Shown: positions 1 to 47,508 of the stretch, one piece after another
Numbering within the stretch: the first letter of the stretch is position 1
How the letters are laid out: each line of letters begins with the position of its first letter
Virus record (IMG/VR): IMGVR_UViG_3300028048_000198
Coordinates: 1 to 47,508 of that record
Source: a virus
Direction: 5' to 3' (one strand)
DNA length: 47,508 nucleotides
Translations under genes and position numbers: made by a program
Notes under the pieces: model-generated
What the model saw: the letters and a program-made list of their open reading frames with translations, nothing else
What the model was told of the DNA's origin: nothing
Databases searched by the model: none

Positions 1-127
1 ATAGATAATTTACAAATAGTGTCAAGAAGTGAACATACTAAATTACATCAAGATTATTTGAAAAAGTGTCAATATAAGATATAGTCTGAACTTATGTGAA
101 AGCATAAGAGAACTAATGGAAACGATT
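1..127. repeat. Exact duplicate of window end 47382..47508 (overlap of a circular or circularly permuted assembly)
   Basis: Bases 1-127 (atagataatttacaaatagtg...ggaaacgatt) are identical to the last 127 bases. The copy lies inside the HNH ORF/intron, so features wrap across the window ends. Confidence 0.95.
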
Positions 128-144
128 AGTTCGTAACATATTTG
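1..144 (+). mobile_element. 3' terminal part of the group I intron that begins at 46725 (1..127 duplicated copy, 128..144 unique); terminal G at 144
   Basis: After the HNH stop there are hairpins cttatg-tgaaag-cataag and ctaat-ggaaacg-attag, then ...catatttG|gaa. G144 directly precedes in-frame exon 2. Confidence 0.75.
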
Positions 145-951
145 GAAAGTCAAATGGAATTGAGAGTACAAGCATACTATACTATTATTCATGCTAGTGA
201 ACCAGATTTGTTAATGTGTAGAGCTTATATGCCTTATAACTGTTATAATGAGAATTCTACTAAATTTGATTATAAAAATCCTGAGCATATAAAAAATTAT
301 GCTAAACACCAATGGTATGAATGTATGACTGGAAAAGAATGGATACCTACAGACTTACATAGTGCAACTACTAAAAATGCATTCCCAGAATTAGAAGAAG
401 GTACTCCAGAATTCAAACATCATAGAAAACTAGGAAAGAGAGCAAACTTCTTGAAAGTTTATCAAGGTGGAGTTGATGCATTAATGAACGCACTAGATGT
501 TTCTAGAGATGTAGCAGAGAAATTAGACAAAGCCTTTTATAAATCTTTTCCTAAAATTAGAGAGTATCAAGAATGGGTTACAGAACATTTAAGTCAATAT
601 GGTTATGTAGAAAACTTATATGGTAGAAGATACTATATGGATGATAGTAGGTTTTACTACAGAGCTTGTAATTACTTAATACAAGGTACTTGTGCAGATA
701 TGGTTAAGACTTTTGAGATAAAAGTTTGGGAGTATTTAACAAAGAATAATTTGAAGTCTAGACTAGTTTTACCAATACATGATGAGTTAATGGTAGCTGT
801 AGCTAATGATGAGATGTTTGTTATAGAGGAAGTTAAAAGAATAATGGAAGATGTTACTGATGTTATTAGGTCTATACCTATGATAAGTGAACCTGAAATG
901 AGTACTACGAATTGGGCTTGTAAGGAGGAGTATGTTATAAATGAAGGATAG
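145..951 (+). CDS. Family-A DNA polymerase, exon 2 (rest of motif A, motifs B and C)
   Basis: ESQMELRVQAYY completes motif A (DYSQIELRVLAH-like) when joined to exon 1 ...LAFCD. RKLGKRANFLKVYQGG matches motif B and LPIHDELMV matches motif C. The TTG start at 142 in the track is the last 3 nt of the intron. Confidence 0.9.
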   Translation, partial: ESQMELRVQAYYTIIHASEPDLLMCRAYMPYNCYNENSTKFDYKNPEHIKNYAKHQWYECMTGKEWIPTDLHSATTKNAFPELEEGTPEFKHHRKLGKRANFLKVYQGGVDALMNALDVSRDVAEKLDKAFYKSFPKIREYQEWVTEHLSQYGYVENLYGRRYYMDDSRFYYRACNYLIQGTCADMVKTFEIKVWEYLTKNNLKSRLVLPIHDELMVAVANDEMFVIEEVKRIMEDVTDVIRSIPMISEPEMSTTNWACKEEYVINEG

Positions 952-1087
952 AGTTAAAGAAATAAAACAATTAATATATTTAAAATCAGAGTTGATAAGA
1001 CAAACTAAGAAAGAGATAAAACAATTACAACAAGAAAAACAAACTATTGAAGGTGAGAAAAGATTACAAAAGAAGAAGGTGAAATAA
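941..1087 (+). CDS. Hypothetical 48-aa Lys/Gln-rich coiled-coil protein (below track cutoff)
   Basis: taaggaggag at 921-930, ATG at 941; the stop overlaps the next ATG (TAATG). Confidence 0.45.
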   Translation: MKDRVKEIKQLIYLKSELIRQTKKEIKQLQQEKQTIEGEKRLQKKKVK

Positions 1088-1170
1088 TGATAGGTAAAAT
1101 AATATTTGGTGTATTAATATTGCTAGTAGGATTTATAATATGGTGTATGTTAAAAGTAGGTGATGATTAA
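1087..1170 (+). CDS. Hypothetical 27-aa single-TM micropeptide
   Basis: MIGKIIFGVLILLVGFIIWCMLKVGDD; start and stop are both coupled to neighbouring ORFs. Confidence 0.35.
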   Translation: MIGKIIFGVLILLVGFIIWCMLKVGDD

Positions 1171-1421
1171 TGGGATTTGATTATGAAAAAGTAGAAAAAG
1201 CATGGTTTAAACCAAAAAAGACTGTATTAGAAATGACAGAGAATAGAAAATTATTATTTAGTGGAAGATCAGTTATAATAGATGAATTTAGGTCGTGGTG
1301 TACAGAACATGAAGTTGCTTTTTCACCAAATAATCTACTTGTTTTTCTACAATTAAATGAACTATTAGACATAGACAGAATATTTGACAAAATACAAGAA
1401 ATTAAAAAGGAGTTGGTATAA
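1170..1421 (+). CDS. Hypothetical protein (83 aa)
   Basis: ORF in the co-directional, tightly packed gene array; no motif recognised. Confidence 0.65.
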   Translation: MGFDYEKVEKAWFKPKKTVLEMTENRKLLFSGRSVIIDEFRSWCTEHEVAFSPNNLLVFLQLNELLDIDRIFDKIQEIKKELV

Positions 1422-1727
1422 ATGAACATTTATTTAGATTATTTATTAAAGAACTTTGGTGGAGCACATTTAGCAGGAGCTAAAATTGCTGCTGAGCTTA
1501 TTGAAAAATATGATATTACTGATATAAATAATGCATACCATAAATATGCAGATGATCATAATGATAAATATGCTAATGTAGAAAGAGCTATTAGACACTA
1601 TATTAGTGTAATTGGAACTATGAGAGATGTTGAAAAAATTCTAGGGTGTAAATGTTTTAATAATAGAAACTTTACAAATAAAGAATTTCTAGCAATAGTT
1701 AAAATAAGAGCTGAGGAGGTAAAATAG
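1422..1727 (+). CDS. Stand-alone Spo0A C-terminal (effector, DNA-binding) domain homologue without receiver domain
   Basis: YANVERAIRHYISVIG matches Spo0A ASRVERAIRHAIEVAW. NFTNKEFLAIVKIRAEE matches KPTNSEFIAMVADKLRLE. GGAHLAGAKIAAELI matches GVPAHIKGYLYLREAI. SD aaggag lies 8 nt upstream. Confidence 0.75.
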   Translation: MNIYLDYLLKNFGGAHLAGAKIAAELIEKYDITDINNAYHKYADDHNDKYANVERAIRHYISVIGTMRDVEKILGCKCFNNRNFTNKEFLAIVKIRAEEVK

Positions 1728-1985
1728 ATGGGGCTATTAGCAGGACTAGAAGCAGACAGAAGATACACAGAAGAATTAGAGAACAAAATAGAGTACTATC
1801 AAAGAAAAACACAAAGACAACAAAAACAAATAGATGATATGAAAAACAAATTTGATGAACTTATGTATAATTCAGAAAAAATCGATAAAGCAACAGCACT
1901 ATACTTAAAAGAATTATCTGAAAAAGGAAAAGTAGATGATCTTGCTTGTAAGATGTTTAATGTTTTGGAGGGAAATATAAAATGA
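1728..1985 (+). CDS. Hypothetical coiled-coil protein (85 aa)
   Basis: SD gaggagg upstream; heptad-like charged sequence. Confidence 0.65.
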   Translation: MGLLAGLEADRRYTEELENKIEYYQRKTQRQQKQIDDMKNKFDELMYNSEKIDKATALYLKELSEKGKVDDLACKMFNVLEGNIK

Positions 1986-2200
1986 AAATAGTTTTTGATT
2001 ATATGGATAACTCCTATGAAATAACAAATATAACATATCATGCGTATGATGGAAAGAGAAGGACTACAGTTATAGGATACAAGGATGTTTATAATGATGA
2101 AAGTACATGGATAATTAGGAACTTTCATTTAACAATAGATGAAGCGATAAATGAAGTAAAAAGGAATATAAGAGAGAGGAATATAAAAAATGATAAATAA
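1982..2200 (+). CDS. Hypothetical protein (72 aa)
   Basis: ATGA overlap with the upstream stop; SD ggaggg. Confidence 0.6.
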   Translation: MKIVFDYMDNSYEITNITYHAYDGKRRTTVIGYKDVYNDESTWIIRNFHLTIDEAINEVKRNIRERNIKNDK

Positions 2201-2354
2201 GAAAAGAAAGTTAATATTTGAATTTGAAGATAAAGGAACAGGAATTATGGTTAAGACTAAAGTTAAAGGTAAACTAAAACTAGCTGATATTCTTTGTGCT
2301 AAACAAGTAATAGATAATAAGATAAAAGACAATGGCAAAGACAAAAGAAAGTAA
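2190..2354 (+). CDS. Hypothetical 54-aa basic protein (below track cutoff)
   Basis: ATG at 2190, open to TAA at 2352-2354; overlaps both neighbours. Confidence 0.35.
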   Translation: MINKKRKLIFEFEDKGTGIMVKTKVKGKLKLADILCAKQVIDNKIKDNGKDKRK

Positions 2355-2697
2355 ACTTGAGCAAGACATAGAGAGATTTATGCAAAGAAAAGGTATTTGG
2401 CAACTTGCTAGATACCAAGCTCAGTCTAACCAAAATGGTTTACCTGATAGAATGTATTTATATAAAGGTTACCTTCTAGGTCTAGAGCTTAAGACTGATG
2501 AAGGTAAACCTACAAAATTACAACTAAAGAAACTTGATGCAATAAATAAAAATGGTGGAATTGGATTAATTGTTAGAAATGTTGAAACAGTTGAGAAGTT
2601 GATAAGATATATAGATGCTTATGAACCTATAACTGAGGACTGTAGTGCTTATATATTAAGTCAAATGAAGGAATGGATGGAAGAAAATGGGTATTAA
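2332..2697 (+). CDS. VRR-NUC domain nuclease (PD-(D/E)xK, Holliday-junction-resolvase-like)
   Basis: NGLPDRMYLYKGYLLGLELKTDEGKPTKLQ fits the VRR-NUC G-x-PD ... E-x-K ... Q signature. Confidence 0.8.
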   Translation: MAKTKESKLEQDIERFMQRKGIWQLARYQAQSNQNGLPDRMYLYKGYLLGLELKTDEGKPTKLQLKKLDAINKNGGIGLIVRNVETVEKLIRYIDAYEPITEDCSAYILSQMKEWMEENGY

Positions 2698-3007
2698 AGA
2701 TTATATGAATAAATTGTTATCTGACCTAGATAAAGAAGGATTTGTATTACAATACTATGAAGCATATTCCACTTCTAGTTGTTATATAAAACTAGATTAT
2801 GGGGAATGTAACTCAATAAGAATAGTAGATCACAAAGGTAAAGATAAATATCCTTATAGATTTAATCTAATGATAGGTTTAGATAAGTCTTATGCAACTA
2901 ATGGTAGAAATTATTATAGTGTTGATGACTATGATAAAATGATTTCTGATATTAAAGAGTTTAAAGAAAAACAACTTGAAAAATATGGTTTTAAATACTA
3001 CGAATAG
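2687..3007 (+). CDS. Hypothetical protein (106 aa)
   Basis: ORF overlapping the upstream stop; no motif recognised. Confidence 0.6.
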   Translation: MGIKDYMNKLLSDLDKEGFVLQYYEAYSTSSCYIKLDYGECNSIRIVDHKGKDKYPYRFNLMIGLDKSYATNGRNYYSVDDYDKMISDIKEFKEKQLEKYGFKYYE

Positions 3008-3012
3008 AAAGG

Positions 3013-3038
3013 GTTTTTGGGCAAAAGCAAAAACTTTT
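3013..3038 (+). terminator. Weak AT-rich hairpin plus T-run
   Basis: gtttttg-ggcaaaag-caaaaac followed by tttt. Confidence 0.3.
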
Positions 3039-3045
3039 AATGACT

Positions 3046-3080
3046 AATTTTCAACTTTTTAGAAAAGTGTATGTTATAAT
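3046..3080 (+). promoter_or_regulatory. Extended -10 promoter candidate upstream of the exonuclease gene
   Basis: TGtTATAAT at 3072-3080; the -35 is poor (caactt). Confidence 0.35.
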
Positions 3081-3102
3081 GTAGTCAAGAAGGAGAGATA
3101 AT

Positions 3103-3987
3103 ATGAAAGAAAGATTTGATGTAATTGCTAGTAGTTTGTCTAGTTATATGGGGGTAGGATTTAATACAATTCAAGAACAACTAGATTATGACTTAGGAAA
3201 TGAAGAAAGAGTAGTTGATGATGAAGCACAAGACAGAATGAACTTGGGTATCGCTCTAGAAGATGGTTGCTTAAATTATTTTGAACAAAAAATGGGAATA
3301 CTTATTGATGAAAGAAACTCTGAATACAAGTATGCTTTCAATGATCAGCTTAAGTGTAAAAGAGATGGTAGAACATTTATAGACGGAGTTGAAACAGGAG
3401 TTGAAAACAAATACTCTAATTCATCTAGTGAATGTTTTACTGATAGTATTGGTTATGAAATACAATGTCAAGCATATATGGCTGCTTGGGGATTAGACCA
3501 ATGGCTATTATGTGGTATGTGGCAAGGTAAACCAGTATGTAAATTAATTAAAAGAAATGAAGAAATAATAAAAGATATTGAAGTTATAGTTAATTCTGTA
3601 GTTGAAATAATGATGGGTATCAGAAGTATTGATGATTATCCTTGGGATGTTGTAGAAAAGTATTCTAAACAAAAACAACTAAAAGTATTGACTGATGATG
3701 ACTTAGAGGAGTATGATAAACAACTGTTGAATAGTGTTGGTAAGTTAAAAGCACAAAAGAAAGCTATTGAAGATAAATTAAAAGAACTTGAGGATTATGC
3801 TAAACTACACTATGAAGATAGTAAATGGGAAGATGCTGACTTTAAATACTCTATATCTACATCTGCTGGAAGGTCTACATTTGATAAGAATACATTTAGT
3901 ATTGAAAACCCTACAATAGATATTATGAAGTATTATAAAGAAGGTACGCCTTTTAGAACAATAAGATGTACAGCAAAGAAGAAATAA
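3103..3987 (+). CDS. YqaJ/lambda-Exo-like PD-(D/E)xK recombination exonuclease with C-terminal coiled coil
   Basis: LGIALEDG..., KRDGRTF...GVENKYS (D...E-x-K) and YEIQCQAYMAAWGLDQWLL fit the YqaJ pattern. SD aaggagag. Confidence 0.7.
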   Translation: MKERFDVIASSLSSYMGVGFNTIQEQLDYDLGNEERVVDDEAQDRMNLGIALEDGCLNYFEQKMGILIDERNSEYKYAFNDQLKCKRDGRTFIDGVETGVENKYSNSSSECFTDSIGYEIQCQAYMAAWGLDQWLLCGMWQGKPVCKLIKRNEEIIKDIEVIVNSVVEIMMGIRSIDDYPWDVVEKYSKQKQLKVLTDDDLEEYDKQLLNSVGKLKAQKKAIEDKLKELEDYAKLHYEDSKWEDADFKYSISTSAGRSTFDKNTFSIENPTIDIMKYYKEGTPFRTIRCTAKKK

Positions 3988-3988
3988 T

Positions 3989-4186
3989 ATGGAAGATAAA
4001 AAGGTGTTATCTACAAAATCTACAGTAGATTTAATAAAAGAGTTGGCAGTACTTGATCATGAAATAGAATTAAAAATAATGAAGTATAACTTATACAGCA
4101 TGGAGCTACACAAAAGATTTGGTGATAGTGTTATAGGAGATGTTTATGAACCTAAGATACTAGTTAAAAAGAAAGAAGGAGAGTAG
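3989..4186 (+). CDS. Hypothetical protein (65 aa)
   Basis: ORF packed 1 nt after the upstream stop. Confidence 0.55.
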   Translation: MEDKKVLSTKSTVDLIKELAVLDHEIELKIMKYNLYSMELHKRFGDSVIGDVYEPKILVKKKEGE

Positions 4187-4187
4187 T

Positions 4188-4469
4188 ATGAAAAATAGAT
4201 TTGATTTTATCAAAGAAAGTAAAGATATAGTAAGAAATTATGCTTATAAACATTTAGATGTGACTGATAATATAGAAAAGCAAGATTTTGATGTATATGT
4301 AGTTTGGTATGCTTATGAACTAGGAAATCAAAAAGCAATGATAAGCACCTCATTACTTGATGGAATGTACTATGAAGTTACATACAATATAAATAAAAAT
4401 GAAATATATCTTGATGCATACAAGAAGTTTGAGAATAAAGTTATAAATTTAAAGAAAGAAGGAGAATGA
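4188..4469 (+). CDS. Hypothetical protein (93 aa)
   Basis: SD gaaggagag 5 nt upstream. Confidence 0.65.
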   Translation: MKNRFDFIKESKDIVRNYAYKHLDVTDNIEKQDFDVYVVWYAYELGNQKAMISTSLLDGMYYEVTYNINKNEIYLDAYKKFENKVINLKKEGE

Positions 4470-4471
4470 TT

Positions 4472-4924
4472 ATGAAAACAATAATTGAAGAAATAAGAGA
4501 ATATATTGCTTGTCCTCAATTTGGGGATGACCATTATGGTAAATGGGGAGCTTTAAGTAGAATTCAGAGATCTAAAATAAAAGAACTATGTGATTATGCA
4601 AATGCACTAGAAGGTATGGTTGATGAATACAATAAGTTAAACGATGATGCTATAGATGCAACTGAATATTTTTCAAAAATTGTATTAGGAATTTGGAATA
4701 ATGACAATGAAGATTATAAAGTTAGATTTGTAAAAGAATATAAGGAATTAAAAGAAAGATATGGAAAGTTACATAAAATGATAGTGAAAGCAGAAGCTGG
4801 AACTTTAGATTTTGAACTTGACTGTCCTTTAGATTTACTAAAACAACAAGCTAAAGCTATGGGAGAATACCTACATATACTTGAAATAAGAGCTGAAATA
4901 GAAAAGGTAAATATAAATGAGTAA
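4472..4924 (+). CDS. Hypothetical protein with a helical C-terminal domain (YKELKERYGKLHKMI...LLKQQAKAMGEYLHILEIR)
   Basis: ATG at 4472 is better spaced from the SD ggaga than the track start at 4466. The C-terminal half resembles a family common in Firmicute and gut phages. Confidence 0.6.
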   Translation: MKTIIEEIREYIACPQFGDDHYGKWGALSRIQRSKIKELCDYANALEGMVDEYNKLNDDAIDATEYFSKIVLGIWNNDNEDYKVRFVKEYKELKERYGKLHKMIVKAEAGTLDFELDCPLDLLKQQAKAMGEYLHILEIRAEIEKVNINE

Positions 4925-5150
4925 AGAAGAATATGCACAATTATATTCCTTATTAGGTAAACTAAAATACGAAATAGGTATTACATTTAGACAGAGGATA
5001 AATTGTCATAATCTTATGAATGATAACTTACAAAAGATAAATGAAGTATTAACTATGCCTATATTTTTAAGTGATGATGATAAGTGTACTATTACACCAT
5101 TAGATGATTACTTAAAAGCAGAAGATTTTGTATTAAACGAAAAAGACTAG
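4917..5150 (+). CDS. Hypothetical protein (77 aa), last gene of the rightward arm
   Basis: ATGA overlap with the upstream stop. Confidence 0.55.
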   Translation: MSKEEYAQLYSLLGKLKYEIGITFRQRINCHNLMNDNLQKINEVLTMPIFLSDDDKCTITPLDDYLKAEDFVLNEKD

Positions 5151-5167
5151 AACAATCTAGTCTTTTT
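5140..5167. terminator. Bidirectional rho-independent terminator between the convergent arms
   Basis: aaaaagactaga-acaa-tctagtcttttt: a perfect 12-bp stem flanked by A/T runs, overlapping both stop codons. Confidence 0.85.
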
Positions 5168-8100
5168 ATTTCATTCTATTAAATTGTTGTATATATGGAT
5201 TTGCTTTCATACCATTTAATTTATTAAGCTTAGCCATAATACCTTCTACAGATGAATTCTTATTTGCTTGTTTAAGCTCAGCCATAGTGCTAAACTCATA
5301 GCCTTGTTGTTCGTATTGTTTCATCATTGTTTCCAATTTATCTAGTTGGTCATACATTCTATTTATTCTATCTGTGTCAACATTACCTTCCATTGTAAAT
5401 GCATTTCCTAAAGCACTAAGAGGATTACCTTCTCCATTCATAGTTTGTTGTATTCCTTGATAAGCTCTAACTCCAGTTTTAATAGGAACATCTAAACCTG
5501 TTGTACCACCTAATAAATATTCTTGCATCTTAGTTAGTCCTGGGATGTTTGTACTCATTTGTCCTTTGAATTTCTCTATATCATTTCCAGTAAAGGAATT
5601 TCTATTCATAACTAACTCTGTAGGCATTTTAATTCCTGGTGATACTAGATTTACTGTGTTGCTTAAAGGATGCTCAATAGTATCTATTAAGTTACCAAAA
5701 GGCATTGTACCTCTTAGTACTGTATAAGAACCATCTTTACCAATACCTGGAATTGGTATGTATAAATTGTCTTTCATCCATGCAGATACACTCTCACTGT
5801 TGTCATCGGTTGCAGCATCTAATAGACCTTTATAACCTTTTATAAGTCTGCTATATTGAGATGCATTTTTAGATAAGTTTTCTACTTGAAAAGCTAAGTT
5901 TTTCTTCGTAAATGTATAGAAAGGCATAATCCTTTTCATTTTGTTTCTTTCAAAATCAGTTAAGTCTGATGGATCGAATAAGATTTTTCTTACAGCTTCT
6001 CCAGCATCTTCAACTCCTAGTCTATCTAGGAATTTAGTATTTCTAGAACCTTCTATAAATGTAGCAAGTCTAGCCATAGTATCCATAGTGTTATTCATTT
6101 TATTGTTTAAATAAGGTAAACCATCTTTTATAAAGTCCTTAACACTTTTAAGTTCTTTTTCTCCAGTAAAATATTTTCTTAAGCCATCTGGCATATCTGC
6201 TAGGTCAAACGCAGTTAATGACTTAGGATCACCAAATCCTGCATCTATAAACCTATTCCACATTTCTAACATATCACTTTCTTTAGCTGTAAGTGGTATA
6301 TTGTTAGCAGCCTTTTTCATTAAATCATCACTTTTATTCATTATATTAAGTGCTTCTGGGAAAAGTTGAGCTTGTTTAGTTGGGTTAATACCAGCTAAGA
6401 ACATATTTGATGAGTTACCTAAAAGGTTGTTAATCTGGAATGTAGGAGATAATACTTTATTCTTTTTAAAGAAATTCATGTATTTATCATACAATCTTGT
6501 TAGACCTTTAACATCATTTTTATTTGTGCCTATTTCTATAAGTCTTATTACATCTTTATTTATAGCAAGTTTATCACCATTATTTTTAATATACTTAGCT
6601 ATATCTTTCATTTCATCAATACCTAATTCAGAGCTTATTTGTTCTACTTTATTTACCAGTTTTTCAACTTCTCCTTTTTCTAGTTGCTTAAAGCCTCTAG
6701 GAATGGCTGCATCTGATTTAGTAAGTATTTTCATGTTACTATTATTTAACTTATCTATTTTTTGAGCTGTTAATTTTTCAACTAAACTATTATCTCCAAC
6801 TTTCTTAGCAGCTTTTAATTCCTTGTCAATTTCTTTAAGTTCTTTGTAATTACCAAATGTTGCATCGACTAAAACTGAGTTCAATGTTTTGTTATCTTTT
6901 GCTAATTTTGGTATATTTTCTAGATAATTAGTAAATGAACCTGTTAAAGTACCTGAGAATAAGCTACCATCTTTTAATAATTTTTCAACAGCTTGTTTTT
7001 GTTTACTATTTAAGTTATCCATATTCTTTCTTATAGTATCTTCAAACATATTGTTTGCTTCTAAAACAGACATATTGTATTTTCTATCATTTAGTATTCT
7101 AGCATTTCCCTTAGTTTTTACTCTACCATATTCATCAACAAAGTCTAAGTCTAAATCTTTAAACTTATTAATAGTATCTGCATTATAACCATGTCTTACA
7201 TATCCTTTATTATCCTTACCATATCTTTCAACAAGTTTTGTACCAAAATTCTTATCTATAACATCATTAGCTTTATTAAATATGTTATCAGTTTGCTTAT
7301 ATAATTCGTGAAATCTTGTGTCCTTATTATATTTTGCCATCAATTTATCAAGTCGTTCTATATCCTCTGGTCTATAGTTTCCTACTTTAGTAACTTGCTC
7401 AGCAAGTTTATTACCATCTAACGAAAGTCCAGAAATTTCATCAGCAATTTCTTTACCAAATTTATTAGATATAGCCTTATATTGTTTACTAGAAGGATTA
7501 TGAACCATATACCAACCTTCACCTAGTTTTACAAGTCCATCTTTATCAACTGAAACTGACATATCTAAACCTCTACCAGCCTTTGATACATCATCACCTA
7601 TTGCATTAAGTTTCCCAATTATTTCATCACCAGCATCAGCATAGGTAAGTTTTTTATTCTTAGCTTCCTTTATAATGTCATTCATTGTTGTTTCTCTTTT
7701 TAAGAACATCTTTTCCTTAATATCTAAAAGGTCTTTATCTGTAGTGTCTGCTATTTTCTTTATCATATCGTCAACACTATCTGTAGCTTTTACAATTCCA
7801 TTGTCTATATAATATTTTAACTTCTCACTATCGTTTACAACATCTGTAGCATAGTCTGCAATGTCTTTACCTAATTTTTCATATAAAGGTTTTAACTCAT
7901 TAGCAGCTCTAACACTATCAGCATTATTTTTTCTTAAAGTGTTTTTAATATTCTTAGGAATACTAGCAGCAGTACTAAATGCCTTAGAAATTTGGTCTTT
8001 AATATCCTTGTAAGTTTCCAGTTTACCTACAACACTATTTTTTGTTATATCCTTAACATTCTTACCAAGTTCTTTAGCAAGTTTCTCAGCACCTTCTTTT

Positions 8101-8858
8101 GTTAGGTTTTTACCTAAATTAGCAGCACTCTTAGCTCCTACATTAGCATATTCTATTCCTTGTGATTTATCTAATGCTTTAAGTGTTGCTTCAATACCTG
8201 TGTCTAATCCTTTAGCACCTTTCTTTATTGCTTTACCAGCACCTGCAAATATTAAGTCATTTGCCGATTTAAACTTAACACCAGCCTTAGCAGCATCAGT
8301 AGCTTTATCAGCAGCCTTAATTGCTTTAGCAGTATCACTTGCAGTATCCAAAGCCTTAGCACCTTTAGCAGCACCAGACACAGGAAGAACAGCTAAATCC
8401 ATTGGGTCTAGAAGAACATCTCCTGCAAAGCCTAGAACATCTGCTACGTCTAGTTTACCTTTTCTATCAGACATACCTGCTTCTGTAAGTATATCCTTGA
8501 AGTTAGTTTCTGTATCTCCTTTGAAATTACTCCATGCAGCAGCACCAGCATCTTCACCTTTTTGTGCAGCATTTATAGCACCAAATAGAGCTTGTTGTGG
8601 TCTGTTTAGTAACTCAAATATATCAAATACAACATTTTGATTTTCTGGAAGTCCTAAGAATTTCTCAACAGCATTTCTGCTATCTTTTGCTTTTGATGTG
8701 TCTACACCAGCAGCTTCCATTCTTGTAGAAAGGTTATCTATTTTTGTTTGTAAACTACCTTGTTTACCAGAACTAGTACTAGAAGATGCACTTTTTACAG
8801 CTTTAGCATTTGCATCTCTTAACGAATTATATAATTTTTCATAATAACCTTTTGCCAC
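5166..8858 (-). CDS. Very large (1230 aa) virion-module protein, putative internal/ejection protein
   Basis: GTG start with SD gaggaaggtg. Ala/Lys/Gly-rich helical N-terminal third. It is the last gene of a 3-gene unit after the lysis cassette. The function is positional inference only. Confidence 0.55.
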   Translation of the reverse strand: MAKGYYEKLYNSLRDANAKAVKSASSSTSSGKQGSLQTKIDNLSTRMEAAGVDTSKAKDSRNAVEKFLGLPENQNVVFDIFELLNRPQQALFGAINAAQKGEDAGAAAWSNFKGDTETNFKDILTEAGMSDRKGKLDVADVLGFAGDVLLDPMDLAVLPVSGAAKGAKALDTASDTAKAIKAADKATDAAKAGVKFKSANDLIFAGAGKAIKKGAKGLDTGIEATLKALDKSQGIEYANVGAKSAANLGKNLTKEGAEKLAKELGKNVKDITKNSVVGKLETYKDIKDQISKAFSTAASIPKNIKNTLRKNNADSVRAANELKPLYEKLGKDIADYATDVVNDSEKLKYYIDNGIVKATDSVDDMIKKIADTTDKDLLDIKEKMFLKRETTMNDIIKEAKNKKLTYADAGDEIIGKLNAIGDDVSKAGRGLDMSVSVDKDGLVKLGEGWYMVHNPSSKQYKAISNKFGKEIADEISGLSLDGNKLAEQVTKVGNYRPEDIERLDKLMAKYNKDTRFHELYKQTDNIFNKANDVIDKNFGTKLVERYGKDNKGYVRHGYNADTINKFKDLDLDFVDEYGRVKTKGNARILNDRKYNMSVLEANNMFEDTIRKNMDNLNSKQKQAVEKLLKDGSLFSGTLTGSFTNYLENIPKLAKDNKTLNSVLVDATFGNYKELKEIDKELKAAKKVGDNSLVEKLTAQKIDKLNNSNMKILTKSDAAIPRGFKQLEKGEVEKLVNKVEQISSELGIDEMKDIAKYIKNNGDKLAINKDVIRLIEIGTNKNDVKGLTRLYDKYMNFFKKNKVLSPTFQINNLLGNSSNMFLAGINPTKQAQLFPEALNIMNKSDDLMKKAANNIPLTAKESDMLEMWNRFIDAGFGDPKSLTAFDLADMPDGLRKYFTGEKELKSVKDFIKDGLPYLNNKMNNTMDTMARLATFIEGSRNTKFLDRLGVEDAGEAVRKILFDPSDLTDFERNKMKRIMPFYTFTKKNLAFQVENLSKNASQYSRLIKGYKGLLDAATDDNSESVSAWMKDNLYIPIPGIGKDGSYTVLRGTMPFGNLIDTIEHPLSNTVNLVSPGIKMPTELVMNRNSFTGNDIEKFKGQMSTNIPGLTKMQEYLLGGTTGLDVPIKTGVRAYQGIQQTMNGEGNPLSALGNAFTMEGNVDTDRINRMYDQLDKLETMMKQYEQQGYEFSTMAELKQANKNSSVEGIMAKLNKLNGMKANPYIQQFNRMK

Positions 8859-8875
8859 AGTATCACCTTCCTCTT

Positions 8876-9961
8876 TTATCTATTTCCATATAATAATTCT
8901 GCAAGATCCTCGTAAGTTATTCCTTGATTTTTAAAATTATTTAATGCATTTATATCATCATAGTTAAATGACACTTTTGGAGCAAGTAAGTTTGTATCAT
9001 CAATAATATAAGGAGAATTAGTATTATTCAAAGGATATAACCCCTCATTCCTACTACCTAAGTATCTATTTTGTAACTCTTGTCTTTTATTGTATTGATC
9101 TAAGACATATTGAGCATTTCTATTCCTTGCTTCTTGTTTATTAGCAGCTTTTTGTAATTCATTAAGTCTAGTATTATAGTCATTTGTAGCATTTACATTT
9201 CTATTATATGCATCAACTATATTACCACTACCATTTATACCAAACATAATTCCTAAATAATTTGCCTTTTGTTGGTCATTCATATCTGGACTTACTAGCA
9301 CCTCATTTATAGCAGCCTTTCTATAAAATTCATCCAAAGCATTTTCTGCATCAGTAAGTTCTTGGCTTTTACCAGAACCTCCACCACCTCTAGCAGCTCT
9401 TTGTGCAGCTTGTAGTGCATTGTTTGCTTCTCTCTCATCCATAGCACCTGCTATACCAGCTAGTGTATTATTATATCTATTTTGTAATGCTGTTTCAGCA
9501 TCTCCTATATCTCCTAAAGTATCAGCAAGTTTTCCTAGAAGTCCTGTTTCTTCACTAGCAGCTTTACTTGTTGCTTGACTTAGTTTACCAGCAGTATCAG
9601 CAGAAATAGCACCAGCAGTCTTAAGTAAATTACCAATATCTTCACCTTTTTGAGCAGTATCAGCTTGGTTTAACATATTTGTTAACCCACTAGCAGAAAG
9701 ACCTCTATTAGCTAAGTTTCCACTACCTTGTCTTTCTCTGTTGAAAGAGTTCTCAGCAACATTTACCAAACCTTCTGCAAAATCTCTATTTGCTCTTTGT
9801 TGTTGTAGTTTTAGTTTATCTTGTAAGTTCTTATATTGGTTTTGTACATTTTCCCAATTAGTATTATATGTAGCTTTTGCAACATCTCTTTGTTGATTAT
9901 AAGCACCTCTATCTAAAGCACCTACAAGTTCTTCTGCATATTCTCTACCTCTATTAGCCAT
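8876..9961 (-). CDS. Gln/Asn/Ala-rich virion-module protein (361 aa), paralogue of 9973..10827
   Basis: The N-terminal roughly 110 aa align with the upstream gene (YAEELVGALD..TYNT..VAENSFNRERQGSGNLANRGLSASGL vs YAREQLGELD..TYGT..VAENAYTANRQNQADLASRGIGSSGL). Confidence 0.6.
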   Translation of the reverse strand: MANRGREYAEELVGALDRGAYNQQRDVAKATYNTNWENVQNQYKNLQDKLKLQQQRANRDFAEGLVNVAENSFNRERQGSGNLANRGLSASGLTNMLNQADTAQKGEDIGNLLKTAGAISADTAGKLSQATSKAASEETGLLGKLADTLGDIGDAETALQNRYNNTLAGIAGAMDEREANNALQAAQRAARGGGGSGKSQELTDAENALDEFYRKAAINEVLVSPDMNDQQKANYLGIMFGINGSGNIVDAYNRNVNATNDYNTRLNELQKAANKQEARNRNAQYVLDQYNKRQELQNRYLGSRNEGLYPLNNTNSPYIIDDTNLLAPKVSFNYDDINALNNFKNQGITYEDLAELLYGNR

Positions 9962-9972
9962 TTATATCACCT

Positions 9973-10827
9973 CTATCTTATTCCTAACATTCCATATAAA
10001 TCATTCATTGTTGGAGCTTGATATGGTTTGTTAATATCAAAATTAAATGATTTTGTAGGTTCTAGACCTAGTTGTTGTAAAACTTTTGTAGCAATTTCTG
10101 GGGAAACACTAAATGTAGACTGTATTGCTGCTCTCATGTGGTCTGCATCGGCACCACTATTTACTATATCTTTTAATTGGCTTTTTTGAGCTTGTGATAA
10201 TTGTTGTTGAGCAGCAGCTACAGCATCACTATGTGCTTGTGCAGCAGCAGCCTGGGCTTGTGCTAAAGCAGCTTGTGCATTTGCATTTGCATCCCATCTA
10301 CCTTGTACTTGTTCTGCTAGTTGTCCTAATTGCATATTATAGTTATTTTGTGCTTCTCCTCTTCTAGAGTTAATTCCTGCTAAAGCACTATCTAAAGTAT
10401 TCTTAGCTGTTTGTAAATCTATATTATATTGATCTCTACTTTGTTTCTCCGTATTATCTAAGTCTGTCATTGTACTATAAAATTTATTGGCTAGATTACT
10501 ATATTGCTTACCTGTTTCCATTCTGTTTCCAACTTCACCTAAAGTCTTTAGTCCACTACTTCCAATACCCCTTGAAGCTAAGTCTGCTTGATTTTGTCTA
10601 TTTGCTGTGTAAGCATTTTCTGCAACTGTTGCTCTACCTGTATTAAAGTTCTTTCTTGTATCTAGTCTATTAGCATTTATTTGATTTACTAGATTGTTAA
10701 AATTAGTTTGTAGTGAACTTTTAGTTGTACCGTATGTTTTATTTGCTGCATCTTCTTCTCCTTTTAGATATGATAAATCTAATTCTCCCAACTGTTCTCT
10801 TGCATAATCCTTTGCACTTTTTGCCAT
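9973..10827 (-). CDS. Gln/Asn/Ala-rich virion-module protein (284 aa), paralogue of 8876..9961
   Basis: ATG at 10827 lies 6 nt after the SD aggtg (the track start at 10836 is GTG). Contains a poly-Ala/Gln tract AQAALAQAQAAAAQA. Confidence 0.6.
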   Translation of the reverse strand: MAKSAKDYAREQLGELDLSYLKGEEDAANKTYGTTKSSLQTNFNNLVNQINANRLDTRKNFNTGRATVAENAYTANRQNQADLASRGIGSSGLKTLGEVGNRMETGKQYSNLANKFYSTMTDLDNTEKQSRDQYNIDLQTAKNTLDSALAGINSRRGEAQNNYNMQLGQLAEQVQGRWDANANAQAALAQAQAAAAQAHSDAVAAAQQQLSQAQKSQLKDIVNSGADADHMRAAIQSTFSVSPEIATKVLQQLGLEPTKSFNFDINKPYQAPTMNDLYGMLGIR

Positions 10828-10853
10828 AAAAAACACCTACTTTCCTTAAATAA

Positions 10854-10882
10854 ATTATAACACAACAAAGAAAAAAAGTCTA
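10854..10882 (-). promoter_or_regulatory. Sigma-A-type promoter with extended -10 for the 284/361/1230-aa unit
   Basis: Minus strand TAGACT-17-TGtTATAAT; the -35 sits in the preceding terminator stem. Confidence 0.5.
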
Positions 10883-10893
10883 TTATATAGACT
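10870..10893 (-). terminator. Rho-independent terminator after the holin gene
   Basis: Minus strand agtctat-ata-atagact followed by ttttttt. Confidence 0.65.
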
Positions 10894-10895
10894 TC

Positions 10896-11072
10896 TTAAT
10901 TATTCATTGTCTTTCCTACTTGTGTACCAAAATAGAAAATTATGATCATATATACCATTTCAGTAAATTTATCATCTTTGATACCCATAAAAACTGATAT
11001 AACATAAGATACAACAAATAGTAAAGATATTAATGAACTTACTTTTAATAGTTTTATTAAAGCTTCTTTCAT
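10896..11072 (-). CDS. Holin candidate (58 aa, two TM helices)
   Basis: MKEALIKLLKVSSLISLLFVVSYVISVFMG...MVYMIIIFYFGTQVG; ATG at 11072 with SD agaggt. Lies immediately downstream of the endolysin gene. Confidence 0.6.
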   Translation of the reverse strand: MKEALIKLLKVSSLISLLFVVSYVISVFMGIKDDKFTEMVYMIIIFYFGTQVGKTMNN

Positions 11073-11083
11073 ATTAATTACCT

Positions 11084-11833
11084 CTATATCTTTTCTGAAT
11101 ATGTTATTCCATCTGAGCCCTTTATACATACATATCCACTAGGAGTTTTAGCCCATTTTCCATATTCATTATTAATTATTTCTAAAGCAGTATAAACTGT
11201 TCCTTTTTTATAAATTGCAGGAGCATTATCATCTGTAAAGTAAGCATTCTTTCTACCGTCATTTGTCATTTCACAAGTTTTCTTTATATCGTAGTTATCT
11301 CCTGCTCCATATCTTACATTCAAATTAAATAGTGTTCTATAATCTTTATTACCTATTTCTTCTCCAGTATATTTTGCAACCTCTGCTTTTGTTATACCAA
11401 AATAGTCATAAGGATTATCCCAAAAGTTGTCATTGCCTTTTCTTTCATCACCATGATAGTACCCATTTTGTCTGTTATCTAAGTGTATCCAACATGGTGT
11501 ATCTGTTGGAGCAATACCATTTAATTCTCCTAAATCCCATGCTACACACGATACTATTCCTGAAGGTATTGGATTTCCGTCTTTATCATAATAGCAACAA
11601 TCAGCAGCCAAACCTTCTGCATGGCGACCAACAAATCCACCTATTTGTATATCATAATCAGGACACCTATAACCACTTGAAATAATACATTTACTTGCTC
11701 TTAGTTTACTAAATATGTTTTCCATTTTGTTTACTAGGTTTTCATCAATTTTTATGTTTCCACAATGTTGACATTCAAATTCTGTACTGTGAAAATGTTC
11801 ACTTATATTTTGAGATTTTGTTATCATATGCAT
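11084..11833 (-). CDS. Endolysin: peptidase M15 (zinc D-Ala-D-Ala carboxypeptidase-like) plus C-terminal SH3-like wall-binding domain
   Basis: SGYRCPDYDIQIGGFVGRHAEGLAADC matches the M15 SGYR..N..vGG...S.H..G.A.D pattern. The C-terminus YRTLFNLNVRYGAG...GKWAKTPSGYVC is SH3b-like. Confidence 0.8.
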   Translation of the reverse strand: MHMITKSQNISEHFHSTEFECQHCGNIKIDENLVNKMENIFSKLRASKCIISSGYRCPDYDIQIGGFVGRHAEGLAADCCYYDKDGNPIPSGIVSCVAWDLGELNGIAPTDTPCWIHLDNRQNGYYHGDERKGNDNFWDNPYDYFGITKAEVAKYTGEEIGNKDYRTLFNLNVRYGAGDNYDIKKTCEMTNDGRKNAYFTDDNAPAIYKKGTVYTALEIINNEYGKWAKTPSGYVCIKGSDGITYSEKI

Positions 11834-11883
11834 ACACCATCCTTTTCAATTTTATTCCATTTGTAATAAGTTATTACAACATA

Positions 11884-11912
11884 ATTATAGCATAGTTCTT
11901 TTATTTTTTCAA
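11884..11912 (-). promoter_or_regulatory. Consensus sigma-A promoter directly upstream of the endolysin gene
   Basis: Minus strand TTGAAA-17-TGcTATAAT; the -35 overlaps the last codons of the XhlA-like gene. Confidence 0.6.
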
Positions 11913-12191
11913 GCCAATCATTACAGCTACAGCACCTATAACTAGGCTTATAACTGATGTTATTATATAATTGACAATACTGTCATATCTTTTAATAGGT
12001 TTTTCTTCTAGAGCCTTAAGTCTTTGCTCTGTTTTGTTTTGTTCTTCTCTCATGTACTTCATTTCAACAGCAAGTTTCTCAGTAGATATAGCAATATCTG
12101 TGATATTGTCAAAGATCTTATGCAGATCCTTGACATTACCTTTTAAATCTTCAAACTCTTGTCTAGTTACTTCACTTTTATATTCTTTCAT
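11901..12191 (-). CDS. xhlA: XhlA-like protein (N-terminal coiled coil, C-terminal TM anchor)
   Basis: Coiled coil EFEDLKGNVKDLHK...EQRLKALEE followed by the TM IVNYIITSVISLVIGAVAVMIGL. Position next to the endolysin is as in Firmicute phage lysis cassettes. Confidence 0.6.
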   Translation of the reverse strand: MKEYKSEVTRQEFEDLKGNVKDLHKIFDNITDIAISTEKLAVEMKYMREEQNKTEQRLKALEEKPIKRYDSIVNYIITSVISLVIGAVAVMIGLKK

Positions 12192-12207
12192 AGTTTATGT
12201 TTCCTTT

Positions 12208-14820
12208 CTAAGCACTTTCAGCATTACCTAAATCTTCACAGTATGCTGTAATTTTTAGCCATCTATCTCCAACTTGACCTTTTCTCCATAGTTTTATAGG
12301 CATTACAGCACCAGTAGAATTATTAACGACTGTATCACAAACAATCTGTCTATAATGTGTTCCTGTCTCTGTAACATCTACTGTCACTTGCCAATCTGTG
12401 GTATCAGTATCTCCTTTTGTAATTTTAATAGATCTATCACCAGCACTATTGCTTTCAAATGAAGCAACAACTACTATTCTAAACATACCATTTTTATTTA
12501 GATTAAAGCCTATCAACTGATTGTTATCGTTTTTAAGACCTCTGACAGTCTCTCCATGTCTATAAATACCTTCTAATATCATATTTTCATAGGTTGTTCC
12601 AACAGGGTTATTTAACGAATTATTGTTAATTCTCATAAACATTTTACCCTCTTGGTATTCAACTCCATAAATGACATTAAGCAAATCTTTTCTTATTTGT
12701 TTATTTAATAACTGTTTCTGTTTAGATATTTCACCATATATATCGGCTCTTTCAGCATTAACAGTTTCTTTTTTTACATTAAAATTTACAGTTATTTTTC
12801 TATCTGTCGTACCATTGTCATCAATATTTCTATTAACCTTGTTTTCTTTAATATTTAAAGAAGCAGAGCCTCCACCATCTCCACGCCATGCTCTTACACA
12901 GCCTTTAGATTGCATAATAGCTAAGGCTTGTTCATTAGTTAAACCTGCATTATTATCTGTTCTACCGTCACAAGCAAGTATTATAATATCTCCATTTTCT
13001 TTTATACCGAAATCCATACGAGGACTTTCAGTTGTCCAATTAGGAACATCAGTGTGTTCTTCTAGTTCTCCATTATTCATGTACCTATAAAATACTAAAA
13101 ATGCATTTTTTACACCTGCATCTAACATTTGTTGTGCAGTTGTTTGATTTGCTTGAAATTCTAATAATTGTCTATCTTCTGTAAAACCTATATACACATT
13201 ATCATCTCTATATGTTATATCATTAGGAGCTTGGTTCAATATTTGTCCGTTTCCTATAACAATACCTTGTTTCCAAGTACCACCCTCATTTTGATAGGTT
13301 AAACCTGCATTTGTAGTTAATGTAGTTTTATTAGATATAGCGTATTCATTAGGTGTTTTATTGTCATCTTTATCAACATAAACATTTATCTGATTATTAC
13401 CATTATCGTATTTAGGGATGGTTGCTATATAACAATCTGTATGGTCATGTCTTTCTTCTACATAAGTTATTTCATCATAATAATTGCTATTATTAATCTG
13501 ATCACTTAACTCATATTTTGTGTTATATATTATGTCATTTGTTTCTTCTTTTGAATAAAAATCTCTATTAGTAATTGCGTATACCATATCTAAAGTAGGT
13601 AAAGCATTTGAACTTGTAATTTCAAAATTTGTTTCTTCGTTGTATAACAATATATTTCTTATAGCATTTAATTGATTTAATAAGGTGATATTAGTTATTT
13701 CTTCAATTACTGGTTCTTTTAAAACACAATACACAGTAACATTATTATTAGAAAGCCATGTTTTAAAATCAGCTAATACTGTATGAGTACCATCATAAAT
13801 ATATAACCCACTAACATCTGGATTTCTATAAGAAATACCTACAACATTATTCCATGTGTTTGTAGCACTAACTGCTTTAAAATGACTAGAAAGTATTGCA
13901 CTTACTGTAGAAGTTCCTGTTGTGTCTAAAATATTGCTAAGACCTATTTGAAAACGTTTACCATTTGAAGAATTTGTAATTTGCCAATTTTCTGTACCAT
14001 TAAAAATAAATTTTTTAATCTTTTTATATTTAAACCATTTATTGTTTTGGTAGTATATATAATCTTTATAAGTTCCTACCTTACAAAGTTCTATATCTCC
14101 TAGTGATAACAAAAATGTATTAGATAAGGTGTTGTCAGCATTTTTAATAGTTAAATTAACATCTCCCTTAACAACATACACGCTAACTGGATTAGTAGGA
14201 GATGGCGTAGTGGCTTGGCTAGAATTACCAAATATTTTATTTACTCTACTATAACCAGTTGTATTTTCTAGTTGTGTTTCGTTTTGTACCGTTCCTGTAT
14301 TGGTCATTTGTAAATTGTTTTCAGATAGAAAATCACTATCATTTTGTAAGTCGCTTATCTTTGTAGGAATATCATTAATATTAGCTTTTGCAGATAATGC
14401 TTCTTCTAAATCAGGAGTTATTTCTTCTATTACGTTACTAGCAGTATCACTAACGATTTGTTGTTGGTCTGCTTCAGTCCAATAGTCTACTCCCCTAACA
14501 GGAGCACTATATCCTGCAAATAGTGCATCCATATAGGCTTTTGCTTGTTGAGATGAAGGTATTTTGTTATCATCAGATTGTAGTTCTTCATCAATATATC
14601 TAGAAAGAGTTGCTCCATCTAATTTCTTAGCATTTCCAACAATTTTTCCACCATTTAATAATCTTTGAATATCGTAATAGTTTTCATTAATAGCAGTTTT
14701 TAATATACCTAACATCTGATTAATATCAGTATGCTGGTAAGTCTGACCATCTTTATAAGTAGGGTTTAAGTCTGTTTCACCTATTCTATTATATAGTTCA
14801 TTTTCTTCCATAATATTCAC
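12208..14820 (-). CDS. Tail fibre/spike (870 aa) with an internal phosphodiester-glycosidase (NAGPA/DUF2233-like) domain
   Basis: Fibre-type N-terminus (LNGGKIVGNAKKLDGA, ISDLQNDSDF). ILACDGRTDNNAGLTNEQALAIMQSKGCVRAWRGDGGGSASL matches the DGR...G.t..e.a......G...A.nLDGGGS signature. Confidence 0.7.
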   Translation of the reverse strand: MNIMEENELYNRIGETDLNPTYKDGQTYQHTDINQMLGILKTAINENYYDIQRLLNGGKIVGNAKKLDGATLSRYIDEELQSDDNKIPSSQQAKAYMDALFAGYSAPVRGVDYWTEADQQQIVSDTASNVIEEITPDLEEALSAKANINDIPTKISDLQNDSDFLSENNLQMTNTGTVQNETQLENTTGYSRVNKIFGNSSQATTPSPTNPVSVYVVKGDVNLTIKNADNTLSNTFLLSLGDIELCKVGTYKDYIYYQNNKWFKYKKIKKFIFNGTENWQITNSSNGKRFQIGLSNILDTTGTSTVSAILSSHFKAVSATNTWNNVVGISYRNPDVSGLYIYDGTHTVLADFKTWLSNNNVTVYCVLKEPVIEEITNITLLNQLNAIRNILLYNEETNFEITSSNALPTLDMVYAITNRDFYSKEETNDIIYNTKYELSDQINNSNYYDEITYVEERHDHTDCYIATIPKYDNGNNQINVYVDKDDNKTPNEYAISNKTTLTTNAGLTYQNEGGTWKQGIVIGNGQILNQAPNDITYRDDNVYIGFTEDRQLLEFQANQTTAQQMLDAGVKNAFLVFYRYMNNGELEEHTDVPNWTTESPRMDFGIKENGDIIILACDGRTDNNAGLTNEQALAIMQSKGCVRAWRGDGGGSASLNIKENKVNRNIDDNGTTDRKITVNFNVKKETVNAERADIYGEISKQKQLLNKQIRKDLLNVIYGVEYQEGKMFMRINNNSLNNPVGTTYENMILEGIYRHGETVRGLKNDNNQLIGFNLNKNGMFRIVVVASFESNSAGDRSIKITKGDTDTTDWQVTVDVTETGTHYRQIVCDTVVNNSTGAVMPIKLWRKGQVGDRWLKITAYCEDLGNAESA

Positions 14821-14825
14821 CTTCT

Positions 14826-17800
14826 TTAATCTTCTTTTACCTTTCCTAGTTTACATACGAAACCAAAACTTTCTATACTCAAATAATCTGAACTCATTCC
14901 ATATATTTTTAATGAAAAGTTTTTACCTTTACAAGGAATTACTAGTTTTTTAGTCTGATAAGCACTTTCTCCTAATTTAGTTTTATCTAATCTCATATTC
15001 CCTAATAATGATATTTTCTCATCAAAACTTAGATTTTTTATTTCAGTGTAATCATAGATAACTGTACCTGTTCCTTCTTCTATTGTATAGTTATATTTAT
15101 AAGGATCATTTACTAAATGTCCGTCTACATACACTTCACAGAAGAATTCTTTATACCTATAACCACCTAAACCTTTAATAAATATGTTTTTAAGTTTTTT
15201 ATTATGTATAGGATATTGTAAGTTTATTCCCTTTGTTTCTAGTTCTATTTCCATGTCTTTACCAAAGTCGTCATAGGATGTATCGTATTCAAACATATCG
15301 TTCTCATAAATTGGAGCTGGATTAGGACTTTTATTTATTGTAATTTTTAAGTTGTACAATGTTCCTGAGAATAAGTCATCTCCAGGTCTATTAGATTTAC
15401 CTATAAAGTTACTTCTTCTGATAACATTTGATATACCGCCATAGTTAAATGTATCTGTTGAAACAAGAATATCATCACAGTATAGGTTTAGTTCATAATT
15501 TTTACCATTATCAGTAACATTATATTTCCATTTATGTTTTTCTAAAAGATTAATACTTCCTTCTGTAATGTTAGTTCTTTTCTTAGATATACCATAACTC
15601 TCAAATGTTATATTATTTGTATTATCTAGTTTACCACAATTTATACTACATTTTAAATCTCCTAAGCTTCCTGTATTGTAATCAGAAGCTAAATCTATTA
15701 TTTTAGATATTTGTTCTGCATTAGCAAACTTACCTTCAAATTCTATGGAATAACCATTTGAAAATGGAATATTTGATCTTAGTGTTGGTATAGTTATATA
15801 TCCGTTTTTACCATCAAATTTTATACCATTTTCTACAACCCAGTCCACAGTTCCTATAATGTTACCTGTTAATGAATTTCCTGATTTATCTGTAATATAA
15901 GTCCCTTGACCTGCATCAAAGTCATAGTCAATTATTCTTCTATTATCAGCTAGTAATAGTTTAAAGTCTGTAATATACCCAGTAATACCTAATCCTAGAA
16001 TTGAACTATCTCTATTAGCATTTACGATTGCGTCTTGTGGAACAGTGGTCTGCCCAAATATTTCACCATCCACAAGTATTATAACTGTATAAACATTATC
16101 AGTTTTGTTATAATCTACTTCTATATTGTGTTCTCCTAACAATGACATTTGACTGTTAATAGTTGTAGTAAATTCAGTGTATTCACTATTACAAATAACA
16201 TCCACACTGTTTGCACTATTTATTTTTATTGCTAAGTTTTTATAACTTAAATTTAACATTTGTTCTAGAACAACATTGTAGCTCCCACTTATAGAGAACG
16301 AATGCCATGTAGTTTCTTGTACATTTTTACTAAGTGGTAGTGTGAAATTAAATGCATCTATTTCTACATTCTCTTGATATGTACTACCTATAGTTGCTCT
16401 TATGTTCCATCTAGCATCAATAGAAATTGTTGGTTGTCCGTTATAACTTATATCTTGTGTTTGTTGACCACCACTGTAATCTTTAGCACCATTACCATCG
16501 TTATTAATAGTAGGAGTTCTATGATTATGTTGTGTACCGTTTATAAACGCATATAAATCTCTATCACCTATGTAAAGAGAACCATAGTTAGCACAATGCC
16601 CATAAGGAGTATAAGTTATTCTACAACCTGTATCAGTAGCAACAGCTGTACCTACAATTCTTATACCATACAAGTTAGAAAATTGAGAATTCTTTACAAC
16701 ATCAAATGAAGTATTAGCACCCTTTTCTCTTCTAGTCCTATAAGTTGGGTATGAACTAGATACTGTAAGTTTCCAGTTATGACTATATTGTGTATCGCCT
16801 TGATTTATTACAAAAGAACCTGTCTTAACTTCTTTACTTAATGTTGAGCCTAAGTCGAATGTGAAATTAGTTTCGTTTATTAGATTTGTGTTATTTGTAG
16901 TATCTTTTAATAAGAACTTACCACTTTGTCTATTATTTATACTTGTTGAACTTCTATAGTACTTTAATGTATAATTTACTGTTACTGTTCTATTTATATT
17001 ATCTGGAGTGGTTCTACAAATTAAATCTGCCTTATAACCATTAGCCCAATTAGTTGATATAGTAAATGTTTGAGGAGTAGCTTGACCTGTAGCAGTTGCT
17101 TGTTTTAAGTTGTATAAATAAGCATCATTTATACTATCAATATTAGTATTTGCTAAAACTTTAAATCCATTCTTAAGGTTAAAATCAGATCTAATTACAC
17201 CAGTTTTTATATAGTTATTATTACCATCAAGATTAACACCAATACCTGGTTTTATAATTAAATCTCCTACTGTTTTTGCATCATGACCGTTTCCTGATGC
17301 ATCTTCTACAATACCATTTTCTGTATCTCCAAAATTATATTCTAGAAGTGTTTCTTCTACTGAGTATTCTTCTTTTTGTGGAACTGTACAATATGCTTCA
17401 ATAGCACCATCTACCATAAACATAAATGTAGGTTTTTCTGGAAACCTCATCTCAGTAAATGCTTTTAAGTCATAATTATACACTAGAACATCTAAGTTCT
17501 TAAGTGCAGCAATATCTCCTTGCTCATAAGCTGTATTGAAGAATAACATATATTTGTCTTTGTATCTTATAGCATAAGAGTGTTCACTAATACCGTTATA
17601 TCTAACAGCTGGATCAGTTAGTTCTCCTAAGTACATTGTAACATTTGATGTAAGACTTTTTACTTTTGTGTCTATTTCTTTAACATTCTCAAATGTAATA
17701 CTATTAGAACTATTACCATAAGCAGCACTTGATATTAATTGATAGATACCTCTAGAACTTGCAAAGTATAATACATTTTCTATAGGAACTATTGTATTTG

Positions 17801-19223
17801 GAGCATGGCATCCCATGCTTAAGTTTAAAGGAACTACTTGGAAATCTGCATCTCCAAAAGCATTTGACATCTTGTATATTCTAAACTTAGTGAATATTAC
17901 ATAAACATTCCTAAAGAATATTATTTTTGTTATCTTATCCGTAGGTTCTATTGGTAGTGAAACATAGTTATAGTTTGGAATATAGTTGAAGTTATTTAAT
18001 TCACTAAACCATATTGTATCATCTTTGAAATATACAGCTCTATTGTACATTTCTAACATTTCATACTCACCAATATTAAGGTTTGTTACAGGCTTAACTT
18101 CTGGGTCTACAGCACCTACATCATAATAGTCATAGTAATCATTAATAGTTGCACCAGTTTTAGTTATCTTTATTTCAACATTGCTTGTAGGAGTGGTTGT
18201 GAATGTTACATCATAACATTTTAATCCAGTTGTACTATAGTCTGTATTTAAAGTAACACTAGCACTTCTTTCATACTCTCCTTCTTTGAATGTTATATCA
18301 AACCCACTATCTGAACCAGTATATAATACATTAATTCTAAACTTACCAACACTAGGAATTACAGTTGTAGGTTTATTATCAGTTGTTGTTAAATAAATAC
18401 CTTGAATACTGTCTGTAGATAATCCTTGATAATCTACCCAATGTAGTGGATCATCACCTAGAACATTGAAACCTACTTTTCTAATTTCCATTGGACTTGG
18501 TTTATAAGCATTGTTTGGCTCAGAACCTATATTAGAACCAAAGTAAGAGAATGTATCATTAGTTCTATCAAAACAAACAAGACCTTTATTATTATTTGTA
18601 AAATATATTTTATCAAAGAATTCTATTGTATTAATATTTGTTAAGTTTCTATCCCACTTGAATACAACTGGTAGTTCTTGTATATCCTCAGTAAGTATTA
18701 TTGTTTCTGTATCTGTAGGATCTCCTTCTTGATCATACTCCAATTCTGGAAGTGTACAAGAATATAACCATGATTTAGATTTATTAGTTTGATTATTTGT
18801 AGTTATAAATAATAGTTTAAATGAATTGTTTTGAGCACCATATAATTGTTGATATTTTCTATAAGCTTTATCACCTGTAAATGCTGATAAATTCCTAAAG
18901 CAGTTATTGTCATTTATTAACAGTTTCATATAAACTATGTTATCATTATAATCTTCTGGATTTGGGTTTTCTTCTGTCTTATTTTTAACTTCTGGAGTTT
19001 CGCTAAACTTAGCAAAAATTTCTGAAACAGCATTAAGTTTACCAAATCCCATTCGTTTATATAGAGAACCTCTTTTATCCATATTAAAGTTAACTATTGA
19101 CTTAAATTCATTATCTGCACTACCATCATCACTAAAATCCGTATTAATACCACCATCTAATTGGTCTATAAGATAAAACAACTTATTCTCAGAGTTTCCT
19201 CTATATGTTTGGTATTTTCCCAT
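14826..19223 (-). CDS. Giant tail protein (1465 aa) carrying at least two LamG / concanavalin-A-like lectin modules
   Basis: EDASGNGHDAKTVGDLIIKPGIGVNLDGNNNYIKTG and DKSGNSLTGNIIGTVDWVVENGIKFDGKNGYITIP are Laminin_G_3-type openings. LVDGEIFG...GYITDFKLL and LFSGTLYNLKI are typical domain ends. Confidence 0.65.
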   Translation of the reverse strand: MGKYQTYRGNSENKLFYLIDQLDGGINTDFSDDGSADNEFKSIVNFNMDKRGSLYKRMGFGKLNAVSEIFAKFSETPEVKNKTEENPNPEDYNDNIVYMKLLINDNNCFRNLSAFTGDKAYRKYQQLYGAQNNSFKLLFITTNNQTNKSKSWLYSCTLPELEYDQEGDPTDTETIILTEDIQELPVVFKWDRNLTNINTIEFFDKIYFTNNNKGLVCFDRTNDTFSYFGSNIGSEPNNAYKPSPMEIRKVGFNVLGDDPLHWVDYQGLSTDSIQGIYLTTTDNKPTTVIPSVGKFRINVLYTGSDSGFDITFKEGEYERSASVTLNTDYSTTGLKCYDVTFTTTPTSNVEIKITKTGATINDYYDYYDVGAVDPEVKPVTNLNIGEYEMLEMYNRAVYFKDDTIWFSELNNFNYIPNYNYVSLPIEPTDKITKIIFFRNVYVIFTKFRIYKMSNAFGDADFQVVPLNLSMGCHAPNTIVPIENVLYFASSRGIYQLISSAAYGNSSNSITFENVKEIDTKVKSLTSNVTMYLGELTDPAVRYNGISEHSYAIRYKDKYMLFFNTAYEQGDIAALKNLDVLVYNYDLKAFTEMRFPEKPTFMFMVDGAIEAYCTVPQKEEYSVEETLLEYNFGDTENGIVEDASGNGHDAKTVGDLIIKPGIGVNLDGNNNYIKTGVIRSDFNLKNGFKVLANTNIDSINDAYLYNLKQATATGQATPQTFTISTNWANGYKADLICRTTPDNINRTVTVNYTLKYYRSSTSINNRQSGKFLLKDTTNNTNLINETNFTFDLGSTLSKEVKTGSFVINQGDTQYSHNWKLTVSSSYPTYRTRREKGANTSFDVVKNSQFSNLYGIRIVGTAVATDTGCRITYTPYGHCANYGSLYIGDRDLYAFINGTQHNHRTPTINNDGNGAKDYSGGQQTQDISYNGQPTISIDARWNIRATIGSTYQENVEIDAFNFTLPLSKNVQETTWHSFSISGSYNVVLEQMLNLSYKNLAIKINSANSVDVICNSEYTEFTTTINSQMSLLGEHNIEVDYNKTDNVYTVIILVDGEIFGQTTVPQDAIVNANRDSSILGLGITGYITDFKLLLADNRRIIDYDFDAGQGTYITDKSGNSLTGNIIGTVDWVVENGIKFDGKNGYITIPTLRSNIPFSNGYSIEFEGKFANAEQISKIIDLASDYNTGSLGDLKCSINCGKLDNTNNITFESYGISKKRTNITEGSINLLEKHKWKYNVTDNGKNYELNLYCDDILVSTDTFNYGGISNVIRRSNFIGKSNRPGDDLFSGTLYNLKITINKSPNPAPIYENDMFEYDTSYDDFGKDMEIELETKGINLQYPIHNKKLKNIFIKGLGGYRYKEFFCEVYVDGHLVNDPYKYNYTIEEGTGTVIYDYTEIKNLSFDEKISLLGNMRLDKTKLGESAYQTKKLVIPCKGKNFSLKIYGMSSDYLSIESFGFVCKLGKVKED

Positions 19224-19240
19224 TTTTATTCACCTACTTT

Positions 19241-19699
19241 CTAGTATGAGCCACCATTACCGTTACTTCCAAAAAATCCCATATTTATAGCATTAGATGT
19301 ATCTATACCGTAAACTCCACCATAACCTATACTATTTATATACTCTCCAGAAAGACCATTTTCAGTATCTCCTTGTTCATAAGCTTCAACTAGAGAACCT
19401 ATATTGTCTTTAAAAGTATTAAGTGCTTTGTAAAATTCATCAAGATATAAATTTGCTTCTGATAAAGAACTATCATTCATCTTTATACCATAAGATAAGT
19501 ATGGACTTATCATATCATATTGCCAAACAGCTGGAATTGCTGTGTATTCGCTTGTTGTGTCTGCATAAAAAGGAAATAAGGTCTTACATTCTGCATTAAT
19601 TCTAGAAATTGCTCTATTAGCAATACTTACTATCTGTTCTACAGAAAAGTTTTCATCTGTAAAAATTGCAGAATTATCCATAATCTTTGCTAATGTCAT
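19241..19699 (-). CDS. Virion protein, possible head-tail adaptor (position-based)
   Basis: 152-aa ORF between the head genes and the giant tail gene, with its own promoter. No motif recognised with certainty. Confidence 0.4.
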   Translation of the reverse strand: MTLAKIMDNSAIFTDENFSVEQIVSIANRAISRINAECKTLFPFYADTTSEYTAIPAVWQYDMISPYLSYGIKMNDSSLSEANLYLDEFYKALNTFKDNIGSLVEAYEQGDTENGLSGEYINSIGYGGVYGIDTSNAINMGFFGSNGNGGSY

Positions 19700-19720
19700 A
19701 TAATCACCTTCTTTATAATA

Positions 19721-19749
19721 ATTATAACATAAAAAAAGTTTATAGTAAA
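19721..19749 (-). promoter_or_regulatory. Sigma-A-type promoter with extended -10
   Basis: Minus strand TTTACT-17-TGtTATAAT; the -35 is embedded in the preceding terminator hairpin. Confidence 0.5.
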
Positions 19750-19762
19750 CAATACTATAAAC
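19731..19762 (-). terminator. Rho-independent terminator after the 161-aa gene
   Basis: Minus strand gtttatagta-ttgtt-tactataaac followed by ttttttt. Confidence 0.75.
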
Positions 19763-19767
19763 TAAAA

Positions 19768-20253
19768 CTATGCTTCTCTTCTGTCTTCTATTACTTCTTT
19801 TGGAGTATTGCTCTCTGATACTTCATGTATTTTTTCCATAATTTTATTGTAAATAAATTCTGGGAATTCTTGTATTGAACCATCAAATTTAATTGTTACA
19901 GGTATGGCATTATAAAGGAATGTATATTCCTTACCGAAAAATTGAGCATATATTGTTTCTCCTCTAAATTTAACGACTTTGTCTTTCTTACACTTATCTA
20001 ACATGAATTTCATTTTCTCTTTTATGTAAATTTTTTCTGCTTCTTTCATACTTAATTCACTATTAGCATCTATTGCAGCTTTAAGAGCAGCAGTAGCAGC
20101 AGCATTTTTAAGAGCATCATCTGCTTTTTTAACACTTTTATTTGTTTCTTTTGTATTAGACTTTTGACTTTCTTTTTTAGGTTTTTCAGGTTCAGTACCT
20201 AAACCTAAATCTTTATCAGTTAATTCTGGTTTGTTCTTTTCTAAATCTTCCAT
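19768..20253 (-). CDS. Hypothetical head-module protein (161 aa; Lys/Glu/Ala-rich N-terminus)
   Basis: ORF bracketed by terminator-promoter couplets downstream of the capsid gene. Confidence 0.6.
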   Translation of the reverse strand: MEDLEKNKPELTDKDLGLGTEPEKPKKESQKSNTKETNKSVKKADDALKNAAATAALKAAIDANSELSMKEAEKIYIKEKMKFMLDKCKKDKVVKFRGETIYAQFFGKEYTFLYNAIPVTIKFDGSIQEFPEFIYNKIMEKIHEVSESNTPKEVIEDRREA

Positions 20254-20275
20254 ATTCCATTTCTCCTTCCATTTT

Positions 20276-20304
20276 ATTATAGCAGTTAATTACAAAGTTG
20301 TAAA
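20276..20304 (-). promoter_or_regulatory. Sigma-A-type promoter (proximal of two)
   Basis: Minus strand TTTACA-17-TGcTATAAT. Confidence 0.5.
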
Positions 20305-20315
20305 CCCTCTTTATC

Positions 20316-20344
20316 ATTATACAACAAAAAAGACTATTTTTCAA
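20316..20344 (-). promoter_or_regulatory. Sigma-A-type promoter (distal), -35 in the terminator loop
   Basis: Minus strand TTGAAA-17-TATAAT. Confidence 0.5.
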
Positions 20345-20351
20345 TAGTCTT
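20325..20351 (-). terminator. Rho-independent terminator after the major capsid gene
   Basis: Minus strand aagactatt-gaaa-aatagtctt followed by tttttt. Confidence 0.75.
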
Positions 20352-20366
20352 ATAATATCAAATTTC

Positions 20367-21392
20367 TTAGTTTTGTGAAGCAGGTTGACCAGCAACATCG
20401 CCTGACCAGTCATCTACATAAACATCAAATCCAGATGCAGAATAAACTCTTGTAATTGAAACTGGATCTGTTACTTTAGCACCAGTCCACATTTTATAAC
20501 CAAATGTAGCTTTTTGTGCTAGTGGATCGGCTTTATCAGCTGTAAATCCTGTATCATAGAACTTAACATTTCCATTTCCTAATTTAATAACCATATAAGG
20601 ATCTCTACCTAAAACATAAGAAGTGTATATGTTTACATCGCTTGAATTTGCAGCAACTGGACAAATTAAACTATCCATAAAATGCATTCCGTATGCTTTA
20701 TATTTAGCTAAAGTTCCTTGTTTAATAGGAGTATTTTCACCACCAGGTACTAACAATTTCTTTTCTAGAACTGGATCATCTAGTAAATCATTCATTACAT
20801 TTGGATGCATAACAACAGCGAAATCTCCACCAAATCTTCTGTGTCCTGTTCTATTGTGATTAGTCATAGATAATGAAACAACTCTAAGATCTTTAAGTGT
20901 TAAAACATCACTAGCATCAAGATCATTTACACCAGTGTTTCCAACACCTACAAAATATTCAGAAGCATCTGAAAAACTTTCAATTATGTTTCTTTCACGA
21001 ACTTCTGCTGCGTGTCTTGCTAATTCAGGTTGATAAATTGTTTTAATGTTATCAAAGTGAACATCAGCAGCAACATCTGTTTCTTCCATTACAACACCAT
21101 ATTGATTAACAACACCACTAACTTTGTGTGCTTCTGGTTTTAAAGCAGTTGGAGCAACACCTTCTGTTAATCTGTGTTTTCCTTGATTATCATAAGGAAT
21201 ATGATTATATCTTCGAACTGTATATGTTTTAGTACCTTCATGTAAAGGAATTGCAACCTCAGTACCTAATTCACTAAATACGAAATTTGATTTTTCCAAT
21301 TTGATCATTTCTAATATTCTTCTTGACCAATATTCAGCTTGGCTAATACCATTTCTTTGTAATACAGCCAATGTAGTATTTGCAGCAGCCAT
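20367..21392 (-). CDS. Major capsid protein (HK97 fold, N4-gp56-like family)
   Basis: 341 aa in the position after the scaffold gene. EYWSRRILE...TYTVRRYNHIP...LTEGVAP resembles the N4-gp56-type capsid N-terminal region. Confidence 0.75.
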   Translation of the reverse strand: MAAANTTLAVLQRNGISQAEYWSRRILEMIKLEKSNFVFSELGTEVAIPLHEGTKTYTVRRYNHIPYDNQGKHRLTEGVAPTALKPEAHKVSGVVNQYGVVMEETDVAADVHFDNIKTIYQPELARHAAEVRERNIIESFSDASEYFVGVGNTGVNDLDASDVLTLKDLRVVSLSMTNHNRTGHRRFGGDFAVVMHPNVMNDLLDDPVLEKKLLVPGGENTPIKQGTLAKYKAYGMHFMDSLICPVAANSSDVNIYTSYVLGRDPYMVIKLGNGNVKFYDTGFTADKADPLAQKATFGYKMWTGAKVTDPVSITRVYSASGFDVYVDDWSGDVAGQPASQN

Positions 21393-21417
21393 ATTTACAC
21401 CTAACCTTTCTTAATCC

Positions 21418-22284
21418 CTAATTGTAAAAATTATCGGCCTTATACTGTTTCATTTCTTTAGCAATTAATTCATCTAGAGATAAACTATCACTAGAAGCTG
21501 AACCAGTGTGCTTGTCATCGCTTATACTATCTAAATTTGACAATTTATCAATTTGTTTTTGTTTAGAAAGTTCTGCGATTTTATCTGATAATATACCTTT
21601 AATAAGAATTTCTGGATTTGGAATTTCTAGTAAAGTATCTACAGAAAAACCTGCTTCTTCTAATTTATTGAAAATTTCATTTCTTCCATCTTCACCTAGA
21701 TTATAATCAGCTACAGCTTTATCCACAGCACTCTTGAAATTAGCAGCTTTATTAACAAGTTCAGTTTCCTTTTGTTTTTGCTCCAACTCAGCAATTCTTC
21801 TATTGCTTTCTTGTAACTGAGCATAAAGTACAGGATCTAAACCTTTGTTTTTTGCTTCTTGTTCAAGTCTTGCTTTTTCATAATCTGCTTGGAATTTCTT
21901 CACATCAGTATATCCATACTGAGCAGCCATTCTACTTAAAAATTCACTTTCCTCATTTTTCTGATTTAATTGATTTTTTAAATCTGAATTTTCTTTTCTA
22001 ATCTTACTAAATGCAAATTCTTTTTTATCATCTGCACTAGGTTTACTATCAGAATTTTGTGTTTGTGTTTCTGTTTCTTCATTAGTAGTATCTTTTTCGT
22101 TACCATCATCTTCAATGTTTTCATTCATCTCAGGACTTAGATTTTCATCTTCTTCTGTGTCTGAACTAGTTACATCTCCATCTGTTTCTTCGTTATCTAC
22201 ATCTATACTAGAAGTATCAGTGATATTAAACTGACTATCTAACATAGCATCAATATCTTCTACAGTATTCAACTCATTGTTCAT
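21418..22284 (-). CDS. Scaffolding protein
   Basis: Very acidic N-terminus (TDGDVTSSDTEEDENL...) followed by a long coiled coil; located between portal and capsid. Confidence 0.7.
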   Translation of the reverse strand: MNNELNTVEDIDAMLDSQFNITDTSSIDVDNEETDGDVTSSDTEEDENLSPEMNENIEDDGNEKDTTNEETETQTQNSDSKPSADDKKEFAFSKIRKENSDLKNQLNQKNEESEFLSRMAAQYGYTDVKKFQADYEKARLEQEAKNKGLDPVLYAQLQESNRRIAELEQKQKETELVNKAANFKSAVDKAVADYNLGEDGRNEIFNKLEEAGFSVDTLLEIPNPEILIKGILSDKIAELSKQKQIDKLSNLDSISDDKHTGSASSDSLSLDELIAKEMKQYKADNFYN

Positions 22285-22377
22285 ATTTATCTTCCCTTCT
22301 TCACATAATTATTTTAACTCGCTATGGTACGAGTTCTAAATATGACTAATCTGAAATATTCCTATCTCATCAACAAC

Positions 22378-22406
22378 ATTATACAATAAAAATTTAAAAA
22401 TGTAAA
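22378..22406 (-). promoter_or_regulatory. Sigma-A-type promoter for the scaffold-capsid unit
   Basis: Minus strand TTTACA-17-TATAAT. A roughly 90-nt leader follows, with the hairpin aactcg-taccatag-cgagtt. Confidence 0.55.
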
Positions 22407-22415
22407 CAATAAATT

Positions 22416-22438
22416 GAAAAAAGCATATTTCTATGCTT
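22416..22438 (-). terminator. Rho-independent terminator overlapping the portal stop codon
   Basis: Minus strand aagcata-gaaa-tatgctt followed by ttttt. Confidence 0.6.
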
Positions 22439-24359
22439 CTTTTGGTATTTCCATCTGATTTAACATTGTTGTTTCTGGACCTTCTAATTGTTGTGCTAGA
22501 GCATTTGTATCAGCCTGTCCTTGTGGTGTAGCCATTAATGTTTCTGTAGCAGCATCCATTTGTTGGTTAGCTTGTTCAATTTGTTGTTGTGTTGCTTGTT
22601 CTATAAATTGTAAAACTTCTTGAACAGCTGGAGTATCTTTTTGATTTGCAATAATCTCTGCCATAGCTTGTTGTAATAATTCTGGATCTACTCCTACTTC
22701 CATTCCTGATTGATATAATTGTGTAATTGCATCTGCTTTAGTTTCTGCATCTTGGAATGTTAATGTGTTATATCTAGCAATTATTTCATCTTTTCTTTCA
22801 ATATCAGAATTCTTTATAATGTCACTAACTGTAACTGTTTTAACTGGGGCATCATATTGTCTTTCTAATTGGAAAATTTCTAACAATAAATCTTTTTGTT
22901 TTTCTCTATTATATGGTGTCTTTGTTTCTAGTTCTATGTAATAGTTATAATTAGTACTGTCCTTCATATCTTCTTCATCTGGAAGTTTTACTGTTGTAAA
23001 TTTATATTTACCATCTGGTTGTTTACCATCATTATATGATAATTCCTCACCAGCATAAGTTCTCTTAATATACTCAATTAATATCTCAGTAACATCTTCT
23101 ACAAATTCTTTTATATTAGATAATACTTTGTTTTCTATTATTGTTGCTCTACTAATTGCACTATCTGTACCACTCTTTGTATTACCAGCTGTACCTACAT
23201 TTCCTAGGAATTGTTGTGTATTTCCTGTTATCTTATCAATTTGTGTAATGTAGTCATTTTTAATGTTTAATGTTTCTTGTTTTATTTGAGGTGGAACTAC
23301 TGGTTTAATTGCATTGTCTAAGTTACCATCAACAGCATAAACTACACCTGGAGCACCATTAGCCTTAGCAACTACTTTAGGATCAACTCCACAGCCTTTT
23401 CTAACCATCATACTAGGAGCAGCATAAGCAATAGCAGTGTTTGTTACAGCACTCTCTATAGATGTTACAGCCTTTTGTAAAGACAAAACGTCATCCATTA
23501 ATGATAAACCATAACAACTTTGTGCAGCTTTCTTCCATCTTATTTGAGCTATAGGGAATATTGGAAATTTCATTTCGTTTTCTTCAACAATAATTCCACT
23601 TACTAAAACAACTTTATAAAGTTTTCCACCTTTTTTCTTTCCATAATAAGTTATTACAGTTTTTACATCTTCTTGCTCAGTTGTATAGTCATTATCATAG
23701 TAAACTTCTCCTCTATCCTCTGGAGTATAGTTATCTGCAATAGCTTCTATATTTTTTAACTTTGGATATTTTTCTTCCAATTCTTCTTTACTTATTCTAT
23801 CAGTAACAAAAATATATCTTGCTTTTTTAAGACTTCTTGCATTAGGATCTATGTAAATTCTAGCAGGTTCAATACTATATGCTTCTAATTTACCTAAAAC
23901 CTTTTTACCTTTTGTTCCTACTGTTCCATTTTTATCTAGAACTATGTGACAATATCCTTCTCTGACAACAGCACAAGTACTTATACATTCACGCACAATG
24001 TCATCCATGTTAAGTCTTTTCCATTCTCTTTTATAAACCTCGGAAAGTTTATCCACATTTTCTACATCTTCTACTCCTAAAGGTAAAAGTTCTCCAATAT
24101 AATCATTTGCTAATAATGATGCAACACGATTATCTATAGCAACTGATGCATAAGGAGTATTCATGTTTACTACCCATGGAGTATCATTTCTAAATTTTTT
24201 CAATAAATGCTGGTTTCCTTGATAGAAAGCCATGTTTTCAGCATAAGCATTTTTTCTAGAACTATTAAATGTTTTAGCCTTTTCAAATTTAGCTAAATAT
24301 GGTTTTGCTTTATCAAGCTCATCAGACATATTTATTATTTTTGGTTCTTTTTCTTCCAT
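22431..24359 (-). CDS. Portal protein
   Basis: 642 aa located directly after TerL and a small ORF; the size, position and Gln-rich acidic C-terminus are typical. Confidence 0.8.
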   Translation of the reverse strand: MEEKEPKIINMSDELDKAKPYLAKFEKAKTFNSSRKNAYAENMAFYQGNQHLLKKFRNDTPWVVNMNTPYASVAIDNRVASLLANDYIGELLPLGVEDVENVDKLSEVYKREWKRLNMDDIVRECISTCAVVREGYCHIVLDKNGTVGTKGKKVLGKLEAYSIEPARIYIDPNARSLKKARYIFVTDRISKEELEEKYPKLKNIEAIADNYTPEDRGEVYYDNDYTTEQEDVKTVITYYGKKKGGKLYKVVLVSGIIVEENEMKFPIFPIAQIRWKKAAQSCYGLSLMDDVLSLQKAVTSIESAVTNTAIAYAAPSMMVRKGCGVDPKVVAKANGAPGVVYAVDGNLDNAIKPVVPPQIKQETLNIKNDYITQIDKITGNTQQFLGNVGTAGNTKSGTDSAISRATIIENKVLSNIKEFVEDVTEILIEYIKRTYAGEELSYNDGKQPDGKYKFTTVKLPDEEDMKDSTNYNYYIELETKTPYNREKQKDLLLEIFQLERQYDAPVKTVTVSDIIKNSDIERKDEIIARYNTLTFQDAETKADAITQLYQSGMEVGVDPELLQQAMAEIIANQKDTPAVQEVLQFIEQATQQQIEQANQQMDAATETLMATPQGQADTNALAQQLEGPETTMLNQMEIPKEA

Positions 24360-24361
24360 TA

Positions 24362-24532
24362 TTATTCACCATCCTTATTGATATATTCTTTTACATAATC
24401 TGGAGTGCCATCTAAGTAAACTCCAGTTCCTAATGAACCAGTTTCTAAATCATGTATTCTTTTTTCTAGCTCATTAATTGTTAATGTAAGTTTATCAACT
24501 TTTTCAGTTAATTCTTTTATTTTATCTTCCAT
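24362..24532 (-). CDS. Hypothetical 56-aa coiled-coil protein (below track cutoff)
   Basis: MEDKIKELTEKVDKLTLTINELEKRIHDLE...; SD aggaggtg 5 nt upstream. It fills the TerL-portal gap exactly. Confidence 0.6.
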   Translation of the reverse strand: MEDKIKELTEKVDKLTLTINELEKRIHDLETGSLGTGVYLDGTPDYVKEYINKDGE

Positions 24533-24543
24533 AATAACACCTC

Positions 24544-26115
24544 CTAATTAAGATTATACATACCTATTCCGTATGCTCCACCTTCACCCTCAGACAGAAA
24601 ATCACTTATATCTGTATCAGGTTTAAGTCTATTTATTAATGTATCCTTATTTAAAACAAGTTCAAGTCTATCTGTACTATAACATTCCTTGAAGTCTAAT
24701 GGTAAACCCATACACAAATACCTTAATGCATCCATCAAGTGGTTATTTCTATCTACTGGGTCATCTGATTGAATACCATCTTTATCAGTTTTCCAAACAT
24801 ATTTACCAGCTTCTTCTTTAAGATTAACACAACTTGTAAAAAATTTAAGTTTTCCTAAATACATAAAATCTCTTACTCTATCTATACCATCTTGTATATC
24901 ATTATTTCCTTCTTCTAGCCAAATACCACTGACTTGATAGAAGTATTGTTGATAACTAACACCATCTCTATCATTCCTATTTCTTACTGATGGATCGGCT
25001 TGTATTCCTTTATACATTCTAACACCATCAACCATTTCTTTAATTCTTCTAGCATGGAATGTTATTGCTTTTTGACTTTCATAATATTCATCATAGATAT
25101 AGCATATTCCAGTATTTGGATCTATAGCACCACAACATAAACAAGTAGCATCAGACCAACCCTTATCAAATCCAAATATTCTTAACCAGTTGCTTGGTAT
25201 AGGGAAAGGATCAACTATATTATCTACAAATTCAGGATAAACAGCACCCTCTTTGACTTCAAGATAACAATAAATATATTTTCTTATCCATTTTTCACTC
25301 TTACCAACACAAGTATCTGCAATAAATGTGCTAGGCAAGTATTTATTATCAACAGATGCAGATAAGAATGAATGGTATGAACTTTCAGGTCTTTTAGTCT
25401 TAAGTTTATCATAAGACGATGTATCTACACTTTTACTAGCAAATATCTTACCAGACCTTAATAGGAACTCATCTCTTATCCAGCCTTCTTCTGGGTTACT
25501 TTCTACAATACCCATGAACTTATGTTCTATCTCATAACCAGCTTTATCTTTAACAACAGCAGCCCTATTTCTCAAACGAGTTTGTAATTGTGTAAAAATA
25601 TTGTATGCGACACCAGATGCTTCTATTATCCAGAAAGCTGTAAGGTTCAATGACCTTATTTTTTCTTCATCATTACTTGCATATACTACAATCTCATGAC
25701 CATTAGTCAATGTATATTTTGGTAATGGAGTTTTTGTTTGTTTAAGTATAAACCATGGAGGTAAAAATTTCTCTAATTCTGGAAGTACAGCCTCTCTAAC
25801 TTGTTGTAATGACTGAGCTGTTATAAGAGTTCTACCATTAGCTACATCAAATGCATGGTTTGAAATTTCATCAGCTCCCATAGTAGTTTTACCAGAACCA
25901 TACCCACCAATATTTAATCTAAATTTTGCTTTTGATTTATGAAAATTAACTTGGTGAGGGGCAGGTTTATAATCAATAAGAGTTGCTAAGCAAGTATCAC
26001 ATCTACCATAGAACACGCTCTCATGTACTTTAATTTCTCCACCACATAGAGGACATTTATATAGTTTATATCCATCATCAGAATAACCTTTAAAAACTAA
26101 ATCATCAACATGCAT
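24544..26115 (-). CDS. terL: Terminase large subunit with N-terminal zinc-ribbon extension
   Basis: Walker A is GGYGSGKTT. The nuclease half includes DDPVDRNNHLMDALRY. The N-terminus contains CPLCGG...17 aa...CDTC. Confidence 0.85.
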   Translation of the reverse strand: MHVDDLVFKGYSDDGYKLYKCPLCGGEIKVHESVFYGRCDTCLATLIDYKPAPHQVNFHKSKAKFRLNIGGYGSGKTTMGADEISNHAFDVANGRTLITAQSLQQVREAVLPELEKFLPPWFILKQTKTPLPKYTLTNGHEIVVYASNDEEKIRSLNLTAFWIIEASGVAYNIFTQLQTRLRNRAAVVKDKAGYEIEHKFMGIVESNPEEGWIRDEFLLRSGKIFASKSVDTSSYDKLKTKRPESSYHSFLSASVDNKYLPSTFIADTCVGKSEKWIRKYIYCYLEVKEGAVYPEFVDNIVDPFPIPSNWLRIFGFDKGWSDATCLCCGAIDPNTGICYIYDEYYESQKAITFHARRIKEMVDGVRMYKGIQADPSVRNRNDRDGVSYQQYFYQVSGIWLEEGNNDIQDGIDRVRDFMYLGKLKFFTSCVNLKEEAGKYVWKTDKDGIQSDDPVDRNNHLMDALRYLCMGLPLDFKECYSTDRLELVLNKDTLINRLKPDTDISDFLSEGEGGAYGIGMYNLN

Positions 26116-26537
26116 TAGTCAAAATCCACCTTTTCAGGAATTCTAATCAATATTATGTTTGAATTATTAATAGCTGGACCTCTATTTTCCATAGACTTCT
26201 TAATGTTAACAGCATTTTTATCACCATCCATAAGTCCTTTATCAGCAACATTCATAATCTTTTCATCTCTGAACGATTGAATATATTTTCTAACTACAGG
26301 ATAGTTTAAGAATTCCTTCCAAGTATCCACACCTAAAGGTATAGTACTATTCATCTCTATTGAAGTCTTATTAATATTTTCATCAAATTTTTCCATAAAT
26401 AGAGTAGCAAGTGATATATAAGACATCCTTTGTTCTCTATTTTCTTTCTTTTTTAAGTTGTCATCATTCTTAATTAAATCTAGAAGAACATTTTGTTTTT
26501 TCTTAACATTCTTCTTTATTTTTTCTAATTCTTCCAT
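26115..26537 (-). CDS. terS: Terminase small subunit candidate
   Basis: 140-aa ORF whose stop overlaps the TerL start. It is the first gene after a terminator-promoter pair. The call is positional. Confidence 0.55.
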   Translation of the reverse strand: MEELEKIKKNVKKKQNVLLDLIKNDDNLKKKENREQRMSYISLATLFMEKFDENINKTSIEMNSTIPLGVDTWKEFLNYPVVRKYIQSFRDEKIMNVADKGLMDGDKNAVNIKKSMENRGPAINNSNIILIRIPEKVDFD

Positions 26538-26562
26538 ATCTTCACCACCAGTTTCTATATAA

Positions 26563-26591
26563 ATTATATACCATATTTAAAAATTTTACAA
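26563..26591 (-). promoter_or_regulatory. Sigma-A-type promoter for the packaging/head genes
   Basis: Minus strand TTGTAA-17-TATAAT, 25 nt upstream of the terS ATG. Confidence 0.55.
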
Positions 26592-26592
26592 C

Positions 26593-26618
26593 AATAAAAG
26601 GGAGTATTAAATACTCCC
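26593..26618 (-). terminator. Rho-independent terminator (second of two after the accessory cassette)
   Basis: Minus strand gggagtat-tta-atactccc followed by ttttatt. Confidence 0.7.
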
Positions 26619-26713
26619 AACCAGTTGAAATGGAATTGATGATGCAACCGAGTACTAAAATATAAATATTAATACTCACATTTATTATATAATATATTTT
26701 ATTAAAAGTAAAC

Positions 26714-26743
26714 AAAAAAGTAGATTAAGTGCACTTAATCTAC
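26714..26743 (-). terminator. Rho-independent terminator (first of two after the accessory cassette)
   Basis: Perfect 24-nt palindrome gtagattaagtg|cacttaatctac followed by tttttt on the minus strand. Confidence 0.75.
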
Positions 26744-26901
26744 CGAATAAAAAGGAGCAGTTAGAATAACCAAAAAATAGTATCACACATAGTTATAAGG
26801 GGGAGTGGTGAACACCTAATGAAAAAACATAGTTACCCTAACATAATAATTATAACTCTAAAAATAAATTTTGTAAATACCTAAAATAAAAAAGACTATT
26901 T

Positions 26902-27264
26902 CTAGCCTTTATCTATTAGCCATGCACATCTCATAATTCTTTCTGACGGATCAAAAGTATCATAAATAACTCCATTTATTATTGCTGTTATATGATTATT
27001 CATTGTAACAGCATATTTACCAAACGGATGTTCTTCTGCGAATTCTCCAACACTTTTTGAATAATGACATTCTCTAGGGTATCTATCATCTAGATAGTCC
27101 TCTACGAATTCTACATTATCTGTCATATATCCATCTTTAGAGGAGAAATGTGCAAGTTCTCTATAAACACTTTCCCAACTTCTATCAGTAAGCAAAGACA
27201 AGCTGCGAATTACGCAATCTTCAATATCCCTATTCTTAGGATTTCTATTATAATATCTATACAT
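26902..27264 (-). CDS. Small papain/C39-like cysteine peptidase-fold protein (120 aa)
   Basis: Candidate nucleophile in IEDCVIRSLS. HITAIINGVIYDTFDPSE resembles the C39 H-x(10,11)-D-x-x-DP arrangement. Confidence 0.5.
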   Translation of the reverse strand: MYRYYNRNPKNRDIEDCVIRSLSLLTDRSWESVYRELAHFSSKDGYMTDNVEFVEDYLDDRYPRECHYSKSVGEFAEEHPFGKYAVTMNNHITAIINGVIYDTFDPSERIMRCAWLIDKG

Positions 27265-27728
27265 TAATTCATTAATTCTTTAGCTTTATTAAAATATTTC
27301 TTTACAATTTCTTGTTCTTCTGGAGAAGTTGCTGTTTCTTTAATGTATTTCATTAACTTGTAGTTATAGTGTAGCATACTTTCCAAATCTTTTAAGCCAT
27401 CTTCCTTAGCTCCGTAGTTTCCACGAGCATTAAACTCGTTTCTATCTTCTTCGTAAGCTTCATAGCTTCCTCTCATACCATCCATGTAACCTGATGCTCT
27501 ATATTTAGCATCTACACCTCTACGACCATATTCACCATAGTTACCATAAGCATTGTATGCTCCATATCCTCTACCATATTCATTTCCATATCCATTCATA
27601 TTTTCTACCTCCTTTAAGTCTTTATAAATATCTACAACTTTAAACAATTCATCCTTATCCACAGTATGGAATTCTTGTTTACCTTTCTTTTCAATGTAAT
27701 CTTCAACCTTCTTTATTATCTCTTCCAC
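27264..27728 (-). CDS. Hypothetical protein with a central Tyr/Gly/Arg-rich low-complexity segment (154 aa)
   Basis: NGYGNEYGRGYGAYNAYGNYGEYGRRG...SGYMDGMRGSYEAY flanked by helical ends; the stop overlaps the next start. Confidence 0.6.
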   Translation of the reverse strand: MEEIIKKVEDYIEKKGKQEFHTVDKDELFKVVDIYKDLKEVENMNGYGNEYGRGYGAYNAYGNYGEYGRRGVDAKYRASGYMDGMRGSYEAYEEDRNEFNARGNYGAKEDGLKDLESMLHYNYKLMKYIKETATSPEEQEIVKKYFNKAKELMN

Positions 27729-27732
27729 AGGA

Positions 27733-27918
27733 TCACTTCCCTTCTTTTAGAAGTCTGATTATTTCTTTATTCTGGTCTATAATAGTTTCCAAATAATCTT
27801 TATTCTGATGCTGAAACTCTCTCATTAAGTCTTTATTGTTATAATCTTTCAACAATATCTCTAAATCTATTACTTGTAAAAGTAAAGATAAATTATCTAT
27901 TGTATTAATACATCTCAT
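27733..27918 (-). CDS. Hypothetical helical protein (61 aa)
   Basis: ORF packed between neighbours (1-4 nt gaps). Confidence 0.5.
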   Translation of the reverse strand: MRCINTIDNLSLLLQVIDLEILLKDYNNKDLMREFQHQNKDYLETIIDQNKEIIRLLKEGK

Positions 27919-27919
27919 A

Positions 27920-28378
27920 TTATAACTTCTTTATTGTAAAGTTAGCACTTTGAATTATTGGTGTTTCTGTTTCTATTGCAACACCTGTTGATAAGTTTGG
28001 AACACTTGGTACTGATGCTACAGTTATATTAGCATCTGCTCTGCAACAAACTTCTATAGTTTTTGAAAATGAAACATTTTCTGGAACTCCAACAGTTGTT
28101 ATTTCAGTTGTAACAGTTGTACCTGGTACTAAAACACCATCTTGATATAGTCCTAAAGCTACACTTCCTGCTGTTGCACTTGAAACATTAGCATTAAAAT
28201 TTACTTCATAGTAACCACCTTTTACTATTTGGTATAATGGATTACCTTGATTATGGCACAACCATCCATTACAGTTGTTTTGACAAGCACTACGAGTTCT
28301 TATTGTATCATTTGTAAAAGTTATAGCACTTGAGTTATTAGTTAGAGCTAAAGGTAATTCTTGTACACTCTCTATCAT
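27920..28378 (-). CDS. BclA-C-terminal / C1q-TNF-like jelly-roll protein (152 aa)
   Basis: GGYYEVNFNANVSSATAGSVALGLYQDGVLVPGTTV resembles BclA-CTD GFYKITVIANTATASVLGGLTIQVNGVPVPGTG. Strong SD gaaaggagag. No collagen-like stalk. Confidence 0.5.
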   Translation of the reverse strand: MIESVQELPLALTNNSSAITFTNDTIRTRSACQNNCNGWLCHNQGNPLYQIVKGGYYEVNFNANVSSATAGSVALGLYQDGVLVPGTTVTTEITTVGVPENVSFSKTIEVCCRADANITVASVPSVPNLSTGVAIETETPIIQSANFTIKKL

Positions 28379-28477
28379 ATTATCTCTCCTTTCAATTACA
28401 TAATTTCAACAATTTAATGTTAAATTTTGCAGTTTTTATGCAAAAAATTAGATTTAATTGTGAATTTTGAATAATTA

Positions 28478-28507
28478 AATAAAAGAGGATAGAACTATGC
28501 TATCCTC
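28478..28507 (-). terminator. Rho-independent terminator after the 291-aa gene
   Basis: Minus strand gaggatag-catagtt-ctatcctc followed by ttttattt. Confidence 0.7.
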
Positions 28508-28508
28508 C

Positions 28509-28535
28509 GTTAAGTACTGTTAAGTACCGTTAAAC
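28509..28535. repeat. 2.5 tandem copies of a 10-nt unit GTTAAGTACN
   Basis: gttaagtact gttaagtacc gttaaac, lying between the 291-aa stop and its terminator. Confidence 0.8.
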
Positions 28536-28577
28536 TAGCAAGTTCCTGTTATCAGGCTAGTAGTAATCTACCATTGC

Positions 28578-29453
28578 TTAAATAAATTGACTTGATCCGT
28601 TGCATCCACATCCATTGTTGTTACAAGTGAATATTGGAGTACGTCCATATACTGGAGTTGATGGAACAGGGCAACTAGAAAGTCTATTGTATAATTGATC
28701 TACCTCATTAGCGAACCCTTGTGCAATGAATGCATTTTGAGCTGTTTGAGATTTGTCTAGACTTAACATTAAGTTTTGTCTTTCAAGATCACTTATCTTA
28801 TCGTTCTTAGCATCTATCTCTAATTGACATAATTTATCAAGGATAGCCTGAGTATTAGCTGTAGCATTAGTAATAATATCTCTAGTATTATTAGCATCAG
28901 CAAATCTAGTTTGGTTACCTTCATTTTGAACTATGTTTTGAGTTTGACAAGTTGCTAGACGATTTTCACAGCAGCAATTATCTAATGATTTTTGTAAACC
29001 ATTAAATCCTTGAAGTGTTGCGATTTGGTTACTGAAGTTTTGGTTCATGTTAGCCATTTGTCTATTAGCAGCAGCTATCTCAGAATTGTAGAAACCGTTT
29101 GAAACAGTTTGTTGCATATCTGCACAGCAGTTACAAAGTTGATTACTTAAACTTGCTACACCATCTCGTACACCTTCGATTTGATTTGACAAATGTAAAG
29201 TATCAAAACCATTGTTAGTATTAGTATTAATACCTTGTTGACCGTTTAATAGCCATGGGAACTCATACATCATACCAGCTCCTGCTCCACCACCGAAGCC
29301 ACCAAATCCACCCCAGCCACCGTTACCTAACATACCTAAAGCGATAATACCTAAGATCCACTCTCCCATATTACCACCCCAGCCATTGTTACCGTTGTTA
29401 GCACCGATGTCTACTGTTGGAATTATTCCGTTTCCGTTCATATATCTCACCAC
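28578..29453 (-). CDS. Membrane-anchored Gly-zipper / Cys-cluster / Gln-Asn-rich coiled-coil protein (291 aa)
   Basis: N-terminus GEWILGIIALGMLGNGGWGGFGGFGGGAGAG. Cys clusters are LCNCCAD, DNCCCENRLATC and TCNNNGCGCNG. Long Q/N-rich helical segments. Confidence 0.65.
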   Translation of the reverse strand: MVRYMNGNGIIPTVDIGANNGNNGWGGNMGEWILGIIALGMLGNGGWGGFGGFGGGAGAGMMYEFPWLLNGQQGINTNTNNGFDTLHLSNQIEGVRDGVASLSNQLCNCCADMQQTVSNGFYNSEIAAANRQMANMNQNFSNQIATLQGFNGLQKSLDNCCCENRLATCQTQNIVQNEGNQTRFADANNTRDIITNATANTQAILDKLCQLEIDAKNDKISDLERQNLMLSLDKSQTAQNAFIAQGFANEVDQLYNRLSSCPVPSTPVYGRTPIFTCNNNGCGCNGSSQFI

Positions 29454-29492
29454 CTTCCTAAAATCTATATATCAAACACTATGTGTTGATAC

Positions 29493-29717
29493 CTAACTTG
29501 AAAGTAGGTTTTCTATTTGGTTTATCTGCTCATCAGAGTAACCAAACCTTCTTGCAAAAGTATAAAGCTTTTGTCTTTGCTCAGGACTTTGTTTACCTAA
29601 AGTGTTCCTAAGCATTGCTTCTGGAGTACTATTCTTCTTCATTTGCTCCAGTTGGTTGTATTGGTTGGGATACTGAGCCCTTAGTTGCTGTATTATCCCT
29701 TGACTTATTTGGTTCAT
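29493..29717 (-). CDS. Hypothetical protein (74 aa), overlaps the upstream gene by 89 nt
   Basis: ATG at 29717 is preceded by the strong SD gaaggag 7 nt upstream, and that SD lies inside the upstream ORF. Confidence 0.5.
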   Translation of the reverse strand: MNQISQGIIQQLRAQYPNQYNQLEQMKKNSTPEAMLRNTLGKQSPEQRQKLYTFARRFGYSDEQINQIENLLSS

Positions 29718-30093
29718 TTCTTATCTCCTTCTTAAGATCTTCTAGTTCTTTCTTTAATGCGTCAATCTGCAAGTCCTTCTCATCCTTAGGTATAAACTCT
29801 TCTAGAAGATAAGTCTTAACACTACCTGTCGGAGTTTTATACCACATATTAGTAAATGCTTTATTCACGAACAAAGTATCTACAAATATCATCTCCCGTT
29901 TTACATCGTCTATGCTCTCAGCATATCTAATACCTTGTCCACCTGGACCTGTTTGAATAGTCTGGTTAAGTATCGTAGGCTGAGAATATTGTGTTTGCAT
30001 CTTTTGTCTTTCTAACTCTGCAATCTTATTCCTCTCCTCTTGAATTTGTCTATCATAATTCATTATCTGAGGATTATAATTCATTCCGTACAT
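29629..30093 (-). CDS. Hypothetical protein (154 aa) with N-terminal coiled coil
   Basis: ATG at 30093 with SD aaaggaaggga (the track start at 30096 is TTG); low-complexity tail. Confidence 0.6.
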   Translation of the reverse strand: MYGMNYNPQIMNYDRQIQEERNKIAELERQKMQTQYSQPTILNQTIQTGPGGQGIRYAESIDDVKREMIFVDTLFVNKAFTNMWYKTPTGSVKTYLLEEFIPKDEKDLQIDALKKELEDLKKEIRNEPNKSRDNTATKGSVSQPIQPTGANEEE

Positions 30094-30130
30094 CAAATTC
30101 CCTTCCTTTCTGTAGTTATTATCTCATAAT

Positions 30131-30161
30131 AAAAAAGAGGTAAAGTCCTAACTTTACACTC
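30131..30161 (-). terminator. Terminator/attenuator directly after the HTH regulator gene
   Basis: Minus strand gag(t)gtaaag-ttaggac-ctttacctc followed by ttttttatt; overlaps the stop codon. Confidence 0.6.
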
Positions 30162-30465
30162 TTTTTGTACACATTTTATCCACCATTTGCTTCTTCTCCA
30201 TGAGGGTAGTAACTCTCTTTGGGTAGAAAGTAGGGTTACTATATTGTAAATAGTCATACTTCTTTCTAATGCTAGAAATAGTATTGTTAATAGTAGTTCT
30301 AGAAACATGGAACTCTAAAGCCATTTTAGTAATAGTCCATTTATCTCTTTCCCATACTCTAGCATGTAATACCTTAAGTTCAATGTCTGACAAGATTGCA
30401 TCACCTACGAACTTATTATATAGCTCCTTAGTCCAAGGTATTTGATTTTTAATTGATTTTCCCAT
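30154..30465 (-). CDS. Small sigma-70-region-4 / LuxR-type HTH regulator (103 aa), candidate late-gene regulator
   Basis: LSDIELKVLHARVWERDKWTITKMALEFHVSRTTINNTISSIRKKY fits the L(T/S)..E..vl......G.s..eiA..l.vS..TV......i..K pattern. Confidence 0.65.
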   Translation of the reverse strand: MGKSIKNQIPWTKELYNKFVGDAILSDIELKVLHARVWERDKWTITKMALEFHVSRTTINNTISSIRKKYDYLQYSNPTFYPKRVTTLMEKKQMVDKMCTKRV

Positions 30466-30485
30466 TTCCTCAACTCCCTTTTGAT

Positions 30486-30514
30486 ATTATAGAGGGAGGT
30501 GGATTTTATTTCAA
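30486..30514 (-). promoter_or_regulatory. Consensus sigma-A promoter for the HTH regulator (leftward early promoter)
   Basis: Minus strand TTGAAA-17-TATAAT, 20 nt upstream of the ATG; SD gggag. Confidence 0.7.
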
Positions 30515-30563
30515 GATTTTTTGGTAGATATTAAAAATTTTTAGTAGAGAGATTTTTTGTAGG
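30515..30563. repeat. Three copies of ATTTTTnGTAG(A/G) upstream of the leftward promoter
   Basis: gattttttggtaga, aaatttttagtaga and gattttttgtagg; the GTAG cores are at 30524, 30544 and 30559. Confidence 0.7.
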
Positions 30564-30570
30564 TTTATGA

Positions 30571-30630
30571 ACACCACAACACACACGAAGTCTTTGTGTA
30601 CAAAACACACCATTCAAACCCCACCCCCCA
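30571..30630. other. C/A-rich compositional island in an otherwise AT-rich spacer
   Basis: acaccacaacacacacgaag...caaaacacaccattcaaaccccacccccca. Confidence 0.8.
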
Positions 30631-30712
30631 TGTTTTTATATTAATAACTTTTTTAACTTTTTTATAATTAATTAATACGAACAGTTGTTTGTTTATTCAA
30701 AGTTTATAAAAA

Positions 30713-30748
30713 TGTTATTAATATTATTAATGTTATTAATGTTATAGG
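30713..30748. repeat. Four tandem 9-mers TGTTATTAA (iteron-like)
   Basis: tgttattaa tattattaa tgttattaa tgttatagg. The related GTTAT(T/C)(A/G)A motif recurs in both orientations between 30640 and 31290. Confidence 0.8.
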
Positions 30749-31010
30749 TCAATTATAAAAAAGTTATTAATAAAACATTGATTTTTCCCCATATCTTTGA
30801 TAACTTTCACAAAATAGGTTTTTTATAGTCAATATATAAGTATATTAATACTACTATCTAAACTATTTATATATAATATATAAAAAACACTTTCACGCGT
30901 AAATAAGTCTATTTCGGGAGATTTTAAGGTTTTATTGATAACTTTTTTATTTTTAGATAAAAGGTTAATTATAGTAAATAATAAAAATTATAAAAATTTT
31001 AAAAAAGTTA

Positions 31011-31039
31011 TTGACATTATTTTTCGTTTATGATAAGAT
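31011..31039 (+). promoter_or_regulatory. Early promoter P1 (sigma-A, extended -10)
   Basis: TTGACA-17-TGaTAAGAT preceded by the A-tract attttaaaaaagttat. Confidence 0.7.
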
Positions 31040-31126
31040 TATATTGTCAACAGGACAGAGCACCTAGAAACAAACAACCTAGAAAAAACAAAAATATTAA
31101 AAATTATATAAATTTTAAAAAAGTTA

Positions 31127-31155
31127 TTGACTTTATAAAAATTATATGTTATCAT
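31127..31155 (+). promoter_or_regulatory. Early promoter P2 (sigma-A, extended -10)
   Basis: TTGACT-17-TGtTATCAT with the same upstream block aattttaaaaaagttat. Confidence 0.7.
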
Positions 31156-31283
31156 TAATATGTCAACGAGTTGGTGGCGTGTGTATACGGACTAGTTTAA
31201 TCCTACCAAGGAACTAAGGAAAGCACGAAATTTAAAATTGACAAAATAAAATAATATAAATTTTAAAAAAGTTAAAAAAGTTA

Positions 31284-31312
31284 TTGACATTATAAAATTT
31301 ATATGATACAAT
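31284..31312 (+). promoter_or_regulatory. Early promoter P3 (sigma-A, extended -10)
   Basis: TTGACA-17-TGaTACAAT with the same upstream block aattttaaaaaagtta(aaaaagtta)t. Confidence 0.75.
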
Positions 31313-31319
31313 GTATACA

Positions 31320-31724
31320 ACAACAAACGAAGAGCCAAAAAAAATTAATCGGTTAAACTACACCATAAAAGACAGTAGACAGAGTGACTTCTGTCTAGAT
31401 ATAAAGATTGATATTTGACAAGTACTATAATGTGAAAATAAGCAAACGACATTTAGTCAAGTCGCCGATGCTTGTGAGTAATATATGTAGAGTATAGAAA
31501 CGGGACTTAATAGGAATAACTTTGTATTAGGGCTATGACAGTGATAGAACGCCCTAGGATAAAACCTTTTAAGTATTGCCGTAAACTTTGTAAGCAAGCA
31601 CGGTTTATCAGTGGAAACTGATAAATCTAGGAGCATGAAACGGATCTAATTGGGTGAAGTGTTTCTAGATTTGTTAGTTTCCAAGACTAACAAGTCCATA
31701 GAATAGGTATAGGAGGGATAAAAT
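31320..31724 (+). promoter_or_regulatory. About 400-nt structured, ORF-free 5' leader of the early operon (candidate cis-regulatory or processed RNA)
   Basis: GC is visibly higher than in the flanks. Serial hairpins at 31376-31397, 31528-31556, 31578-31604, 31605-31624, 31623-31672 (12 bp) and 31674-31692, then SD aggaggg. Confidence 0.45.
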
Positions 31725-32144
31725 ATGGATAAAAAATTGGAAAATATTAACAAATTATTATATGAAACAAAATTTAATTACAGTAGAAGTGAAAGCGATA
31801 TTGACTTATTCACACCTCAACACGTGAAATACAACTGTGAGTTGTCAAATAAAAATGGGGAATATTTATTTACTTATCAATGCAATCCAAAGTTTGTAAA
31901 AATAACAAAAGAAAGTGTGTTGGCTTGTGTATTAAGTGATGCTAGATGCTACCAAGATTGTGTAATAGGTAGCGAGGATGACACTATACAAGAATTCGCT
32001 AATATGTTTGGTTATGATAATATAAAAGAGTGTCTTAAAGCCTATAAAGGTTGTAAAAAAGCAAGTGAAAAACTTAATAAAATGTACACACAAGATGAAC
32101 AAGAAGCATTATATGACTATTTTGTAGAAAAAGGAGAAATTTAA
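31725..32144 (+). CDS. First early protein (139 aa, 7 Cys)
   Basis: SD aggaggg 8 nt upstream; no motif recognised. Confidence 0.7.
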   Translation: MDKKLENINKLLYETKFNYSRSESDIDLFTPQHVKYNCELSNKNGEYLFTYQCNPKFVKITKESVLACVLSDARCYQDCVIGSEDDTIQEFANMFGYDNIKECLKAYKGCKKASEKLNKMYTQDEQEALYDYFVEKGEI

Positions 32145-32146
32145 TT

Positions 32147-32341
32147 ATGAAGAATAAAATGGAAAACTATAAGGAAATAATAAAAGACTTAGAAAAAAGG
32201 GGTATTACTTTATTGGATTTAGATATATGTAATGAAATAGAGTGCCAACAAGATAAAGAACTTACAGAACAACAACTAGAATTAATTTATAATACAACAG
32301 AAAGAGCATATTTGAAGAGTTCAGAAATTACAATAGAATAA
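32147..32341 (+). CDS. Hypothetical acidic early protein (64 aa)
   Basis: SD aaaggaga. Confidence 0.6.
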   Translation: MKNKMENYKEIIKDLEKRGITLLDLDICNEIECQQDKELTEQQLELIYNTTERAYLKSSEITIE

Positions 32342-32437
32342 CTAGTTAGATATTGTATTAAAAATGTAGATAAAATTTATGACATGGACGTTTATGACAT
32401 AATAGACGAGTGTAGTTTTTATTAGGAGGAGTAAATT

Positions 32438-32749
32438 ATGAAAGTAGAACAATTTTTAAATAGAAATCAATTCCATTTATATGGAGAATTTAATGGAGAA
32501 GTACATCATGTTTTGCAAAGTTATGATAGTAAAGTGGTAGAAATAATTAACAAAGACGGTTATCAATTAGTAACATTAGGTAGAGATTGGGATTATTCGA
32601 CAACAACAGCAAAACACGTTTATGCTTTCTTAAAAGAATACTTAGACTATGGTTTTCAGTTTAGACCAGATAAGGTTAAAAATAAAAGAAAATACGTTCA
32701 AAGTTTAATAGACGACCATACTTTTGGTTATGATAAAGATATGTATTAG
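32438..32749 (+). CDS. Hypothetical early protein (103 aa; SYDS.V...DYSTTTAKHV motif)
   Basis: SD taggaggag. Confidence 0.65.
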   Translation: MKVEQFLNRNQFHLYGEFNGEVHHVLQSYDSKVVEIINKDGYQLVTLGRDWDYSTTTAKHVYAFLKEYLDYGFQFRPDKVKNKRKYVQSLIDDHTFGYDKDMY

Positions 32750-32762
32750 GAGGAGTTAGATT

Positions 32763-33047
32763 ATGCAATATTACAGAGGTGTAGAAGATTATCAAGGTGG
32801 AACTTGGGGAATGTATGTTCAATCAATGAAAGGTTGGAGAGAAACTGCTATGTCCTGGTGTGATAGTGATGAAAATTGGGGATTATATAATGCTTTAAAA
32901 AATTACAAAATTAAAAATAAGGATTTAATTCCTTTAATTGAGGATTATTGGAGTATTAAATTAGTACCAACAAATAAGGAATTGTATTTAAAATATAAAG
33001 ATAAATACTATGTAGAAGATTATGAAAATGATTATTGGGAATATTAG
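32763..33047 (+). CDS. Hypothetical Trp/Tyr-rich early protein (94 aa)
   Basis: SD taggaggag. Confidence 0.65.
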   Translation: MQYYRGVEDYQGGTWGMYVQSMKGWRETAMSWCDSDENWGLYNALKNYKIKNKDLIPLIEDYWSIKLVPTNKELYLKYKDKYYVEDYENDYWEY

Positions 33048-33063
33048 GAGGAGTGTAAATAGT

Positions 33064-33300
33064 ATGATAATTAATGTATATGTAGAAAATGAAAAGAAAT
33101 TTGATTTAAAAGTTAGAAAGAATTGTAAAAGTATAATTAAAGAGATACAAAAGAAAATACAAGAATTATATAATTGTAATGTTTCTAGGACAATGATAAC
33201 TGGAAATATAGATTTTGCAACTGGTGAGAGAAATATGGAATATATTTTATTTGGTGAAAATTTACCTTTTAGAAAATATAAGTATGAGATAGGAGAGTAG
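33064..33300 (+). CDS. Hypothetical early protein (78 aa)
   Basis: ATG at 33064 follows the SD taggaggag; the track start at 33022 would overlap the upstream gene. Confidence 0.6.
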   Translation: MIINVYVENEKKFDLKVRKNCKSIIKEIQKKIQELYNCNVSRTMITGNIDFATGERNMEYILFGENLPFRKYKYEIGE

Positions 33301-33303
33301 ACT

Positions 33304-33522
33304 ATGGAATTAGATTTAAGAGATTATGTTTGCAACTATATAGAAAACAGAATTGATAGTATAAATGATTATGTATATTCAAATAATGATGATTTAAGAG
33401 AATTAAACTACTTAGAAAGTATATCAGATGCACAAATAGATAAAATAACAGAAAAAATTGAGAATGATGATGAACTAAAAAATAAAATTAATGAATTGAT
33501 AGATTATTATTTATATCATTAA
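33304..33522 (+). CDS. Highly acidic early protein (72 aa)
   Basis: About 19 D/E against 7 K/R; SD aggagag. Confidence 0.65.
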   Translation: MELDLRDYVCNYIENRIDSINDYVYSNNDDLRELNYLESISDAQIDKITEKIENDDELKNKINELIDYYLYH

Positions 33523-33541
33523 TAGAAAAGGAGAGTTAGTT

Positions 33542-33886
33542 ATGAAAGATATATTAGAAACTATAAAAAATAGTGTAAATGAGTATTATGTGCGTGAGTT
33601 TGGAGAAGATAGTGAAATAAACAATGAAACTTTTTATGAAAATATAAAAAATTTAGGTATAGCATATTCAACTTATGATATTACTGATGATGAGGTATGT
33701 GAAGTGCAAGTTAGTGCAAATATACCAGATAAAAGTATTTTAACTTATATAAATGGAGAGTTAATTGAAACTTATGTATATGATAATTATGAAGATTATA
33801 AGGAGTATTTTGAACATTTAGATTTTGATGAGCAAATAGGTGCTGCAATAGATGTTTTTAATAAATTAAAGGAGCGTGAAAACTAA
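33542..33886 (+). CDS. Highly acidic early protein (114 aa)
   Basis: D/E-rich throughout; SD aaaggagag. Confidence 0.65.
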   Translation: MKDILETIKNSVNEYYVREFGEDSEINNETFYENIKNLGIAYSTYDITDDEVCEVQVSANIPDKSILTYINGELIETYVYDNYEDYKEYFEHLDFDEQIGAAIDVFNKLKEREN

Positions 33887-34140
33887 TGAATAATTTAATT
33901 TATAATGATGATGAAATAATTGGAAGAATTGACGACCTAGAAAAATACATGAGAGAAGAACTTAAAAGACAACTAGATGAGTGGGATATTGAACCTAATG
34001 AAATTATTGATAATACAAAAAATTTAATGGGGATAATTCAAGAAATAAGAGATAATGAACAAGATAACTATGATGAGCTTATTAGAATATTTAAAAATAC
34101 TATGGGTGGTTATAATTATAGAATTTTAAAAGAGGTGTAA
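33886..34140 (+). CDS. Acidic early protein (84 aa)
   Basis: About 21 D/E against 11 K/R; TAATG coupling. Confidence 0.65.
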   Translation: MNNLIYNDDEIIGRIDDLEKYMREELKRQLDEWDIEPNEIIDNTKNLMGIIQEIRDNEQDNYDELIRIFKNTMGGYNYRILKEV

Positions 34141-34142
34141 AT

Positions 34143-34343
34143 ATGAACAAGTATAAAGTAGGTGTGTCTAGAAATTATTATCATGAATTTGAAATTATAG
34201 CAGAGAATGAACAAGAAGCAGAAGATAAAGCAGATGAATTGTTTGATAATTTATATTTATATGGTGTTGAGTTATATGATGACCATAATGGAAATATTGA
34301 ACTTATTGAAGAAAACGTAAAAGTTGAAGATGAAGAGGTGTAA
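34143..34343 (+). CDS. Highly acidic early protein (66 aa)
   Basis: About 20 D/E against 5 K/R; SD agaggtg. Confidence 0.65.
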   Translation: MNKYKVGVSRNYYHEFEIIAENEQEAEDKADELFDNLYLYGVELYDDHNGNIELIEENVKVEDEEV

Positions 34344-34348
34344 ATAAT

Positions 34349-34525
34349 ATGGAGAGTTATGAAGTAAAAAGATTATTATTTGATATATTTGAAAATGCAA
34401 GAACACTATTTAATGATTATTATAATGGATTTATACATAATTATACTGAGGAAGATAAGAAAATTATAGGAGCATTAATATCTGTTATAGAAAATGATAT
34501 AGACAATATCAAAGATATTTTATAG
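34349..34525 (+). CDS. Hypothetical early protein (58 aa, below track cutoff)
   Basis: ATG at 34349 after the SD agaggtg; fills the gap between annotated ORFs. Confidence 0.5.
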   Translation: MESYEVKRLLFDIFENARTLFNDYYNGFIHNYTEEDKKIIGALISVIENDIDNIKDIL

Positions 34526-34543
34526 ACATAAAAGAGGGAAAAT

Positions 34544-34738
34544 ATGGGTAAAATTTATATGAATAAAGTTAATATTAAAAACTTAATTGAAAAGGTTAAT
34601 ATTTCAAGTTATGAAAGTCTAATAAGATATTGCAAAAACTTAAAACAAACATTTCCAAAGGTTGATAAGTTTATATATCAAGATGACCTAAACTACTTTG
34701 AAATACCTAGAGAATTATTAGATGAAAAGGAGCGATAA
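34544..34738 (+). CDS. Hypothetical protein (64 aa)
   Basis: SD agaggga. Confidence 0.55.
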   Translation: MGKIYMNKVNIKNLIEKVNISSYESLIRYCKNLKQTFPKVDKFIYQDDLNYFEIPRELLDEKER

Positions 34739-34739
34739 T

Positions 34740-34982
34740 ATGAAAGAAATAAATAACATAAAATTATTAAAAGTGTTTCAAGTTAATGAAACTAAATATA
34801 AAAACTATTTGGTATATGTATTTGAAGATGAGGATAATTATGAGTTATATATAACTAATAAAAAGTATAGTATAATGCTTTATGTGATAGGTGTACCTAA
34901 GAAACAACAATCATTAGAAGAATTATTAACTATCAAGTTATATGATGATATAAGGTACTATCAAGAGGAATATGAATTTTGA
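34740..34982 (+). CDS. Hypothetical protein (80 aa)
   Basis: ATG at 34740 after the SD aaaggag; the track start at 34722 overlaps the upstream gene. Confidence 0.55.
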   Translation: MKEINNIKLLKVFQVNETKYKNYLVYVFEDEDNYELYITNKKYSIMLYVIGVPKKQQSLEELLTIKLYDDIRYYQEEYEF

Positions 34983-34994
34983 GGGAGTGATATT

Positions 34995-35195
34995 ATGTTA
35001 GTAGTTTACGAATTATATATGAATGAAAACAATGAAGAAGATGAACTAAATTTATTTGATTGTGATAGTCTAAAAGAAGCAAAGTATTTCTTTGAATTCA
35101 AATTAGGAGTTAAAACAAGTTTGAAAAATTTAAGTAAACAAACAAAAACAAAAGGAACAATAAATAAAAAATATAAAATATACAAAATTAAGTAA
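34995..35195 (+). CDS. Hypothetical protein (66 aa)
   Basis: SD gagggag. Confidence 0.55.
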   Translation: MLVVYELYMNENNEEDELNLFDCDSLKEAKYFFEFKLGVKTSLKNLSKQTKTKGTINKKYKIYKIK

Positions 35196-35233
35196 AAGTT
35201 TTGAACTTTTTAAGAAAGTAGGTGTTATAATTT

Positions 35234-35470
35234 ATGCATGAGCTAGATAATATAATTGTAAATAATAAACTAATTGGAAGAGTTAGATATGTAAAAGATT
35301 GTAAAATGTTAAAAGCAATATTGTTTGATAAAGGTTTTGACTTAACATTACAAGAATGTGAAAAATTATGGTACGATGTTAGTGAAGCAGCTAGTGCGTC
35401 TTGGTTGAATGTATCAGAAGATAATGTAAATGAATTTTTATTTAATACATATTGGGATGAGGAGGATTAA
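35234..35470 (+). CDS. Hypothetical protein (78 aa)
   Basis: SD aggtg. Confidence 0.55.
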   Translation: MHELDNIIVNNKLIGRVRYVKDCKMLKAILFDKGFDLTLQECEKLWYDVSEAASASWLNVSEDNVNEFLFNTYWDEED

Positions 35471-35471
35471 T

Positions 35472-36857
35472 ATGTTAAAGGGTGTACAATTAAGAGATTA
35501 TCAAGAGCAAATACTAAAAGAACTTGGTAGTGTGCCTAGTATTGGTTTATTTATGAAAACTGGTAGTGGGAAAACACTTACAAGTCTAGAAAGATTTACT
35601 AGAAATCCTACAAGTAATCTTTTAGTTATATGCCCTCAAAAAATAGTTACACAATGGTTTGATGAAGTTGAGAAACATACTGATTTGCAAGTTTGTAAAT
35701 ATAATATGTCTTGGAGTTCTACAAAGAAAAATGAAGTTATTTCAAATGTATTTGAGCAACAATATTGTGAAGATGATATGTTAAAAAATAATTGTATAGT
35801 TGTTAATTTCGATATTATAACTAAAATGACATGGACTAATTTAATTGATAGTGACTGGACTATAATTGTTGATGAAAGTCATAAGATTAAAAATATGGGT
35901 ACATCTAGAAGTCCTGTTAAGGTTACTCAAAAGATTTTAGAACTAGGAGAACAAACACCTTACAAAATTATACTTACAGCAACTCCTACTGAAAAAGAAT
36001 ATGGTGGTTATATTGATTTATATAGTCAACTAACATTTCTAGGATACTTAGATATGAGCTATACACTATTCCAAAATAGATATTGCAGAATTGAAAAATT
36101 ACAAGTTCCTGGTATGCCATTTCCAATTAAGAAAATAATAGGCTATAGAATGAACTTAATTGATGAAGAAATTAAACCATTAATAAAACTATGTTGTAGG
36201 TATTATGCTCCAAAATATGGAGATTATGATCCTCAATTACTAAAAATAACAATTCCTAAGGCTAAGAACTATGCTAAAATGTTAGAAGATAGAACTTATC
36301 AAGAAATAACTTTTGACAATGTCAGTGCTTTTAGAATTGGTAAAAAGACACTAATTAGTGGTTGTGTTACTGGTACTGATGAGTATGGTAACAAATATAA
36401 ATATGGAGATAACACAAATAAAAAAGATTGGCTAGAAGAATTCTTGTCAAATACAGATGATATTGTTAGTGTTCTTTATAATTACAATGTTGAAAAAGAT
36501 ATAATCATTGATGTGTGTGAAAAACTTGGTAAAAGTTATATAGTAATCAATGGAGAGATTAAAGATAAACCTGCTGAACTTAAAAAAGAATTTGATGTAT
36601 TAATAGGTCAATATGAAGCTTTTGGAGAGAGCTTAGATGGTCTACAATACAAATGTCATTTAATGGTGTTCTATTCAATGCCAGACAGTTCTAGAGCATA
36701 TAGACAATCACTTGGTAGAATAGATAGAATAGGTCAAACTGAGATGCCTATTTATTATCACTTAGTTATGGAAAGAACTATTGATGAGAAGATTTATGAG
36801 ATGGTTTTAAATAAAGTTGAGTTTAGTGAAAAAGACTTAAACGAATTAACAATATAA
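35472..36857 (+). CDS. SNF2/DEAD-like superfamily-2 helicase
   Basis: Motif I is MKTGSGKTLT, motif II is IIVDESHKIKN and motif VI is QSLGRIDRIGQ. ATG at 35472 follows the SD gaggagga (the track start at 35430 is upstream and overlapping). Confidence 0.85.
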   Translation: MLKGVQLRDYQEQILKELGSVPSIGLFMKTGSGKTLTSLERFTRNPTSNLLVICPQKIVTQWFDEVEKHTDLQVCKYNMSWSSTKKNEVISNVFEQQYCEDDMLKNNCIVVNFDIITKMTWTNLIDSDWTIIVDESHKIKNMGTSRSPVKVTQKILELGEQTPYKIILTATPTEKEYGGYIDLYSQLTFLGYLDMSYTLFQNRYCRIEKLQVPGMPFPIKKIIGYRMNLIDEEIKPLIKLCCRYYAPKYGDYDPQLLKITIPKAKNYAKMLEDRTYQEITFDNVSAFRIGKKTLISGCVTGTDEYGNKYKYGDNTNKKDWLEEFLSNTDDIVSVLYNYNVEKDIIIDVCEKLGKSYIVINGEIKDKPAELKKEFDVLIGQYEAFGESLDGLQYKCHLMVFYSMPDSSRAYRQSLGRIDRIGQTEMPIYYHLVMERTIDEKIYEMVLNKVEFSEKDLNELTI

Positions 36858-36873
36858 AGGAGATGATGAGTTG

Positions 36874-37062
36874 ATGAAAGTATATGAGGTTGTAACTGAG
36901 GAATTTGGTGAAACTAAGAAATATAATGTACTAAGTAAAAGTATAGAATATGCTATTGACACTTTAAAATGTAATTTCGATTATTTTTGTGTTGATGATG
37001 TTAAATCAATTGATTTAATATGTGATGATGTTTACATACCAATAGAAAAGGATGTGAAATAA
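36874..37062 (+). CDS. Hypothetical protein (62 aa)
   Basis: SD aaggag; ATG at 36874. Confidence 0.55.
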   Translation: MKVYEVVTEEFGETKKYNVLSKSIEYAIDTLKCNFDYFCVDDVKSIDLICDDVYIPIEKDVK

Positions 37063-37560
37063 ATGACAGAAGAAATAAAAGAAATATTACATTTATTAAA
37101 AAGATGTGATAATACCTATTTAAAAATAGAAAATAGTAATGGTGAAAAAGAATATGAATATCATCAAGTTAATGACTTAAGATTAGATGGATACCATTCA
37201 CAATTATTATTAGATTATATAACAAACCTACAACAAGAAAATGAATTTTTAAAATTAAACAATCCAGAAATGAATATAGAACATTTTAGAATAATCAAAG
37301 AGAACAAAAGAAAAATTGATAATTTAAGGAAACAAAATAAAGAATTAAATAGAATGTGTGAATTGTATAGCAAATCATTATATAATGCTGAACTAACAGA
37401 TTACAAATCAAGATGTGAGAAAGCAATAGAATATATTGAAAATAATAAAAAAGAAACAAGTTCACATTTTAATGGTAAAGAATATGTATATAGAAATTTC
37501 ACATTATATTGTGAACCAAATGATTTATTAAATATATTAAATGGAAGTGATGAAAAGTGA
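37063..37560 (+). CDS. Hypothetical coiled-coil protein (165 aa)
   Basis: Start 1 nt after the upstream stop. Confidence 0.6.
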   Translation: MTEEIKEILHLLKRCDNTYLKIENSNGEKEYEYHQVNDLRLDGYHSQLLLDYITNLQQENEFLKLNNPEMNIEHFRIIKENKRKIDNLRKQNKELNRMCELYSKSLYNAELTDYKSRCEKAIEYIENNKKETSSHFNGKEYVYRNFTLYCEPNDLLNILNGSDEK

Positions 37561-37805
37561 TGGGAATACAAGAAGCATTAAATAAAGCAGTAGAAGATAA
37601 TCGAAAGTTAGAACAAGAAAATGAAAGATTAAATAATATTATAAATGAGTTAGAAAAAGGAATATTTAAAATAAGACAATCAACATTCATTAAATATAAT
37701 TCTAATGAATGGAATAATTGTTTATCATACAATGATGATATTGCTCCATTATTAAAAATAATACATAAATCTAGAGAATTAAAGGAGAGTGGTAATAATG
37801 AATAG
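37560..37805 (+). CDS. Hypothetical coiled-coil protein (81 aa), NIINELEK motif
   Basis: TGATG coupling; ERLNNIINELEKGIF. Confidence 0.55.
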   Translation: MGIQEALNKAVEDNRKLEQENERLNNIINELEKGIFKIRQSTFIKYNSNEWNNCLSYNDDIAPLLKIIHKSRELKESGNNE

Positions 37806-38082
37806 AAAAGTAAGAGCGATAATAGTAGATGGTACAGAAATAATGACAAGTTTAACAGCAGTTGAAATAGCAAATAGATTAAGAACATATGATGATTTAA
37901 AAGACGAGGTTAATAGAAAAGATAATATTATAAATGAGTTAGAAAAATGGTTAAAAATGATACCTAAATATTTTATGGATGAAAGAAGTTTAAATAATGG
38001 TGTTTATATAGAACAAGGTATGCAAAAACAAATTGATTTAACTTTAGATAAACTAAAAGAATTAAAGGAGAATGTAAAATGA
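37798..38082 (+). CDS. Hypothetical coiled-coil protein (94 aa), NIINELEK motif (paralogous segment)
   Basis: ATG at 37798 after aaggagag; RKDNIINELEKWLK. Confidence 0.55.
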   Translation: MNRKVRAIIVDGTEIMTSLTAVEIANRLRTYDDLKDEVNRKDNIINELEKWLKMIPKYFMDERSLNNGVYIEQGMQKQIDLTLDKLKELKENVK

Positions 38083-38354
38083 TAGCATTATTAACAATAG
38101 TAATAGCAATATTTATAGTAATTGAAGTTGGTGCAATAATGATAGTTTGTTATGATGAGGGCTGTACTGATTTTAAGGATGCTGATATACTTTTAAAATT
38201 ATCAAGAATATTATTATGGGGTGAATTAGGTTTATTTCTTATACTATTATTACTTTCGTTATCTTATTTGATTTCGTCTGCAATAGTATGTAGTTCAACA
38301 AATGGCGATTATAAAGGTTGTACTGAATTAAAGGAGATTGTTAATAATGAATGA
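38079..38354 (+). CDS. Small membrane protein (91 aa, 2-3 TM helices)
   Basis: MIALLTIVIAIFIVIEVGAIMIV...LWGELGLFLILLLLSLSYLISSAIV. Confidence 0.6.
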   Translation: MIALLTIVIAIFIVIEVGAIMIVCYDEGCTDFKDADILLKLSRILLWGELGLFLILLLLSLSYLISSAIVCSSTNGDYKGCTELKEIVNNE

Positions 38355-38529
38355 TGAAAAGAATTATTTCTTATTAATATTTCCAATACTTATAATACTT
38401 ATAATTATAATATCTTTTATAACAACACAAATGATTGAAGCAGAAAAAGAAAAATGTAGAACAACAACAGACTTAAGATATTATGGAGAACATCGTTGTA
38501 TTAAGTACTTAGAAAGTAAAGGAGAATAG
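38347..38529 (+). CDS. Small membrane protein (60 aa, 1 TM helix)
   Basis: YFLLIFPILIILIIIISFITT; ATG at 38347 after aaggaga. Confidence 0.55.
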   Translation: MNDEKNYFLLIFPILIILIIIISFITTQMIEAEKEKCRTTTDLRYYGEHRCIKYLESKGE

Positions 38530-38532
38530 AAT

Positions 38533-38928
38533 ATGAAAATAATAGATTTGTTAAATAAAATAGCAAATGGTGAAGAAGTACCTAAAAAGATAAAATATGA
38601 TACAAAAGAAATGAAATATGATTATAATAAACAGGATTATTTAGGTTATTATTCAAATGGTAATGGAGAGTGGTTATTTCAATATTTATTTGATAAATGT
38701 AGAAATACTGAACACTTTATAAATGATGAAGTAGAAATTTTAGAAGAAGAAAAGAAAATACCTGAAAAATTAGAAACATATAAAGAAAATAATGAGATAT
38801 TTTTAGAAAATTTTTGTTACAAATATATGCCAATTCATAAAGATAGTTTAAGTTTTAATGAACAAGTTATAGTAGATAAATTAAACGAAGTTTTAGATTA
38901 TCTAAAAAGCAAAGGAAAACAAATATGA
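38533..38928 (+). CDS. Hypothetical protein (131 aa)
   Basis: SD aaaggaga. Confidence 0.6.
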   Translation: MKIIDLLNKIANGEEVPKKIKYDTKEMKYDYNKQDYLGYYSNGNGEWLFQYLFDKCRNTEHFINDEVEILEEEKKIPEKLETYKENNEIFLENFCYKYMPIHKDSLSFNEQVIVDKLNEVLDYLKSKGKQI

Positions 38929-39080
38929 AAATAAGGTATTCAGTTAGTAAAAATAAAGAAGGAATATGGGTTGTTTGGAAAGAAGTAGAAAGTAAAAATG
39001 CTATTTCTATAAGAGGTGTATATTCTAGTCCATCAAAGAGAGATTGTTATAAATATAAAAAGAAAGTAGGTGCTTATTAA
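38925..39080 (+). CDS. Hypothetical basic protein (51 aa, below track cutoff)
   Basis: ATGA overlap upstream and TAATG overlap downstream. Confidence 0.45.
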   Translation: MKIRYSVSKNKEGIWVVWKEVESKNAISIRGVYSSPSKRDCYKYKKKVGAY

Positions 39081-39280
39081 TGTTGAAAGTGAAAATGAAA
39101 GATAAACATGATCGTGTAATAACTAGAATTAAAGGAACACATACAAATCTTTTAGAAAGTATAATTTTGCTAGATATATCTTTAAATAACTTGAAAGATG
39201 AATATAACTTATCTGATGAACAGATAGGTAGTTATCTAGCATTATATAGAAAACATCTAAAAGAGAAAGAGGTGGTATAG
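39080..39280 (+). CDS. Hypothetical protein (66 aa)
   Basis: Coupled start. Confidence 0.55.
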   Translation: MLKVKMKDKHDRVITRIKGTHTNLLESIILLDISLNNLKDEYNLSDEQIGSYLALYRKHLKEKEVV

Positions 39281-39281
39281 T

Positions 39282-39443
39282 GTGATTGAAACAGAGGATT
39301 TACCAAGCTATTATCCTGGTTATGATGAATACTGTGAACCTAAGGAAGAAATAGATTGGGAAAATGATCCTAGAATTGAAGAAAGCATTGATGAAGCTAT
39401 AATGAAAAGATTAGAGGAGGATGATAAAAATGGCTTACGTTAA
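39282..39443 (+). CDS. Hypothetical acidic protein (53 aa, GTG start, below track cutoff)
   Basis: Open frame filling the 39281-39429 gap; the start codon is uncertain. Confidence 0.35.
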   Translation: MIETEDLPSYYPGYDEYCEPKEEIDWENDPRIEESIDEAIMKRLEEDDKNGLR

Positions 39444-39675
39444 AAGAGGTAAATACACAGTAATTGATGATGATGTTATAAAAAGTGAAATGCTAGATGC
39501 ATTAATAGAGAAAGGTATTGCTGATAACAAGGCTAGACAATTAGTATTTTATCCAGTACCTATGAGTTTAATTAGATGGGCTAGATGGTTAAATCCTAGT
39601 GAAATTAAGTTATTCCTAGAACCATTTAAAGAAGAAAACGCAACAGATGAAGAAACGGAAGATTTTGGATTTTAA
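39430..39675 (+). CDS. Hypothetical protein (81 aa) with an SSB-tip-like acidic C-terminus ...ETEDFGF
   Basis: ATG at 39430 lies 9 nt after gaggagga. The C-terminal tail nearly matches that of 41465..42025. Confidence 0.55.
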   Translation: MAYVKRGKYTVIDDDVIKSEMLDALIEKGIADNKARQLVFYPVPMSLIRWARWLNPSEIKLFLEPFKEENATDEETEDFGF

Positions 39676-39691
39676 GAAGGAGAGATAGAAA

Positions 39692-40750
39692 ATGGCAAAC
39701 GTAAAGAAAACATGGAAAGAAGTATTTTTAGAAAATTATAGTGGTAAATCTGAAATAGCAAAAGAGGTTGAACCATTTATAAAAGAAAATTATAAAGGAA
39801 ATTCATACATTCCTTGGGCAACAATGGAAAGACTTACATATATGTGTGATGAGGATGCAGTATTTGAAAACATCAAAAATGAACAAGGTGGTTTAGTTCA
39901 TACTGATAAAGTAGAAATGCATCAACAAAATATACAAAAAGGAGAAGTTGTTTCTGAAACAACATCACAAATGTTCTCACACATGGTTAAGGTTAAACTT
40001 ATTTTTATGGGTAAAGAATTTATTGAAGAATTCCCTATACAAGATCAAGATTATACAGCAGCCAGAGTTTATAACCAAAACTTAGTAAATAAAGCTTTAC
40101 AAAGAGCTAAAGCTAAAGTTGCTGCTAGAGCTACAGGTATTGGTTTAAAACTTTATGAAGGTAAAGATTTACAATTTGATGAAGTTCCACAAGAAACTAA
40201 ACCTGAGATACCTGTTGTAGAAAATGCACAAAAAACTGAAAAAACTGTGCAAAAAGATGTTGAAAAACCAAAAAATGCACAAAAAACTGAAAAAACTGTG
40301 CAAAAACCAGTAGAAACTGACAATAAAATTGAAAAAACTGTGCAAAAAACTACAATTAAAAGTGATAAATTAGGTATTCCAGAAACTGAGGTAGATGTAA
40401 TTCCTGCTCAACCAGTTGTAGAAACTAAAGAAGAAACTACATTAAAAGTTACAAGTTTAGATGGTAAAGCTAATATACAAGTTCCTGTAAAAGCAATCAT
40501 AACACCAGAAACACAATCTGCAACACAAAATGATGCAGTTTCAGAAGCAATAGACTTGATTAAAAATACAGAAGTTGATAAAATGAATTTAGCATTGCAA
40601 AGAGTAAATGTTGCTTTAATGAAAAAACATAGAGTTGCTTTATCAACAGAAGCTAGTGAAGAAGAATTGAGAAGTATATTAGAAAATAAGCAAATATTTA
40701 CTAATCCAGACCAATTCTTAAAAACATTAAAGACATTACTTGGAATGTAA
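39692..40750 (+). CDS. sak: Sak / Rad52-like single-strand annealing protein (DUF1071 type) with a repetitive linker
   Basis: GNSYIPWATMERLTYM and NKALQRAKAKVAARATGIGLKLYEGKD match the Sak pattern (LtYLaWs... / qRc.vKa.A.hGLGLyiY.GE). Confidence 0.75.
   Translation: MANVKKTWKEVFLENYSGKSEIAKEVEPFIKENYKGNSYIPWATMERLTYMCDEDAVFENIKNEQGGLVHTDKVEMHQQNIQKGEVVSETTSQMFSHMVKVKLIFMGKEFIEEFPIQDQDYTAARVYNQNLVNKALQRAKAKVAARATGIGLKLYEGKDLQFDEVPQETKPEIPVVENAQKTEKTVQKDVEKPKNAQKTEKTVQKPVETDNKIEKTVQKTTIKSDKLGIPETEVDVIPAQPVVETKEETTLKVTSLDGKANIQVPVKAIITPETQSATQNDAVSEAIDLIKNTEVDKMNLALQRVNVALMKKHRVALSTEASEEELRSILENKQIFTNPDQFLKTLKTLLGM
40223..40350 (+). repeat. In-frame 51-nt tandem repeat (2.5 copies) inside the annealase gene
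   Basis: aatgcacaaaaaactgaaaaaactgtgcaaaaa occurs at 40223 and 40274, with a partial copy at 40328. It encodes NAQKTEKTVQK. Confidence 0.85.
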
Positions 40751-40763
40751 TAGAAAGGATGAG

Positions 40764-41462
40764 ATGATGGAACATTATAAGAAATTTTATGAAGTTGGTG
40801 TTAATAGATATTACACTATTAATGTTGATGATGAAATGTACATAGGTACTGAGAGTTTCTTAAATTTAGGTAAAAAGAAGTTATTTAGAAAACAAAAAGA
40901 ACTAAATATGGGATTTAAACTTTTGAAGTTTTCTGCTCCTATAGCACAGTTATTTAATGCTATGGATAACTTAAAACCTACTAAGAAACAAAAGTATAAT
41001 CACGAAGATATGATAACTTATGAGCACATAGATAATAGAAAGTTAAAAGAAGATATAAAACAAGCATATTTCAAAGTTATTAATGATGAAATGGCTAATG
41101 TATTAAAACAACAAGCTGATTTATTAAATGAAGGTAAAGATGAACTTGCTGCTCAATGTGAAGCCTATATTGAGAAACTAAAGGAAGTTGATCCATTAAA
41201 TGGAATTGTTCTAGGAGCTCCTACACATACAGGTTGTATGATACTTAGAACTATGTTAAGAGAAGGTCTAGAACATTTATACACAGAACCAGTAAATGCA
41301 TTTGCTAAAAATGTTTATTTATATGATCAAGATTGTTTTGGAACATTAACAATCTATAGATTAATTACTGTTAAAGGTGTAGTTAAGACTATTGATACAT
41401 TTATTTATGATAGAGAAGTAATTGGAAGTTTATTAAAAACTTTATATGAGGAAGGAAGATAA
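40764..41462 (+). CDS. Hypothetical replication/recombination-module protein (232 aa)
   Basis: ATG at 40764 after aaagga; no motif recognised. Confidence 0.6.
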   Translation: MMEHYKKFYEVGVNRYYTINVDDEMYIGTESFLNLGKKKLFRKQKELNMGFKLLKFSAPIAQLFNAMDNLKPTKKQKYNHEDMITYEHIDNRKLKEDIKQAYFKVINDEMANVLKQQADLLNEGKDELAAQCEAYIEKLKEVDPLNGIVLGAPTHTGCMILRTMLREGLEHLYTEPVNAFAKNVYLYDQDCFGTLTIYRLITVKGVVKTIDTFIYDREVIGSLLKTLYEEGR

Positions 41463-41464
41463 TT

Positions 41465-42025
41465 ATGGTAGATACAAGTTTAAATAAAAAATATGTTGCT
41501 AAGGAAGGTGGAAATTTAGATTTCAGTCCTATTCCAGATGGTATTTATAGAGCTAGAGTTAAAGAGGTTACACCTTGGACTGCTAAGACACAAAATATTA
41601 AAGTTATCCAAAGAGATGAAAATGGTAAAGCATTATTAGATGAAAAAGGAGAACAATTAAGGGAATTAGTTCCTAATTGTACATTCTATAACTGTAATGT
41701 AAAAATGGAAATTATTGGTGGAGCTTATGATGGTAGATTAGTATTCCATAACTTAAGCACACATCCAAATATGCCATTTAATATTCCAAATTTCTTATAT
41801 GGAATTGGGTTACAAGAAATATCAGCAAGTGAAATTCAAGAAAAAACTAAAGGACTTATTTGTGATATTGATGTTTTTACTGATAAATATGAAAAAACAG
41901 TACAAGACAAAGAAACAGGTCTTGATGAAGTTGAAGAAAAGTATATTAATAAAGTAAAAGCATTTAAACAAATTCCTGCTGAAAACCCTAATGCTGAGAT
42001 AGAAACAGAAGATATGGGATTTTAG
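41465..42025 (+). CDS. DUF669-type phage ssDNA-binding-like protein with acidic C-terminal tip ...ETEDMGF
   Basis: FSPIPDGIYRARVKEV...MEIIGGAYDGRLVFHNL fits the DUF669 pattern (P.G.Y.a.i.......f.I..G...GR.if..l). Confidence 0.6.
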   Translation: MVDTSLNKKYVAKEGGNLDFSPIPDGIYRARVKEVTPWTAKTQNIKVIQRDENGKALLDEKGEQLRELVPNCTFYNCNVKMEIIGGAYDGRLVFHNLSTHPNMPFNIPNFLYGIGLQEISASEIQEKTKGLICDIDVFTDKYEKTVQDKETGLDEVEEKYINKVKAFKQIPAENPNAEIETEDMGF

Positions 42026-42040
42026 TAAGGTCAGTTGAAT

Positions 42041-44833
42041 ATGGAATACTTTAAAAAGTATTTTAATGAAGTTGAGGAAAAAGATTGGTTGGCAGAAGAA
42101 GTTAAAGTTAGATGTCCTTTTCATGAGGATACTAACCCTTCTGCATCAATCAATACTATGAAAAATCTATTTCATTGTTGGGTATGTAATGTTGGTTATA
42201 ATGAAGAACAATTTATAGCTAAGATGAACAATATACCAACTACAGAAGCAATCAAATTACTAGATAAATATAATATTAATAATGACTGGGATGTTAATAA
42301 GGGTTCACTATGGTCAGATGATAAGTTCTTAAATAAAGTTAGAGATTTAGGATTATCTGATGAAACAATTAATGATCTTAATCTAGGAACAGTAAAGTTT
42401 AATAATTCAAACAAAAGACTACTAGGAATACCTGTGTTTTACAATAACATTCTTGTAGATGTAAGAAAATATAATTTATTAAAATATGAAGGACTACCAA
42501 AGGTTAGTTCAAATGAAGATGCTGAAAGTGGTTGGCTTATTCCTTATGATACCTTTTTAGAGAGTGATGAAGTATGTTATCTTTTTGAGGGGGAGAAAGA
42601 TATGCTTATTGCTAGAGAACAAGGAATTAATGCATATACATTAACTTGTGGAGCAGGAGCAACTCCTAACTCTAAGATATTAGGTTCATTTAAAGATAAA
42701 GATATAGTACTATGCTATGATAATGATGAAGCAGGTAAAAAAGGTATGGTAAATGTCTTTAAATGCATAAAAGATATAGCAAAAGATGTAAAATATATAA
42801 AGATAGGTGATGTTGTTAAAGAGGAGAAAGAAGATTTCTATGATTATATTACAAAATATAACGGAGATATATTTGAATTTTATTCGCTTGAACAACATCA
42901 TTTTAATTTAGATGAAATTGAAAAGAATGTTAGAATTACAATAAAGGAAGCATTAAACGAGAATAGATTAAGAAAAAGATTAAAAAGTGTTATAACAGTT
43001 ACTAGTGAATTCCAAGATCCTTACTCAGTTCCTACCATTGTAGAGTTTGAGAAAGTTGCTGAAAAAGGTTCTAAAAGTGAAATAATGCTTGAAGGAGAAA
43101 AAAGAAGTTGGTTTCTAGAAGACAAAAATATAGTACAGATGCTAGAACTTATAGAGGCTAATGCCAAAGATGTAGAAATTAAGAATAAGCTTAAGAGCTA
43201 TGTAGGAATACCAAACGGAGAGCCTTTTGTAGAAATAAAAATGAAAGAGCTTAAAACAGTTTATAAAACTACAGTTGTAGATAAAGATATTGATGGTTCT
43301 GCTCAAAGTTTAGACTTATATAGTTTTGAGAGATTAGATGTTGGTGGTCAATATGTTATAGATTATATAATATATCCACATCCTACAAAACATCAAAAAC
43401 TTGTAGCAATATGTTTCAAGTCTATACCAGTACATGATAATAGAAACTATATAACAAACAAAGAAGTGCTTAAACTATTTCAACATGGAGGAACAATAGA
43501 AGAAAGATTAGATTATTTATATCAGAGTGCTAAGCATCATATAGCAAAACACTTGAACTTCAATATATGGTTAATGAGTGATTTAGTTTTTAATTCAATT
43601 CTAGATTTTGACTATGGTGGAAAAATGAGAGGCTGCTTAGATGTATTCTTCTTAGGAGATACACAAGTCGGTAAATCTGAAACAACAGGAGAATTAGTTA
43701 AGTTATATAACTTTGGTCATTTCTTATCACTTAAAACATCAACTACTGTAGGTCTTATTGGTGGTTCTAGTAAGGTTGATGGATCATTTTGTAATACAAT
43801 AGGTTCTATACCTAGACAACATAAAAGACTTGCTGTACTTGAGGAATTTAGTGGTGCTAGACCTGATTTTATTAAGACTATGACAGATATAAGAAGTAGT
43901 AACGAGTTAAGACTTTCTAGAGTTAGTGGAGAACTAATAGTACCTTGTAAATTAAGAATGATAACTATATCAAATCCAGTAAATGATGAGAACGGAAATC
44001 CTAGATTTTTGAATACATTCCCTAATGGTGTTATGCCACTTATGGAGCTTATTAAAAGTGCTGAGGATGTATCAAGATATGATGGTTTTTTACTTATTCC
44101 TAAAGTTGAAAAAAGAATAAATCCATTTGCTTATACATTACAAGGAACTCCTATACCAAAAGAAGCTTATCAAAATAAAATAAATTGGGTAGCAACTAGA
44201 GAAGTTGATAATGTTAAATTTGCAGAAGGTGTAGAAAGTTATATTTGGGAAAAAGCAGAAGAACTTAATCAAATATTTGAGTGTAACTTCCCATTATTCG
44301 GAACTACAACATCTAAGAAACTAGCAAGATTTAGTGTAGCTCTAGCTAGTCTACTTGTTAATGTTGATGAAACTTATGAGAATATAATAGTTACTAAAGA
44401 AATTGTAGATTATATGGTTAAATATCTTACAAGTATTTATGATGACGATGGATTCAAACTAAAAGATTATGCAAATGAATATAGAGCTTATAGTATTTGT
44501 ACTGATGCTGATATTAAAGATTTACAAGACTTATATGCTAGAAATGCAACATTATTTAATTTCTTAAACGGACAAAGCAAGACATCAAGAGCAAACTTAT
44601 CTAGTGTTTCTGGATTAGATAATTCTAAGTTCTTTGCAATATTTAATAAGTTAGTTGCTAGAAAGTTTATTAGATTAAACCTAGATAATGTTTATCCTAC
44701 TGATAAATTTAGAAAAGCATTTAATAAAATTGATAAGAGTTTTACTACTGATACAGGTAGTATGATAAATACAGTAAACGAAACTAATGATAGTGGAGTT
44801 ACATTTATAAATGATTTGGAAGGAGATAAGTAA
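42041..44833 (+). CDS. Primase-helicase fusion: DnaG-type CHC2 zinc finger + TOPRIM + MCM-like AAA+ helicase
   Basis: Zinc finger is CPFHEDTNPSASIN...FHCWVC. TOPRIM is YLFEGEKDMLIA...CYDNDEAGKKG. The MCM-like part has FFLGDTQVGKSE (Walker A), LAVLEEFSG (Walker B), ITISNP (sensor 1) and SRYDGFLLI (SRFD Arg finger). Confidence 0.8.
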   Translation: MEYFKKYFNEVEEKDWLAEEVKVRCPFHEDTNPSASINTMKNLFHCWVCNVGYNEEQFIAKMNNIPTTEAIKLLDKYNINNDWDVNKGSLWSDDKFLNKVRDLGLSDETINDLNLGTVKFNNSNKRLLGIPVFYNNILVDVRKYNLLKYEGLPKVSSNEDAESGWLIPYDTFLESDEVCYLFEGEKDMLIAREQGINAYTLTCGAGATPNSKILGSFKDKDIVLCYDNDEAGKKGMVNVFKCIKDIAKDVKYIKIGDVVKEEKEDFYDYITKYNGDIFEFYSLEQHHFNLDEIEKNVRITIKEALNENRLRKRLKSVITVTSEFQDPYSVPTIVEFEKVAEKGSKSEIMLEGEKRSWFLEDKNIVQMLELIEANAKDVEIKNKLKSYVGIPNGEPFVEIKMKELKTVYKTTVVDKDIDGSAQSLDLYSFERLDVGGQYVIDYIIYPHPTKHQKLVAICFKSIPVHDNRNYITNKEVLKLFQHGGTIEERLDYLYQSAKHHIAKHLNFNIWLMSDLVFNSILDFDYGGKMRGCLDVFFLGDTQVGKSETTGELVKLYNFGHFLSLKTSTTVGLIGGSSKVDGSFCNTIGSIPRQHKRLAVLEEFSGARPDFIKTMTDIRSSNELRLSRVSGELIVPCKLRMITISNPVNDENGNPRFLNTFPNGVMPLMELIKSAEDVSRYDGFLLIPKVEKRINPFAYTLQGTPIPKEAYQNKINWVATREVDNVKFAEGVESYIWEKAEELNQIFECNFPLFGTTTSKKLARFSVALASLLVNVDETYENIIVTKEIVDYMVKYLTSIYDDDGFKLKDYANEYRAYSICTDADIKDLQDLYARNATLFNFLNGQSKTSRANLSSVSGLDNSKFFAIFNKLVARKFIRLNLDNVYPTDKFRKAFNKIDKSFTTDTGSMINTVNETNDSGVTFINDLEGDK

Positions 44834-45330
44834 TGGTATTAGATGAAAAGGAGCTAGAAAAATATAAAACTCATCCTAGAGTTTTAGAAATAAGATTTAT
44901 TTTAATGTTTGATATGTTTGAGAAGGAACTTGGTTACCAACAAGCAACTAAGTCCTTCCAGGCTTTATGTAGTGCGTTTAATTGTAATATGACACTATTA
45001 CAAGCTATTATAAATAGGAGATTTGATATATTAAGAAAGTCAAAAACTAATTTTAGAAGATGGCGACAAGAAGTTGTATTTTCATCCTATGTTTATGGGG
45101 AAAGTATTTATAGAGTTGCTAAATATTACTTTAGAATTAAGCCAGAAGGTATATATGCACAAAAGGAACTCTATGATGTTAACAGATTTTTAACTAATGA
45201 ATGGCTAGATAAACTTGATGATAGTACAATATTGTGTGGAGAATATGCTTATAAAAATGAAGTTGTTAGATTTATGGAAATTATAGATAACATGGCTCTA
45301 ATACTAAAGAAGTGGAAAGGTGATGCTTAA
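44833..45330 (+). CDS. Hypothetical protein (165 aa) between the primase-helicase and polymerase genes
   Basis: TAATG coupling on both sides. Confidence 0.6.
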   Translation: MVLDEKELEKYKTHPRVLEIRFILMFDMFEKELGYQQATKSFQALCSAFNCNMTLLQAIINRRFDILRKSKTNFRRWRQEVVFSSYVYGESIYRVAKYYFRIKPEGIYAQKELYDVNRFLTNEWLDKLDDSTILCGEYAYKNEVVRFMEIIDNMALILKKWKGDA

Positions 45331-46724
45331 TGTTCTTATATCAGAAGTATAAATATAACTATAAACATTTAGATGTACATAATGATGCTGACATATCTTA
45401 TTTACAAGATTTAATACATAAAGCAGATAATGTACAACCTAATTATTTATATTACGATACTGAAACTGATGGATTACATATTATAACATCTAAACCATTC
45501 TTAGTATCATTTGGTTTTAAAAAAGATGATGTAAAAGAAGTTATAACTATGGATTATGATAAGGATATAATGAATTCATTTTGGAAAACAATATCTATAC
45601 AAAAGAATTTGAACAATAATCCAAATTATATAGGTGTAGGAGCACACAATGCTAAATATGATTATCACATGATGGAAAATGGGGGCAGTCCTATTCCAGA
45701 AAATATAGACTTGTTTGATAGTATTACAGTTGCTAGACTTACTGAATATGTTGATGAACACGCAAGTATGAGCCTAGAAACACTTGGTGGTAAATATGTT
45801 GATGAAGAAGCTAAGTTTGCTGGTAAAATTATTAAAGATATTATTAAAAAACTTAATGCTGAAAGAAGAAAACAACTTAGAGAAGATATTATGAACGCAT
45901 TTCCAGATGATGGATTTTTCACTATAACTAAGAGTGGTAAAAAGAAAGCAACAGGTAAACTATCTAAACTTATTGAGAACTATGATAAAACTAGAACACA
46001 GTTCTTAAACGATGATGATCCTTACTTCAAGTTTATTGATGAACACTATAGACCTGCTAGTTATAAAGATGTATATGAAAAAGAACCAGAATTAATGAGA
46101 AGTTATGCTGCTGATGATATTGTTATAGGTATAGAATATCTAGAAAAGGCTATGCCTACATTGTTAAAAGTTGATAAAGACTTAACCGTAACAAAAAGAG
46201 AAGGAAAACTTATTAGGGCTGTTGCTTGGATGGAAGATACAGGACTTAAAGTTGATGTAGATTATGTATTAAATTGTAGAAAGAATATGATAGCTTATAG
46301 AGATTTATTATACTTTGAACTACAAATGTACACAGGCGAAGAGTTCTCAGTAGGACAACATGAATTTATAAAGAAGTTATTATTAGCTAAATATAAAATA
46401 AAAACTGATAAAGCAGATGAAAAAGCACTAAAATATATTAGAGAACATTCTGATAATGAAGAAGTTAAAGATATTTGTTCTAATATACTAGAATTAAGAA
46501 CACTTGATAAATGGATTTCTACTTATGTTGACGGCAAACTTAATGCTGTTGTGAATGGTAGAATATATACAGATATAAATAATAATGGAGCTGTATCTGG
46601 TAGAGTTAGTTGTGATATGCAACAACAACCTAAGGAAGCACTATTTGATAGAGATGGTAATGAGTTATTCCACCCTAGAAGAATGTTTGTTTGTGATGAT
46701 GGTTTCTGTTTAGCATTTTGCGAT
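45330..46724 (+). CDS. Family-A DNA polymerase, exon 1 (3'-5' exonuclease domain and N-terminal part of the polymerase domain up to the motif-A Asp)
   Basis: Exo I is YYDTETDGL, Exo II is NAKYDYHMM and Exo III is YAADD. RRMFVCDDGFCLAFCD matches Taq IRRAFIAEEGWLLVALD. The in-frame stop 3 nt later belongs to the intron. Confidence 0.9.
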
Positions 46725-47508
46725 AAATGATTGTCGCAGTAAAACTCTGTGAATTGCTGGAAACCCCTTAGAGCTTTTAGTACCAAAGTGTAAAAATCTA
46801 AAAGATTGGGCAATCAGCAGCCAAGCCTAGAAATAGGAAGGTTCAACGACTATCGAAAGGATAACGAACCGAGTAGAGTAGGTTTCAAGTGAAACCGAAG
46901 TGCAGAGATATTGACACGAAGTTCCATTTGTGATACCATATAAAAGGTGATAGAAATGGAAGAATATATAAAAAATAATTTTAAAAAATTAACAAAATCT
47001 GAAATGGCTAAAAATCTTGGAGTGTCTTATAATAAAGTAGACTGGTTATGTAGAAAATTAGGACTAAAACATTACAAGTCAGTAAAATATAGTGATTATG
47101 AAATAGAATTTATAAGACATAATTATCCAACTTATGGATCTAAATTTTGTGCAGAAGCACTAAATAGAAGTGAAAATGCCATAAATAAGAAAATAAAGAA
47201 GATGAATTTACAAATAAATTGGAAACACTATTATATAAATACTAATGGTTATCTTGTAAATTGTGAAGATAGAAATAAACCCTATCTAGTTCATAGAAAA
47301 ATTATGGAAGAACATTTAGGTAGGAAACTAAAAGATAATGAAATAGTACACCATAAAGATATGAACAAACTTAATAACGATATAGATAATTTACAAATAG
47401 TGTCAAGAAGTGAACATACTAAATTACATCAAGATTATTTGAAAAAGTGTCAATATAAGATATAGTCTGAACTTATGTGAAAGCATAAGAGAACTAATGG
47501 AAACGATT
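46725..47508 (+). mobile_element. Group I intron (IA2-like), 5' part to the window end (continues 128..144); about 801 nt in total
   Basis: P1 pairs ttgcgaT (exon end) with Gtcgcag (46733-46739), giving a U.G pair at the splice site. The cores agccaagcc and gtgcagaga match the T4 td-type conserved segments. The GC-richer structured sequence at 46725-46945 contains no ORF. Confidence 0.8.
46956..47465 (+). CDS. Intron-encoded HNH homing endonuclease with N-terminal HTH DNA-binding modules
   Basis: HNH motif is VHHKDMNKLNNDIDNLQIVSRSEHTKLH. HTH-like segment is LTKSEMAKNLGVSYNKVDWLCRKLGL. ATG at 46956 lies 6 nt after aaaggtg. Confidence 0.85.
   Translation: MEEYIKNNFKKLTKSEMAKNLGVSYNKVDWLCRKLGLKHYKSVKYSDYEIEFIRHNYPTYGSKFCAEALNRSENAINKKIKKMNLQINWKHYYINTNGYLVNCEDRNKPYLVHRKIMEEHLGRKLKDNEIVHHKDMNKLNNDIDNLQIVSRSEHTKLHQDYLKKCQYKI

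Follow-up and report, generated by a model that had tools for sequence, protein, structure and literature searches.

A virus genome of 47,508 nucleotides (IMG/VR record IMGVR_UViG_3300028048_000198, positions 1 to 47,508; this whole stretch is called the window below) encodes a 101-residue protein that is a genuine Spo0A_C-domain protein without a receiver domain. The preliminary description of this DNA had interpreted the product as a stand-alone copy of the effector domain of the sporulation regulator Spo0A. The core of that interpretation, a receiver-less Spo0A effector homologue on a phage with its recognition residues kept, stands, whereas the implied origin from a truncated spo0A gene is not supported. 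The protein is a new and fairly divergent addition to a class that has been described before: Schwartz et al. (mBio, 2023) reported spo0A homologues without a receiver in viromes and drew the same inference (PMC10294663). In the mechanism that we consider most likely, and hold tentatively, the protein would bind 0A-like sites in host DNA independently of phosphorylation.

Fold and Sequence Motifs of the Effector Domain

The Pfam Spo0A_C profile (PF08769), a search that had been proposed as a check, matches the protein at 32.4 bits against a gathering cut-off of 25 (E 9.4e-8). The HMM alignment spans residues 34−93 only (profile positions 37−100 of 104), but the claimed likeness to the effector domain along the whole length is borne out by profile and structure comparisons. 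Alignment of the family profile with the B. subtilis effector domain by hhalign covers residues 14−99 (E 7e-7, 35% identity) and pairs GAHLxG of the family with PAHIKG of Spo0A at the junction of helices A and B. In the B. subtilis sequence used here, the residues for 1LQ1 chain positions 51−110 were confirmed by alignment; the N-terminal helix A/B motif was confirmed in P0049, a relative with both a receiver and a Spo0A_C domain, and in tandem-domain proteins. An AlphaFold2 model made with 14 family members as input has six helices (pLDDT 91, pTM 0.82). A structural comparison of this kind had likewise been suggested, and a Foldseek search of the PDB returned as its five best matches entries 1FC3 and 1LQ1, both of the Spo0A effector domain, with TMq of up to 0.75 and alignments of 111 columns of the 119-residue chain; the next PDB match has a TM of 0.34. 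Taken together, the hhalign result, the model, and the Foldseek alignments indicate that the 101-residue protein begins at helix A of the effector domain.

The motifs that had been singled out in the product, VERAIRH and a helix of the TN.EFIA type, are both present. Nearest the N terminus, FGGAHLAG (residues 12−19; 1455−1478, + strand) lies at the helix A/B junction and resembles IGVPAHIKG of Spo0A, with G13 and G19 invariant in the family. The helix-turn-helix occupies residues 32−64 (1515−1613, + strand), where model helices 32−45 and 50−64 correspond to helices C and D of Spo0A; the assignment draws on the secondary structure of the model and on the alignments to 1FC3 and 1LQ1. These alignments also locate VERAIRH, the Spo0A signature of the recognition helix, at residues 53−59 (1578−1598, + strand), and the longer stretch NVERAIRHYIS at residues 52−62 matches (S)RVERAIRHAIE of Spo0A. 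V53−H59 correspond to V212−H218 of B. subtilis Spo0A in the 1LQ1 alignment, against which alone the B. subtilis numbering was checked for internal consistency. Residues E213, R214, and R217 of this stretch are reported, for the 1LQ1 structure, to be the base-reading residues of the recognition helix. In the family, E54, R55, and R58 are invariant and H59 occurs in 12 of the 14 sequences. Across the whole stand-alone class, R55 is invariant, R58 and Y60 are conserved in at least 90%, and the consensus reads VERxIRxYI; what Spo0A and the stand-alone clade have in common is mainly this recognition helix. The last helix starts with TNKEFLA (residues 85−91; 1674−1694, + strand), the counterpart of TNSEFIA in Spo0A.

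The six-helix fold, VERAIRH, TN.EF(I/L)A, and G..AH(I/L).G are thus common to the phage protein and the Spo0A effector domain (1FC3, 1LQ1; PF08769), whereas the phage protein has neither receiver nor linker, a helix B−C connection about 5 residues shorter, Y60 for A219, CKC for YTV, and replacements at the sigma-A-activating positions. The CKC motif (residues 76−78; 1647−1655, + strand) sits in the helix E−F loop, where it replaces Y238-T239-V240 of Spo0A and is invariant in the subfamily. It is limited to the nearest clade, as Spo0A and the other stand-alone relatives have Tyr-x-Val/Phe there, and it could serve core packing or form a disulfide or an inter-subunit metal site. In helix E of Spo0A, the sigma-A-activating positions are, from B. 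subtilis genetics, G227, S231, S233, F236, and V240. The window residues aligned to them are G65 (variable in the family), D69, E71, L74, and C78. Judged from these aligned residues, the replaced sigma-A surface would lower the claim to a Spo0A-like activator but not the claim to Spo0A-like DNA binding.

The helix E surface and the E−F loop nevertheless include five residues, E71, L74, C76, K77, and C78, that are invariant in the family, which suggests a contact surface distinct from the DNA-reading helix. A protein decoy could make use of such a surface with no need for DNA, by titrating a partner of the Spo0A effector domain such as sigma-A region 4, sigma-H, or the inhibitory face of the receiver. 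We give this idea little probability: the recognition helix is the most conserved feature throughout the class, which argues that DNA binding was selected, and the helix E residues differ from the Spo0A ones, so that mimicry of the sigma-A contact is not evident.

Gene and Genome Context

The open reading frame is present at 1422−1727 on the + strand as claimed, with an ATG start and 101 codons followed by a stop codon that is included in these coordinates. An AAGGAG Shine-Dalgarno sequence, read directly from the DNA, lies at 1407−1412 (+ strand), 9 nt before the ATG. The stop codon of the upstream ORF (TAA, 1419−1421) abuts this ATG and is in frame with it, so an N-terminal extension of the protein is impossible; at the other end, the next gene begins at 1728, immediately past the stop codon. 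Pfam scanning of about 50 ORFs of the window found no Response_reg domain in any of them, and the ORF upstream of the Spo0A_C gene has no Pfam match. Both the claimed absence of a receiver and the claimed start of the protein at the start of the effector domain agree with these results.

The gene is under purifying selection, with dN/dS values of 0.42, 0.16, and 0.14 against three homologues. Thirteen full-length homologues of 101−106 residues share 51−95% identity with the window protein; when all 14 sequences are aligned, 28 columns are invariant. Contigs that carry relatives measure 47,828, 47,738, and 47,134 bp, and the nearest relatives of the protein are found on phage contigs of 41−50 kb assembled from the guts of ruminants and other animals. 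A small ORF in an AT-rich genome, where spurious ORFs are common, might be taken for a chance reading frame or a nonfunctional fragment. The dN/dS values, the homologues, the invariant columns, and the confident fold refute this, the good ribosome-binding site and the translational coupling speak against it as well, and we put its probability at practically nil.

The phage genome has a GC content of 29% and an exact direct repeat of 127 bp at the two ends of the window (1−127 = 47382−47508), from which the window is read as a complete genome of about 47,381 bp. The duplicated 127 bp could be a genuine terminal repeat, or they could stem from an assembly overlap at the ends of a circular or circularly permuted genome. 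On the − strand, from 5.2 to 30.5 kb, lie genes for terminase, portal, major head protein, large tail-type proteins, a holin-like protein, and an M15 endolysin. On the + strand, the region that runs from 31.7 kb across the genome end to 5.15 kb encodes helicase, primase, DNA polymerase A, a resolvase-like endonuclease, and a RecE-like exonuclease. This gene content and the terminal repeat leave the claim that the protein is phage-encoded on firm ground. No integrase or repressor was found in the genome, so the phage is apparently virulent. The Spo0A_C gene is located between the DNA polymerase A and resolvase genes within the long co-directional + strand unit. At the head of this unit stand three tandem early promoters of sigma-A type (30970−31324, + strand; TTGACA/T, 17 nt, TGnTAnnAT), formed by a unit of about 82 nt that occurs three times, each near consensus and with an A-rich upstream tract. 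At its other end, at the convergent junction, a strong hairpin terminator (5140−5167) closes the early/replication unit that includes the Spo0A_C gene. The signal for a local promoter directly before this gene was not above that of shuffled sequences. By megablast, the window has no DNA similarity to cultured phages. A tblastn search with the protein found one unannotated human-faecal phage (E 1e-3), and a search of PHROGs gave only weak matches to families of unknown function.

Distance from Spo0A and the Stand-Alone Clade

A profile search run exhaustively against 1.84 billion representative proteins returned 53 relatives, mostly stand-alone and about 100−130 residues long. Pfam finds a Spo0A_C domain in 52 of the 54 sequences (the window protein and its relatives) and a receiver in only 1. 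This receiver-bearing protein, P0049, ranks 37th with an E-value of 6e-5, whereas the stand-alone relatives have E-values from 5e-21 to 1e-9. The window protein itself is 25−35% identical to Spo0A effector domains, and with the TIGR02875 Spo0A equivalog profile it scores 20.5 bits, well short of the cut-off of 200. One receiver among 53 relatives and the low rank of this canonical protein indicate an old, diversified stand-alone clade and not a recent truncation of a host spo0A gene; the single receiver and the low TIGR02875 score speak against the implied truncated origin. We caution that the label "truncated spo0A" overstates the closeness of the window protein to Spo0A. A 632-residue "relative" from the search, P0060, was rejected as a low-complexity false positive.

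Some members of the clade show variations on the domain. A protein 89−93% identical to that of the window (P0004, at 6001−6321 of the related contig L001) has five residues duplicated in tandem (HNEKY-HNEKY) where the helix-turn-helix makes its turn. P0043 (283 residues), P0028 (416 residues), P0055 (315 residues), and P0065 (378 residues) contain two or three tandem Spo0A_C domains and are receiver-less; as covalent "dimers" or "trimers", they might do without phosphorylation-driven dimerization. These arrays came from the same profile search and consist of the same domain, but their linked repeats are much closer to canonical Spo0A (e.g., SRVERNIRHAIEVGF), and the window protein has a single domain.

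The stand-alone proteins might also be old phage-borne early regulators in their own right, never truncated from host genes and at work in nonsporulating hosts as well; in the CKC subfamily, the CxC loop might then provide a redox- or metal-dependent dimerization switch in place of the phospho-receiver. We consider this reading improbable. If it were true, the Spo0A_C fold would be decoupled from sporulation, and mobile elements would be a possible reservoir or source of the Spo0A effector domain.

0A Boxes and Possible Site of Action

In the mechanism that we favor, the Spo0A_C protein would be expressed as part of the long early/replication unit of the phage, whose 47.4-kb genome appears to be that of a virulent virus, and would bind 0A-box-like sites (TGNCGAA) without phosphorylation. 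It would thereby occupy operators of host Spo0A~P and override the Spo0A-controlled stationary-phase and sporulation decision during infection. Binding to 0A-box-like sites is predicted as most likely because the phage protein retains, in its recognition helix, the residues with which Spo0A reads bases. DNA specificity may still have drifted from that of Spo0A, given the 25−35% identity, the failure to reach the TIGR02875 cut-off, and the changes of A219 to Y60 and E221 to S62 in the recognition helix.

A scan of the phage genome for TGNCGAA, which the preliminary description had suggested, gave little sign of a phage regulon: a single box was found against 3.07 expected, in a coding region at 32596−32602, and this count is weak evidence because only about 3 perfect boxes are expected at 29% GC. 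Sites with one mismatch number 85, against about 110 in block shuffles. No 0A-like site with G2, C4, and G5 intact occurs in the control region from 30.5 to 31.7 kb, and no 0A box overlaps the three early promoters. The idea of 0A boxes as a self-regulon of the phage was rejected on the box count and on their absence from the promoters. The heptamer TGTCAAC, which follows the −10 element of two early promoters, was considered as a variant operator and also rejected; it occurs at chance level genome-wide and is part of the repeated promoter unit.

With the phage genome essentially without 0A sites, the targets would most likely lie in the host chromosome. Early transcription comes from host sigma-A-type promoters, which fits a factor acting on promoters of the host RNA polymerase. 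Since the sigma-A-activating positions are replaced in the family, simple occupancy, by repression or competition, is the safer guess, and the net effect on sporulation could be either a block or a forced onset.

The protein might instead regulate the early or middle transcription, or the replication, of the phage itself, as an ordinary helix-turn-helix protein that reads a diverged phage motif and has no link to sporulation. We regard this as possible though unlikely. In each of the backbones seen, the gene does lie in the early/replication operon with other small early genes around it, and few other candidates for such a role are available: among the about 50 scanned ORFs, no other sporulation-type or regulatory genes were found, and the only other regulator candidates in the window are a weak HTH at 30154−30465 and the HTH of an HNH endonuclease ORF. 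Against this reading, apart from the promoters themselves no repeated operator-like motif was found in the control region, with TGTCAAC at chance level as noted. The size of the stand-alone phage clade with its one receiver in 53 relatives, the remoteness of the window protein from true Spo0A, and a host that might not sporulate would all suit regulation of the phage, but the base-contacting residues are those of Spo0A, and sporulation-gene homologues are enriched, at the level of the class, in phages of spore-forming hosts (PMC10294663). The gene is also common to otherwise unrelated backbones with a shared lysin, which suggests selection by the host.

The comparison of backbones bears directly on this last point. 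In the unrelated backbones L003, L030, and L034, a module of SNF2, AAA_24, DUF669, and D5-type primase genes replaces the DNA polymerase A module, and the Spo0A_C-like homologues of L003 and L034, 61−64% identical, lie within this unrelated replication module. L034 (a 25.8-kb contig from SRR16020811) has both a 74−81%-identical endolysin gene and a 61%-identical Spo0A_C-like gene, at 530−1270 and 5004−5318; otherwise its helicase and one endonuclease match those of the window weakly, and little else is common. This pattern suggests that host-linked genes were exchanged between phages of one host. Because the Spo0A_C gene co-occurs with the lysin, and lysins track host cell walls, the gene appears to be kept for the host and not for the promoters of one phage. 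The missing 0A regulon and the recurrence in unrelated backbones favor a host-directed role.

In phage early regions, Spo0A_C genes have other transcription-factor genes for neighbors. In the siphovirus-type L030, a gene for a 171-residue phage sigma-70-family factor (Sigma70_r2 plus r4) precedes the Spo0A_C-like gene by about 1 kb (6546−7061 and 8001−8318). L031 is a temperate element that encodes a large serine recombinase, and in it a 98-residue Spo0A_C gene is found near an AbrB/MazE-fold gene (5783−6079 and 6423−6650).

A host-directed role could also concern DNA replication. Spo0A~P binds 0A boxes at oriC in B. subtilis and at the origins of phi29, and a phage protein that bound 0A boxes at the host origin would stop chromosome initiation as a takeover factor. 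The phage has its own polymerase, primase, and helicase and would be immune for want of 0A boxes, and the gene lies in the replication/recombination module, between the DNA polymerase A gene and those for the resolvase and the RecE-like exonuclease. In phi29 and Nf, host Spo0A reads 0A boxes of the phage; in phi29, this represses early promoters and blocks both replication initiation and transcription (PMC2731898). The two cases are the reverse of each other in that phi29 carries sites and uses the Spo0A of the host, whereas the window phage carries the protein and lacks sites. We think an origin block quite improbable, as the argument from the replication module is purely positional and other backbones place the gene beside different modules. 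Occupancy of Spo0A~P operators in the host chromosome is still the reading that we prefer.

Host Considerations

Several lines of evidence point to the host, which is probably a low-GC gut member of the Bacillota. Relatives of the endolysin, full-length and C-terminal, occur in metagenome-assembled genomes (MAGs) from the guts of ruminants, rabbits, and humans that are labelled uncultured Bacilli, Clostridia, Clostridium sp., Erysipelotrichaceae, and, in three cases, Muribaculaceae; all of their loci are 25−32% GC, close to the 29% of the phage. At only 38% identity, TerL is closest to the terminases of podoviruses that infect Paenibacillus larvae, a spore-former; among cultured phages, these are the nearest by this gene. 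The early promoters of the phage are of the extended −10 type, which is common in Bacillota.

The closest endolysin relative, 78% identical, belongs to the phage-sized locus L008 (JAGCCP010000026.1, 43,262 bp; protein MBO7611028.1). This contig is binned in a MAG of Candidatus Ruminimicrobiellum bubulum from yak omasum, a member of the nonsporulating phylum Elusimicrobiota, and it shares only the lysin with the window phage. Either the binning may be an artefact or this lysin type may not be confined to Bacillota hosts. No Spo0A_C genes were found in the lysin-sharing loci L008−L028. Among 185,579 species-representative (GTDB) genomes, no relatives of the Spo0A_C gene were found either, as would be expected if only virulent phages carried it. 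We caution against taking the host of the phage to be an endospore former, as the preliminary description had proposed.

Relation to Known Systems

Schwartz et al. published 29 receiver-less sequences, and the CKC subfamily is possibly among them (PMC10294663). The window protein resembles that class in consisting of the effector domain only, with no receiver, on viral genomes from gut metagenomes. The best viral structural matches of the model are "truncated spo0A" entries of this class (TMq 0.55−0.74, prob 0.99−1.00), but the window protein is only 15−22% identical to them, and its subfamily of 14 has a CKC motif of its own. UniProt annotation already names such proteins in uncultured phages, and a survey of gut mobile elements found PF08769 enriched on those of Firmicutes. 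In the literature, we found no experimental test, of binding or of phenotype, for any phage stand-alone Spo0A_C protein.

Removal of the receiver from Spo0A itself offers a laboratory parallel. Work by Ireton and colleagues in 1993, cited in PMC10294663, reportedly found Spo0A of the sad67 type, with its receiver removed, to be constitutive. Even when unphosphorylated, the isolated DNA-binding domain binds its genuine targets, and its specificity rests on contacts to G2, C4, and G5 of TGTCGAA (PMC3485338). These proteins are laboratory truncations of the host's own regulator, whereas the window protein belongs to a natural and long-diverged phage lineage. Other phage systems likewise target the sporulation decision through different proteins: work cited in PMC10294663 has phage sigma factors like sigF and sigG lowering spore yield, and YqaH of the skin prophage and phage Rap-Phr systems are reported to act on the Spo0A pathway as well.

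If phosphorylation-independent Spo0A domains made by phages do occupy host 0A boxes, phages could switch sporulation on or off in gut Bacillota. The persistence and transmission of spore-formers would then be affected, as would the survival of phages inside spores. To the described class, the present analysis adds a complete, apparently virulent genome of 47.4 kb with a well-folded, short (101 residues), and easily expressed member, together with evidence that the Spo0A_C gene follows the host rather than the phage backbone.

Additional Features of the Genome

The DNA polymerase A gene of the window phage is split across the terminal repeat on the + strand (45330−46730, 46947−47465, and 142−951). 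One part comprises the exonuclease and the N-terminal polymerase (466 residues) and the other the C-terminal polymerase (269 residues, with a TTG start), and a 172-residue HNH_3 endonuclease ORF separates them; in the relative L001, DNA polymerase A is intact as one gene of 733 codons. The split looks like a homing-endonuclease insertion, either intron-borne or free-standing. At 4466−4924 (+ strand), a 152-residue protein that is conserved in L001 matches PF21825 (crAss001_48-related, or "Sequestin"; E 1.6e-22). In the structural module, at 12208−14820 (− strand), an 870-residue protein contains an NAGPA phosphodiester-glycosidase domain (E 3.4e-15). A role as a depolymerase on the tail, directed at phosphodiester-linked wall glycopolymers, is possible and would fit an envelope of Gram-positive type.

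Follow-up and report, generated by a model that had tools for sequence, protein, structure and literature searches.

A conserved gene cassette upstream of terS in a podovirus-type genome: a possible mobile accessory module of gut and rumen Bacillota phages

Genes and signals of the cassette

The window, that is, the whole stretch of DNA analysed here (47,508 nucleotides, IMG/VR record IMGVR_UViG_3300028048_000198), is a podovirus-type genome with an SU10/P22-like portal. It belongs to a virulent phage with DNA polymerase, primase and helicase genes of its own; no integrase was seen. Its lysis pair, an M15 endolysin and an XhlA-like holin, is encoded separately at 11084-12191. The cassette described here is composed of the following elements, in the direction of transcription:

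30486..30514, minus strand: sigma-70-like promoter of the HTH gene (TTGAAA, 17-nt spacer, TATAAT; 11/12, by consensus match only)
30154..30465, minus strand: p103, first module gene, a sigma-70-region-4/GerE(LuxR)-type HTH protein (from profile matches of its family and synteny)
30131..30161, minus strand: weak AT-rich hairpin and T-run after the HTH gene, seen in the sequence; a possible attenuator or terminator
29629..30093 (or 30096), minus strand: p155, 154 aa from the ATG at 30093 (synteny, alignment A8)
29493..29717, minus strand: p74, small Q/N/M-rich helical protein with an AAGGAG ribosome-binding site
28578..29441 (or from 29453), minus strand: p291, the anchor gene of the module, 287 aa from the ATG at 29441
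28484..28508, minus strand: intrinsic terminator directly 3' of p291 (scan; 9-bp stem and T-run)
27920..28378, minus strand: p152, stand-alone TNF/C1q/BclA-C-like jelly-roll without signal peptide (predicted structure, Foldseek, alignment A1)
27733..27918, minus strand: p61, helical mini-protein, the detached N-terminal part of long-form p154
27264..27728, minus strand: p154, helical ends around a Tyr/Gly/Arg-rich low-complexity core (synteny, composition)
26902..27264, minus strand: p120, predicted small papain-like enzyme (AF2 model, conserved Cys17-His91-Asp102)
26600..26877, minus strand: pair of short units, each a promoter-like site plus a terminator, separating the module from terS (scan)

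The earlier note on this DNA had described seven co-directional ORFs and had left the HTH gene outside its boundary. The seven minus-strand ORFs are confirmed at these coordinates, but the boundary is not borne out and the HTH gene (30154-30465) belongs to the cassette. The ORFs p155, p74, p291, p152, p61, p154 and p120 are real genes, each with homologues elsewhere, and p155, p154, p74 and p61 keep fixed positions across related loci. On a near-identical sheep-rumen contig, a separate gene caller predicted the same genes, minus the two smallest (p74 and p61). None of the seven proteins is assigned in Pfam, NCBIfam, PADLOC or a functional PHROG, and no characterised homologue was found for any module member. 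The view that no virion or lysis role can be assigned holds, as no named virion, lysis or defence family was matched. The cassette is without description in the literature searched. A 57-aa ORF further downstream (p57, 26542-26715) crosses a conserved terminator hairpin and is probably non-coding.

The terminator scan returned six terminator-like sites vs. 1.9 in shuffled sequences. It recovered three of the four terminators claimed previously (28508-28484, 26744-26719, and 26618-26600) but did not call the hairpin at 30131-30161. Promoter-like matches are not enriched over shuffles, with 31 in the region and 32.5 expected by chance. The promoter of the HTH gene is located upstream of this gene in a divergent intergenic region. 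The promoter proposed for terS (26591-26563) is present and conserved in the related locus L008, even if such sites occur at chance frequency. Between the module and terS, a first unit runs from a promoter-like site (26877-26849) to the terminator at 26744-26719 and a second one from a promoter-like site (26712-26684) to the terminator at 26618-26600. This stretch has no Rfam match; it bounds the module and does not clearly belong to it. Overall, the idea of a discrete cassette with internal terminators is supported.

The cassette in related phages

The gene neighbourhood is conserved. The core genes are syntenic across 86 loci carrying a p291 homologue, in the order HTH gene, p120, p155, small Q/N/M-rich ORF, p291, p152, p154. 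The core order is identical in 41 loci, and the module genes lie on one strand within about 3.5 kb. The layout is that of sub-operons, HTH / p120-p155-small ORF-p291 / p152-(p61)-p154. In related loci, terminator-like hairpins follow the HTH gene (32/48), p291 (36/88), and p154 (23/68), and were never found after p155 (0/79) or p152 (0/71). In 48 of the 86 loci, the module starts with a p103 homologue; p155 is present in 79 loci, always just 5' of the small ORF and p291. Directly after p291 comes p152 in 70/86 loci, and directly after p152 comes p154 in 67/86. p120, found in 66/86 loci, stands at the 3' end of the module in the window clade and is elsewhere the first gene after the HTH gene.

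The position of the module in the phage genome varies. In most loci, it lies 3' of the endolysin and holin genes and is followed by an integrase or by host genes. In the window clade, the late operon opens with it, ahead of terS and at a distance from the lysis genes; Dulem virus 35 carries it within the head gene block, between the minor and the major capsid protein. The late-operon orientation and the single head-block placement are compatible with a virion-associated role too. Carriers span siphovirus-type (Butyrivibrio phage Ceridwen) and podovirus-type (the window) genomes. Complete modules occur in the Butyrivibrio fibrisolvens phage Ceridwen and in a Vescimonas fastidiosa MM35 prophage; host assignments of MAG contigs are unreliable. 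Butyrivibrio fibrisolvens is a non-sporulating species. Vescimonas is described, and predicted from its genome, as non-spore-forming (PMC11334427).

The varying insertion site points to a moron-like behaviour. As in phage morons and lysogenic-conversion cassettes, the module is self-contained, with promoter-like sites and terminators, and is placed at module boundaries that differ by phage, mostly at the junction between the endolysin gene and the integrase or host genes. However, it is much larger than a typical moron, with six to eight genes in a fixed internal order and its own regulator, and a virulent phage has kept it at the start of its late operon.

Features of the encoded proteins

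p103 is the probable regulator of the module. Its family maps to PHROGs 36 and 5767 (regulator, sigma factor) and, among 40 members scanned, matches Sigma70_r4 (13), Sigma70_r4_2 (9), and GerE (7). Like stand-alone GerE and sigma-70 region 4 HTHs, family members have about 70-100 aa and are essentially one region-4/LuxR-type HTH, some members reaching about 180-190 aa with ECF or region-3 matches. In contrast, the window copy stays below every Pfam threshold, its sole match being HTH_11 (E 1.2e-4, 22 bits vs. a cutoff of 25).

p291 has a Gly/Asn/Trp-rich N-terminus and a short hydrophobic glycine-zipper anchor, followed by an extended helical domain rich in N and Q. Invariant positions of alignment A3 are the CCC triplet, the C-terminal CGC, the first three residues (TRD) of the TRDII motif, and the two prolines of the CP.P motif; the other positions of TRDII and CP.P are at least 90% conserved. 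The family has a median of 11 cysteines. The earlier description as a membrane-anchored Gly-zipper/Cys-cluster protein is supported; its YjcZ-like label is not, as no module protein matches YjcZ. The homologue search returned at least 8000 candidates, and p291 maps to phrog_16490, without any Pfam, NCBIfam or PDB sequence match. Among module proteins, only p291 has a consistent N-terminal hydrophobic anchor. High-hydropathy windows in some p152 and p61 members are internal and do not resemble signal peptides, which are absent from the other module proteins. Flanking charges lean weakly toward a C-in (N-out) topology of p291; the inference is weak because almost no charged residue lies on either side of the anchor.

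p155 begins with a low-complexity region rich in Tyr, Pro and Gln and ends in a coiled coil; between them lies a conserved core of some 55 residues (WV.GE..AK.Y.V.PN..V.L.D....Y.K). It maps to phrog_21718, and its comparison with the PDB gave coiled-coil noise only. As noted before, p74 overlaps the upstream gene, by 89 nt within the non-conserved tail of p155. It is detectable by HMM in 22 loci, and its slot holds a same-strand ORF of 35-120 aa in 76/79 loci (median 73.5 aa, 28% N+Q). p154 maps to phrog_28802. Low-complexity windows exceed the 95th percentile of a background made of all 120-320 aa ORFs of the loci, some of them non-genes, in 77/79 members for p155 and, for the Tyr/Gly/Arg richness of p154, in 65/68, so that this richness is family-wide. 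p61 was found in 14 loci and is indeed a helical mini-protein, corresponding to the split-off N-terminus of long-form p154: in L008 and L014 the two are fused in a single ORF of 207-223 aa. From synteny and this one fission/fusion pair, we infer that the module proteins may associate physically.

The BclA-C/C1q-like jelly-roll proposed for p152 is supported by its AF2 model (pLDDT 86), with a Foldseek E-value of about 5e-8 to BclA-C and a TM-score of 0.68 to BxpB. BclA-C, F-BclA, BxpB, and ExsFA rank first, followed by cyanophage fibre domains and TNF ligands; the matches include the tail-fibre domains of cyanophages A4 and A-1(L) and the spike knob of phi812. The homologue search gave 841 matches. 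In alignment A1, Cys36 is conserved, Cys111 invariant and Cys112 nearly invariant (VCC motif). p152 shares the all-beta TNF/C1q jelly-roll with the BclA C-terminal domain (PF18573) and BxpB/ExsFA (E 5e-8 to 1e-5, TM 0.6-0.7). Like BxpB/ExsFA, it is a stand-alone, cysteine-containing protein of about 150 aa without signal peptide, with Cys-rich and low-complexity partners encoded alongside. However, it has no sequence match in the PDB, stays below the BclA_C threshold (19 bits vs. 38), and lacks the collagen-like repeats and the exosporium-targeting N-terminus. Moreover, unlike Bacillus exosporium proteins, it is encoded by phages, including those of non-sporulating hosts.

In the model of p120 (pLDDT 90.8), the predicted catalytic residues follow a papain-like layout, with the Cys at a helix N-terminus, the His on a beta-strand, and the Asp two strands on; each of Cys17, His91, and Asp102 is kept by at least 90% of 66 divergent members. 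Its weak structural matches are mostly to papain-like families (C39 ComA peptidase domain, Tae4/Tse1, Josephin, UfSP). p120 is consistent with the papain-like part of the C39/papain-like fold suggested earlier, but its matches are not specifically C39. Unlike for papain-like peptidases, amidases and deconjugases, PDB matches are not significant (best E 0.44, TM up to 0.5), and no Pfam match was found, even with long relatives. p120 belongs to a large phage-specific family (phrog_3754; 549 matches, 2057 clusters at 50% identity), with strong BFVD matches to uncharacterised phage proteins. Unlike C39 ComA systems, it has neither an ABC transporter nor a double-glycine peptide partner, which, with the absence of a Pfam C39 match, disfavours the secreted-peptide system once envisaged. 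Homologues without the module occur in Pseudomonas, Bacillus, and Prevotella phages, in PAK_P1 and Bacillus phage Kirov within early or accessory gene arrays outside structural blocks. Many unrelated phages carry p120 on its own, so that it may be tied less closely to the other module genes than synteny suggests.

Possible roles of the module

Tentatively, and with somewhat less than even confidence, we propose that the module is a mobile, self-regulated accessory operon of gut and rumen Bacillota tailed phages, which would build a membrane-anchored, non-virion assembly via p291. Other readings have to be weighed.

The proteins could be accessory virion parts: p152 trimers would decorate head or tail or form an additional receptor-binding knob, p291 would travel inside the particle as an ejection or membrane-penetration protein, p155 and p154 would be scaffolds for assembly, and p120 a maturation protease. 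The module shares its direction with late genes and sits in the head block of Dulem virus 35, p152 resembles cyanophage tail-fibre domains and the phi812 knob, and ejection proteins commonly have hydrophobic segments. We nevertheless regard this role as unlikely. The module keeps no fixed position relative to structural genes and usually follows the endolysin gene, next to the integrase gene or the boundary with the host. It brings along a regulator and terminators of its own and is shared by phages with very different virions. Where p120 homologues stand alone, they are encoded outside structural regions, and structural PHROG annotation is absent, save for 1/150 members weakly matching a minor-tail family. 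The capsid decoration envisaged earlier likewise fits poorly with the variable position, the regulator, and the sipho-type and podo-type carriers.

There is a similarly small chance that the module is an undescribed phage-borne system for defence, abortive infection or inter-phage competition, in which p291 would disrupt membranes as a glycine-zipper effector, p152 would sense a competitor protein by binding it, and activation and regulation would fall to the protease p120 and the HTH protein, respectively. A mobile cassette of several genes, among them those for a regulator, a protease-like enzyme and a transmembrane protein, would suit such a system, and the prophage-end slot is a known hotspot for defence and exclusion genes. 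However, no PADLOC model matched and no nuclease, NTPase, TIR, SIR2 or similar domain was found; low-complexity, material-like regions in 3/5 core proteins are atypical for defence systems, and the module is kept by a virulent phage, at the start of its late operon.

In the spore-surface reading, the products would settle on the coat or exosporium of the host spore or interfere with it, or would act jointly with the Spo0A_C protein of the phage to redirect sporulation. This Spo0A_C homologue is real (ORF 1422-1727, E = 9.4e-8, 32.4 bits vs. a cutoff of 25), the best structural matches of p152 are exosporium proteins, and the module proteins resemble coat proteins in lacking signal peptides and in their richness in Cys, Tyr/Gly, and Gln/Asn. 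The regulator family also matches GerE, the 74-aa type of late coat-gene regulator, and coat proteases or the transglutaminase Tgl offer a possible parallel, by analogy only, for the papain-fold enzyme. The likeness in fold and composition thus stands, but the idea is weakened because the hosts of Ceridwen and of the Vescimonas fastidiosa prophage are non-spore-forming. In addition, no module protein exceeds a sporulation-family threshold (BclA_C as above; no YjcZ, no NCBIfam), TNF/C1q folds are equally common in phage fibre tips and eukaryotic ligands, and GerE and sigma-region-4 HTHs are generic, which makes this reading quite improbable.

Equally doubtful, by analogy with clostridial toxin and bacteriocin loci under TcdR/UviA-type sigma factors, is a lysis-released factor: proteins made late would have targets outside the cell, and p152, for instance, could bind like a lectin to glycans, mucus or competitor cells. 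The slot directly 3' of holin and endolysin in most loci, the sigma-like regulator with its longer ECF- or region-3-matching members, the lack of signal peptides and the binding fold of p152 would suit it. However, p291 is not soluble but anchored in the membrane, neither a toxin or bacteriocin domain nor a C39/ABC export pair was found, and the window module is distant from the lysis genes.

In the accessory operon that we favour, the sigma-region-4/GerE-like protein would turn on the downstream units. p291 would enter the cytoplasmic membrane by its glycine-zipper segment, probably in an N-out/C-in orientation; on the cytoplasmic side, its helical domain, rich in Cys and N/Q, would seed an assembly. 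This assembly would be joined by p155, which has a prion-like Y/P/Q region, by the Y/G/R-rich p154, and by a TNF-like trimer of p152, all devoid of signal peptides. The Q/N/M-rich p74 would perhaps be a chaperone or an adaptor of p291, and the papain-like p120 may process, cross-link or de-conjugate one component. The outcome would be a self-assembling, membrane-anchored protein layer that alters the cell envelope during infection or lysogeny. Our favoured guesses for the benefit are that it serves superinfection exclusion or masks receptors, or that it controls release. Since the module is kept in a virulent genome that has its own replication genes and no integrase, it should act in lytic growth. 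The seven ORFs and the HTH gene would thus be one copy of a large moron, outside the packaging, virion and lysis machinery, and what had been overlooked is that this unit, HTH gene included, is a widespread mobile module.

Genome context and conservation of the module

The phage genome in the window is ~47.5 kb long and low in GC (~30%), and genomes near-identical to it come from sheep-rumen metagenomes. The plus strand carries early/replication genes, encoding a family-A DNA polymerase, a primase, an SNF2 helicase, and a Sak-like annealing protein; the genome shows no detected integrase. The late operon occupies the minus strand from ~30465 to 5166. Besides a terS-like gene and large tail proteins, it contains the following genes, the first eight being those under study.

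30154-30465, minus strand, HTH protein p103
29629-30093, minus strand, p155
29493-29717, minus strand, p74
28578-29441, minus strand, p291
27920-28378, minus strand, p152
27733-27918, minus strand, p61
27264-27728, minus strand, p154
26902-27264, minus strand, p120
24544-26115, minus strand, TerL
22431-24359, minus strand, portal, SU10/P22-type
20367-21392, minus strand, major capsid protein
11084-12191, minus strand, lysis pair (XhlA-like holin and M15 endolysin), apart from the module

The analysis supports the view that the HTH gene and the genes that follow it constitute a module, that is, a self-contained accessory operon outside the packaging, virion, and lysis machinery. The seven ORFs that the earlier note had called between 26902 and 30093 were all found at these coordinates, 30093 being the ATG of p155, and homologues exist for each. 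On a contig 96-99% identical to the window, an independent gene caller predicted p103, p155, p291 (287 aa, ATG at 29441), p152, p154, p120, and the terS-like gene, the two smallest ORFs of the cassette being its sole omissions.

An alignment of p291 with distant phage homologues was scanned against one genome per prokaryotic species. This gave 80 loci, almost all in gut or rumen Bacillota MAGs and mostly on phage-sized contigs. Iterative profile searches with the window proteins against all ORFs of 86 loci then found p155 in 79 loci, p152 in 70, p154 in 67, p120 in 66, and the upstream HTH gene p103 in 48. Profile drift is an unlikely source of these matches, since their relative slots and their strand never change. 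The order HTH, p120, p155, p291, p152, p154 is identical in 41 loci, within ~3.5 kb, and p120 is at the 3' end of the module in the clade of the window. The earlier note had proposed such a check of gene-neighbourhood conservation for p291, p152, p154, and p120. The loci come from Lachnospiraceae, Oscillospiraceae, Erysipelotrichaceae, and related MAGs; p291 homologues alone amount to at least 8000 candidates.

The site of insertion varies. An endolysin (PG_binding_1, CHAP, Amidase_2/3, GH25, M23, LysM, CW_7, ELLD) is usually the largest ORF immediately upstream of the module; the immediate downstream neighbours are integrases (12/65), early genes, or genes of the host, mnmE for example. The cultured isolate Vescimonas fastidiosa MM35 has, in this order, tail genes, a holin, an amidase, and the full module, followed by host genes (lactate permease, ldh, miaB, and mutL/S), so that an integrated prophage carries the module there as its last cargo. 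In Ceridwen, a phage of Butyrivibrio fibrisolvens, the module likewise follows the endolysin. In the window and its relatives, it stands ahead of terS and, in Dulem virus 35, between the minor and the major capsid protein genes. The reading of the module as a set of virion accessory proteins remains a rival. AgrB homologues make up 2 of 65 upstream neighbours, which suggests that some phages carry agr-type quorum-sensing genes beside the module.

Transcription signals also follow a pattern. The region holds six terminator-like sites, versus 1.9 in shuffled sequences. Of four terminators proposed earlier, three were recovered by the scan (28508-28484, 26744-26719, and 26618-26600), and the site after the HTH gene is a weak AT-rich stem only. 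Across loci, terminator-like hairpins recur after the HTH gene (32/48), p291 (36/88), and p154 (23/68), and never after p155 (0/79) or p152 (0/71). The module therefore has a conserved three-part transcription layout. Promoter-like matches are no more frequent than chance in this AT-rich DNA (31 found, 32.5 expected). With its fixed internal order, its three insertion contexts, its own regulator and terminators, and predicted promoters, the module is thus moron-like, and larger than usual.

Two stretches between p120 and terS may be described separately. Window 26600-26680 (minus strand) is non-coding and has no Rfam match; a conserved promoter-like site (26712-26684) leads into it, and the GGGAGTATTTAATACTCCC terminator closes it. 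It is almost identical in nucleotides to the related locus L008, although the L008 proteins are ~67% identical. With terS lying just downstream, the stretch could be either an ~80-nt small RNA or a DNA element connected with packaging. A 57-aa ORF (26542-26715) is unlikely to be a gene and probably spurious, because it crosses the conserved terminator. The second mini-unit (26715-26845, minus strand) runs from a promoter-like site at 26877-26849 to the terminator at 26744-26719. Its ~130-nt region folds better than 200 of 200 shuffles (z = -3.6), and its ends alone are conserved in L008. No Rfam match was obtained for window 26000-31800.

Elsewhere in the window, the family-A DNA polymerase is split (plus strand), with the exonuclease and N-terminal polymerase part at 45330-46730, the C-terminal polymerase part at 142-951, and another ORF (46947-47465, plus strand) between them. 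Since the window ends fall inside this polymerase region, the window has the appearance of a complete, circularly permuted genome in which polA is interrupted or split. In the sheep-rumen genome L086, which is near-identical, an HNH/NUMOD4 homing endonuclease (9696-10232) separates the terS-like gene from TerL, whose called length is 445 aa there and 523 aa in the window (region compared: 24544-26537). The window has no such endonuclease, and its TerL carries an N-terminal zinc-ribbon-like extension (weak Lar/LysW-type matches). An 870-aa late protein (12208-14820, minus strand) has an NAGPA phosphodiester-glycosidase domain (E 3.4e-15) and may be a tail-associated enzyme against a phosphodiester-linked cell-wall glycopolymer. 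A 152-aa protein (4466-4924, plus strand) has a crAss001_48-related domain (PF21825, E 1.6e-22), though the phage is not crAss-like. Finally, a 101-aa protein (1422-1727, plus strand) corresponds to the C-terminal DNA-binding effector domain of Spo0A alone (Spo0A_C, E 9.4e-8, above the gathering score), without receiver. A Spo0A effector lacking its receiver could act constitutively on the host Spo0A regulon.

Proteins of the module

No cassette protein of the window scored above the threshold of any curated family from Pfam, NCBIfam, or PADLOC, and a Pfam scan of 110 divergent members of the p120, p155, p154, and p291 families gave no match. Sequence and profile searches of p291, p120, p152, and p155 against the PDB returned coiled-coil or chance matches only, and a nucleotide search with the cassette against phage records returned nothing. 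The cassette proteins match PHROGs 3754, 21718, 16490, 20016, and 28802, none with an assigned function, the link of p152 to PHROG 20016 being weak (E 7e-4). The five core families are annotated as hypothetical by PGAP and by the authors of the Ceridwen genome. No description of the module was found in the literature on Ceridwen, on phage-borne BclA/ExsFA, or on TNF-like morons; a paper on a BxpB isopeptide, marked as retracted, was set aside. The composition of the module is common to no known system. An undescribed defence or exclusion system remains a rival reading; the PADLOC-DB defence-system models matched no component, the one match, to p61, being insignificant.

The AF2 model of p152 (pLDDT 86) is all-beta, with a predicted ten-strand TNF-like jelly-roll fold. 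Within the PDB, Foldseek matches p152 best to the BclA C-terminal domain (E ~5e-8), to F-BclA at the tip of endospore appendages, to BxpB (TM 0.68), and to ExsFA; cyanophage tail-fibre domains, TNF ligands, and C1q-type domains come next. Foldseek probability is 1.0 for BclA-C, F-BclA, BxpB, ExsFA, TNF ligands, and collagen X NC1. The BclA-C/C1q-like assignment made earlier thus stands for the modelled fold and fails at sequence level, where p152 scores 19.2 bits against BclA_C (PF18573; E 1.2e-3), far under the Pfam gathering score of 38, and where neither sequence nor profile searches matched the PDB. In addition, whereas BclA-type exosporium glycoproteins have an N-terminal targeting motif and collagen-like GXX repeats before the C-terminal domain, p152 consists of the jelly-roll alone, without GXX repeats in its sequence or family alignment. 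In tblastn against phage records, window p152 had no match; the more typical copy from Dulem virus 35 matched 17 records, all unannotated or hypothetical.

In the AlphaFold model of p120 (pLDDT 90.8), helix 17-26 begins with Cys17 and strand 91-96 with His91, which puts a candidate catalytic Cys and His in a papain-like topology. Close homologues show no variation at Cys17, His91, or Asp102, and each of these residues is kept in at least 90% of 66 divergent members. Matches to PDB structures are all weak (best E 0.44), many of them to papain-like families (Tae4, Tse1, the ComA C39 domain, Josephin, UfSP, viral DUBs, PaTox); the ComA peptidase domain (5xe8, E 0.96, TM 0.39; 3k8u, E 2.6, TM 0.43) scores like other papain-like families. 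Neither window p120, nor 30 divergent members, nor 23 long relatives matched Pfam C39 or C39_2, and Pfam detected no fused domain in the long relatives. C39 peptidases are associated with an ABC exporter and double-glycine leader peptides; no ABC transporter is present in the module or its recurrent flanking genes. Strong matches (E down to 1e-10, TM up to 0.85) link p120 to many uncharacterised phage proteins among predicted viral structures, and the family comprises 2057 clusters at 50% identity. Hence, of the C39/papain-like call in the earlier note, the papain-like half with its conserved Cys/His/Asp is retained and the C39 half is not: p120 is probably a papain-like member of a large, unnamed, phage-specific family. 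Outside the module, genes of this family stand alone in Pseudomonas PAK_P1-like phages, large Bacillus phages, Geobacillus GBK2, and Prevotella Lak megaphages, and those of PAK_P1 and Kirov sit among small non-structural genes. Records with such a solitary member number ~120 for Pseudomonas myoviruses and 15 for Prevotella Lak megaphages; the family has no assigned function and is very widespread in phages.

p291 has a conserved short hydrophobic core (e.g., WWIILLLFLLL) between Gly runs, followed by a long N/Q-rich, Lys-poor helical region. Invariant in the p291 alignment are a CCC triplet, a C-terminal CGC, the TRD of TRDII, and both prolines of CP.P; the other positions of the latter two motifs are at least 90% conserved, and the family median is 11 Cys. 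Charge around the anchor is nearly neutral, with a weak lean to N-out/C-in. No module protein other than p291 has a consistent N-terminal hydrophobic segment or signal peptide. The proposed YjcZ-like N-terminus comes down to a compositional likeness, neither p291 nor 25 family members matching NCBIfam or Pfam. The size of p291, its short Gly-rich N-terminus, the existence of a separate holin gene, and the fact that the hosts are monoderm make holin, spanin, or anti-sigma factor roles unlikely; p291 (~290 aa) is ~16 kb away from the holin-like gene and M15 endolysin of the window.

p155 begins with a prion-like N-terminus of Tyr/Pro/Gln type, continues with ~55 conserved residues as its core, and ends in a coiled coil, and p154 has a low-complexity Tyr/Gly/Arg centre. 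These biases of p291, p155, and p154 are family-wide even where sequences have diverged, and are absent from the folded proteins p152 and p120. In 76 of 79 loci, the gap separating p155 from p291 holds a small Q/N/M-rich ORF of 35-120 aa (median 73.5 aa); this p74 slot is universal though its sequence diverges. In the window, the last 89 nt of p155 (29629-29717, minus strand) also belong, in another frame, to p74. The N-terminus of p74 (MNQ...) is conserved in relatives and the p155 tail on the same DNA is not, which suggests that the tail is the overprinted part. Since p61 and p154 form a single ORF in two relatives, p61 is the split-off N-terminus of a long-form p154.

Among the module families, the HTH family alone reaches Pfam, with matches at E <= 1e-3 to Sigma70_r4 (13/40 members), r4_2 (9/40), and GerE-type HTH (7/40). 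A few members of ~180-190 aa resemble complete small sigma factors; window p103 matches HTH_11 only, below its cutoff. p103 is unlikely to be terS or a general late activator, as in temperate carriers it follows the lysin and is not ahead of terS. A lysis-released factor under this sigma-like regulator remains a rival reading of the module.

Possible roles of the module

Because six to eight genes keep their order across genome positions and virion types, the module must give a strong, portable benefit during infection. It is kept in a virulent phage and should therefore pay off in lytic growth. As a possible mechanism, p291 would anchor a layer that self-assembles along the cytoplasmic side of the membrane, p120 would be its processing or cross-linking enzyme, and the HTH protein would be the switch of the module. 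We propose this model, drawn from the anatomy of the module, tentatively and give it as a whole somewhat less than an even chance. A more far-reaching proposal, which we regard as rather unlikely, is that the sigma-like regulator, the p291 anchor, the prion-like and RGG/YG-type p155, p154, and mini-protein, a p152 trimer, and p120 make up a phage self-assembling material system. It would form a coat- or condensate-like layer inside infected gut Bacillota, as a viral counterpart, in vegetative cells and independent of sporulation, of spore-coat/exosporium assembly.

B. fibrisolvens is not known to form spores. Vescimonas is described as non-spore-forming (PMC11334427). The spore-surface role proposed in the earlier note, for which the structural and compositional likeness is real, is thus weakened, since Ceridwen and the MM35 prophage carry complete modules and the module is not restricted to endospore-forming hosts.

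As an accessory operon beneficial to infection, the module would rank among the more widespread uncharacterised gene modules of gut and rumen Bacillota phages. Two cultured systems allow testing, Ceridwen on B. fibrisolvens DSM 3071 and the prophage of Vescimonas fastidiosa MM35. If the benefit were worked out, five function-less PHROG families would gain a role and phage genome annotation a new functional category. Finally, the module could reveal a new way for phages to remodel Gram-positive cell envelopes.

Follow-up and report, generated by a model that had tools for sequence, protein, structure and literature searches.

The window, the whole stretch of 47,508 nucleotides of viral DNA that was analysed, carries on its minus strand a gene for a Cys-rich coiled-coil protein of 287 residues (28578..29441), hereafter called the target, whose definition is backed by homologues and by PHROG 16490. 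The first-pass annotation had placed this gene at 28578-29453. The gene and its strand hold, but the start given there is a GTG at 29453, where the longest open reading frame begins, in frame upstream of an ATG at 29441 to which the coding sequence extends. This ATG is almost certainly the real start, because a Shine-Dalgarno-like AGGAAGGTGGTGAG (29446..29459, minus strand, by direct reading of the sequence) lies 5-18 nt upstream of it and the 287-residue homologues begin with MNGN at 100% query coverage. On the 3' side, a hairpin resembling an intrinsic terminator, with a 9 bp stem followed by the T tract TTTTATTT (28508-28484, minus strand), closes the HTH-A-B-target unit of the window phage. 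It is 100% conserved in a relative (L136) whose target protein is 88% identical, and the 3' UTR folds with -27.9 kcal/mol (z = -2.9), so the gene does have the terminator of its own that had been described. The 10-nt tandem repeat noted earlier in the 3' UTR (28507..28533, unstranded) also exists, although it is marginal (2.7 copies, previously counted as 2.5; TRF score 47). In the same relative, unrelated sequence takes its place, and the motif is not enriched elsewhere in the window (2 matches versus 1.55 expected by chance). A regulatory role for the repeat was therefore rejected, and we judge it incidental.

The target is one part of a conserved, co-oriented multi-gene cassette, which is the main point that the earlier single-gene reading missed. 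The cassette consists of a small HTH protein, a Y/Q/P-rich protein, a small helical protein, the target, a Cys-rich β protein, a G/Y/R-rich protein and a putative peptidase, all encoded on the minus strand of the window. It opens with a 103-residue HTH protein (30154..30465; Pfam HTH_11, E = 1.2e-4), and a near-consensus σ70-like promoter lies upstream of this gene (30486..30514, minus strand; TTGAAA-17-TATAAT, 11/12, a consensus match only). An HTH ORF is found ~1-1.5 kb upstream of the target in ~35 loci. Cassette member A (29629..30096, 155 residues) has a Y/N/P/Q-rich N-terminus, a conserved ~55-residue domain and then a coiled coil, and member B (29493..29717) is a Q-rich helical protein of 74 residues whose gene overlaps the upstream one by 89 nt. 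The hhalign probabilities of these two window proteins (up155 and up74) against the dominant A and B families are 13-15%, and they are treated here as positional and architectural equivalents, from a MAFFT alignment. On the other side of the target lie the gene of the β partner (27920..28378), a 61-residue coiled-coil ORF found in window-type cassettes (27733..27918), the G/Y/R-rich protein GYR (27264..27728; PHROG 28802), with helical ends and an RG/Y-rich middle, and pep120 (26902..27264; PHROG 3754). Pep120 is a putative Cys-His-Asp (papain-like) peptidase of 120 residues in which C17, H91 and D102 are invariant among 25 diverse sequences; it matched nothing in Pfam or among PDB sequences, and its relatives also occur in phages without the cassette. 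It is present in type-1 cassettes and is displaced by a small HExxH zincin-like protein in type-2 cassettes. For both proteins we infer a peptidase activity from conserved triads and motifs. Searches of all cassette proteins against Pfam, NCBIfam and PADLOC returned no significant family beyond weak BclA_C and HTH matches. PADLOC gave no match for the target and five other cassette proteins, and one weak match each for the 61-residue ORF (E = 0.007) and the HTH protein (E = 0.017). Profile searches of PDB sequences with alignments of the target, the partner, pep120, A and GYR returned nothing or coiled-coil noise only.

The Gly-rich, hydrophobic N-terminus, the Q/N-rich helices and the Cys clusters described for the target in the first-pass annotation are all present, and the strings quoted from it (EWILGIIALGMLGNGGWGGFGGFGGGAGAG, CNCC, NCCCENRLATC and CNNNGCGCNG) are all found on the minus strand. 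The protein contains 14.6% N, 12.5% G, 8.0% Q and 4.2% C, compared with a mean Cys content of 1.24% over the proteins of the window phage. At least 8000 homologues (clusters at 90% identity) were found at E <= 1e-3, and the family amounts to 1115 clusters at 50% identity. Even in phages where protein identity falls to ~30%, full-length homologues agree in length, in motifs and in their Cys columns, of which eight to nine are preserved. Among 112 sequences of the family, conservation is 87% for C103, 73-78% for CCC156-158, 91% for C205, 63% for C257, 78% for C273, 85% for C278 and 82% for C280. The cysteines are thus conserved family-wide, and the objection that they reflect compositional noise fails. 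The low-complexity Gly and Asn/Gln runs could in principle betray a spurious or decaying ORF that arose from low-complexity DNA, but the number of homologues, the conserved length, motifs and Cys columns and the conserved synteny refute this reading and leave it with practically no probability. The family is large, conserved, phage-restricted and very widespread in gut and rumen phages. The sole profile match of the target is PHROG 16490, a family of unknown function (E = 3.6e-21, 77 bits, residues 130-282). The target has no match in Pfam, NCBIfam, PADLOC or PDB sequences, including any known virion or ejection protein, an identity that had been considered for it, and Megablast of its region against INPHARED found no match. 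Literature searches on Ceridwen, phage BclA/C1q proteins, Cys/Gly-rich coiled coils and Bacteroides uniformis phages yielded no functional information.

Most of the target is a long helical Q/N-rich region (residues 82-255; 28677..29198, minus strand) with heptad a/d periodicity and conserved cysteines at positions 103, 156-158, 165 and 205, of which CCC156-158 is encoded at nt 28968-28976. The AF2 model of the monomer, made from an alignment of 20 sequences, shows long helices only (H82-167 and H176-255) at low confidence (pLDDT 44) and is unusable for a fold search. C103, C156 and C205 are located at or adjoining heptad core positions. The helices are followed by a Pro/Cys motif, CPVPSTPVYGRTPIFTC-NNNG-CGC (residues 257-280; 28602..28673, minus strand), which is invariant in close relatives. 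The C-terminal Cys cluster is present in 113 of the 117 loci with the Cys-rich partner and in 3 of the 8 without it (Fisher p = 2.8e-5, a test that ignores kinship and rests on ~5 partner-less loci). We propose that the motif may serve as a docking or cross-link site for the Cys-rich β partner. Because the cysteines are conserved family-wide and lie near the heptad core, and because the C-terminal cluster co-occurs with the partner, a disulfide- or metal-linked assembly would be a reasonable reading of the target. The hosts are anaerobes, in which disulfide formation is not a given; this speaks against the disulfide form of the linkage.

The partner, a Cys-rich β-sandwich protein of 152 residues, yielded a confident AF2 model (pLDDT ~87 over residues 55-152). 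Its best Foldseek matches in the PDB are the BclA C-terminal domain (1wck, 3twi) and BxpB/ExsFA (8d02, 7r1m, 9h3d), followed by EDA-A1, collagen X NC1, C1q and Pgp3. The top matches have E values of 6e-5 to 2e-3 and a probability of 1.0, with TM-scores of only 0.4-0.47 over the full length. The conserved cysteines of the partner include those in SIPC and GCC. The predicted structure is that of a jelly-roll of C1q/TNF type; the known members of this fold (BclA-CTD, ExsFA and C1q/TNF) are trimers. At the sequence level, the partner scores 19.2 bits against Pfam BclA_C (PF18573), below the gathering threshold of 38, only 1 of 25 members of its family matches that model, and tblastn against phages found no match. 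BFVD has this fold in two settings, as a distal domain in collagen-like and tail-fibre proteins and by itself in gut-phage proteins of ~135 residues. The partner adjoins the target in 118 of the 138 sources scanned (137 loci and the window), with a median gap of 13 nt between the two genes (<=20 nt in 76 of 124), and target-partner gene fusions of the ‘Rosetta stone’ kind are absent from all 138. The two are not co-translated in the window because a terminator lies between their genes. The pairing is not universal, since target homologues in crAss-like and Bacteroides phages have other neighbours.

The cassette was followed over 80 IMG/VR loci, where the order (pep120)-A-B-target-β partner-GYR(-pep120) recurs, and was found again when the search was widened to 51 MAG loci; members A and GYR are restricted to phages that carry the target. 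One cultured carrier is Butyrivibrio phage Ceridwen, whose host is Butyrivibrio fibrisolvens. Its relevant proteins are QHJ73765-QHJ73772, with QHJ73768 and QHJ73769 as the target-partner pair. Three sister phages (L144, L155 and L150) share terS, TerL, portal and MCP with the window phage, their MCP being 53-70% identical, and the cassette is absent from the 6.5 kb upstream of their terS. This tells against a role of the target as a core virion or ejection protein, as these phages have the same virion module with no cassette in that stretch upstream of terS. The comparison indicates that the cassette is optional.

An optional element of this kind could still be a virion appendage, in which a target trimer would form a fibre shaft on the capsid or tail, the TNF-like protein would be its distal knob, A and B would act as adaptors or chaperones, and the peptidase would mature the fibre as S74-type chaperone peptidases do. 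We regard this reading as unlikely. The cassette of the window lies just upstream of terS and is oriented like the late genes, the target homologue of the crAss-like phage cr125_1 borders structural genes, and the corresponding locus of another sister phage (L154) has a bclC-like gene close to genes of tail-fibre type, all of which would suit a fibre module. In temperate siphophages, however, the cassette occupies a moron-type position after the lysis genes, between endolysin and integrase, where a terminator precedes it and an HTH gene of its own accompanies it, and in one locus (L009) hairpin terminators stand on both sides of it. It is common to siphovirus (Ceridwen), API480-like and other backbones with unrelated attachment sites, its window copy would be driven by a near-consensus host-type promoter, and the sister phages build the same virion module without it. 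Where the fold of the partner occurs in viruses, it typically forms the distal end of a collagen-like or tail-fibre protein, but the target and the partner contain 4.2% and 3.3% Cys, against 0-1.1% in the virion proteins of the window phage. Likewise, the composition of the target is fibre-like, being rich in N/Q/G/A/T/S and poor in Lys, whereas the low-complexity G/Y/R-rich and Y/Q/P-rich proteins would be unusual partners in a fibre module. The cassette proteins examined have no signal-peptide-like N-terminus and no transmembrane segment by the Kyte-Doolittle measure; virion proteins do not need signal peptides. If the optional fibre were true, it would have an unusual split, Cys-stapled design.

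The N-terminal module of the target (residues ~14-56; 29274..29402, minus strand) consists of a Gly-rich run, an acidic residue, an apolar core and a second Gly-rich run, and the N-terminal tail is acidic. The core, WILGIIALGMLG, spans ~11-13 residues (nt 29322-29360). The design holds family-wide: a Gly-rich run, D/G, a WWW-I-L5 core of ~11 apolar residues and a second Gly-rich run, with a median apolar run of 11 residues. The consensus core WWW-I-L-L-L-L-L has no internal Gly, the Gly runs flank it, periodic GxxxG is absent from the core across the family, and the Pfam Gly-zipper profile does not match the target. The best 19-residue Kyte-Doolittle score of the target in the window is below 1.6, and the approximate Hessa-scale ΔG of its N-terminus is +4.1 kcal/mol (family median +2.3, <=0 in only 5%). 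The Gly runs, which include GGFGG/GGWGG, are of the GGWGGFGGFGGG type and the rest of the protein is helical, with no G-X-Y collagen-like repeats. The glycine-zipper transmembrane anchor proposed in the first-pass annotation does not survive these results: the core has neither the length nor the hydrophobic strength of a canonical transmembrane helix, and no GxxxG lies inside it. At best, it may be a short hydrophobic plug or an interfacial anchor. The wider suggestion of a cross-linked membrane or surface assembly keeps its first half, as disulfide or metal linkage is reasonable in view of the conserved cysteines, whereas evidence for the membrane anchor is weak.

The N-terminal module also bears on a reading of the target as a membrane-active effector in the infected cell or lysogen, acting in superinfection exclusion, abortive infection or lysis timing. 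Its N-terminus would insert into the cytoplasmic membrane, and the partner proteins and proteolysis would control its activity. That the Trp/acidic-flanked apolar core is conserved family-wide would fit, but its shortness and weakness tell against insertion as a canonical transmembrane helix. The cassette is optional, sits at a moron-type locus with its own regulator and often lies directly after lysis genes, and the target unit of the window has a host-type promoter and its own terminator. A protease together with a membrane protein recalls protease-activated pore formers, but PADLOC matched neither the target nor the five other cassette proteins, and known exclusion proteins are small single genes. 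In several phages, the target gene is near or directly after lysis genes, whereas in the window the endolysin (11084-11833) lies 17 kb from the target and is flanked by two ORFs with strong transmembrane segments (KD 2.3-2.6). The 170-residue Cys-lined coiled coil, the TNF-like trimer and the low-complexity proteins would have no obvious role in such an effector, and overall we consider it improbable. A holin or SAR-type lysis role of the target in the window phage was rejected, given the distance of the endolysin, the better holin candidates beside it and the sub-threshold core.

The composition of the cassette brings to mind cross-linked protein matrices. Cys-rich proteins and Gly/Tyr/Arg- or Gln/Tyr/Pro-rich proteins could co-assemble into a matrix or condensate resembling spore-coat, exosporium, chorion or keratin-associated material. 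Cys chemistry would then harden it, and the Cys-His-Asp enzyme would serve for trimming or cross-linking. The cassette does join two Cys-rich proteins with G/Y/R-rich and Y/Q/P-rich low-complexity proteins, the target N-terminus has its GGFGG/GGWGG runs, and the closest folds of the partner are the exosporium proteins BclA, ExsFA and BxpB; this argument, however, draws on composition and analogy alone. A papain-fold Cys-His-Asp protein could be a peptidase or a transglutaminase-like cross-linker, but the type-2 enzyme is an HExxH protein, better suited to proteolysis than to cross-linking. No such structure has been reported in phage-infected cells, and the host of Ceridwen, B. fibrisolvens, is a non-spore-former. 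In this general form we find the matrix very improbable. A more specific version has the cassette as a self-regulated module that would build a Cys-cross-linked, exosporium- or keratin-like layer or condensate in infected cells or lysogens, and we consider this speculative and rather improbable. The layer would be nucleated by the target and its BclA/ExsFA-like partner, filled by the prion-like G/Y/R- and Y/Q/P-rich proteins and matured by the dedicated cassette peptidase. If true, an exosporium-like layer or condensate would be a new class of phage-encoded structure, and could for example shield against superinfection, give phage production a scaffold or surround released virions with a protective matrix.

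Our preferred reading, which we hold tentatively, is that the target is a Cys-stapled, probably trimeric coiled-coil stalk that docks a TNF-like trimer as part of an accessory assembly. In this reading, an optional and self-contained accessory module of the phage would have the target as its elongated subunit, acting as stalk or anchor. Its helices would form a parallel, probably trimeric coiled coil with Cys layers stapled by disulfides or by bound metal, and its C-terminal Pro/Cys tail would dock and cross-link the TNF-like trimer. The result could be a two-gene ‘stalk plus knob/adaptor’ unit, like BclA on ExsFA or like the C1q-knobbed collagen-like fibres of phages. At the other end of the stalk, the ~11-residue apolar cores, held between flexible Gly-rich linkers, may bundle on oligomerisation into a hydrophobic plug or an interfacial membrane anchor. 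Transcription in the window phage would start at the host-type promoter, the infected cell would put the assembly together in its cytoplasm, and the cassette peptidase would mature one of its components.

What had been a single odd ORF can thus be described as part of a defined unit of 6-7 genes, with a Cys-lined coiled coil, a TNF-like partner, alternative peptidases and low-complexity proteins, and the target family ranks among the larger families of gut and rumen phage proteins that are still uncharacterised. The cassette moves between siphoviruses, the API480-like lineage and, in part, crAss-like phages, and because it is shared in this way it probably encodes a general, portable phage-host or phage-phage function in anaerobic gut ecosystems. 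Ceridwen, as a cultured carrier, allows a direct functional study.

The stalk-and-knob arrangement can be compared with several known systems. One is the exosporium nap of the Bacillus cereus group, BclA/ExsFA (BxpB) (1wck, 8d02, 7r1m, 9h3d), with which the partner shares the C1q/TNF-like jelly-roll. There, a terminal peptide links a fibrous protein to a TNF-like trimer, as we propose for the target, and exosporium assembly involves Cys-rich proteins and proteolytic maturation. The target stalk is an α-helical coiled coil in place of the collagen-like triple helix of BclA, separate genes here encode stalk and TNF-like domain, and the cassette is phage-borne, with hosts that include bacteria without spore formation. 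Pfam and PDB-sequence searches found no relation of the target sequence to BclA, ExsY or CotY. Collagen-like or coiled-coil fibres of phages and giant viruses with a C1q/TNF-like knob, to which the BFVD fold match points, similarly combine a trimeric shaft with a TNF-like distal domain. Examples of viral fibres with TNF-like knobs are the Sf6 tail-needle knob and PRD1 P5. In contrast to these fibres, shaft and knob are split into two ORFs with high Cys content, the cassette is optional, is separate from the tail-fibre region and carries a regulator of its own, and the target has the Gly-rich/apolar module in place of an N-terminal virion-attachment domain. Chlamydia Pgp3 (4jdm, 6gjt), which is among the Foldseek matches of the partner, has a triple-helical coiled coil and a TNF-like C-terminal domain, but it is a single polypeptide, is secreted, lacks Cys clusters and has no sequence relationship to them. 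Class III holins and SAR lysis proteins (T4 T, RI) resemble the target in that a large Cys-containing domain follows a single N-terminal segment of weak hydrophobicity and high Gly content, and the target gene is near lysis genes in several phages. Unlike T and RI, to which it has no sequence similarity, the target lacks a basic N-terminal region, its apolar core is shorter than a transmembrane or SAR domain, and in the window it is far from the endolysin and its holin-like neighbours. Finally, class I viral fusion proteins also begin with a hydrophobic, Gly-rich peptide, behind which lies a long coiled coil that carries a Cys motif. The target differs from them in having no C-terminal transmembrane anchor, HR2 six-helix-bundle layout or detectable homology, and tailed phages have no envelope. 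The cr125_1 homologue probably owes its ‘spike protein/glycoprotein’ label to this resemblance.

The target gene lies on the minus strand. All of the strings quoted in the first-pass annotation were found by inspection of this minus-strand ORF. The ORF given there, 28578-29453, is present; GTG 29453 is only the upstream end of the longest reading frame. Because ATG 29441 has AGGAAGGTGGTGAG directly upstream and 287-residue database homologues, which cover the query fully, begin with MNGN, the coding sequence is assigned to 28578-29441. The protein contains 14.6% Asn, 12.5% Gly, 8.0% Gln and 4.2% Cys; the mean Cys content of the phage's proteins is 1.24%. The gene has its own terminator, as annotated, a hairpin with a T tract (28508-28484, minus strand) that is identical in L136, a phage locus whose target protein is 88% identical. 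The 111-nt 3' UTR has a fold energy of -27.9 kcal/mol (z = -2.9) and contains the 10-nt tandem repeat that had been reported there (28507-28533, 2.7 copies, TRF score 47). Since unrelated sequence replaces the repeat in L136 and the motif is not enriched within the window, the repeat is incidental.

The target is a bona fide member of a widespread but uncharacterised protein family. A search of 90%-identity clusters returned at least 8000 homologues at E ≤ 1e-3, none of which, among the matches listed, is informatively named or has a Pfam domain, and an exhaustive profile search gave 1115 clusters at 50% identity. PHROG 16490 (unknown function) is the sole family match; searches of Pfam, NCBIfam, PADLOC and PDB sequences returned zero matches, and a literature search found no description of the family or of the gene cassette around it. 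Homologues occur in the cultured Butyrivibrio phage Ceridwen (53% identity), lemur and rodent faecal phages, human gut phage contigs, a Bacteroides uniformis phage and crAss-like Suoliviridae. The last two are annotated 'outer capsid protein/viral fiber' and 'spike protein/glycoprotein', respectively, labels that probably reflect coiled-coil resemblance, not evidence. In GTDB species representatives, the target is found only on phage-sized MAG contigs, mainly of rumen and gut Bacillota. A TAG-recoded crAss-like copy retains the same layout. The region 4584-6532 of the crAss-like phage cr125_1 (Suoliviridae; NC_055900.1), which includes a target homologue, has genes with in-frame TAG codons and no other in-frame stops, which fits TAG reassignment.

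The target is a conserved, phage-restricted, Cys-lined helical protein. An AF2 monomer model, of low confidence, contains two long helices (82-167 and 176-255), and hydrophobic columns are conserved across the family at 3-4 heptad spacing. Counted over 112 sequences in window numbering, Cys occupies position 103 in 87%, 156-158 in 73-78%, 205 in 91%, 257 in 63%, 273 in 78%, 278 in 85% and 280 in 82%; C103, C156 and C205 are at or adjoin heptad core positions. The cysteine positions are therefore conserved among homologues, and the outcome named in the first-pass annotation as refuting its reading, homologues without conserved Cys positions, was not seen. The column of N176 (nt about 28914-28916) is Cys in 83% of the 112 sequences, and that of C165 (nt about 28947-28949) is Cys in 11% and Ala in most of the family. 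The window's clade thus has its Cys at 165 instead of in the 176 column, 11 residues or three helical turns away, and C105 and C106 are confined to this clade. The shift from 176 to 165 crosses the predicted helix break.

The N-terminus had been taken for a glycine-zipper transmembrane anchor, which our analysis does not bear out. In an alignment anchored on the apolar core (n=112, the window protein and 111 cluster representatives), the sequence goes from a Gly-rich stretch (~13 residues) through D or G, the WWW-I-L5 core and another Gly-rich stretch (~14 residues) to YDFPWLL. The core has a median of 11 apolar residues, and the N-terminal tail is acidic (351 D/E vs 86 K/R, summed over the 112 sequences). 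The top 19-residue Kyte-Doolittle score of the window protein is below 1.6, against 2.3-2.6 for this phage's holin-like ORFs. An approximate Hessa-type dG over 19 residues is +4.1 kcal/mol for the window protein, with a family median of +2.3. The apolar core is too weak and too short for a textbook transmembrane helix. On the features tested, the target does not belong with glycine-zipper transmembrane, holin/SAR, collagen-like or defence-family proteins. Two small ORFs, 10896-11129 and 11901-12191, each with a strong transmembrane segment, flank the endolysin gene (11084-11833) and are likely the phage's holin or lysis accessory genes. The endolysin is itself unusually rich in Cys (4.0%).

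The target is genetically coupled to a protein of the C1q/TNF fold. This partner (27920-28378, 152 residues) gave only a weak BclA_C match in sequence; its AF2 model, for which 27 homologues were used, has a confident part at residues 55-152. The top PDB matches in Foldseek were the BclA CTD, BxpB/ExsFA, F-BclA, EDA-A1, collagen X NC1, C1q and Pgp3, all with probability 1.0 and TM-scores of 0.4-0.47. These proteins are trimeric C1q/TNF-like jelly rolls. In BFVD, collagen-like or tail-fibre proteins have this fold as their distal domain, and stand-alone gut-phage proteins of ~135 residues also show it. The median gap from the target to the partner gene is 13 nt. Of 117 targets followed by a Cys-rich partner, 113 have at least two Cys among their last 30 residues, vs 3 of 8 targets without a partner (Fisher p = 2.8e-5, in a test that ignores phylogeny), and five partner-less loci have Cys-free target tails. 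Of the results obtained, this co-occurrence argues best for a direct Cys-mediated link from the target C-terminus to the partner.

Based on fold, synteny and co-occurrence, we tentatively propose a mechanism. The target would form a parallel, probably trimeric coiled-coil stalk with Cys layers as staples, and its C-terminal Pro/Cys tail would dock or cross-link the TNF-like trimer. Flanked by flexible Gly linkers, the N-terminal apolar core would bundle to form a hydrophobic plug or an interfacial anchor. Since no export signals were seen, assembly would take place in the cytoplasm. Taken jointly, these elements make a serious possibility, short of a probable one. The nearest analogues are the BclA/ExsFA exosporium nap, collagen-like phage fibres with C1q-like knobs and Chlamydia Pgp3. 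The features observed in the first-pass annotation are confirmed, and its interpretation is partly supported.

The cassette as a whole is more interesting than the target as a single gene. Iterative HMMs built from the genes adjoining the target in the window showed that a co-oriented module recurs around it among 80 IMG/VR loci. Its members, with their coordinates in the window and their sizes across loci, are a helix-turn-helix (HTH) protein (30154-30465; 70-100 residues), A (29629-30096; ~145 residues, with a Y/Q/P-rich N-terminus, a conserved domain of ~55 residues and a coiled coil), the Q-rich helical B (29493-29717; ~70 residues), the target (287 residues in the window), the beta-sandwich partner (~150 residues), a coiled-coil ORF present in some cassettes (27733-27918; ~60 residues), GYR (27264-27728; ~145 residues, with helical ends and an RG/Y-rich middle) and pep120 (26902-27264; ~120 residues, with invariant C17, H91 and D102). 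The pep120 gene has two positions, either ~1 kb before the target, in 44 loci, or following GYR, which is the arrangement of the window. Of 138 sources (137 loci and the window), the HMMs matched the partner in 118, pep120 in 113 and GYR in 109. A and GYR are restricted to target-carrying phages. Relatives of pep120 outside the cassette occur in Pseudomonas PAK_P1-like, large Bacillus and Lak phages, and some are annotated 'putative peptidase'. A second cassette type (L049, L073, L079/81, L082 and L084) retains the target together with A-like, B-like and GYR-like genes (the GYR-like gene is likewise in PHROG 28802), and its Cys-rich beta protein is a different one. Four of the loci have, in place of pep120, a small HExxH zincin-like protein with weak matches to SprT-like, M78, DUF6782 and PHROG peptidase families; L073 has neither. 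That two unrelated putative peptidases occupy the same cassette suggests that proteolysis is part of how it works.

Several smaller features of the cassette were observed. The dominant pep120 subtype (for example, L036 2814-3191 and L015 3436-3849) has an extra P-x-x-C-P-x-C insert, absent from the window's subtype, which might be a small metal-binding loop. Several siphophage-type cassettes have a further ORF of ~105-120 residues after GYR (L009 7641-8000, L025 7659-8012, L060 7748-8110), which may be another member; those of L009 and L025 have zero PHROG matches. The A (155 residues) and B (74 residues) genes, which are read in different frames, share 89 nt (29629-29717). An overlap of ~90 nt is seen again in related loci such as L138, L140 and L141, where sequence conservation extends to the part of B, its N-terminus, that lies in the overlap. 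The two genes may thus truly overlap over this length.

ORFs 45330-46730 and 142-951 match consecutive parts of the same DNA polymerase family (phrog_17). The window therefore appears to be an entire phage genome (~47.5 kb) in circular permutation, with its ends within the polymerase gene. Relatives are ~47-48 kb. The phage appears to be of virulent type and carries a DNA polymerase, primase, helicase and RecE-like exonuclease; its MCP is a distant relative of the one in Paenibacillus podophage API480. Three contigs (L144, L155 and L150) share its terS-TerL-portal-scaffold-MCP block, with MCPs 53-70% identical, and zero cassette genes lie within 6.5 kb upstream of their terS. In two of them, an M23/LytM-like peptidase gene lies upstream of terS (L144 5702-6430; L155 5700-6404). 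L154 (2002-5997) has tail-fibre-like genes, small multi-TM proteins and a bclC-like gene, without the target. Within this lineage, the content of the stretch from the early genes to terS is variable. In temperate siphophage contigs and Dulem virus 33, the cassette lies between endolysin and integrase, with hairpin terminators on both sides in L009; in Ceridwen it is preceded by the lysis genes and by a terminator that is annotated there. The cassette, with its own HTH gene and putative peptidase, is accessory (optional) and not core. On the features tested, the target is not a core virion protein.

The assembly might be an optional virion fibre, given the tail-fibre proteins that share the partner's fold; this is unlikely, and Cys makes up 0-1.1% of the phage's virion proteins vs 4.2% of the target and 3.3% of the partner. 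A cell-associated accessory structure is slightly favoured because of the moron-type locus, host-type promoter, optional presence and high Cys content. Of two further candidates, a membrane-active effector for exclusion or lysis is quite unlikely and a cross-linked matrix or condensate very unlikely. A near-consensus sigma-70-like promoter (11/12 matches) precedes the window's HTH gene and a conserved terminator follows the target, so HTH-A-B-target appears to form a unit that the host polymerase transcribes. The HTH promoter (30486-30514, minus strand) and a second one (31284-31312, plus strand), also near-consensus with 11/12 matches, face apart and mark a divergent control region between leftward cassette/late and rightward early/replication genes. 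The spacer from the target terminator to the partner gene (28378-28484) has no sigma-70-like promoter. It is highly conserved in L136, contains the palindrome TTGCATAAAAACTGCAA and may serve the downstream (late?) genes as an operator or an activator-dependent promoter, on which the cassette's HTH protein possibly acts.

Follow-up and report, generated by a model that had tools for sequence, protein, structure and literature searches.

The 5' leader of the early operon in the genome of an uncultivated gut phage (31320-31724, plus strand) is probably a functional cis-acting RNA of the plus strand. All coordinates refer to the window, which is the whole stretch of 47,508 nt that was analysed. 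The leader ends in a near-invariant element (31602-31694) whose segments can pair in two mutually exclusive ways, followed by a hairpin around the start codon of the first gene, and the gene itself lies in a slot whose content differs between relatives. Our preferred reading, which we hold tentatively and at somewhat less than even chances, is that of a 5' UTR that combines a processing and stability hairpin of the RNase III type with a hairpin tuning translation at the ribosome-binding site (RBS).

The GC content of the whole window is 29.1%. Gene blocks diverge from one non-coding region of 1259 nt (30466-31724). The structural block (5166-30465) is on the minus strand and runs leftward, and the early/replication block is on the plus strand and runs rightward from 31725 to the window end and on through 1-4924, forming an early operon of about 20 kb. 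The non-coding region is the longest gap of its kind in the window, and coding density elsewhere was measured at 95.8%, close to the 95% given in the original prediction. Among cultured phages, Paenibacillus phage API480 comes nearest by large terminase (38% identity), and on this measure no close cultured relative appears to exist. In the GenBank phage collection, the leader region had no relative at the DNA level, and the first gene none at the protein level. No gene for a phage RNA polymerase was found in the window, so the early operon should be transcribed by the host polymerase. The gene for a family A DNA polymerase is present in two pieces (45330-46730, then 142-951). This split also shows the two ends of the window to be joined, and hence the genome to be complete and circularly permuted. 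A group I intron (Rfam RF00028, 50.8 bits, E 8e-12; partial 3' match at 1-108) and an ORF for an HNH endonuclease (46947-47465) also lie between the polymerase halves. Over the whole window, tetramers containing CpG were strongly depleted (GCGC 0, CCGG 0, CGCG 1 and GGCC 1, with about 21 expected for each; ACGT 12 and TCGA 11, with about 126 expected for each), and CTAG and TCTAGA were commoner than expected.

Three promoters precede the leader on the plus strand, in line with the tandem early promoters originally noted. They share a -35 of TTGACA or TTGACT, a 17-nt spacer and an extended -10 (TGnTAnnnT): P1 at 31011-31039 (TTGACA, TG-n-TAAGAT), P2 at 31127-31155 (TTGACT, TG-n-TATCAT) and P3 at 31284-31312 (TTGACA, TG-n-TACAAT; 11 of 12 consensus positions). 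Transcription from P3 would start near 31319. Tandem promoters of the same type hold the equivalent position in relatives, whose contigs carry L numbers below. Upstream of the promoters, the promoter-upstream motif AAAAAAGTTATT(AA) recurs in several inverted copies within an AT-rich segment (30636-30775), with up to 20 nt at 95% complementarity; these copies could represent promoters for leftward transcription, UP-like elements or an origin-like region. The spacer between P2 and P3 was considered as a structured RNA and rejected (z -0.5, no better than shuffles); a 22-nt block within it, ATCCTACCAAGGAACTAAGGAA (31200-31221), is identical in L004. Transcripts from P1 and P2 should start with GUCAAC (31046-31051 and 31162-31167), which is complementary to a conserved UUGAC(AA) of the leader (31415-31421). 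A conserved motif, ATATTTGACAA (31411-31421, plus strand), is present in the window, L004, L144 and L003, and appears as TCATTGACAA or TCGTTGACAA in L142, L150 and L146. Similar sequences, TGTCAA(G/C), come after the promoters of L006 and L155 and form 5'-terminal hairpins there.

ORF, folding and GC analyses agree with the earlier description of about 400 nt after the strong promoters that hold no ORF preceded by a Shine-Dalgarno (SD) sequence. The short ORFs within 31320-31724 lack an SD, and indels of 1, 4, 5 and 24 nt disrupt them in L004 (81% identical). A leader peptide encoded at 31535-31621 was rejected, since that ORF lacks an SD at a suitable distance, is out of frame in L142 and is reduced to two codons in L004; an ORF on the minus strand was likewise dropped as it is not conserved. 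The leader has a GC content of 34.8%, against 20.4% upstream and 26.4% downstream, and thus does exceed its flanks as had been noted. The fold of the whole leader has an energy of -101.3 kcal/mol (z -5.4), equalled by none of 100 shuffles. Divided into parts, the signal was z -1.6 for 31319-31463, z -2.0 for 31464-31606 and z -6.2 for 31596-31735, and nearly all of the excess folding comes from the last 140 nt. The minimum free energy (MFE) structure has seven hairpin loops, in line with the 'at least six hairpins' first counted, but comparison with relatives supports only three or four of them. One hairpin, TAGACAGA/TTCTGTCTA at 31376-31397, carries substitutions in L004 and L144 that leave A.C mismatches in a plus-strand RNA but G.U pairs in a minus-strand one; read on the minus strand, with CTGTCTTTTA after it, it resembles a terminator, and no minus-strand promoter was found downstream of it.

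The leader was searched against Rfam, as the original prediction had advised, and matched no family. At gathering scores in Rfam 15, the window and seven related loci gave no match in this region to riboswitches, T-box, 6S, pRNA, ROOL/GOLLD, ribozymes, EAR or other families. A permissive scan of 30600-31900 gave two matches at chance level only (E 0.8 and 1.9). The permissive mode can detect real RNAs in the window, having recovered the group I intron at 46679-46905, which the whole-window scan at gathering threshold had missed. A tRNA/tmRNA scan returned none.

Relatives were sought with exact DNA patterns and with two proteins, the terminase and the neighbouring HTH protein. The last of these added no further contigs, and two loose sequence patterns gave mostly random matches. 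At least 17 distinct copies of the approximately 95-nt 3' element (31602-31694 in the window) were found in related phage contigs, which came from sheep, cattle and deer rumen or gut metagenomes, with one contig binned as 'Bacilli bacterium RGIG4816'. The 17 homologs share a layout of 2-4 tandem promoters, a leader of 290-390 nt, the element, and then SD and ATG; 2-45 nt separate the end of the element from the SD of the first gene in all of them. The element is near invariant across these sequences, while the leader upstream of it varies and falls into several sequence groups that could not be aligned with one another. Absence of conservation and covariation had been named beforehand as grounds for giving up the idea of a structured leader; what was found instead is a 3' leader conserved in 17 contigs, with substitutions compatible with pairing. 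The element is present in single copy. A covariance-model search found none in the more distant relatives L005-L018, no similar hairpin was seen elsewhere in the genome (the long hairpin is the only non-AT-rich inverted repeat of its length in the window), and no complementary target for the element was found elsewhere in the phage genome.

Two comparisons place the leader within its clade. L279, from a bioreactor metagenome, carries the same promoter type (2078-3000, minus strand) and no long leader, its last promoter leading directly into SD and ATG; the leader is thus an accessory module rather than a universal requirement. The distant relatives L007 and L018 (terminase about 73% identical) have one early promoter and ORF-free leaders of 590-630 nt (about 13680-14320 and 13580-14245, respectively, in reverse-complement coordinates). 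These leaders are unrelated in sequence, yet both end in a start-codon stem, and a long structured early leader can therefore be regarded as a trait of the clade.

The element consists of four plus-strand segments: segment 1, UUUAUCAGU (31604-31612); segment 2, ACUGAUAAA (31617-31625); segment 3, UUUGUUAGU (31670-31678); and segment 4, ACUAACAA (31686-31693). Either segments 1 and 2 and segments 3 and 4 pair, giving three hairpins, or segments 2 and 3 pair, giving a single 25-bp hairpin; in either fold, the sequence separating segments 2 and 3 makes up the upper part of hairpin H2. Hairpin H1 (31604-31625) consists of segments 1 and 2 around a GGAA loop, which is of GNRA type in nearly all homologs (GGAA, GAAA, GCAA or GGGAA). 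The long hairpin H2 (31612-31683) joins segments 2 and 3 with aaatctaggagc/gtttctagattt in a helix of 24-25 consecutive pairs (arms 31612-31636 and 31659-31683), topped by a variable apical stem-loop. Hairpin H3 (31671-31693) consists of segments 3 and 4, with UUGUUAGU and ACUAACAA around a UUCCAAG loop. The 12-bp helix originally pointed out, aaatctaggagc at 31623-31634 with gtttctagattt at 31661-31672, was found as described and is the centre of the 24-25-bp helix. An alternative pairing of its 3' arm had also been proposed; the partner named then, atcta at 31644-31648, gives 5 bp only and is incompletely kept in relatives, but stronger pairings that exclude the long helix exist elsewhere. 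These are TTTATCAGT (31604-31612) with ACTGATAAA (31617-31625) and TTGTTAGT (31671-31678) with ACTAACAA (31686-31693), both of which compete with the lower half of the long helix.

In an alignment of the 17 sequences, both alternative folds were about 99% paired. The nine pairs of H1 were paired in 100% of cases, and its three variable pairs change only to G.U or U.G, with G.U pairs gained in L277 and L281 (A-U to G.U in L281). H2 was paired in 99.5% of cells; two-sided changes occur at four pairs, every one in L003, including a lower H2 pair that changes from G-C to C-G. The apical stems of H2 vary and still pair (CAGA/UCUG, CUAG/CUAG, CCAG/UUGG, CUAU/AUAG). H3 was 98% paired, with U-A in 9 sequences and U.G in the other 8, and in L003 and L155 its register shifts with pairing kept. 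Each helix thus has at least one informative change (L281 for H1, the 9 versus 8 alternation for H3, L003 for lower H2), and all substitutions in the four segments are compatible with pairing, being transitions that keep a wobble with both possible partners or with the sole partner. As judged from the alignment, the covariation is consistent but thin, since the two-sided compensatory changes come from L003 only, and conservation is the main signal. The long form was the MFE structure in 13 of 13 homologs tested, by 3-6 kcal/mol. During transcription, sequential folding would be expected to produce the three-hairpin form first. Within the apical loop, GAUC (31643-31646 in the window), often as self-complementary AGAUCU, is kept in most homologs although the apex varies; it could serve a loop-loop or protein contact. 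GATC was also looked at as a methylation or restriction signal and dropped as uninformative, being only about 2-fold under-represented genome-wide.

That the element acts as RNA of the plus strand follows from its strand asymmetry, its G.U pairs and variants that break the DNA palindromes. The 3' 140 nt folds at -43.4 kcal/mol on the plus strand (z -6.2) and at -24.3 kcal/mol on the minus strand (z -3.0), and the covariance model gave plus-strand scores of 98-118 bits and minus-strand scores of 36-42. Several G.U pairs in the long helix are invariant. TTTATCGGT/ACTGGTAAA in L281 and ACTAGCAA in 8 of the 17 sequences disrupt the palindrome in DNA and keep wobble pairs in RNA. The same variants and the strong asymmetry in folding and model scores bear against a DNA element, whether a set of operator-like palindromes or a homology block for exchange of the first-gene cassette between co-infecting phages, in the manner of the PeSL cassettes of T4. 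Spacers of unequal length (4, about 32 and 7 nt) also speak against it. In its favour, H1, H3 and the base of H2 all read as palindromes with perfect Watson-Crick pairing in the window, and the element, itself conserved, bounds the variable slot on the left, with a conserved gene on the right, but on balance we consider a DNA element highly improbable. A role in recombination could coexist with one as RNA.

Downstream of the element, and missed in the original prediction, is the RBS hairpin (31694-31730, plus strand). GUCCAUA (31694-31700) pairs with UAUGGAU (31724-31730), so that the SD AGGAGGG (31711-31717) is located in a 23-nt loop and the start codon (31725-31727) within the stem; the pairing probability of the AUG in the window is 0.94. 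Among the 52 gene starts of the window, 31725 ranks second for the energy of the duplex between upstream sequence and start region. In the relatives, the sequence 5' of the conserved purine-rich RBS region complements the start codon and the next codons of each one's own first gene, through pairs such as UUUCAUA/UAUGAAA, GCUAAAUUUUAUA/UAUGAAAUAUAGC and GAUAC...CAUAU/AUAUG...GUAUC. The start-codon stem was the MFE structure in 10 of 10 homologs, and cognate duplexes had a mean energy of -8.37 kcal/mol, against -5.22 +/- 0.65 for permuted partners (p ~5e-5). It is also found in the distant L007, as AUAUACAU/AUGUAUAU, and in L018. The upstream anti-AUG sequence thus co-varies with each different first gene. 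This co-variation with seven unrelated coding starts is unusually clean comparative evidence of selection on start-codon pairing.

The first early gene (31725-32144, plus strand) encodes a protein of 139 aa (phrog_4273) with no known function. At least seven unrelated families of first genes, all without known function, follow the element in relatives. The variable slot spans 31725-32437, and its equivalents in L004, L019, L146, L147, L149 and L155 hold one or two wholly different genes. A conserved homolog of 32438-32749 follows one or two genes after the leader, so that both borders of the slot are conserved, the leader element on the left and this homolog on the right. The element marks a conserved expression platform ahead of a hypervariable slot. 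It offers a practical handle for finding the first-expressed genes of uncultivated phages, which are often counter-defence genes, and could also be used as a transferable 5' UTR module to express genes in Gram-positive bacteria of low GC content.

The relation between the two structures was modelled by forcing either H1 or the helix of segments 2 and 3 in 13 homologs. Accessibility of SD and AUG was unchanged; whichever fold was forced, the SD was 0.75-0.96 unpaired and the AUG 0.01-0.2 unpaired in 11 of the 13. The two-state element is thus not an expression platform for the RBS, and in these models the element and the RBS hairpin behave as independent devices. The result weighs on the possibility of a conformational timer or a factor-responsive switch, in which the co-transcriptional three-hairpin fold would be metastable, as in hok mRNA, and a phage or host protein or small ligand would bind one of the two folds and so set the timing or level of the early operon. 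Complementarity of segments 1:2, 2:3 and 3:4 is kept in all 17 homologs with wobble-compatible changes only, the conservation goes beyond the needs of pairing, H1 keeps its GNRA-type loops, and a further conserved domain with conserved loop sequences lies upstream, all of which would suit a switch. However, besides the unaffected SD and AUG, no terminator follows the element (H3 lacks a following U-run), no Rfam family matches, and no candidate binding protein was recognised among the neighbouring genes. A switch of this kind is rather unlikely, and the riboswitch-like attenuator suggested at the outset is not supported on the same three counts of terminator, start-site exposure and Rfam.

The upstream domain just mentioned is a probable middle domain, a long irregular hairpin on the plus strand (31464-31604) with a closing stem at 31464-31475/31594-31604, inner stems at 31500-31514/31565-31582 and an apical hairpin at 31521-31563, whose conserved loop CUAUGAcaGUGAUAGAAC lies at 31533-31550. 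L004 and L144 retain its pairs, some of them through compensatory swaps. The same architecture recurs in a second sequence group (L142, L146, L150), where the apical hairpin CUAU...GUGAUAG, bearing a 3' bulge of GAA(A/C), is conserved, as is UUAUUGCC on the 3' side. Between groups, the apical hairpin has different outer stems (GGGC/GCCC, CGAC/GUUCG, AGCC/GGCU). The fold is not significant alone (z -2.0), and MAFFT with RNAalifold across the two groups gave no joint structure, so that within-group folds alone were informative. With the two-state element and the RBS hairpin, the middle domain could form part of a previously undescribed multi-domain riboregulator of about 270 nt in a clade of uncultivated Bacilli phages. 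The two-state element would then be bound sequence-specifically by a host or phage factor, or would be a decoy itself, and the whole would act as an 'expression socket' for exchangeable, first-injected genes, probably of counter-defence, in phages of rumen Bacilli. We regard this larger reading as unlikely.

A stable RNA released from the leader to act in trans, as a decoy, an anti-defence RNA or a sponge for a host RNA-binding protein, is quite improbable. It would be the first RNA of the infection, produced by the strongest promoters; its several structured domains add up to about 270 nt, and its sequence is highly conserved; and it adjoins a hypervariable first-gene slot of a kind that may often hold counter-defence genes. 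Nevertheless, the leader resembles no Rfam family, shows no tandem repeats or units like CRISPR repeats, has no 3' terminator that would release a discrete RNA, and has no complementary target elsewhere in the phage.

The processing reading that we prefer may be set out as follows. The leader would be read on the plus strand by the host RNA polymerase from the three tandem promoters and would act in cis as RNA. During transcription the element would fold first as H1, upper H2 and H3 and then settle into the long hairpin of at least 25 bp, and this double-stranded form would be cut by host RNase III, trimming off leaders whose lengths differ with the promoter used. Once released, the two half-helices could refold separately: H1 would close the 3' end of the upstream fragment and H3 the 5' end of the mRNA, so that both cleavage products would carry a cap against exonucleases. 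The SD-like GGUGGAGUG, which is on the 3' side of the H2 apex in 12 of 17 homologs, would be near the new 5' end and could add ribosome-mediated protection. In the RBS hairpin, an SD open in the loop and an AUG held in a stem of 6-13 bp would set the translation rate of the gene in the slot. The structures and how well they are conserved, the strand, the mutual independence of the two devices and the variability of the slot are observed; cleavage by RNase III, refolding of the products and the effects on stability and translation are what we infer from them. Segments 1 and 4, which are otherwise puzzling, make sense if the cleavage products refold into H1 and H3.

Several features agree with this processing model, the best fit among the roles first suggested. 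The long hairpin would be an ideal substrate for a nuclease specific to double strands. RNase III sites call for at least 20 bp (about two turns) of largely uninterrupted double-stranded RNA; the helix here reaches at least 25 bp, is kept in the 17 homologs and is situated where such a site would be expected, after tandem promoters and directly before the RBS of the first cistron. In phage SP82, B. subtilis RNase III acts on the early mRNAs (PMC4838370), and a strong SD-like sequence stabilises downstream RNA (PMC7509114, citing Hue et al. 1995). Other features fit the model less well. The host is known only as a 'Bacilli' MAG. There is one such hairpin in the genome, the element is dispensable in the L279 background, and the two-sided compensatory changes in the long helix come from L003 alone. 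A processing site alone would also need neither the size of the leader nor its number of domains. Finally, the 3' arm GAGUGUUUCUAGAUUU is near invariant, which exceeds the sequence needs of the enzyme. Since RNase III needs no invariant sequence, and pairing does not explain the invariance either, the arm points to an additional sequence-specific partner, and may otherwise reflect a recombination border of the variable gene slot.

The position of the element also raised processive antitermination, by an RNA of the HK022 put or lambda nut type that would let the host polymerase read through termination signals in the 20-kb early operon, and which was among the roles first suggested. The element sits after the early promoters and before the first gene and is conserved whatever gene follows, and its adjacent hairpins and GNRA-type loop recall the put stem-loops and boxB. 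This suggestion was weakened by the analysis, and we now consider antitermination distinctly unlikely. No intrinsic terminator was found on the plus strand from 31300 via the window end to 5139, the first being at 5140-5167, no sequence resembling the boxA consensus was present in 31320-31724, no N-like or Q-like gene was recognised, and L279 runs the same operon without the element. Overall, the original interpretation stands in part: the leader is conserved and structured, and the alternative pairing that matters is another than the one named in it.

As a general kind, structured leaders of early mRNAs that carry a processing hairpin are well known. The specific motif appears to be undescribed, with no Rfam family and no cultured relative, and two of its traits are unusual, namely the triple-complementary two-state design and the anti-AUG sequence that co-evolves ahead of interchangeable genes.

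In the early region of T7, promoters A1, A2 and A3 are followed by the RNase III site R0.3 and then by gene 0.3. The window shares with it three strong tandem promoters of host type and a long hairpin just before the first expressed gene; the first gene of T7 is a counter-defence gene, and the first gene here lies in a hypervariable slot. T7 differs in having many RNase III sites, against one here, and the two show no sequence similarity; the host here is a Firmicute. Moreover, T7 sites have an internal loop and are cleaved on a single strand, whereas the site here is a near-perfect 25-bp helix predicted from sequence. In the lambda N leader, pL is followed by nutL, an RNase III-sensitive hairpin and the RBS of N, and processing alters translation of N. 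Both leaders are several hundred nt long, with a large hairpin immediately 5' of the RBS of the first gene. In contrast to lambda, neither boxA nor boxB nor an N-like protein was recognised here, although H1 does have a GNRA-type loop, and the modelled accessibility of the RBS is independent of the fold of the upstream element. The put sites of HK022 are likewise adjacent conserved stem-loops acting in cis just downstream of early promoters, but here no downstream intrinsic terminators were found, the element is larger and its favoured fold is a single long helix. With hok mRNA the element shares local co-transcriptional hairpins that compete with a more stable pairing, and overlapping constraints that lead to high conservation; unlike hok, it has no toxin gene, no antisense RNA and no modelled link between fold and RBS.

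To our knowledge, no triple-complementary two-state design is described for SP82. This Firmicute phage, whose RNase III sites with a polypurine 5' stabiliser downstream are cited in PMC4838370 (refs 19, 20) and PMC7509114 (Hue et al. 1995), also makes early transcripts from strong promoters and has a double-stranded hairpin followed by a strong SD-type purine tract, for which AAGGAGUGAU and the internal GGUGGAGUG are the equivalents here; SP82 has several sites, against one here. If the processing model is right, the leader would be a Firmicute-phage counterpart of the early-leader processing sites of T7 and lambda, with the new feature that both cleavage products would be able to refold into protective terminal hairpins.

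Follow-up and report, generated by a model that had tools for sequence, protein, structure and literature searches.

The primase-helicase gene and its surroundings

The window, i.e. the whole stretch of 47,508 nucleotides that was analysed, is a virus record with 100% completeness and with direct repeats at its ends. The gene under study, a gut-phage gene, is an open reading frame of 930 aa (P0001; 42041..44833, + strand) encoding a DnaG-type primase fused to an MCM-like helicase. An in-frame TTG is present at 42035, but the ATG at 42041 gives the N-terminus MEYFKKYF, which fits the family consensus. The preliminary description had proposed a single 930-aa protein that combines a CHC2 zinc finger and TOPRIM primase core with a C-terminal ATPase, and this was borne out by the open frame, Pfam and profile searches; the Walker A, Walker B, sensor-1 and SRYD motifs that it had named are each present at the computed positions. 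The AlphaFold2 model of P0001 has a mean pLDDT of 84.6. Its last residues (906-930, 44756..44830, + strand), where pLDDT is <50, probably form a disordered tail.

The stop codon of P0001 overlaps the ATG of the downstream gene (TAATG), and from this overlap the two genes appear to be translationally coupled. The downstream gene (44833..45330, + strand; 165 aa) lies between the primase-helicase and a polymerase gene, and had no match in PHROG, Pfam or NCBIfam. The polymerase belongs to family A (45330..46730, + strand; PHROG 17, Pfam DNA_pol_A and DNA_pol_A_exo1); this segment codes for the 3'-5' exonuclease and the N-terminal polymerase part, and the gene resumes at 142-951 across the record ends, after an HNH endonuclease gene (46947-47465). 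P0001 is located in the early replication arm, together with an SSB-like gene, an annealase-like gene, the polymerase gene and a gene for an SF2 helicase of the SNF2/DEAD type (35430..36857, + strand; PHROG 62 at E 1e-66, Pfam SNF2-rel_dom and ResIII), which is not a ring helicase. The rest of the complete 47.5-kb genome yielded no DnaB, SF3, SF4 or other ring helicase, and no origin-like iterons were found adjoining the P0001 gene. When the replication arm was compared with the phage collection by megablast, no match resulted.

The DnaG-type primase part

The protein begins with a zinc ribbon of the CHC2 type (residues 21-80, 42101..42280, + strand), which was recognized by Pfam Zn_ribbon_DnaG (PF01807; E 3e-12, 46.6 bits against a cut-off of 24.9) and by comparison with PDB entry 1d0q (E 1e-6). 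The finger reads C25-P-F-H28 ... H45-C46-W-V-C49, with C25, H28, C46 and C49 all present, and among 50 relatives each of the three cysteines is kept in 90% or more. It is followed by a DnaG-type RNA-polymerase (primase) core (residues ~100-282, 42338..42886, + strand), assigned by profile matches to 2au3 and 1nui and by Toprim_2. The TOPRIM domain within this core (residues 180-256, + strand; listed together with E185, D227, D229, D265 and D268) was matched by Toprim_2 (PF13155) with an E-value of 1e-7 and 32.6 bits, the curated cut-off being 22.1. Its motifs are EGEKD (183-187), YDNDEAG (226-232) and EDFYD (264-268).

A family profile was made from 50 diverse relatives and searched against the PDB. 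It aligned over positions 19-303 with residues 30-359 of Aquifex DnaG (2au3, E 1.5e-23) and matched the T7 gp4 primase (1nui, E 2e-9; 1nui, 6n7i and 1q57 together range from 2e-9 to 2e-8). A match to PHROG 239, 'DNA primase/helicase', is confined to residues 9-278, which is the primase part. K154, G184, D227, D229, G232, D265 and D268 are invariant in the 50 relatives (22-54% identity), and E185 is invariant in the 48 closer ones. That the acidic TOPRIM residues and K154 do not vary across this range argues for selection on catalysis. Pfam found no match on P0001 to the C-terminal helicase-interaction domain by which DnaG binds DnaB; this is expected, since P0001 is a fusion protein, and the MCM-like module directly follows the TOPRIM core. 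As judged from sequence, the N-terminal third of P0001 is very probably a catalytically intact DnaG-type primase with zinc ribbon and RNA-polymerase/TOPRIM core, a confidence that applies jointly to this part and to the overall reading given below.

The MCM-like module and its relatives

The segment behind the primase (residues 296-520, 42926..43600, + strand) resembles the N-terminal domain of MCM proteins, with an OB fold and linker helices. When modelled separately it reached a pLDDT of 86.5, and the best 50 Foldseek matches of this isolated segment in the PDB were all MCM chains, some of them N-domains on their own (4ywm_A, 3jc6_5, 8q6o_5/6/7), at E-values from ~1e-5 (best 9.5e-6) to 3e-3 and with TMq values of just 0.34-0.49. 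The zinc-binding cysteines of the MCM N-domain are missing, as no Cys occurs in residues 325-365 of P0001; a C...CxxC cluster is found in the corresponding segment of 13 of the 50 relatives and of BcMCM. Nearly every cellular MCM retains this zinc site, and its mutation disrupts MCM activity (PMC2715239).

The AAA+ core with its lid (residues 521-800, 43601..44440, + strand) was assigned by profile against the PDB, by the model and by mapping onto BcMCM. It contains Walker A (GDTQVGKS, 539-546, with K545), Walker B (LAVLEEF, 597-603, with E601 and E602), sensor 1 (ITISNP, 641-646, with N645), the arginine finger R679 in SRYD (678-681), an external-hairpin arginine (R530) and a sensor-2-like arginine (R763). 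K545, E602, N645, R679 and D681 are invariant in the same 50 relatives, R763 is kept in at least 90% of them, and the basic residues R530 and R627 are conserved among relatives. Two hairpins were seen in the AlphaFold2 model only: a helix-2 insert (574-587) before Walker B, and a pre-sensor-1 hairpin (622-635, carrying R627) before sensor 1.

Searches with the single P0001 sequence were weak for the ATPase (Pfam MCM, E 0.0045; PDB MCM7, E 0.094), so that the family profile was needed. Positions 538-822 of this profile matched MCM6 (8q6o_E) at E 4.6e-14 and archaeal MCM (3f9v/6mii) at 2e-11; the alignment to MCM6 brings both Walker motifs, both sensors and the SRFD-like arginine finger into register, and Walker B reads EE in P0001 as opposed to DE in MCM. 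Apart from DnaG and T7 gp4 primase, the 60 PDB matches listed for the profile consisted of MCM chains only. Likewise, the best 50 Foldseek PDB matches of the P0001 model were all MCM chains (E 2e-22 to 1e-19; 550-740 aligned columns), and these alignments covered nearly the full chain, but with ~12-14% identity. SF3 or DnaB/SF4 chains were absent from both sets. Pfam MCM (PF00493) was matched by 36 of the 50 relatives at E<=1e-3 (best 9e-10), and on P0001 by itself reached 16.6-19.2 bits, under the gathering score of 23.3. Because PF00493 also matches all 14 control genomes, E. coli included, it was rejected as proof on its own. Weak matches to AAA_5 and Mg_chelatase were obtained on P0001 and in 6 and 14 of the 50 relatives, respectively, and none of the families D5, VirE, DUF927, DUF3987 and DnaB was found in these relatives at E<=1e-3.

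The C-terminal end is a helical bundle (44441..44731, + strand) according to the secondary structure of the AlphaFold2 model (pLDDT ~86-91). Its last part (850-886) has a helix-helix-strand-strand order at high pLDDT, which is winged-helix-like by secondary structure alone, and has no Pfam match. The ATPase had previously been described as MCM-like rather than DnaB- or SF4-like, a view that profile, fold search and the Pfam results on relatives all support; the test then set, i.e. whether the AAA+ core would side with SF3 or DnaB helicases, came out negative, every non-primase match listed being an MCM. The likeness had been drawn from motifs, and these hold, but that framing was too narrow, since a whole MCM-like module matches, from the N-domain to the C-terminal end.

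A closer counterpart of this module is BcMCM, a relative with 23% identity, which P0001 matched in BLASTP over residues 289-890 (E 2e-24). In hhalign, residues 289-900 aligned with BcMCM over 610 columns (probability 100%, E 4e-60), spanning N-domain, AAA+ core and C-terminal end, the bundle being aligned up to BcMCM residue 1019. BcMCM (BC1863), the one phage MCM known to have been studied biochemically, is encoded by the Bacillus cereus prophage phBC6A51 (Samuels et al. 2009, PMC2715239; Sanchez-Berrondo et al. 2011, PMC3273815). A paper by McGeoch and Bell (2005, cited in PMC5862659) is reportedly also on BcMCM. The protein assembles into hexamers, hydrolyses ATP with stimulation by ssDNA, and unwinds DNA 3'->5'. 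Its activity is abolished by K653A, and unwinding is reduced to ~10% by R737A (PMC2715239, PMC3273815), R737 being the counterpart of Sso K430 (PMC3273815). Primase activity of BcMCM was not detected in one study (PMC2715239) and was found in the later one (PMC3273815). All five functionally probed BcMCM residues have conserved counterparts in P0001: K653, D711, R782, R737 and R638 correspond to K545, E601, R679, R627 and R530.

The two proteins are both primase-helicase fusions, encoded a little upstream of a family A polymerase gene. They differ in the type of primase, which is archaeo-eukaryotic (AEP) in BcMCM (PF01896, E 5e-18) and DnaG-like in P0001, and in the N-domain cysteine cluster, which is kept in BcMCM and lacking in P0001. 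It had been noted beforehand that prophage MCMs described so far are linked to primase-polymerase-type domains, which holds for BcMCM with its AEP primase. No significant BLASTP similarity was obtained between the polymerases or the SF2 helicases of the two phages; hence only the helicase module is demonstrably common to them. On the basis of these alignments, P0001 is a BcMCM-type helicase with a DnaG-type primase in place of the archaeo-eukaryotic one, i.e. a primase-swapped variant. A tree of the helicase module, computed for the family and BcMCM only, placed BcMCM with DnaG-fused members (support 100/100), of a subgroup that bears the zinc cluster. As the tree is unrooted (midpoint for drawing) and the BcMCM branch is long, it does not fix the direction of the primase swap.

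The combination had been considered unusual, yet it is no rarity: the family is very large and little described, ~1,500 clusters at 50% identity match P0001, and sequenced phages carry it under generic names. All 108 best full-length representatives (>=850 aa) contain the DnaG part and all modules. Among isolated phages, distant full-length homologues (22-32% identity, with 85-96% of the query aligned) were found in Paenibacillus phages SV21 and API480 (gp47), the Bacillus BSP7 group, and phages of Microbacterium and Arthrobacter. They are labelled 'DNA primase' (SV21, API480 gp47) or 'DNA primase/helicase' (Microbacterium, Arthrobacter), and SV21 has the same gene order of SSB, primase-MCM and Pol I. 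API480 gp47 was seen by mass spectrometry in a paper that does not treat its C-terminal part as MCM (PMC6937236), and the MCM-related literature search found no paper doing so for these phage homologues.

Comparison with other replicative helicases and proposed function

Archaeal and eukaryotic MCMs (SF6; SsoMCM/PfuMCM 3f9v, 6mii, 4r7y; Mcm2-7) have the same domain order as P0001, and their AAA+ cores agree in Walker A and B, helix-2 insert, basic-tipped pre-sensor-1 hairpin, sensor 1 Asn, SRFD-like finger and sensor-2 Arg. P0001 differs in its EE Walker B, the absence of a zinc-binding subdomain, the fused primase and its origin in a bacterial virus; presumably it is also a homohexamer without Cdc45/GINS partners.

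Other single-chain primase-helicases offer further comparisons. T7 gp4 and mitochondrial Twinkle share with P0001 a homologous zinc ribbon and TOPRIM primase, but their motor has the SF4 RecA fold, and that of P0001 is AAA+. T7 gp4 runs 5'->3' along the lagging-strand template, and the strand presented to its primase is thus the one threading the ring; in P0001 the primed strand would instead be the excluded one. The helicase of P4 gp-alpha, which stands here for the P4 family of primase-helicases, has 3'->5' polarity, and this makes gp-alpha the best functional analogue of P0001 for priming of the excluded strand. Like P0001, gp-alpha carries a TOPRIM primase N-terminal to an AAA+ helicase, and it ends in a winged helix (PMC4889955); its motor is SF3, without helix-2 insert or MCM-like N-domain, and the helicase parts have no detected similarity. 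Kazlauskas et al. (2016) described divergent SF6 helicases of the DUF3987 type in phages, with a C-terminal winged helix, which either lie next to AEP or DnaG primases or form one protein with them (PMC4889955). An SF6 helicase paired with a DnaG primase is therefore not new in principle. None of the 50 relatives matches DUF3987 at E<=1e-3, against 36 matching MCM, and by these matches the P0001 family is nearer to BcMCM and MCM than to DUF3987. A DUF3987 protein stood at rank 32 of the viral fold search with P0001, as expected for a distant relative.

These results lead us to regard P0001, with high confidence, as the replicative primase-helicase of the phage, composed of a DnaG-type primase and an MCM-like module of ~600 residues of the BcMCM family. 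By analogy with BcMCM and cellular MCM, six copies would form a ring around the leading-strand template and move 3'->5' on ATP hydrolysed at the subunit interfaces, to which K545, E601 and E602 would contribute in cis and R679 in trans. The ring would exclude the lagging-strand template. The six primase heads, joined to the N-tier by a short linker (~283-300), would make RNA primers on this excluded strand; these would serve the family A polymerase, the product of the second gene downstream.

A different motor, i.e. an SF3 (P4 alpha or D5) or DnaB/SF4 helicase resembling MCM in short motifs only, would have a precedent in P4 alpha, the textbook fusion of a DnaG-type primase with an AAA+ helicase (PMC4889955), and could appeal to the PHROG 239 match, though this covers the primase residues only. 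The listed profile and Foldseek matches and the Pfam families of the relatives speak against it, as does the predicted structure, in which a helix-2 insert occurs together with a pre-sensor-1 hairpin. This pair marks the MCM/MoxR/chelatase clade, not SF3. Having been tested by profile, fold and Pfam and found unsupported, such a motor was rejected as extremely improbable.

If the ATPase is placed in the MCM clade, it might still be non-processive, acting as an origin-melting initiator, a loader or a remodeller like MoxR, Mg-chelatase or ComM, with the fork unwound by a host helicase or the phage SF2 enzyme. The SNF2-type helicase of the phage would fit such a division of labour, as would the weak AAA_5 and Mg_chelatase matches and the PF00493 matches in bacterial controls, presumably via MoxR/Mg-chelatase/ComM-like proteins. 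We consider it unlikely, given that MCM is the best match by sequence and the sole non-primase family among the profile and fold matches listed, that an MCM-like N-domain is present, that R627 and R530, basic residues in contact with DNA, are kept among relatives, that the homologue BcMCM unwinds DNA (PMC2715239, PMC3273815), and that a fused primase is a typical feature of replicative helicases (PMC4889955). Conversely, the helicase could be genuine and the DnaG-like part degenerated into a DNA-binding or zinc module without catalysis, the host primase or another route then supplying the primers. The zinc ribbon might by itself act as a head that binds DNA, and one study saw no primase activity of BcMCM (PMC2715239); on the other hand, such activity was found later (PMC3273815), the entire DnaG catalytic core aligns beyond the zinc ribbon, and the residues D227, D229, D265, D268 and K154, as well as E185 in the closer relatives, do not vary, which makes degeneration quite unlikely.

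Cellular life pairs DnaG with DnaB in bacteria, and AEP primases with MCM in archaea and eukaryotes. P0001 joins a bacterial primase and an archaeo-eukaryotic-type helicase in a single chain. Since its helicase part is homologous to BcMCM, the AEP-MCM and DnaG-MCM proteins constitute a natural domain-swap experiment, and comparing them may inform how the lagging strand excluded by a 3'->5' ring helicase is delivered to a primase. In eukaryotes, the replisome handles priming of the excluded strand via Pol alpha-primase on the CMG N-tier.

It is tentatively suggested, at a little below even confidence, that DnaG-MCM fusions, fixed in every full-length member sampled, are one of the main forms in which bacterial viruses carry MCM, a form so far essentially undescribed, with the primase type exchanged on a conserved MCM chassis. 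If so, an archaeo-eukaryotic-type helicase can couple to either of two unrelated primase classes, and these proteins would offer a simple homohexameric system in which to model excluded-strand priming by a primase placed on the MCM N-tier. The label primase/MCM-type helicase can now be given to several hundred phage proteins that are at present called 'DNA primase' or 'hypothetical'. Members of the family are plentiful among phages of Bacillota and Actinomycetota in gut and soil, and culturable hosts of its phages exist in Paenibacillus, Bacillus and Microbacterium.

The P0001 gene and its primase part

The preliminary description proposed that a single protein, P0001, joins a DnaG-type primase to an MCM-like AAA+ helicase. 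Its gene (42041-44833, plus strand) is an open frame of 930 aa, and the ATG start puts the N-terminus in line with the family consensus. The primase and ATPase motifs are all in place, which confirms the fusion, and computed positions located every motif named in that description exactly where it had been put.

In the primase part, the CHC2 residues are C25, H28, C46 and C49, and the TOPRIM motifs are EGEKD (183-187) and DNDEAG (227-232). Pfam detected both Toprim_2 (E 1e-7) and the zinc ribbon of DnaG (E 3e-12), each scoring above its curated cut-off. A profile of 50 diverse full-length relatives (alignment A1) aligned with Aquifex DnaG (2au3) over positions 19-303 (E 1.5e-23), and also matched the T7 gp4 primase. 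Among relatives at 22-54% identity, neither the acidic residues of TOPRIM nor K154 in the N-subdomain varies. Judged by sequence, the N-terminal part is read as an active DnaG-type primase. The DnaB-binding C-terminal domain is absent, and the helicase module comes directly after the primase.

The MCM-like module

The ATPase motifs comprise Walker A (539-546), Walker B (597-603), ITISNP (641-646) and SRYD (678-681). When P0001 was searched singly, Pfam matches to MCM, AAA_5 and Mg_chelatase were all sub-threshold. Each of the 14 control genomes, among them E. coli and B. subtilis, gave an above-cut-off match to the MCM P-loop domain PF00493, so that a Pfam MCM match by itself proves nothing, and six-frame matches to this family should not be taken as MCM without further evidence.

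A search with residues 300-930 against 1.84 billion representatives matched 1,541 clusters at E<=1e-3, nearly all of about 900-1000 aa. Among the 60 PDB matches listed for the A1 profile were DnaG and the gp4 primase, and the rest were MCM chains only, the best being MCM6 (8q6o_E, E 4.6e-14), with archaeal MCMs at about 2e-11; none of the 60 was an SF3 or DnaB chain. Residue by residue, the profile lines up with MCM at Walker A and B, the AGL motif, sensor 1 (NP), the pre-sensor-1 and sensor-2 regions and the SRFD-like arginine finger. Pfam MCM was matched by 36 of the 50 A1 members at E<=1e-3, and the D5, VirE, DUF3987 and DnaB families by none. The proposed MCM type of the ATPase is thus upheld, MCM being the sole non-primase class among the listed PDB matches; kinship of the core to SF3 or DnaB helicases, the alternative named in the preliminary description, found no D5, VirE or DnaB family match in the 50 relatives.

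An AlphaFold2 model built from 48 homologues (mean pLDDT 84.6) contains two beta-hairpins (574-587 and 622-635) between Walker A and sensor 1, at the positions that the helix-2 insert and the pre-sensor-1 hairpin occupy in MCM. The top 50 Foldseek PDB matches were all MCM chains (E 2e-22 to 1e-19), with alignments of 550-740 columns, almost the entire MCM chain. As an independent test of the N-domain, residues 296-520 were folded separately (pLDDT 86.5). MCM chains again made up all of the top 50 PDB matches, among them structures of the N-terminal domain in isolation (4ywm_A, 3jc6_5, 8q6o_5/6/7), at moderate TM-scores (0.34-0.49). Since both fold searches returned MCM, the C-terminal two thirds of P0001 is, on the predicted structures, a whole MCM-like module, beyond an MCM-like ATPase alone.

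The zinc-binding cysteines of MCM-N are missing in P0001 and present in 13 of the 50 relatives. In these 13 A1 members the MCM-N-like domain carries a C...CxxC cluster, in the segment equivalent to P0001 325-365 (window 43013-43135), where P0001 and its closer relatives have no Cys. In a midpoint-drawn, unrooted tree, the sampled cluster-bearing members all fell in one group with 100/100 support, except one with only two Cys; because of this shared group, the zinc site appears from the sequences to have undergone a single loss or gain.

Comparison with BcMCM

The prophage phBC6A51 of Bacillus cereus (NC_004820) encodes an 'MCM domain family protein', BC1863 (BcMCM), directly upstream of DNA polymerase I. 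BcMCM is an ssDNA-stimulated ATPase and 3'->5' helicase that forms nucleotide-dependent hexamers (PMC2715239, PMC3273815); the later of the two studies also detected activity as a primase and a polymerase (PMC3273815). P0001 289-890 aligned with BcMCM 375-1007 (BLASTP E 2e-24), and the family profile matched BcMCM with a probability of 100% (E 4e-60, 610 columns). Five residues mutated in the BcMCM studies all map to conserved residues of P0001: K653 of Walker A (K545 in P0001), D711 of Walker B (E601), the arginine finger R782 (R679), R737 of the pre-sensor-1 hairpin (R627) and R638 of the external hairpin (R530). The N-termini differ: that of BcMCM is an archaeo-eukaryotic primase (AEP; PF01896, E 5e-18), whereas P0001 and eight longer relatives that were scanned have an N-terminus that is DnaG-type or gives no AEP match.

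In the helicase-module tree (maximum likelihood), BcMCM grouped (100/100) with five DnaG-fused members bearing the Cys cluster. This tree is unrooted and the BcMCM branch is long, so it gives no direction for the primase swap. BcMCM, too, has cysteines in the segment equivalent to P0001 325-365 (HCWGRESCKKVHC). BcMCM residues of about 375-620 (L003:13175-13912) align with the MCM-N-like domain of P0001, which suggests an MCM-N-like OB domain in BcMCM; the typical MCM amino-terminus was described as missing from this protein (Samuels et al. 2009, PMC2715239).

Replication role and distribution

The window is a complete phage genome of 47,508 bp, taken from IMG/VR, with direct terminal repeats, a completeness rated 100% and a G+C content of 29%. 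Its genes are arranged in two arms, a structural one pointing leftward and an early/replication one pointing rightward. The P0001 gene is neighboured by SSB-like, annealase-like, nuclease and family A polymerase genes, and no second ring helicase was found in the genome; P0001 is therefore taken to be the replicative primase-helicase of the phage. Its stop overlaps the next start as TAATG, coupling it translationally to a 165-aa gene (44833-45330) that precedes the polymerase gene. The product had no match in PHROGs, Pfam or NCBIfam, and is a candidate for a loader or an accessory factor of the replisome.

The polymerase is split in two. Its exonuclease and N-terminal part (45330-46730) lies at one end of the record, followed by an HNH endonuclease gene (46947-47465), and the C-terminal part (142-951; PF00476 positions 184-379) is reached across the terminal repeat. 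Between the arms, the divergent promoter region holds AT-rich overlapping repeats with a 9-nt period and GTTATTAAT-like units (30699-30746). A promoter-like repeat of 82 nt lies next to them in three copies (30970-31324). Possible roles are an origin or an array that binds a regulator.

By homology, P0001 would form a hexamer, the ring translocating 3'->5' on the leading-strand template with the primases suspended from the N-tier via a short linker. At the fork, CMG travels with its N-tier in front, so the primases would sit at the exit of the excluded lagging-strand template. Such a geometry would resemble that of Pol alpha-primase on CMG and, among phages, that of P4 alpha, and would be opposite to that of T7 gp4.

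Among the top 150 representatives, all 108 of at least 850 aa contain the DnaG module, N-domain and AAA+ core. Six representatives of about 600 aa (P0123, P0179, P0190, P0199, P0234 and P0259; 580-654 aa) lack the DnaG module but match the remaining parts (N-domain, AAA+, C-terminal). They may be truncated gene calls, or MCM-like helicases that stand alone while the primase has its own gene. Among isolated phages, full-length homologues occur in Paenibacillus SV21 and API480 (32% identity, annotated as 'DNA primase'), in Weizmannia Youna2 and the Bacillus BSP7 group, and in Microbacterium (36 records) and Arthrobacter (2 records), where the entries listed carry the label 'DNA primase/helicase' or 'DNA primase'. 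The local gene order of SV21 is that of the window (SSB, primase-MCM, Pol I). API480 gp47 was seen by mass spectrometry and termed primase only (PMC6937236). Divergent phage SF6 (DUF3987) helicases, reported either in fusion with AEP or DnaG primases or encoded beside them, were described by Kazlauskas et al. 2016 (PMC4889955), according to whom SF6 helicases have no preferred primase type; our literature search found no published description of a BcMCM-like DnaG fusion family. P0001 is a variant of the known BcMCM type in which the primase has been swapped, a fusion that is common in nature and barely described.

Follow-up and report, generated by a model that had tools for sequence, protein, structure and literature searches.

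An apparently mobile group I intron behind the motif A aspartate codon of a phage family A DNA polymerase gene

Described polymerase introns and their relation to the present locus

DNA polymerase genes are the preferred hosts of group I introns in phages (PMC3428280, PMC11878797). Introns with HNH endonucleases have been described in the family A polymerase genes of SPO1, SP82, Bastille and Pf-WMP3, where they occupy site 674 (E. coli numbering), and all phage polymerase introns described in the same work are of the IA2 type (PMC3428280). Two further polymerase sites are listed there, namely, 676 in phiL7 and 881 in PhiI and W31. Here we describe such an element in an IMG/VR virus genome; the whole stretch of 47,508 nt that was analysed is referred to as the window. 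The locus is best explained, with high confidence, by a mobile IA-type and probably IA2 group I intron that interrupts an essential gene, that for the family A polymerase, in an uncultured Bacillota phage of the gut or rumen.

The introns of SPO1, SP82 and Bastille lie, like that of the window, within the highly conserved active-site region, but their site 674 (..DP|NLQ..) is located about 30 codons upstream. The HNH motif of I-HmuI is N-terminal, whereas that of the window's enzyme is C-terminal and preceded by HTH-like helices, which resembles the arrangement reported for I-PfoP3I of Pf-WMP3 (PMC3428280). The Pf-WMP3 intron also shares with the window the IA2 type (probable in the window), the family A polymerase of a phage as host gene and a stop codon just past the 5' splice site. 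It differs in its insertion site (674 versus 705) and resides in a cyanobacterial podovirus, and the sequence comparison was one at the Pfam level. The intron of the T7-like phages PhiI and W31 (I-TslI, site 881 in motif C; cited in PMC3428280) adjoins a catalytic Asp of the polymerase, as the window's does.

Enterococcus phages of the Saphexavirus group (fHoEfa06, PV296020) carry a polymerase intron that shares an identical 32-nt J8/7-P7-P9 segment with the window (47459-47490), and its ORF is likewise located before the 3' strand of P7 in the same host gene family. Its insertion site, however, is ..SNP|NLQQQPK (674), and its HNH protein and the remaining intron differ from those of the window. 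The fHoEfa06 annotation (PV296020.1 43139-48170) reads DNA polymerase / HNH endonuclease / DNA polymerase and leaves the intron unannotated. A megablast of the region against GenBank phages returned a 32-nt core match only and no cultured close relative; the best polymerase match among cultured phages has 34% identity (Paenibacillus phages).

The archetype of subgroup IA2 is the T4 td intron, which has the core order, the location of P7.1 and P7.2 between P7 and the 3' strand of P3, and the J8/7-P7 segment AAGAUAUAGUC in common with the window. The td endonuclease gene is also intron-borne and overlaps the core with its end, but it encodes the GIY-YIG enzyme I-TevI, resides in the P6 region and interrupts the gene of thymidylate synthase. 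A 31-mer comprising the 3' strand of P7 and P9 (GATATAGTCTGAACTTATGTGAAAGCATAAG; window 47460-47490) recurs exactly in 26 IMG/VR contigs (loci L020-L043), among them several giant-virus MAG contigs. This recurrence suggests that the 3' core of the intron is either widely shared or very constrained.

The interrupted polymerase gene and its empty-site alleles

The window is a circular record with direct terminal repeats (database class) of 127 nt, positions 1-127 being equal to 47382-47508, and the unique circle measures 47,381 nt. On account of this repeat, the positions of the record ends are arbitrary. An earlier note on this DNA, made from the letters and their translated reading frames, had proposed that the polymerase ORF halts at 46730 within motif A and is resumed in frame at 145, on the other side of the circular junction and after about 801 nt, with LAFCD|ESQMELRV as the restored motif. 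All of these points held. The ORF 45330-46730 closes with ..LAFCD-K-stop, the codons AAA TGA placing an in-frame stop one codon past the splice site; the gene runs from 45330 to 46724, is interrupted by an insert of exactly 801 nt (46725-47508 plus 128-144) and continues from 145 to 951. The union of T46724 with G145 yields an open frame of 733 aa (734 codons including the terminal stop).

Exon 1 has 465 codons, which cover the 3'-5' exonuclease domain and the polymerase domain's N-terminal portion. Its terminal codon, GAT, specifies the catalytic Asp of motif A, and its end is set by 13 intron-less relatives (see below). Exon 2, with 268 codons plus stop, opens with ESQMELRV, the remainder of motif A, and holds motifs B and C (..PIHDE..). 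The comparison of an intron-less relative with Taq polymerase aligned FCDESQMELRV to ALDYSQIELRV and placed the Asp on D610, the metal-binding Asp of motif A (D705 in E. coli). The coordinates of all features are compiled in Table 1.

Table 1. Features of the polymerase locus; positions are those of the window
Feature	Position	Strand	Basis
Exon 1, family A DNA polymerase	45330..46724	+	Pfam DNA_pol_A_exo1, DNA_pol_A profile positions 22-153; PHROG 17
P1 with internal guide	46718..46739 (46718-46725 with 46732-46739)	+	U46724.G46733 wobble at 5' splice site
Group I intron, first 784 nt, to arbitrary record end	46725..47508	+	Rfam, same-site introns, covariation
Ribozyme core, 5' part	46745..46907	+	Rfam alignments; unconstrained alifold; compensatory changes in P3, P5a, P6, P6a, P7.2
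P3	46745-46750 / 46902-46907	+	
P4	46755-46760 / 46814-46819	+	
P5	46764-46766 / 46808-46810	+	
P5a	46774-46780 / 46798-46804	+	
P6	46820-46822 / 46840-46842	+	
P6a	46826-46829 / 46834-46837	+	
P7, 5' strand	46848-46852	+	
P7.1	46853-46872	+	
P7.2	46881-46896	+	
P8 stem, loop holding the endonuclease gene	46908..47456	+	46908-46917 / 47447-47456, perfect 10-bp inverted repeat
HNH homing-endonuclease gene (169 aa)	46956..47465	+	Pfam HNH_3 E 3e-14; HTH_6 E 1e-5; PHROG HNH families
Ribozyme core, 3' part	47457..47508	+	second RF00028 match; compensatory changes in P9, P9.1
J8/7 AAGAUA	47457-47462	+	
P7, 3' strand UAGUC	47463-47467	+	
P9 hairpin	47472-47489	+	
P9.1	from 47491 to 132 past the junction	+	
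Intron, last 17 nt: P9.1 3' strand, tail, terminal G144	128..144	+	127-nt repeat; ..UUG| in 11 of 11 introns
Exon 2, polymerase	145..951	+	Pfam DNA_pol_A profile positions 184-379, E 1e-33; contiguous with exon 1 in 13 relatives

Exon 1 was used to retrieve 15 related IMG/VR contigs, which were examined by tblastn. In 13 of them residue 465 of exon 1 directly abuts residue 1 of exon 2 in a single frame (..D|ESQMELRV). The comparison with intron-less polymerases, which the earlier note had recommended, thereby delivered 13 uninterrupted alleles that define the homing site, and as they join exactly at the position corresponding to 46724/145, the junction is no chance reading. In the intron-less contig L005, most of both exons matches the window at 95-99% identity, and the 801 nt are missing. 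The boundaries read ..T|A.. at the 5' end and ..G|G.. at the 3' end; they are unable to slide because the intron's first base (A) differs from that of exon 2 (G) and its last base (G) from that of exon 1 (T). In a separate observation, identity to L005 is 69-78% over the initial ~300 nt of the polymerase gene (45330-45630) and 95-99% beyond, as though recombination had occurred with a breakpoint within the exonuclease domain.

A search with exon 1 against 5.8 billion proteins extended the comparison to the closest 120 clusters. Among these best 120 listed clusters, 97 are full-length polymerases (the sequence D-ESQMELR was read in 87 of the 97), and 19 consist of exon 1 alone and terminate 0-6 residues past the Asp, just as expected from the warning that gene callers would return polymerase fragments. 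Eight truncated clusters were traced to their contigs, and every one of them has an insert at the same nucleotide. A 169-170-aa HNH_3 gene is present in six of the eight; the inserts of L045 (278 nt) and L049 (337 nt) are devoid of an ORF. Two further inserts at this nucleotide were found in L007 (810 nt, with an HNH gene 64% identical to that of the window) and L013 (304 nt, without an ORF).

A homologous intron is accordingly located at the same nucleotide in ten other relatives, three of which lack the ORF. Remnants of the 3' end of the ORF are retained in L013 and L049, P8 is closed by short loops in the ORF-less relatives, and the differing deletion limits of L013, L045 and L049 indicate that the ORF was lost at least three times. 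The closest intron is that of L044, with 90% identity over the intron and 91% for the HNH protein, though just 83% for the polymerase at the DNA level. The nearest polymerase relatives of the window, L005 and L016, are empty.

The location of the intron across the record ends, together with a 127-nt repeat that resembles an assembler overlap, could point to mis-joined contig ends and hence to an artefact of assembly. We regard this as extremely improbable, since ten independent assemblies contain the same architecture in contiguous form, L044 with its 90% identical intron being one of them.

Ribozyme fold and covariation

The covariance-model scan proposed in the earlier note yielded a match of RF00028 (Intron_gpI) to positions 46679-46905 with 50.7 bits, which is just above the cut-off of 50 and was obtained with a 1-kb stretch and laxer filters only; a search of the own genome scored 50.8 bits. 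A second match (47378-47489, 18.7 bits) contains the J8/7-P7-P9 consensus AAGAUAUAGUCU. The ORF-less L013 orthologue (304 nt) reached 80.1 bits (E 7.5e-21, model positions 1-253). Gathering-score scans of the whole window (any Rfam family) and of L007, L013 and L014 returned no match, and neither did an E-value scan of 2.5 kb of L007 (5300-7800). The default scan misses the intron because of its fast filters and because the ORF splits the core, so these results do not indicate absence. A missing covariance-model match, one of the refuting conditions named in the earlier note, would therefore have been a misleading criterion with the default scan. An intein and a group II intron were rejected as candidates on account of the in-frame stops within the insert and of the empty gathering-score scan, which includes the group II families.

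The structural composition of the intron conforms to the group I core (Table 1). P7 is formed by GACUA and UAGUC, the expected pseudoknot, and unconstrained RNAalifold on three ORF-trimmed introns recovered P1, P3, P4, P5, P5a, P6, P6a, P7.2, P8, P9 and P9.1. The pairing between the guide GTCGCAG (46733-46739) and the exon end UGCGAU, with U.G at the 5' splice site, was already recognized in the earlier note and could be confirmed, as could the end of the intron in G144, given that all 11 same-site introns have a terminal G. The segment between the 5' strand of P7 and the 3' strand of P3 comprises 49 nt in the window (46853-46901) and 45 nt in L013. It contains P7.1, which is present and variable among the relatives, and P7.2, which has two compensatory pairs. 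The P7.1/P7.2 pair is typical of subgroup IA (Michel and Westhof, as cited in PMC11878797), and this insertion together with the literature makes IA2 the probable assignment. A convincing conserved P10 was not found; a 5-bp pairing UGAUU / AGUCA (exon 2) would be possible in the window but is not conserved in L007 or L013.

The 11 same-site introns were aligned without structure fitting after trimming of the P8 loop, and 76 base pairs were scored with a script of our own. Standard pairs occupy 97.6% of the cells from P1 to P9.1, compared with 36-37% in registers slid by 1-3 columns. Changes on both sides were observed in 26 of the 76 pairs, whereas 500 column shuffles gave 13.2 +/- 1.8 with a maximum of 19, a comparison that somewhat overstates the significance because the introns are related. 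The slid registers, a control free of this weakness, contain 1-3 doubly changed pairs. Compensatory changes are distributed over P1, P3, P5a, P6, P6a, P7.2, P8, P9 and P9.1; P4 and P7 are uninformative in this respect because both are invariant. One example is the first pair of P8, which changes from A-U to G-C in four relatives. Another is P1, where three pairs co-vary with the codon preceding the Asp (UGC/GCA, AUC/GAU and CUC/GAG for Cys, Ile or Leu), while the U.G pair at the 5' splice site is invariant in all 11 introns. All of them end with ..UUG, followed by the exon sequence GAAAG. This strong compensatory covariation in the aligned sequences supports the ribozyme fold.

The same data bear on a rival reading in which the polymerase is truly split, i.e. 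a free-standing HNH cassette separates two associating polypeptides (..LAFCDK and M-ELRV..) and no RNA splicing takes place. In its favor, a weak GGA-type motif precedes an in-frame ATG (154-156), from which gene callers do start exon 2. However, the cut would separate the catalytic Asp from the remaining motif A, the RNA in between fits the group I model and has kept its helices via 26 compensatory pairs, and the guide sequence co-varies with the exon. Moreover, the ORF-less versions of 278-337 nt at the same nucleotide are not predicted by a cassette. The ribozyme evidence leads us to reject the split polymerase, to which we assign very little probability, in favor of a group I intron.

On this basis the transcript would consist of exon 1, the 801-nt intron and exon 2, in this order, and the intron RNA would fold into a P1-P9.1 ribozyme. 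The guide GUCGCAG would hold the exon end UGCGAU in P1 with U.G at the cleavage site, an external guanosine would attack after U46724, and the freed exon would then attack after the terminal G144. The resulting ligation ..LAFCD-ESQMELRV.. would restore motif A and thus the 733-aa polymerase.

The HNH endonuclease gene, probable mobility and implications

The endonuclease gene is preceded by a Shine-Dalgarno motif (AGGTGA, 46945-46950) at a spacing of 5 nt. Its final codons overlap the 3' strand of P8 and J8/7, and its stop codon TAG represents the start of the 3' strand of P7. The gene is intron-encoded and lies inside the loop of P8; the earlier note had placed it in a peripheral loop, but the designation "free-standing" does not apply. 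The HNH_3 domain comprises residues 110-155, and weak matches to HTH families of Pfam are located in the N-terminal half. A pattern HH..D..NN..N..H..H with the residues H132, H133, D135, N140, N141, N145, H154 and H158 is invariant in eight orthologues (64-91% identity). The AlphaFold model (mean pLDDT 80, pTM 0.41) predicts five N-terminal helices and a C-terminal strand-strand-helix unit. Foldseek with this model against the PDB retrieved no structure at E <= 0.001, the best non-significant matches being tandem HTH DNA-binding domains, and a sequence search against solved structures found none at E <= 0.1 (best E 0.14). The protein is not of the I-HmuI type, given its C-terminal HNH behind HTH-like helices and no sequence relative among the solved structures. 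Among cultured phages, the best full-length matches are HNH genes within the DNA methylase genes of cluster J mycobacteriophages, which show 29% identity to window positions 46956-47462 over nearly the full length (compare the insertion element in PMC11855218).

Homing cycles are known to leave dead copies behind, and three relatives have lost their ORF, so it is conceivable that the intron is real but decayed, with a dead ribozyme or endonuclease resulting in a crippled polymerase gene or an immobile element. This scenario is judged highly unlikely. Every core helix pairs in the window's copy, the HNH ORF has its full length with all invariant residues present, and the record, rated complete, contains no other polymerase gene, for which reason a loss of splicing would be lethal. 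For a functional intron, the HNH enzyme (169 aa, with its HTH-like N-terminal half) most likely nicks or cuts intron-less alleles near D|E during mixed infection, by analogy with I-HmuI, I-BasI and I-PfoP3I, and homing would then result from repair that uses the intron-bearing genome as template.

The distribution of the intron is patchy, as documented by the 19 of the best 120 listed polymerase clusters that end at the motif A Asp. One synonymous position of the exon is associated with its presence: at base -4 (window 46721), all 11 alleles with the intron have C (TGC, ATC, CTC), and the 13 empty ones all have T or A (TGT, ATA, ATT; Fisher p 4e-7, uncorrected for relatedness). In P1, the guide base opposite the C at -4 is an invariant G. 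Three explanations fit this C: it may have been co-converted with the intron, it may be selected because it stabilizes P1, or the surviving empty alleles may be those that the endonuclease recognizes poorly. A co-conversion tract is not evident in the exon flanks of the window, which are as near to intron-less L005 as to intron-bearing L044, and there is no clear signal because these flanks are conserved in all three alike.

A second group-I-like intron interrupts the same polymerase gene in L007 (6806-7702), L014 (5996-6871; the same in L015) and L047 (~5250-5850). It is located directly after the codon of the motif C catalytic Asp (..PIHD|E..), a position at which the window has no insert, and its guide GUCGUG pairs with the exon sequence CACGAU. 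This is apparently the same region as site 881 of PhiI and W31, but the endonuclease types differ. In L007 the P6 region harbors a LAGLIDADG_2 protein (Pfam E 1e-6), and gene calls in L047 revealed an HNH/NUMOD1 ORF. The introns of motif A and motif C have the initial ~14 nt and a 20-nt block in P4-P5 in common, and CGAU|GAA is the sequence at either insertion site. It is a tentative and rather doubtful idea that one IA-type lineage colonised both catalytic-Asp codons and that the C at -4 marks an arms race between endonuclease and resistant alleles. If true, the guide would have been retargeted, either through reverse splicing or through ectopic homing, and the endonuclease genes (HNH in P8, LAGLIDADG in P6) would subsequently have been swapped.

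Elements of this type are familiar from SPO1, Bastille, T7-like phages and Pf-WMP3, the present one is common in the phage lineage of the window, and the understanding of how such introns work is unchanged. The insertion site (Taq D610 / E. coli D705) is apparently new in relation to the listed sites 674, 676 and 881, with the limitation that the sites of Bastillevirinae are partly unlisted, and would represent a fourth one in the polymerase, after the Asp of motif A. Our literature search found no report of an intron at the DYSQIELR motif, which is no proof of absence. With regard to annotation, pipelines that depend on the default Rfam scan under-call group I introns with an ORF, whereas a 1-kb stretch passes the cut-off, and a record of two polymerase fragments and a stray HNH gene would be wrong. 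The polymerase of the window phage and of about one-sixth of its relatives (best 120 clusters) would instead be one spliced protein, of 733 aa in the window. The natural series of empty, ORF-bearing and three ORF-deleted alleles could serve studies of homing and target resistance in uncultured gut phages.
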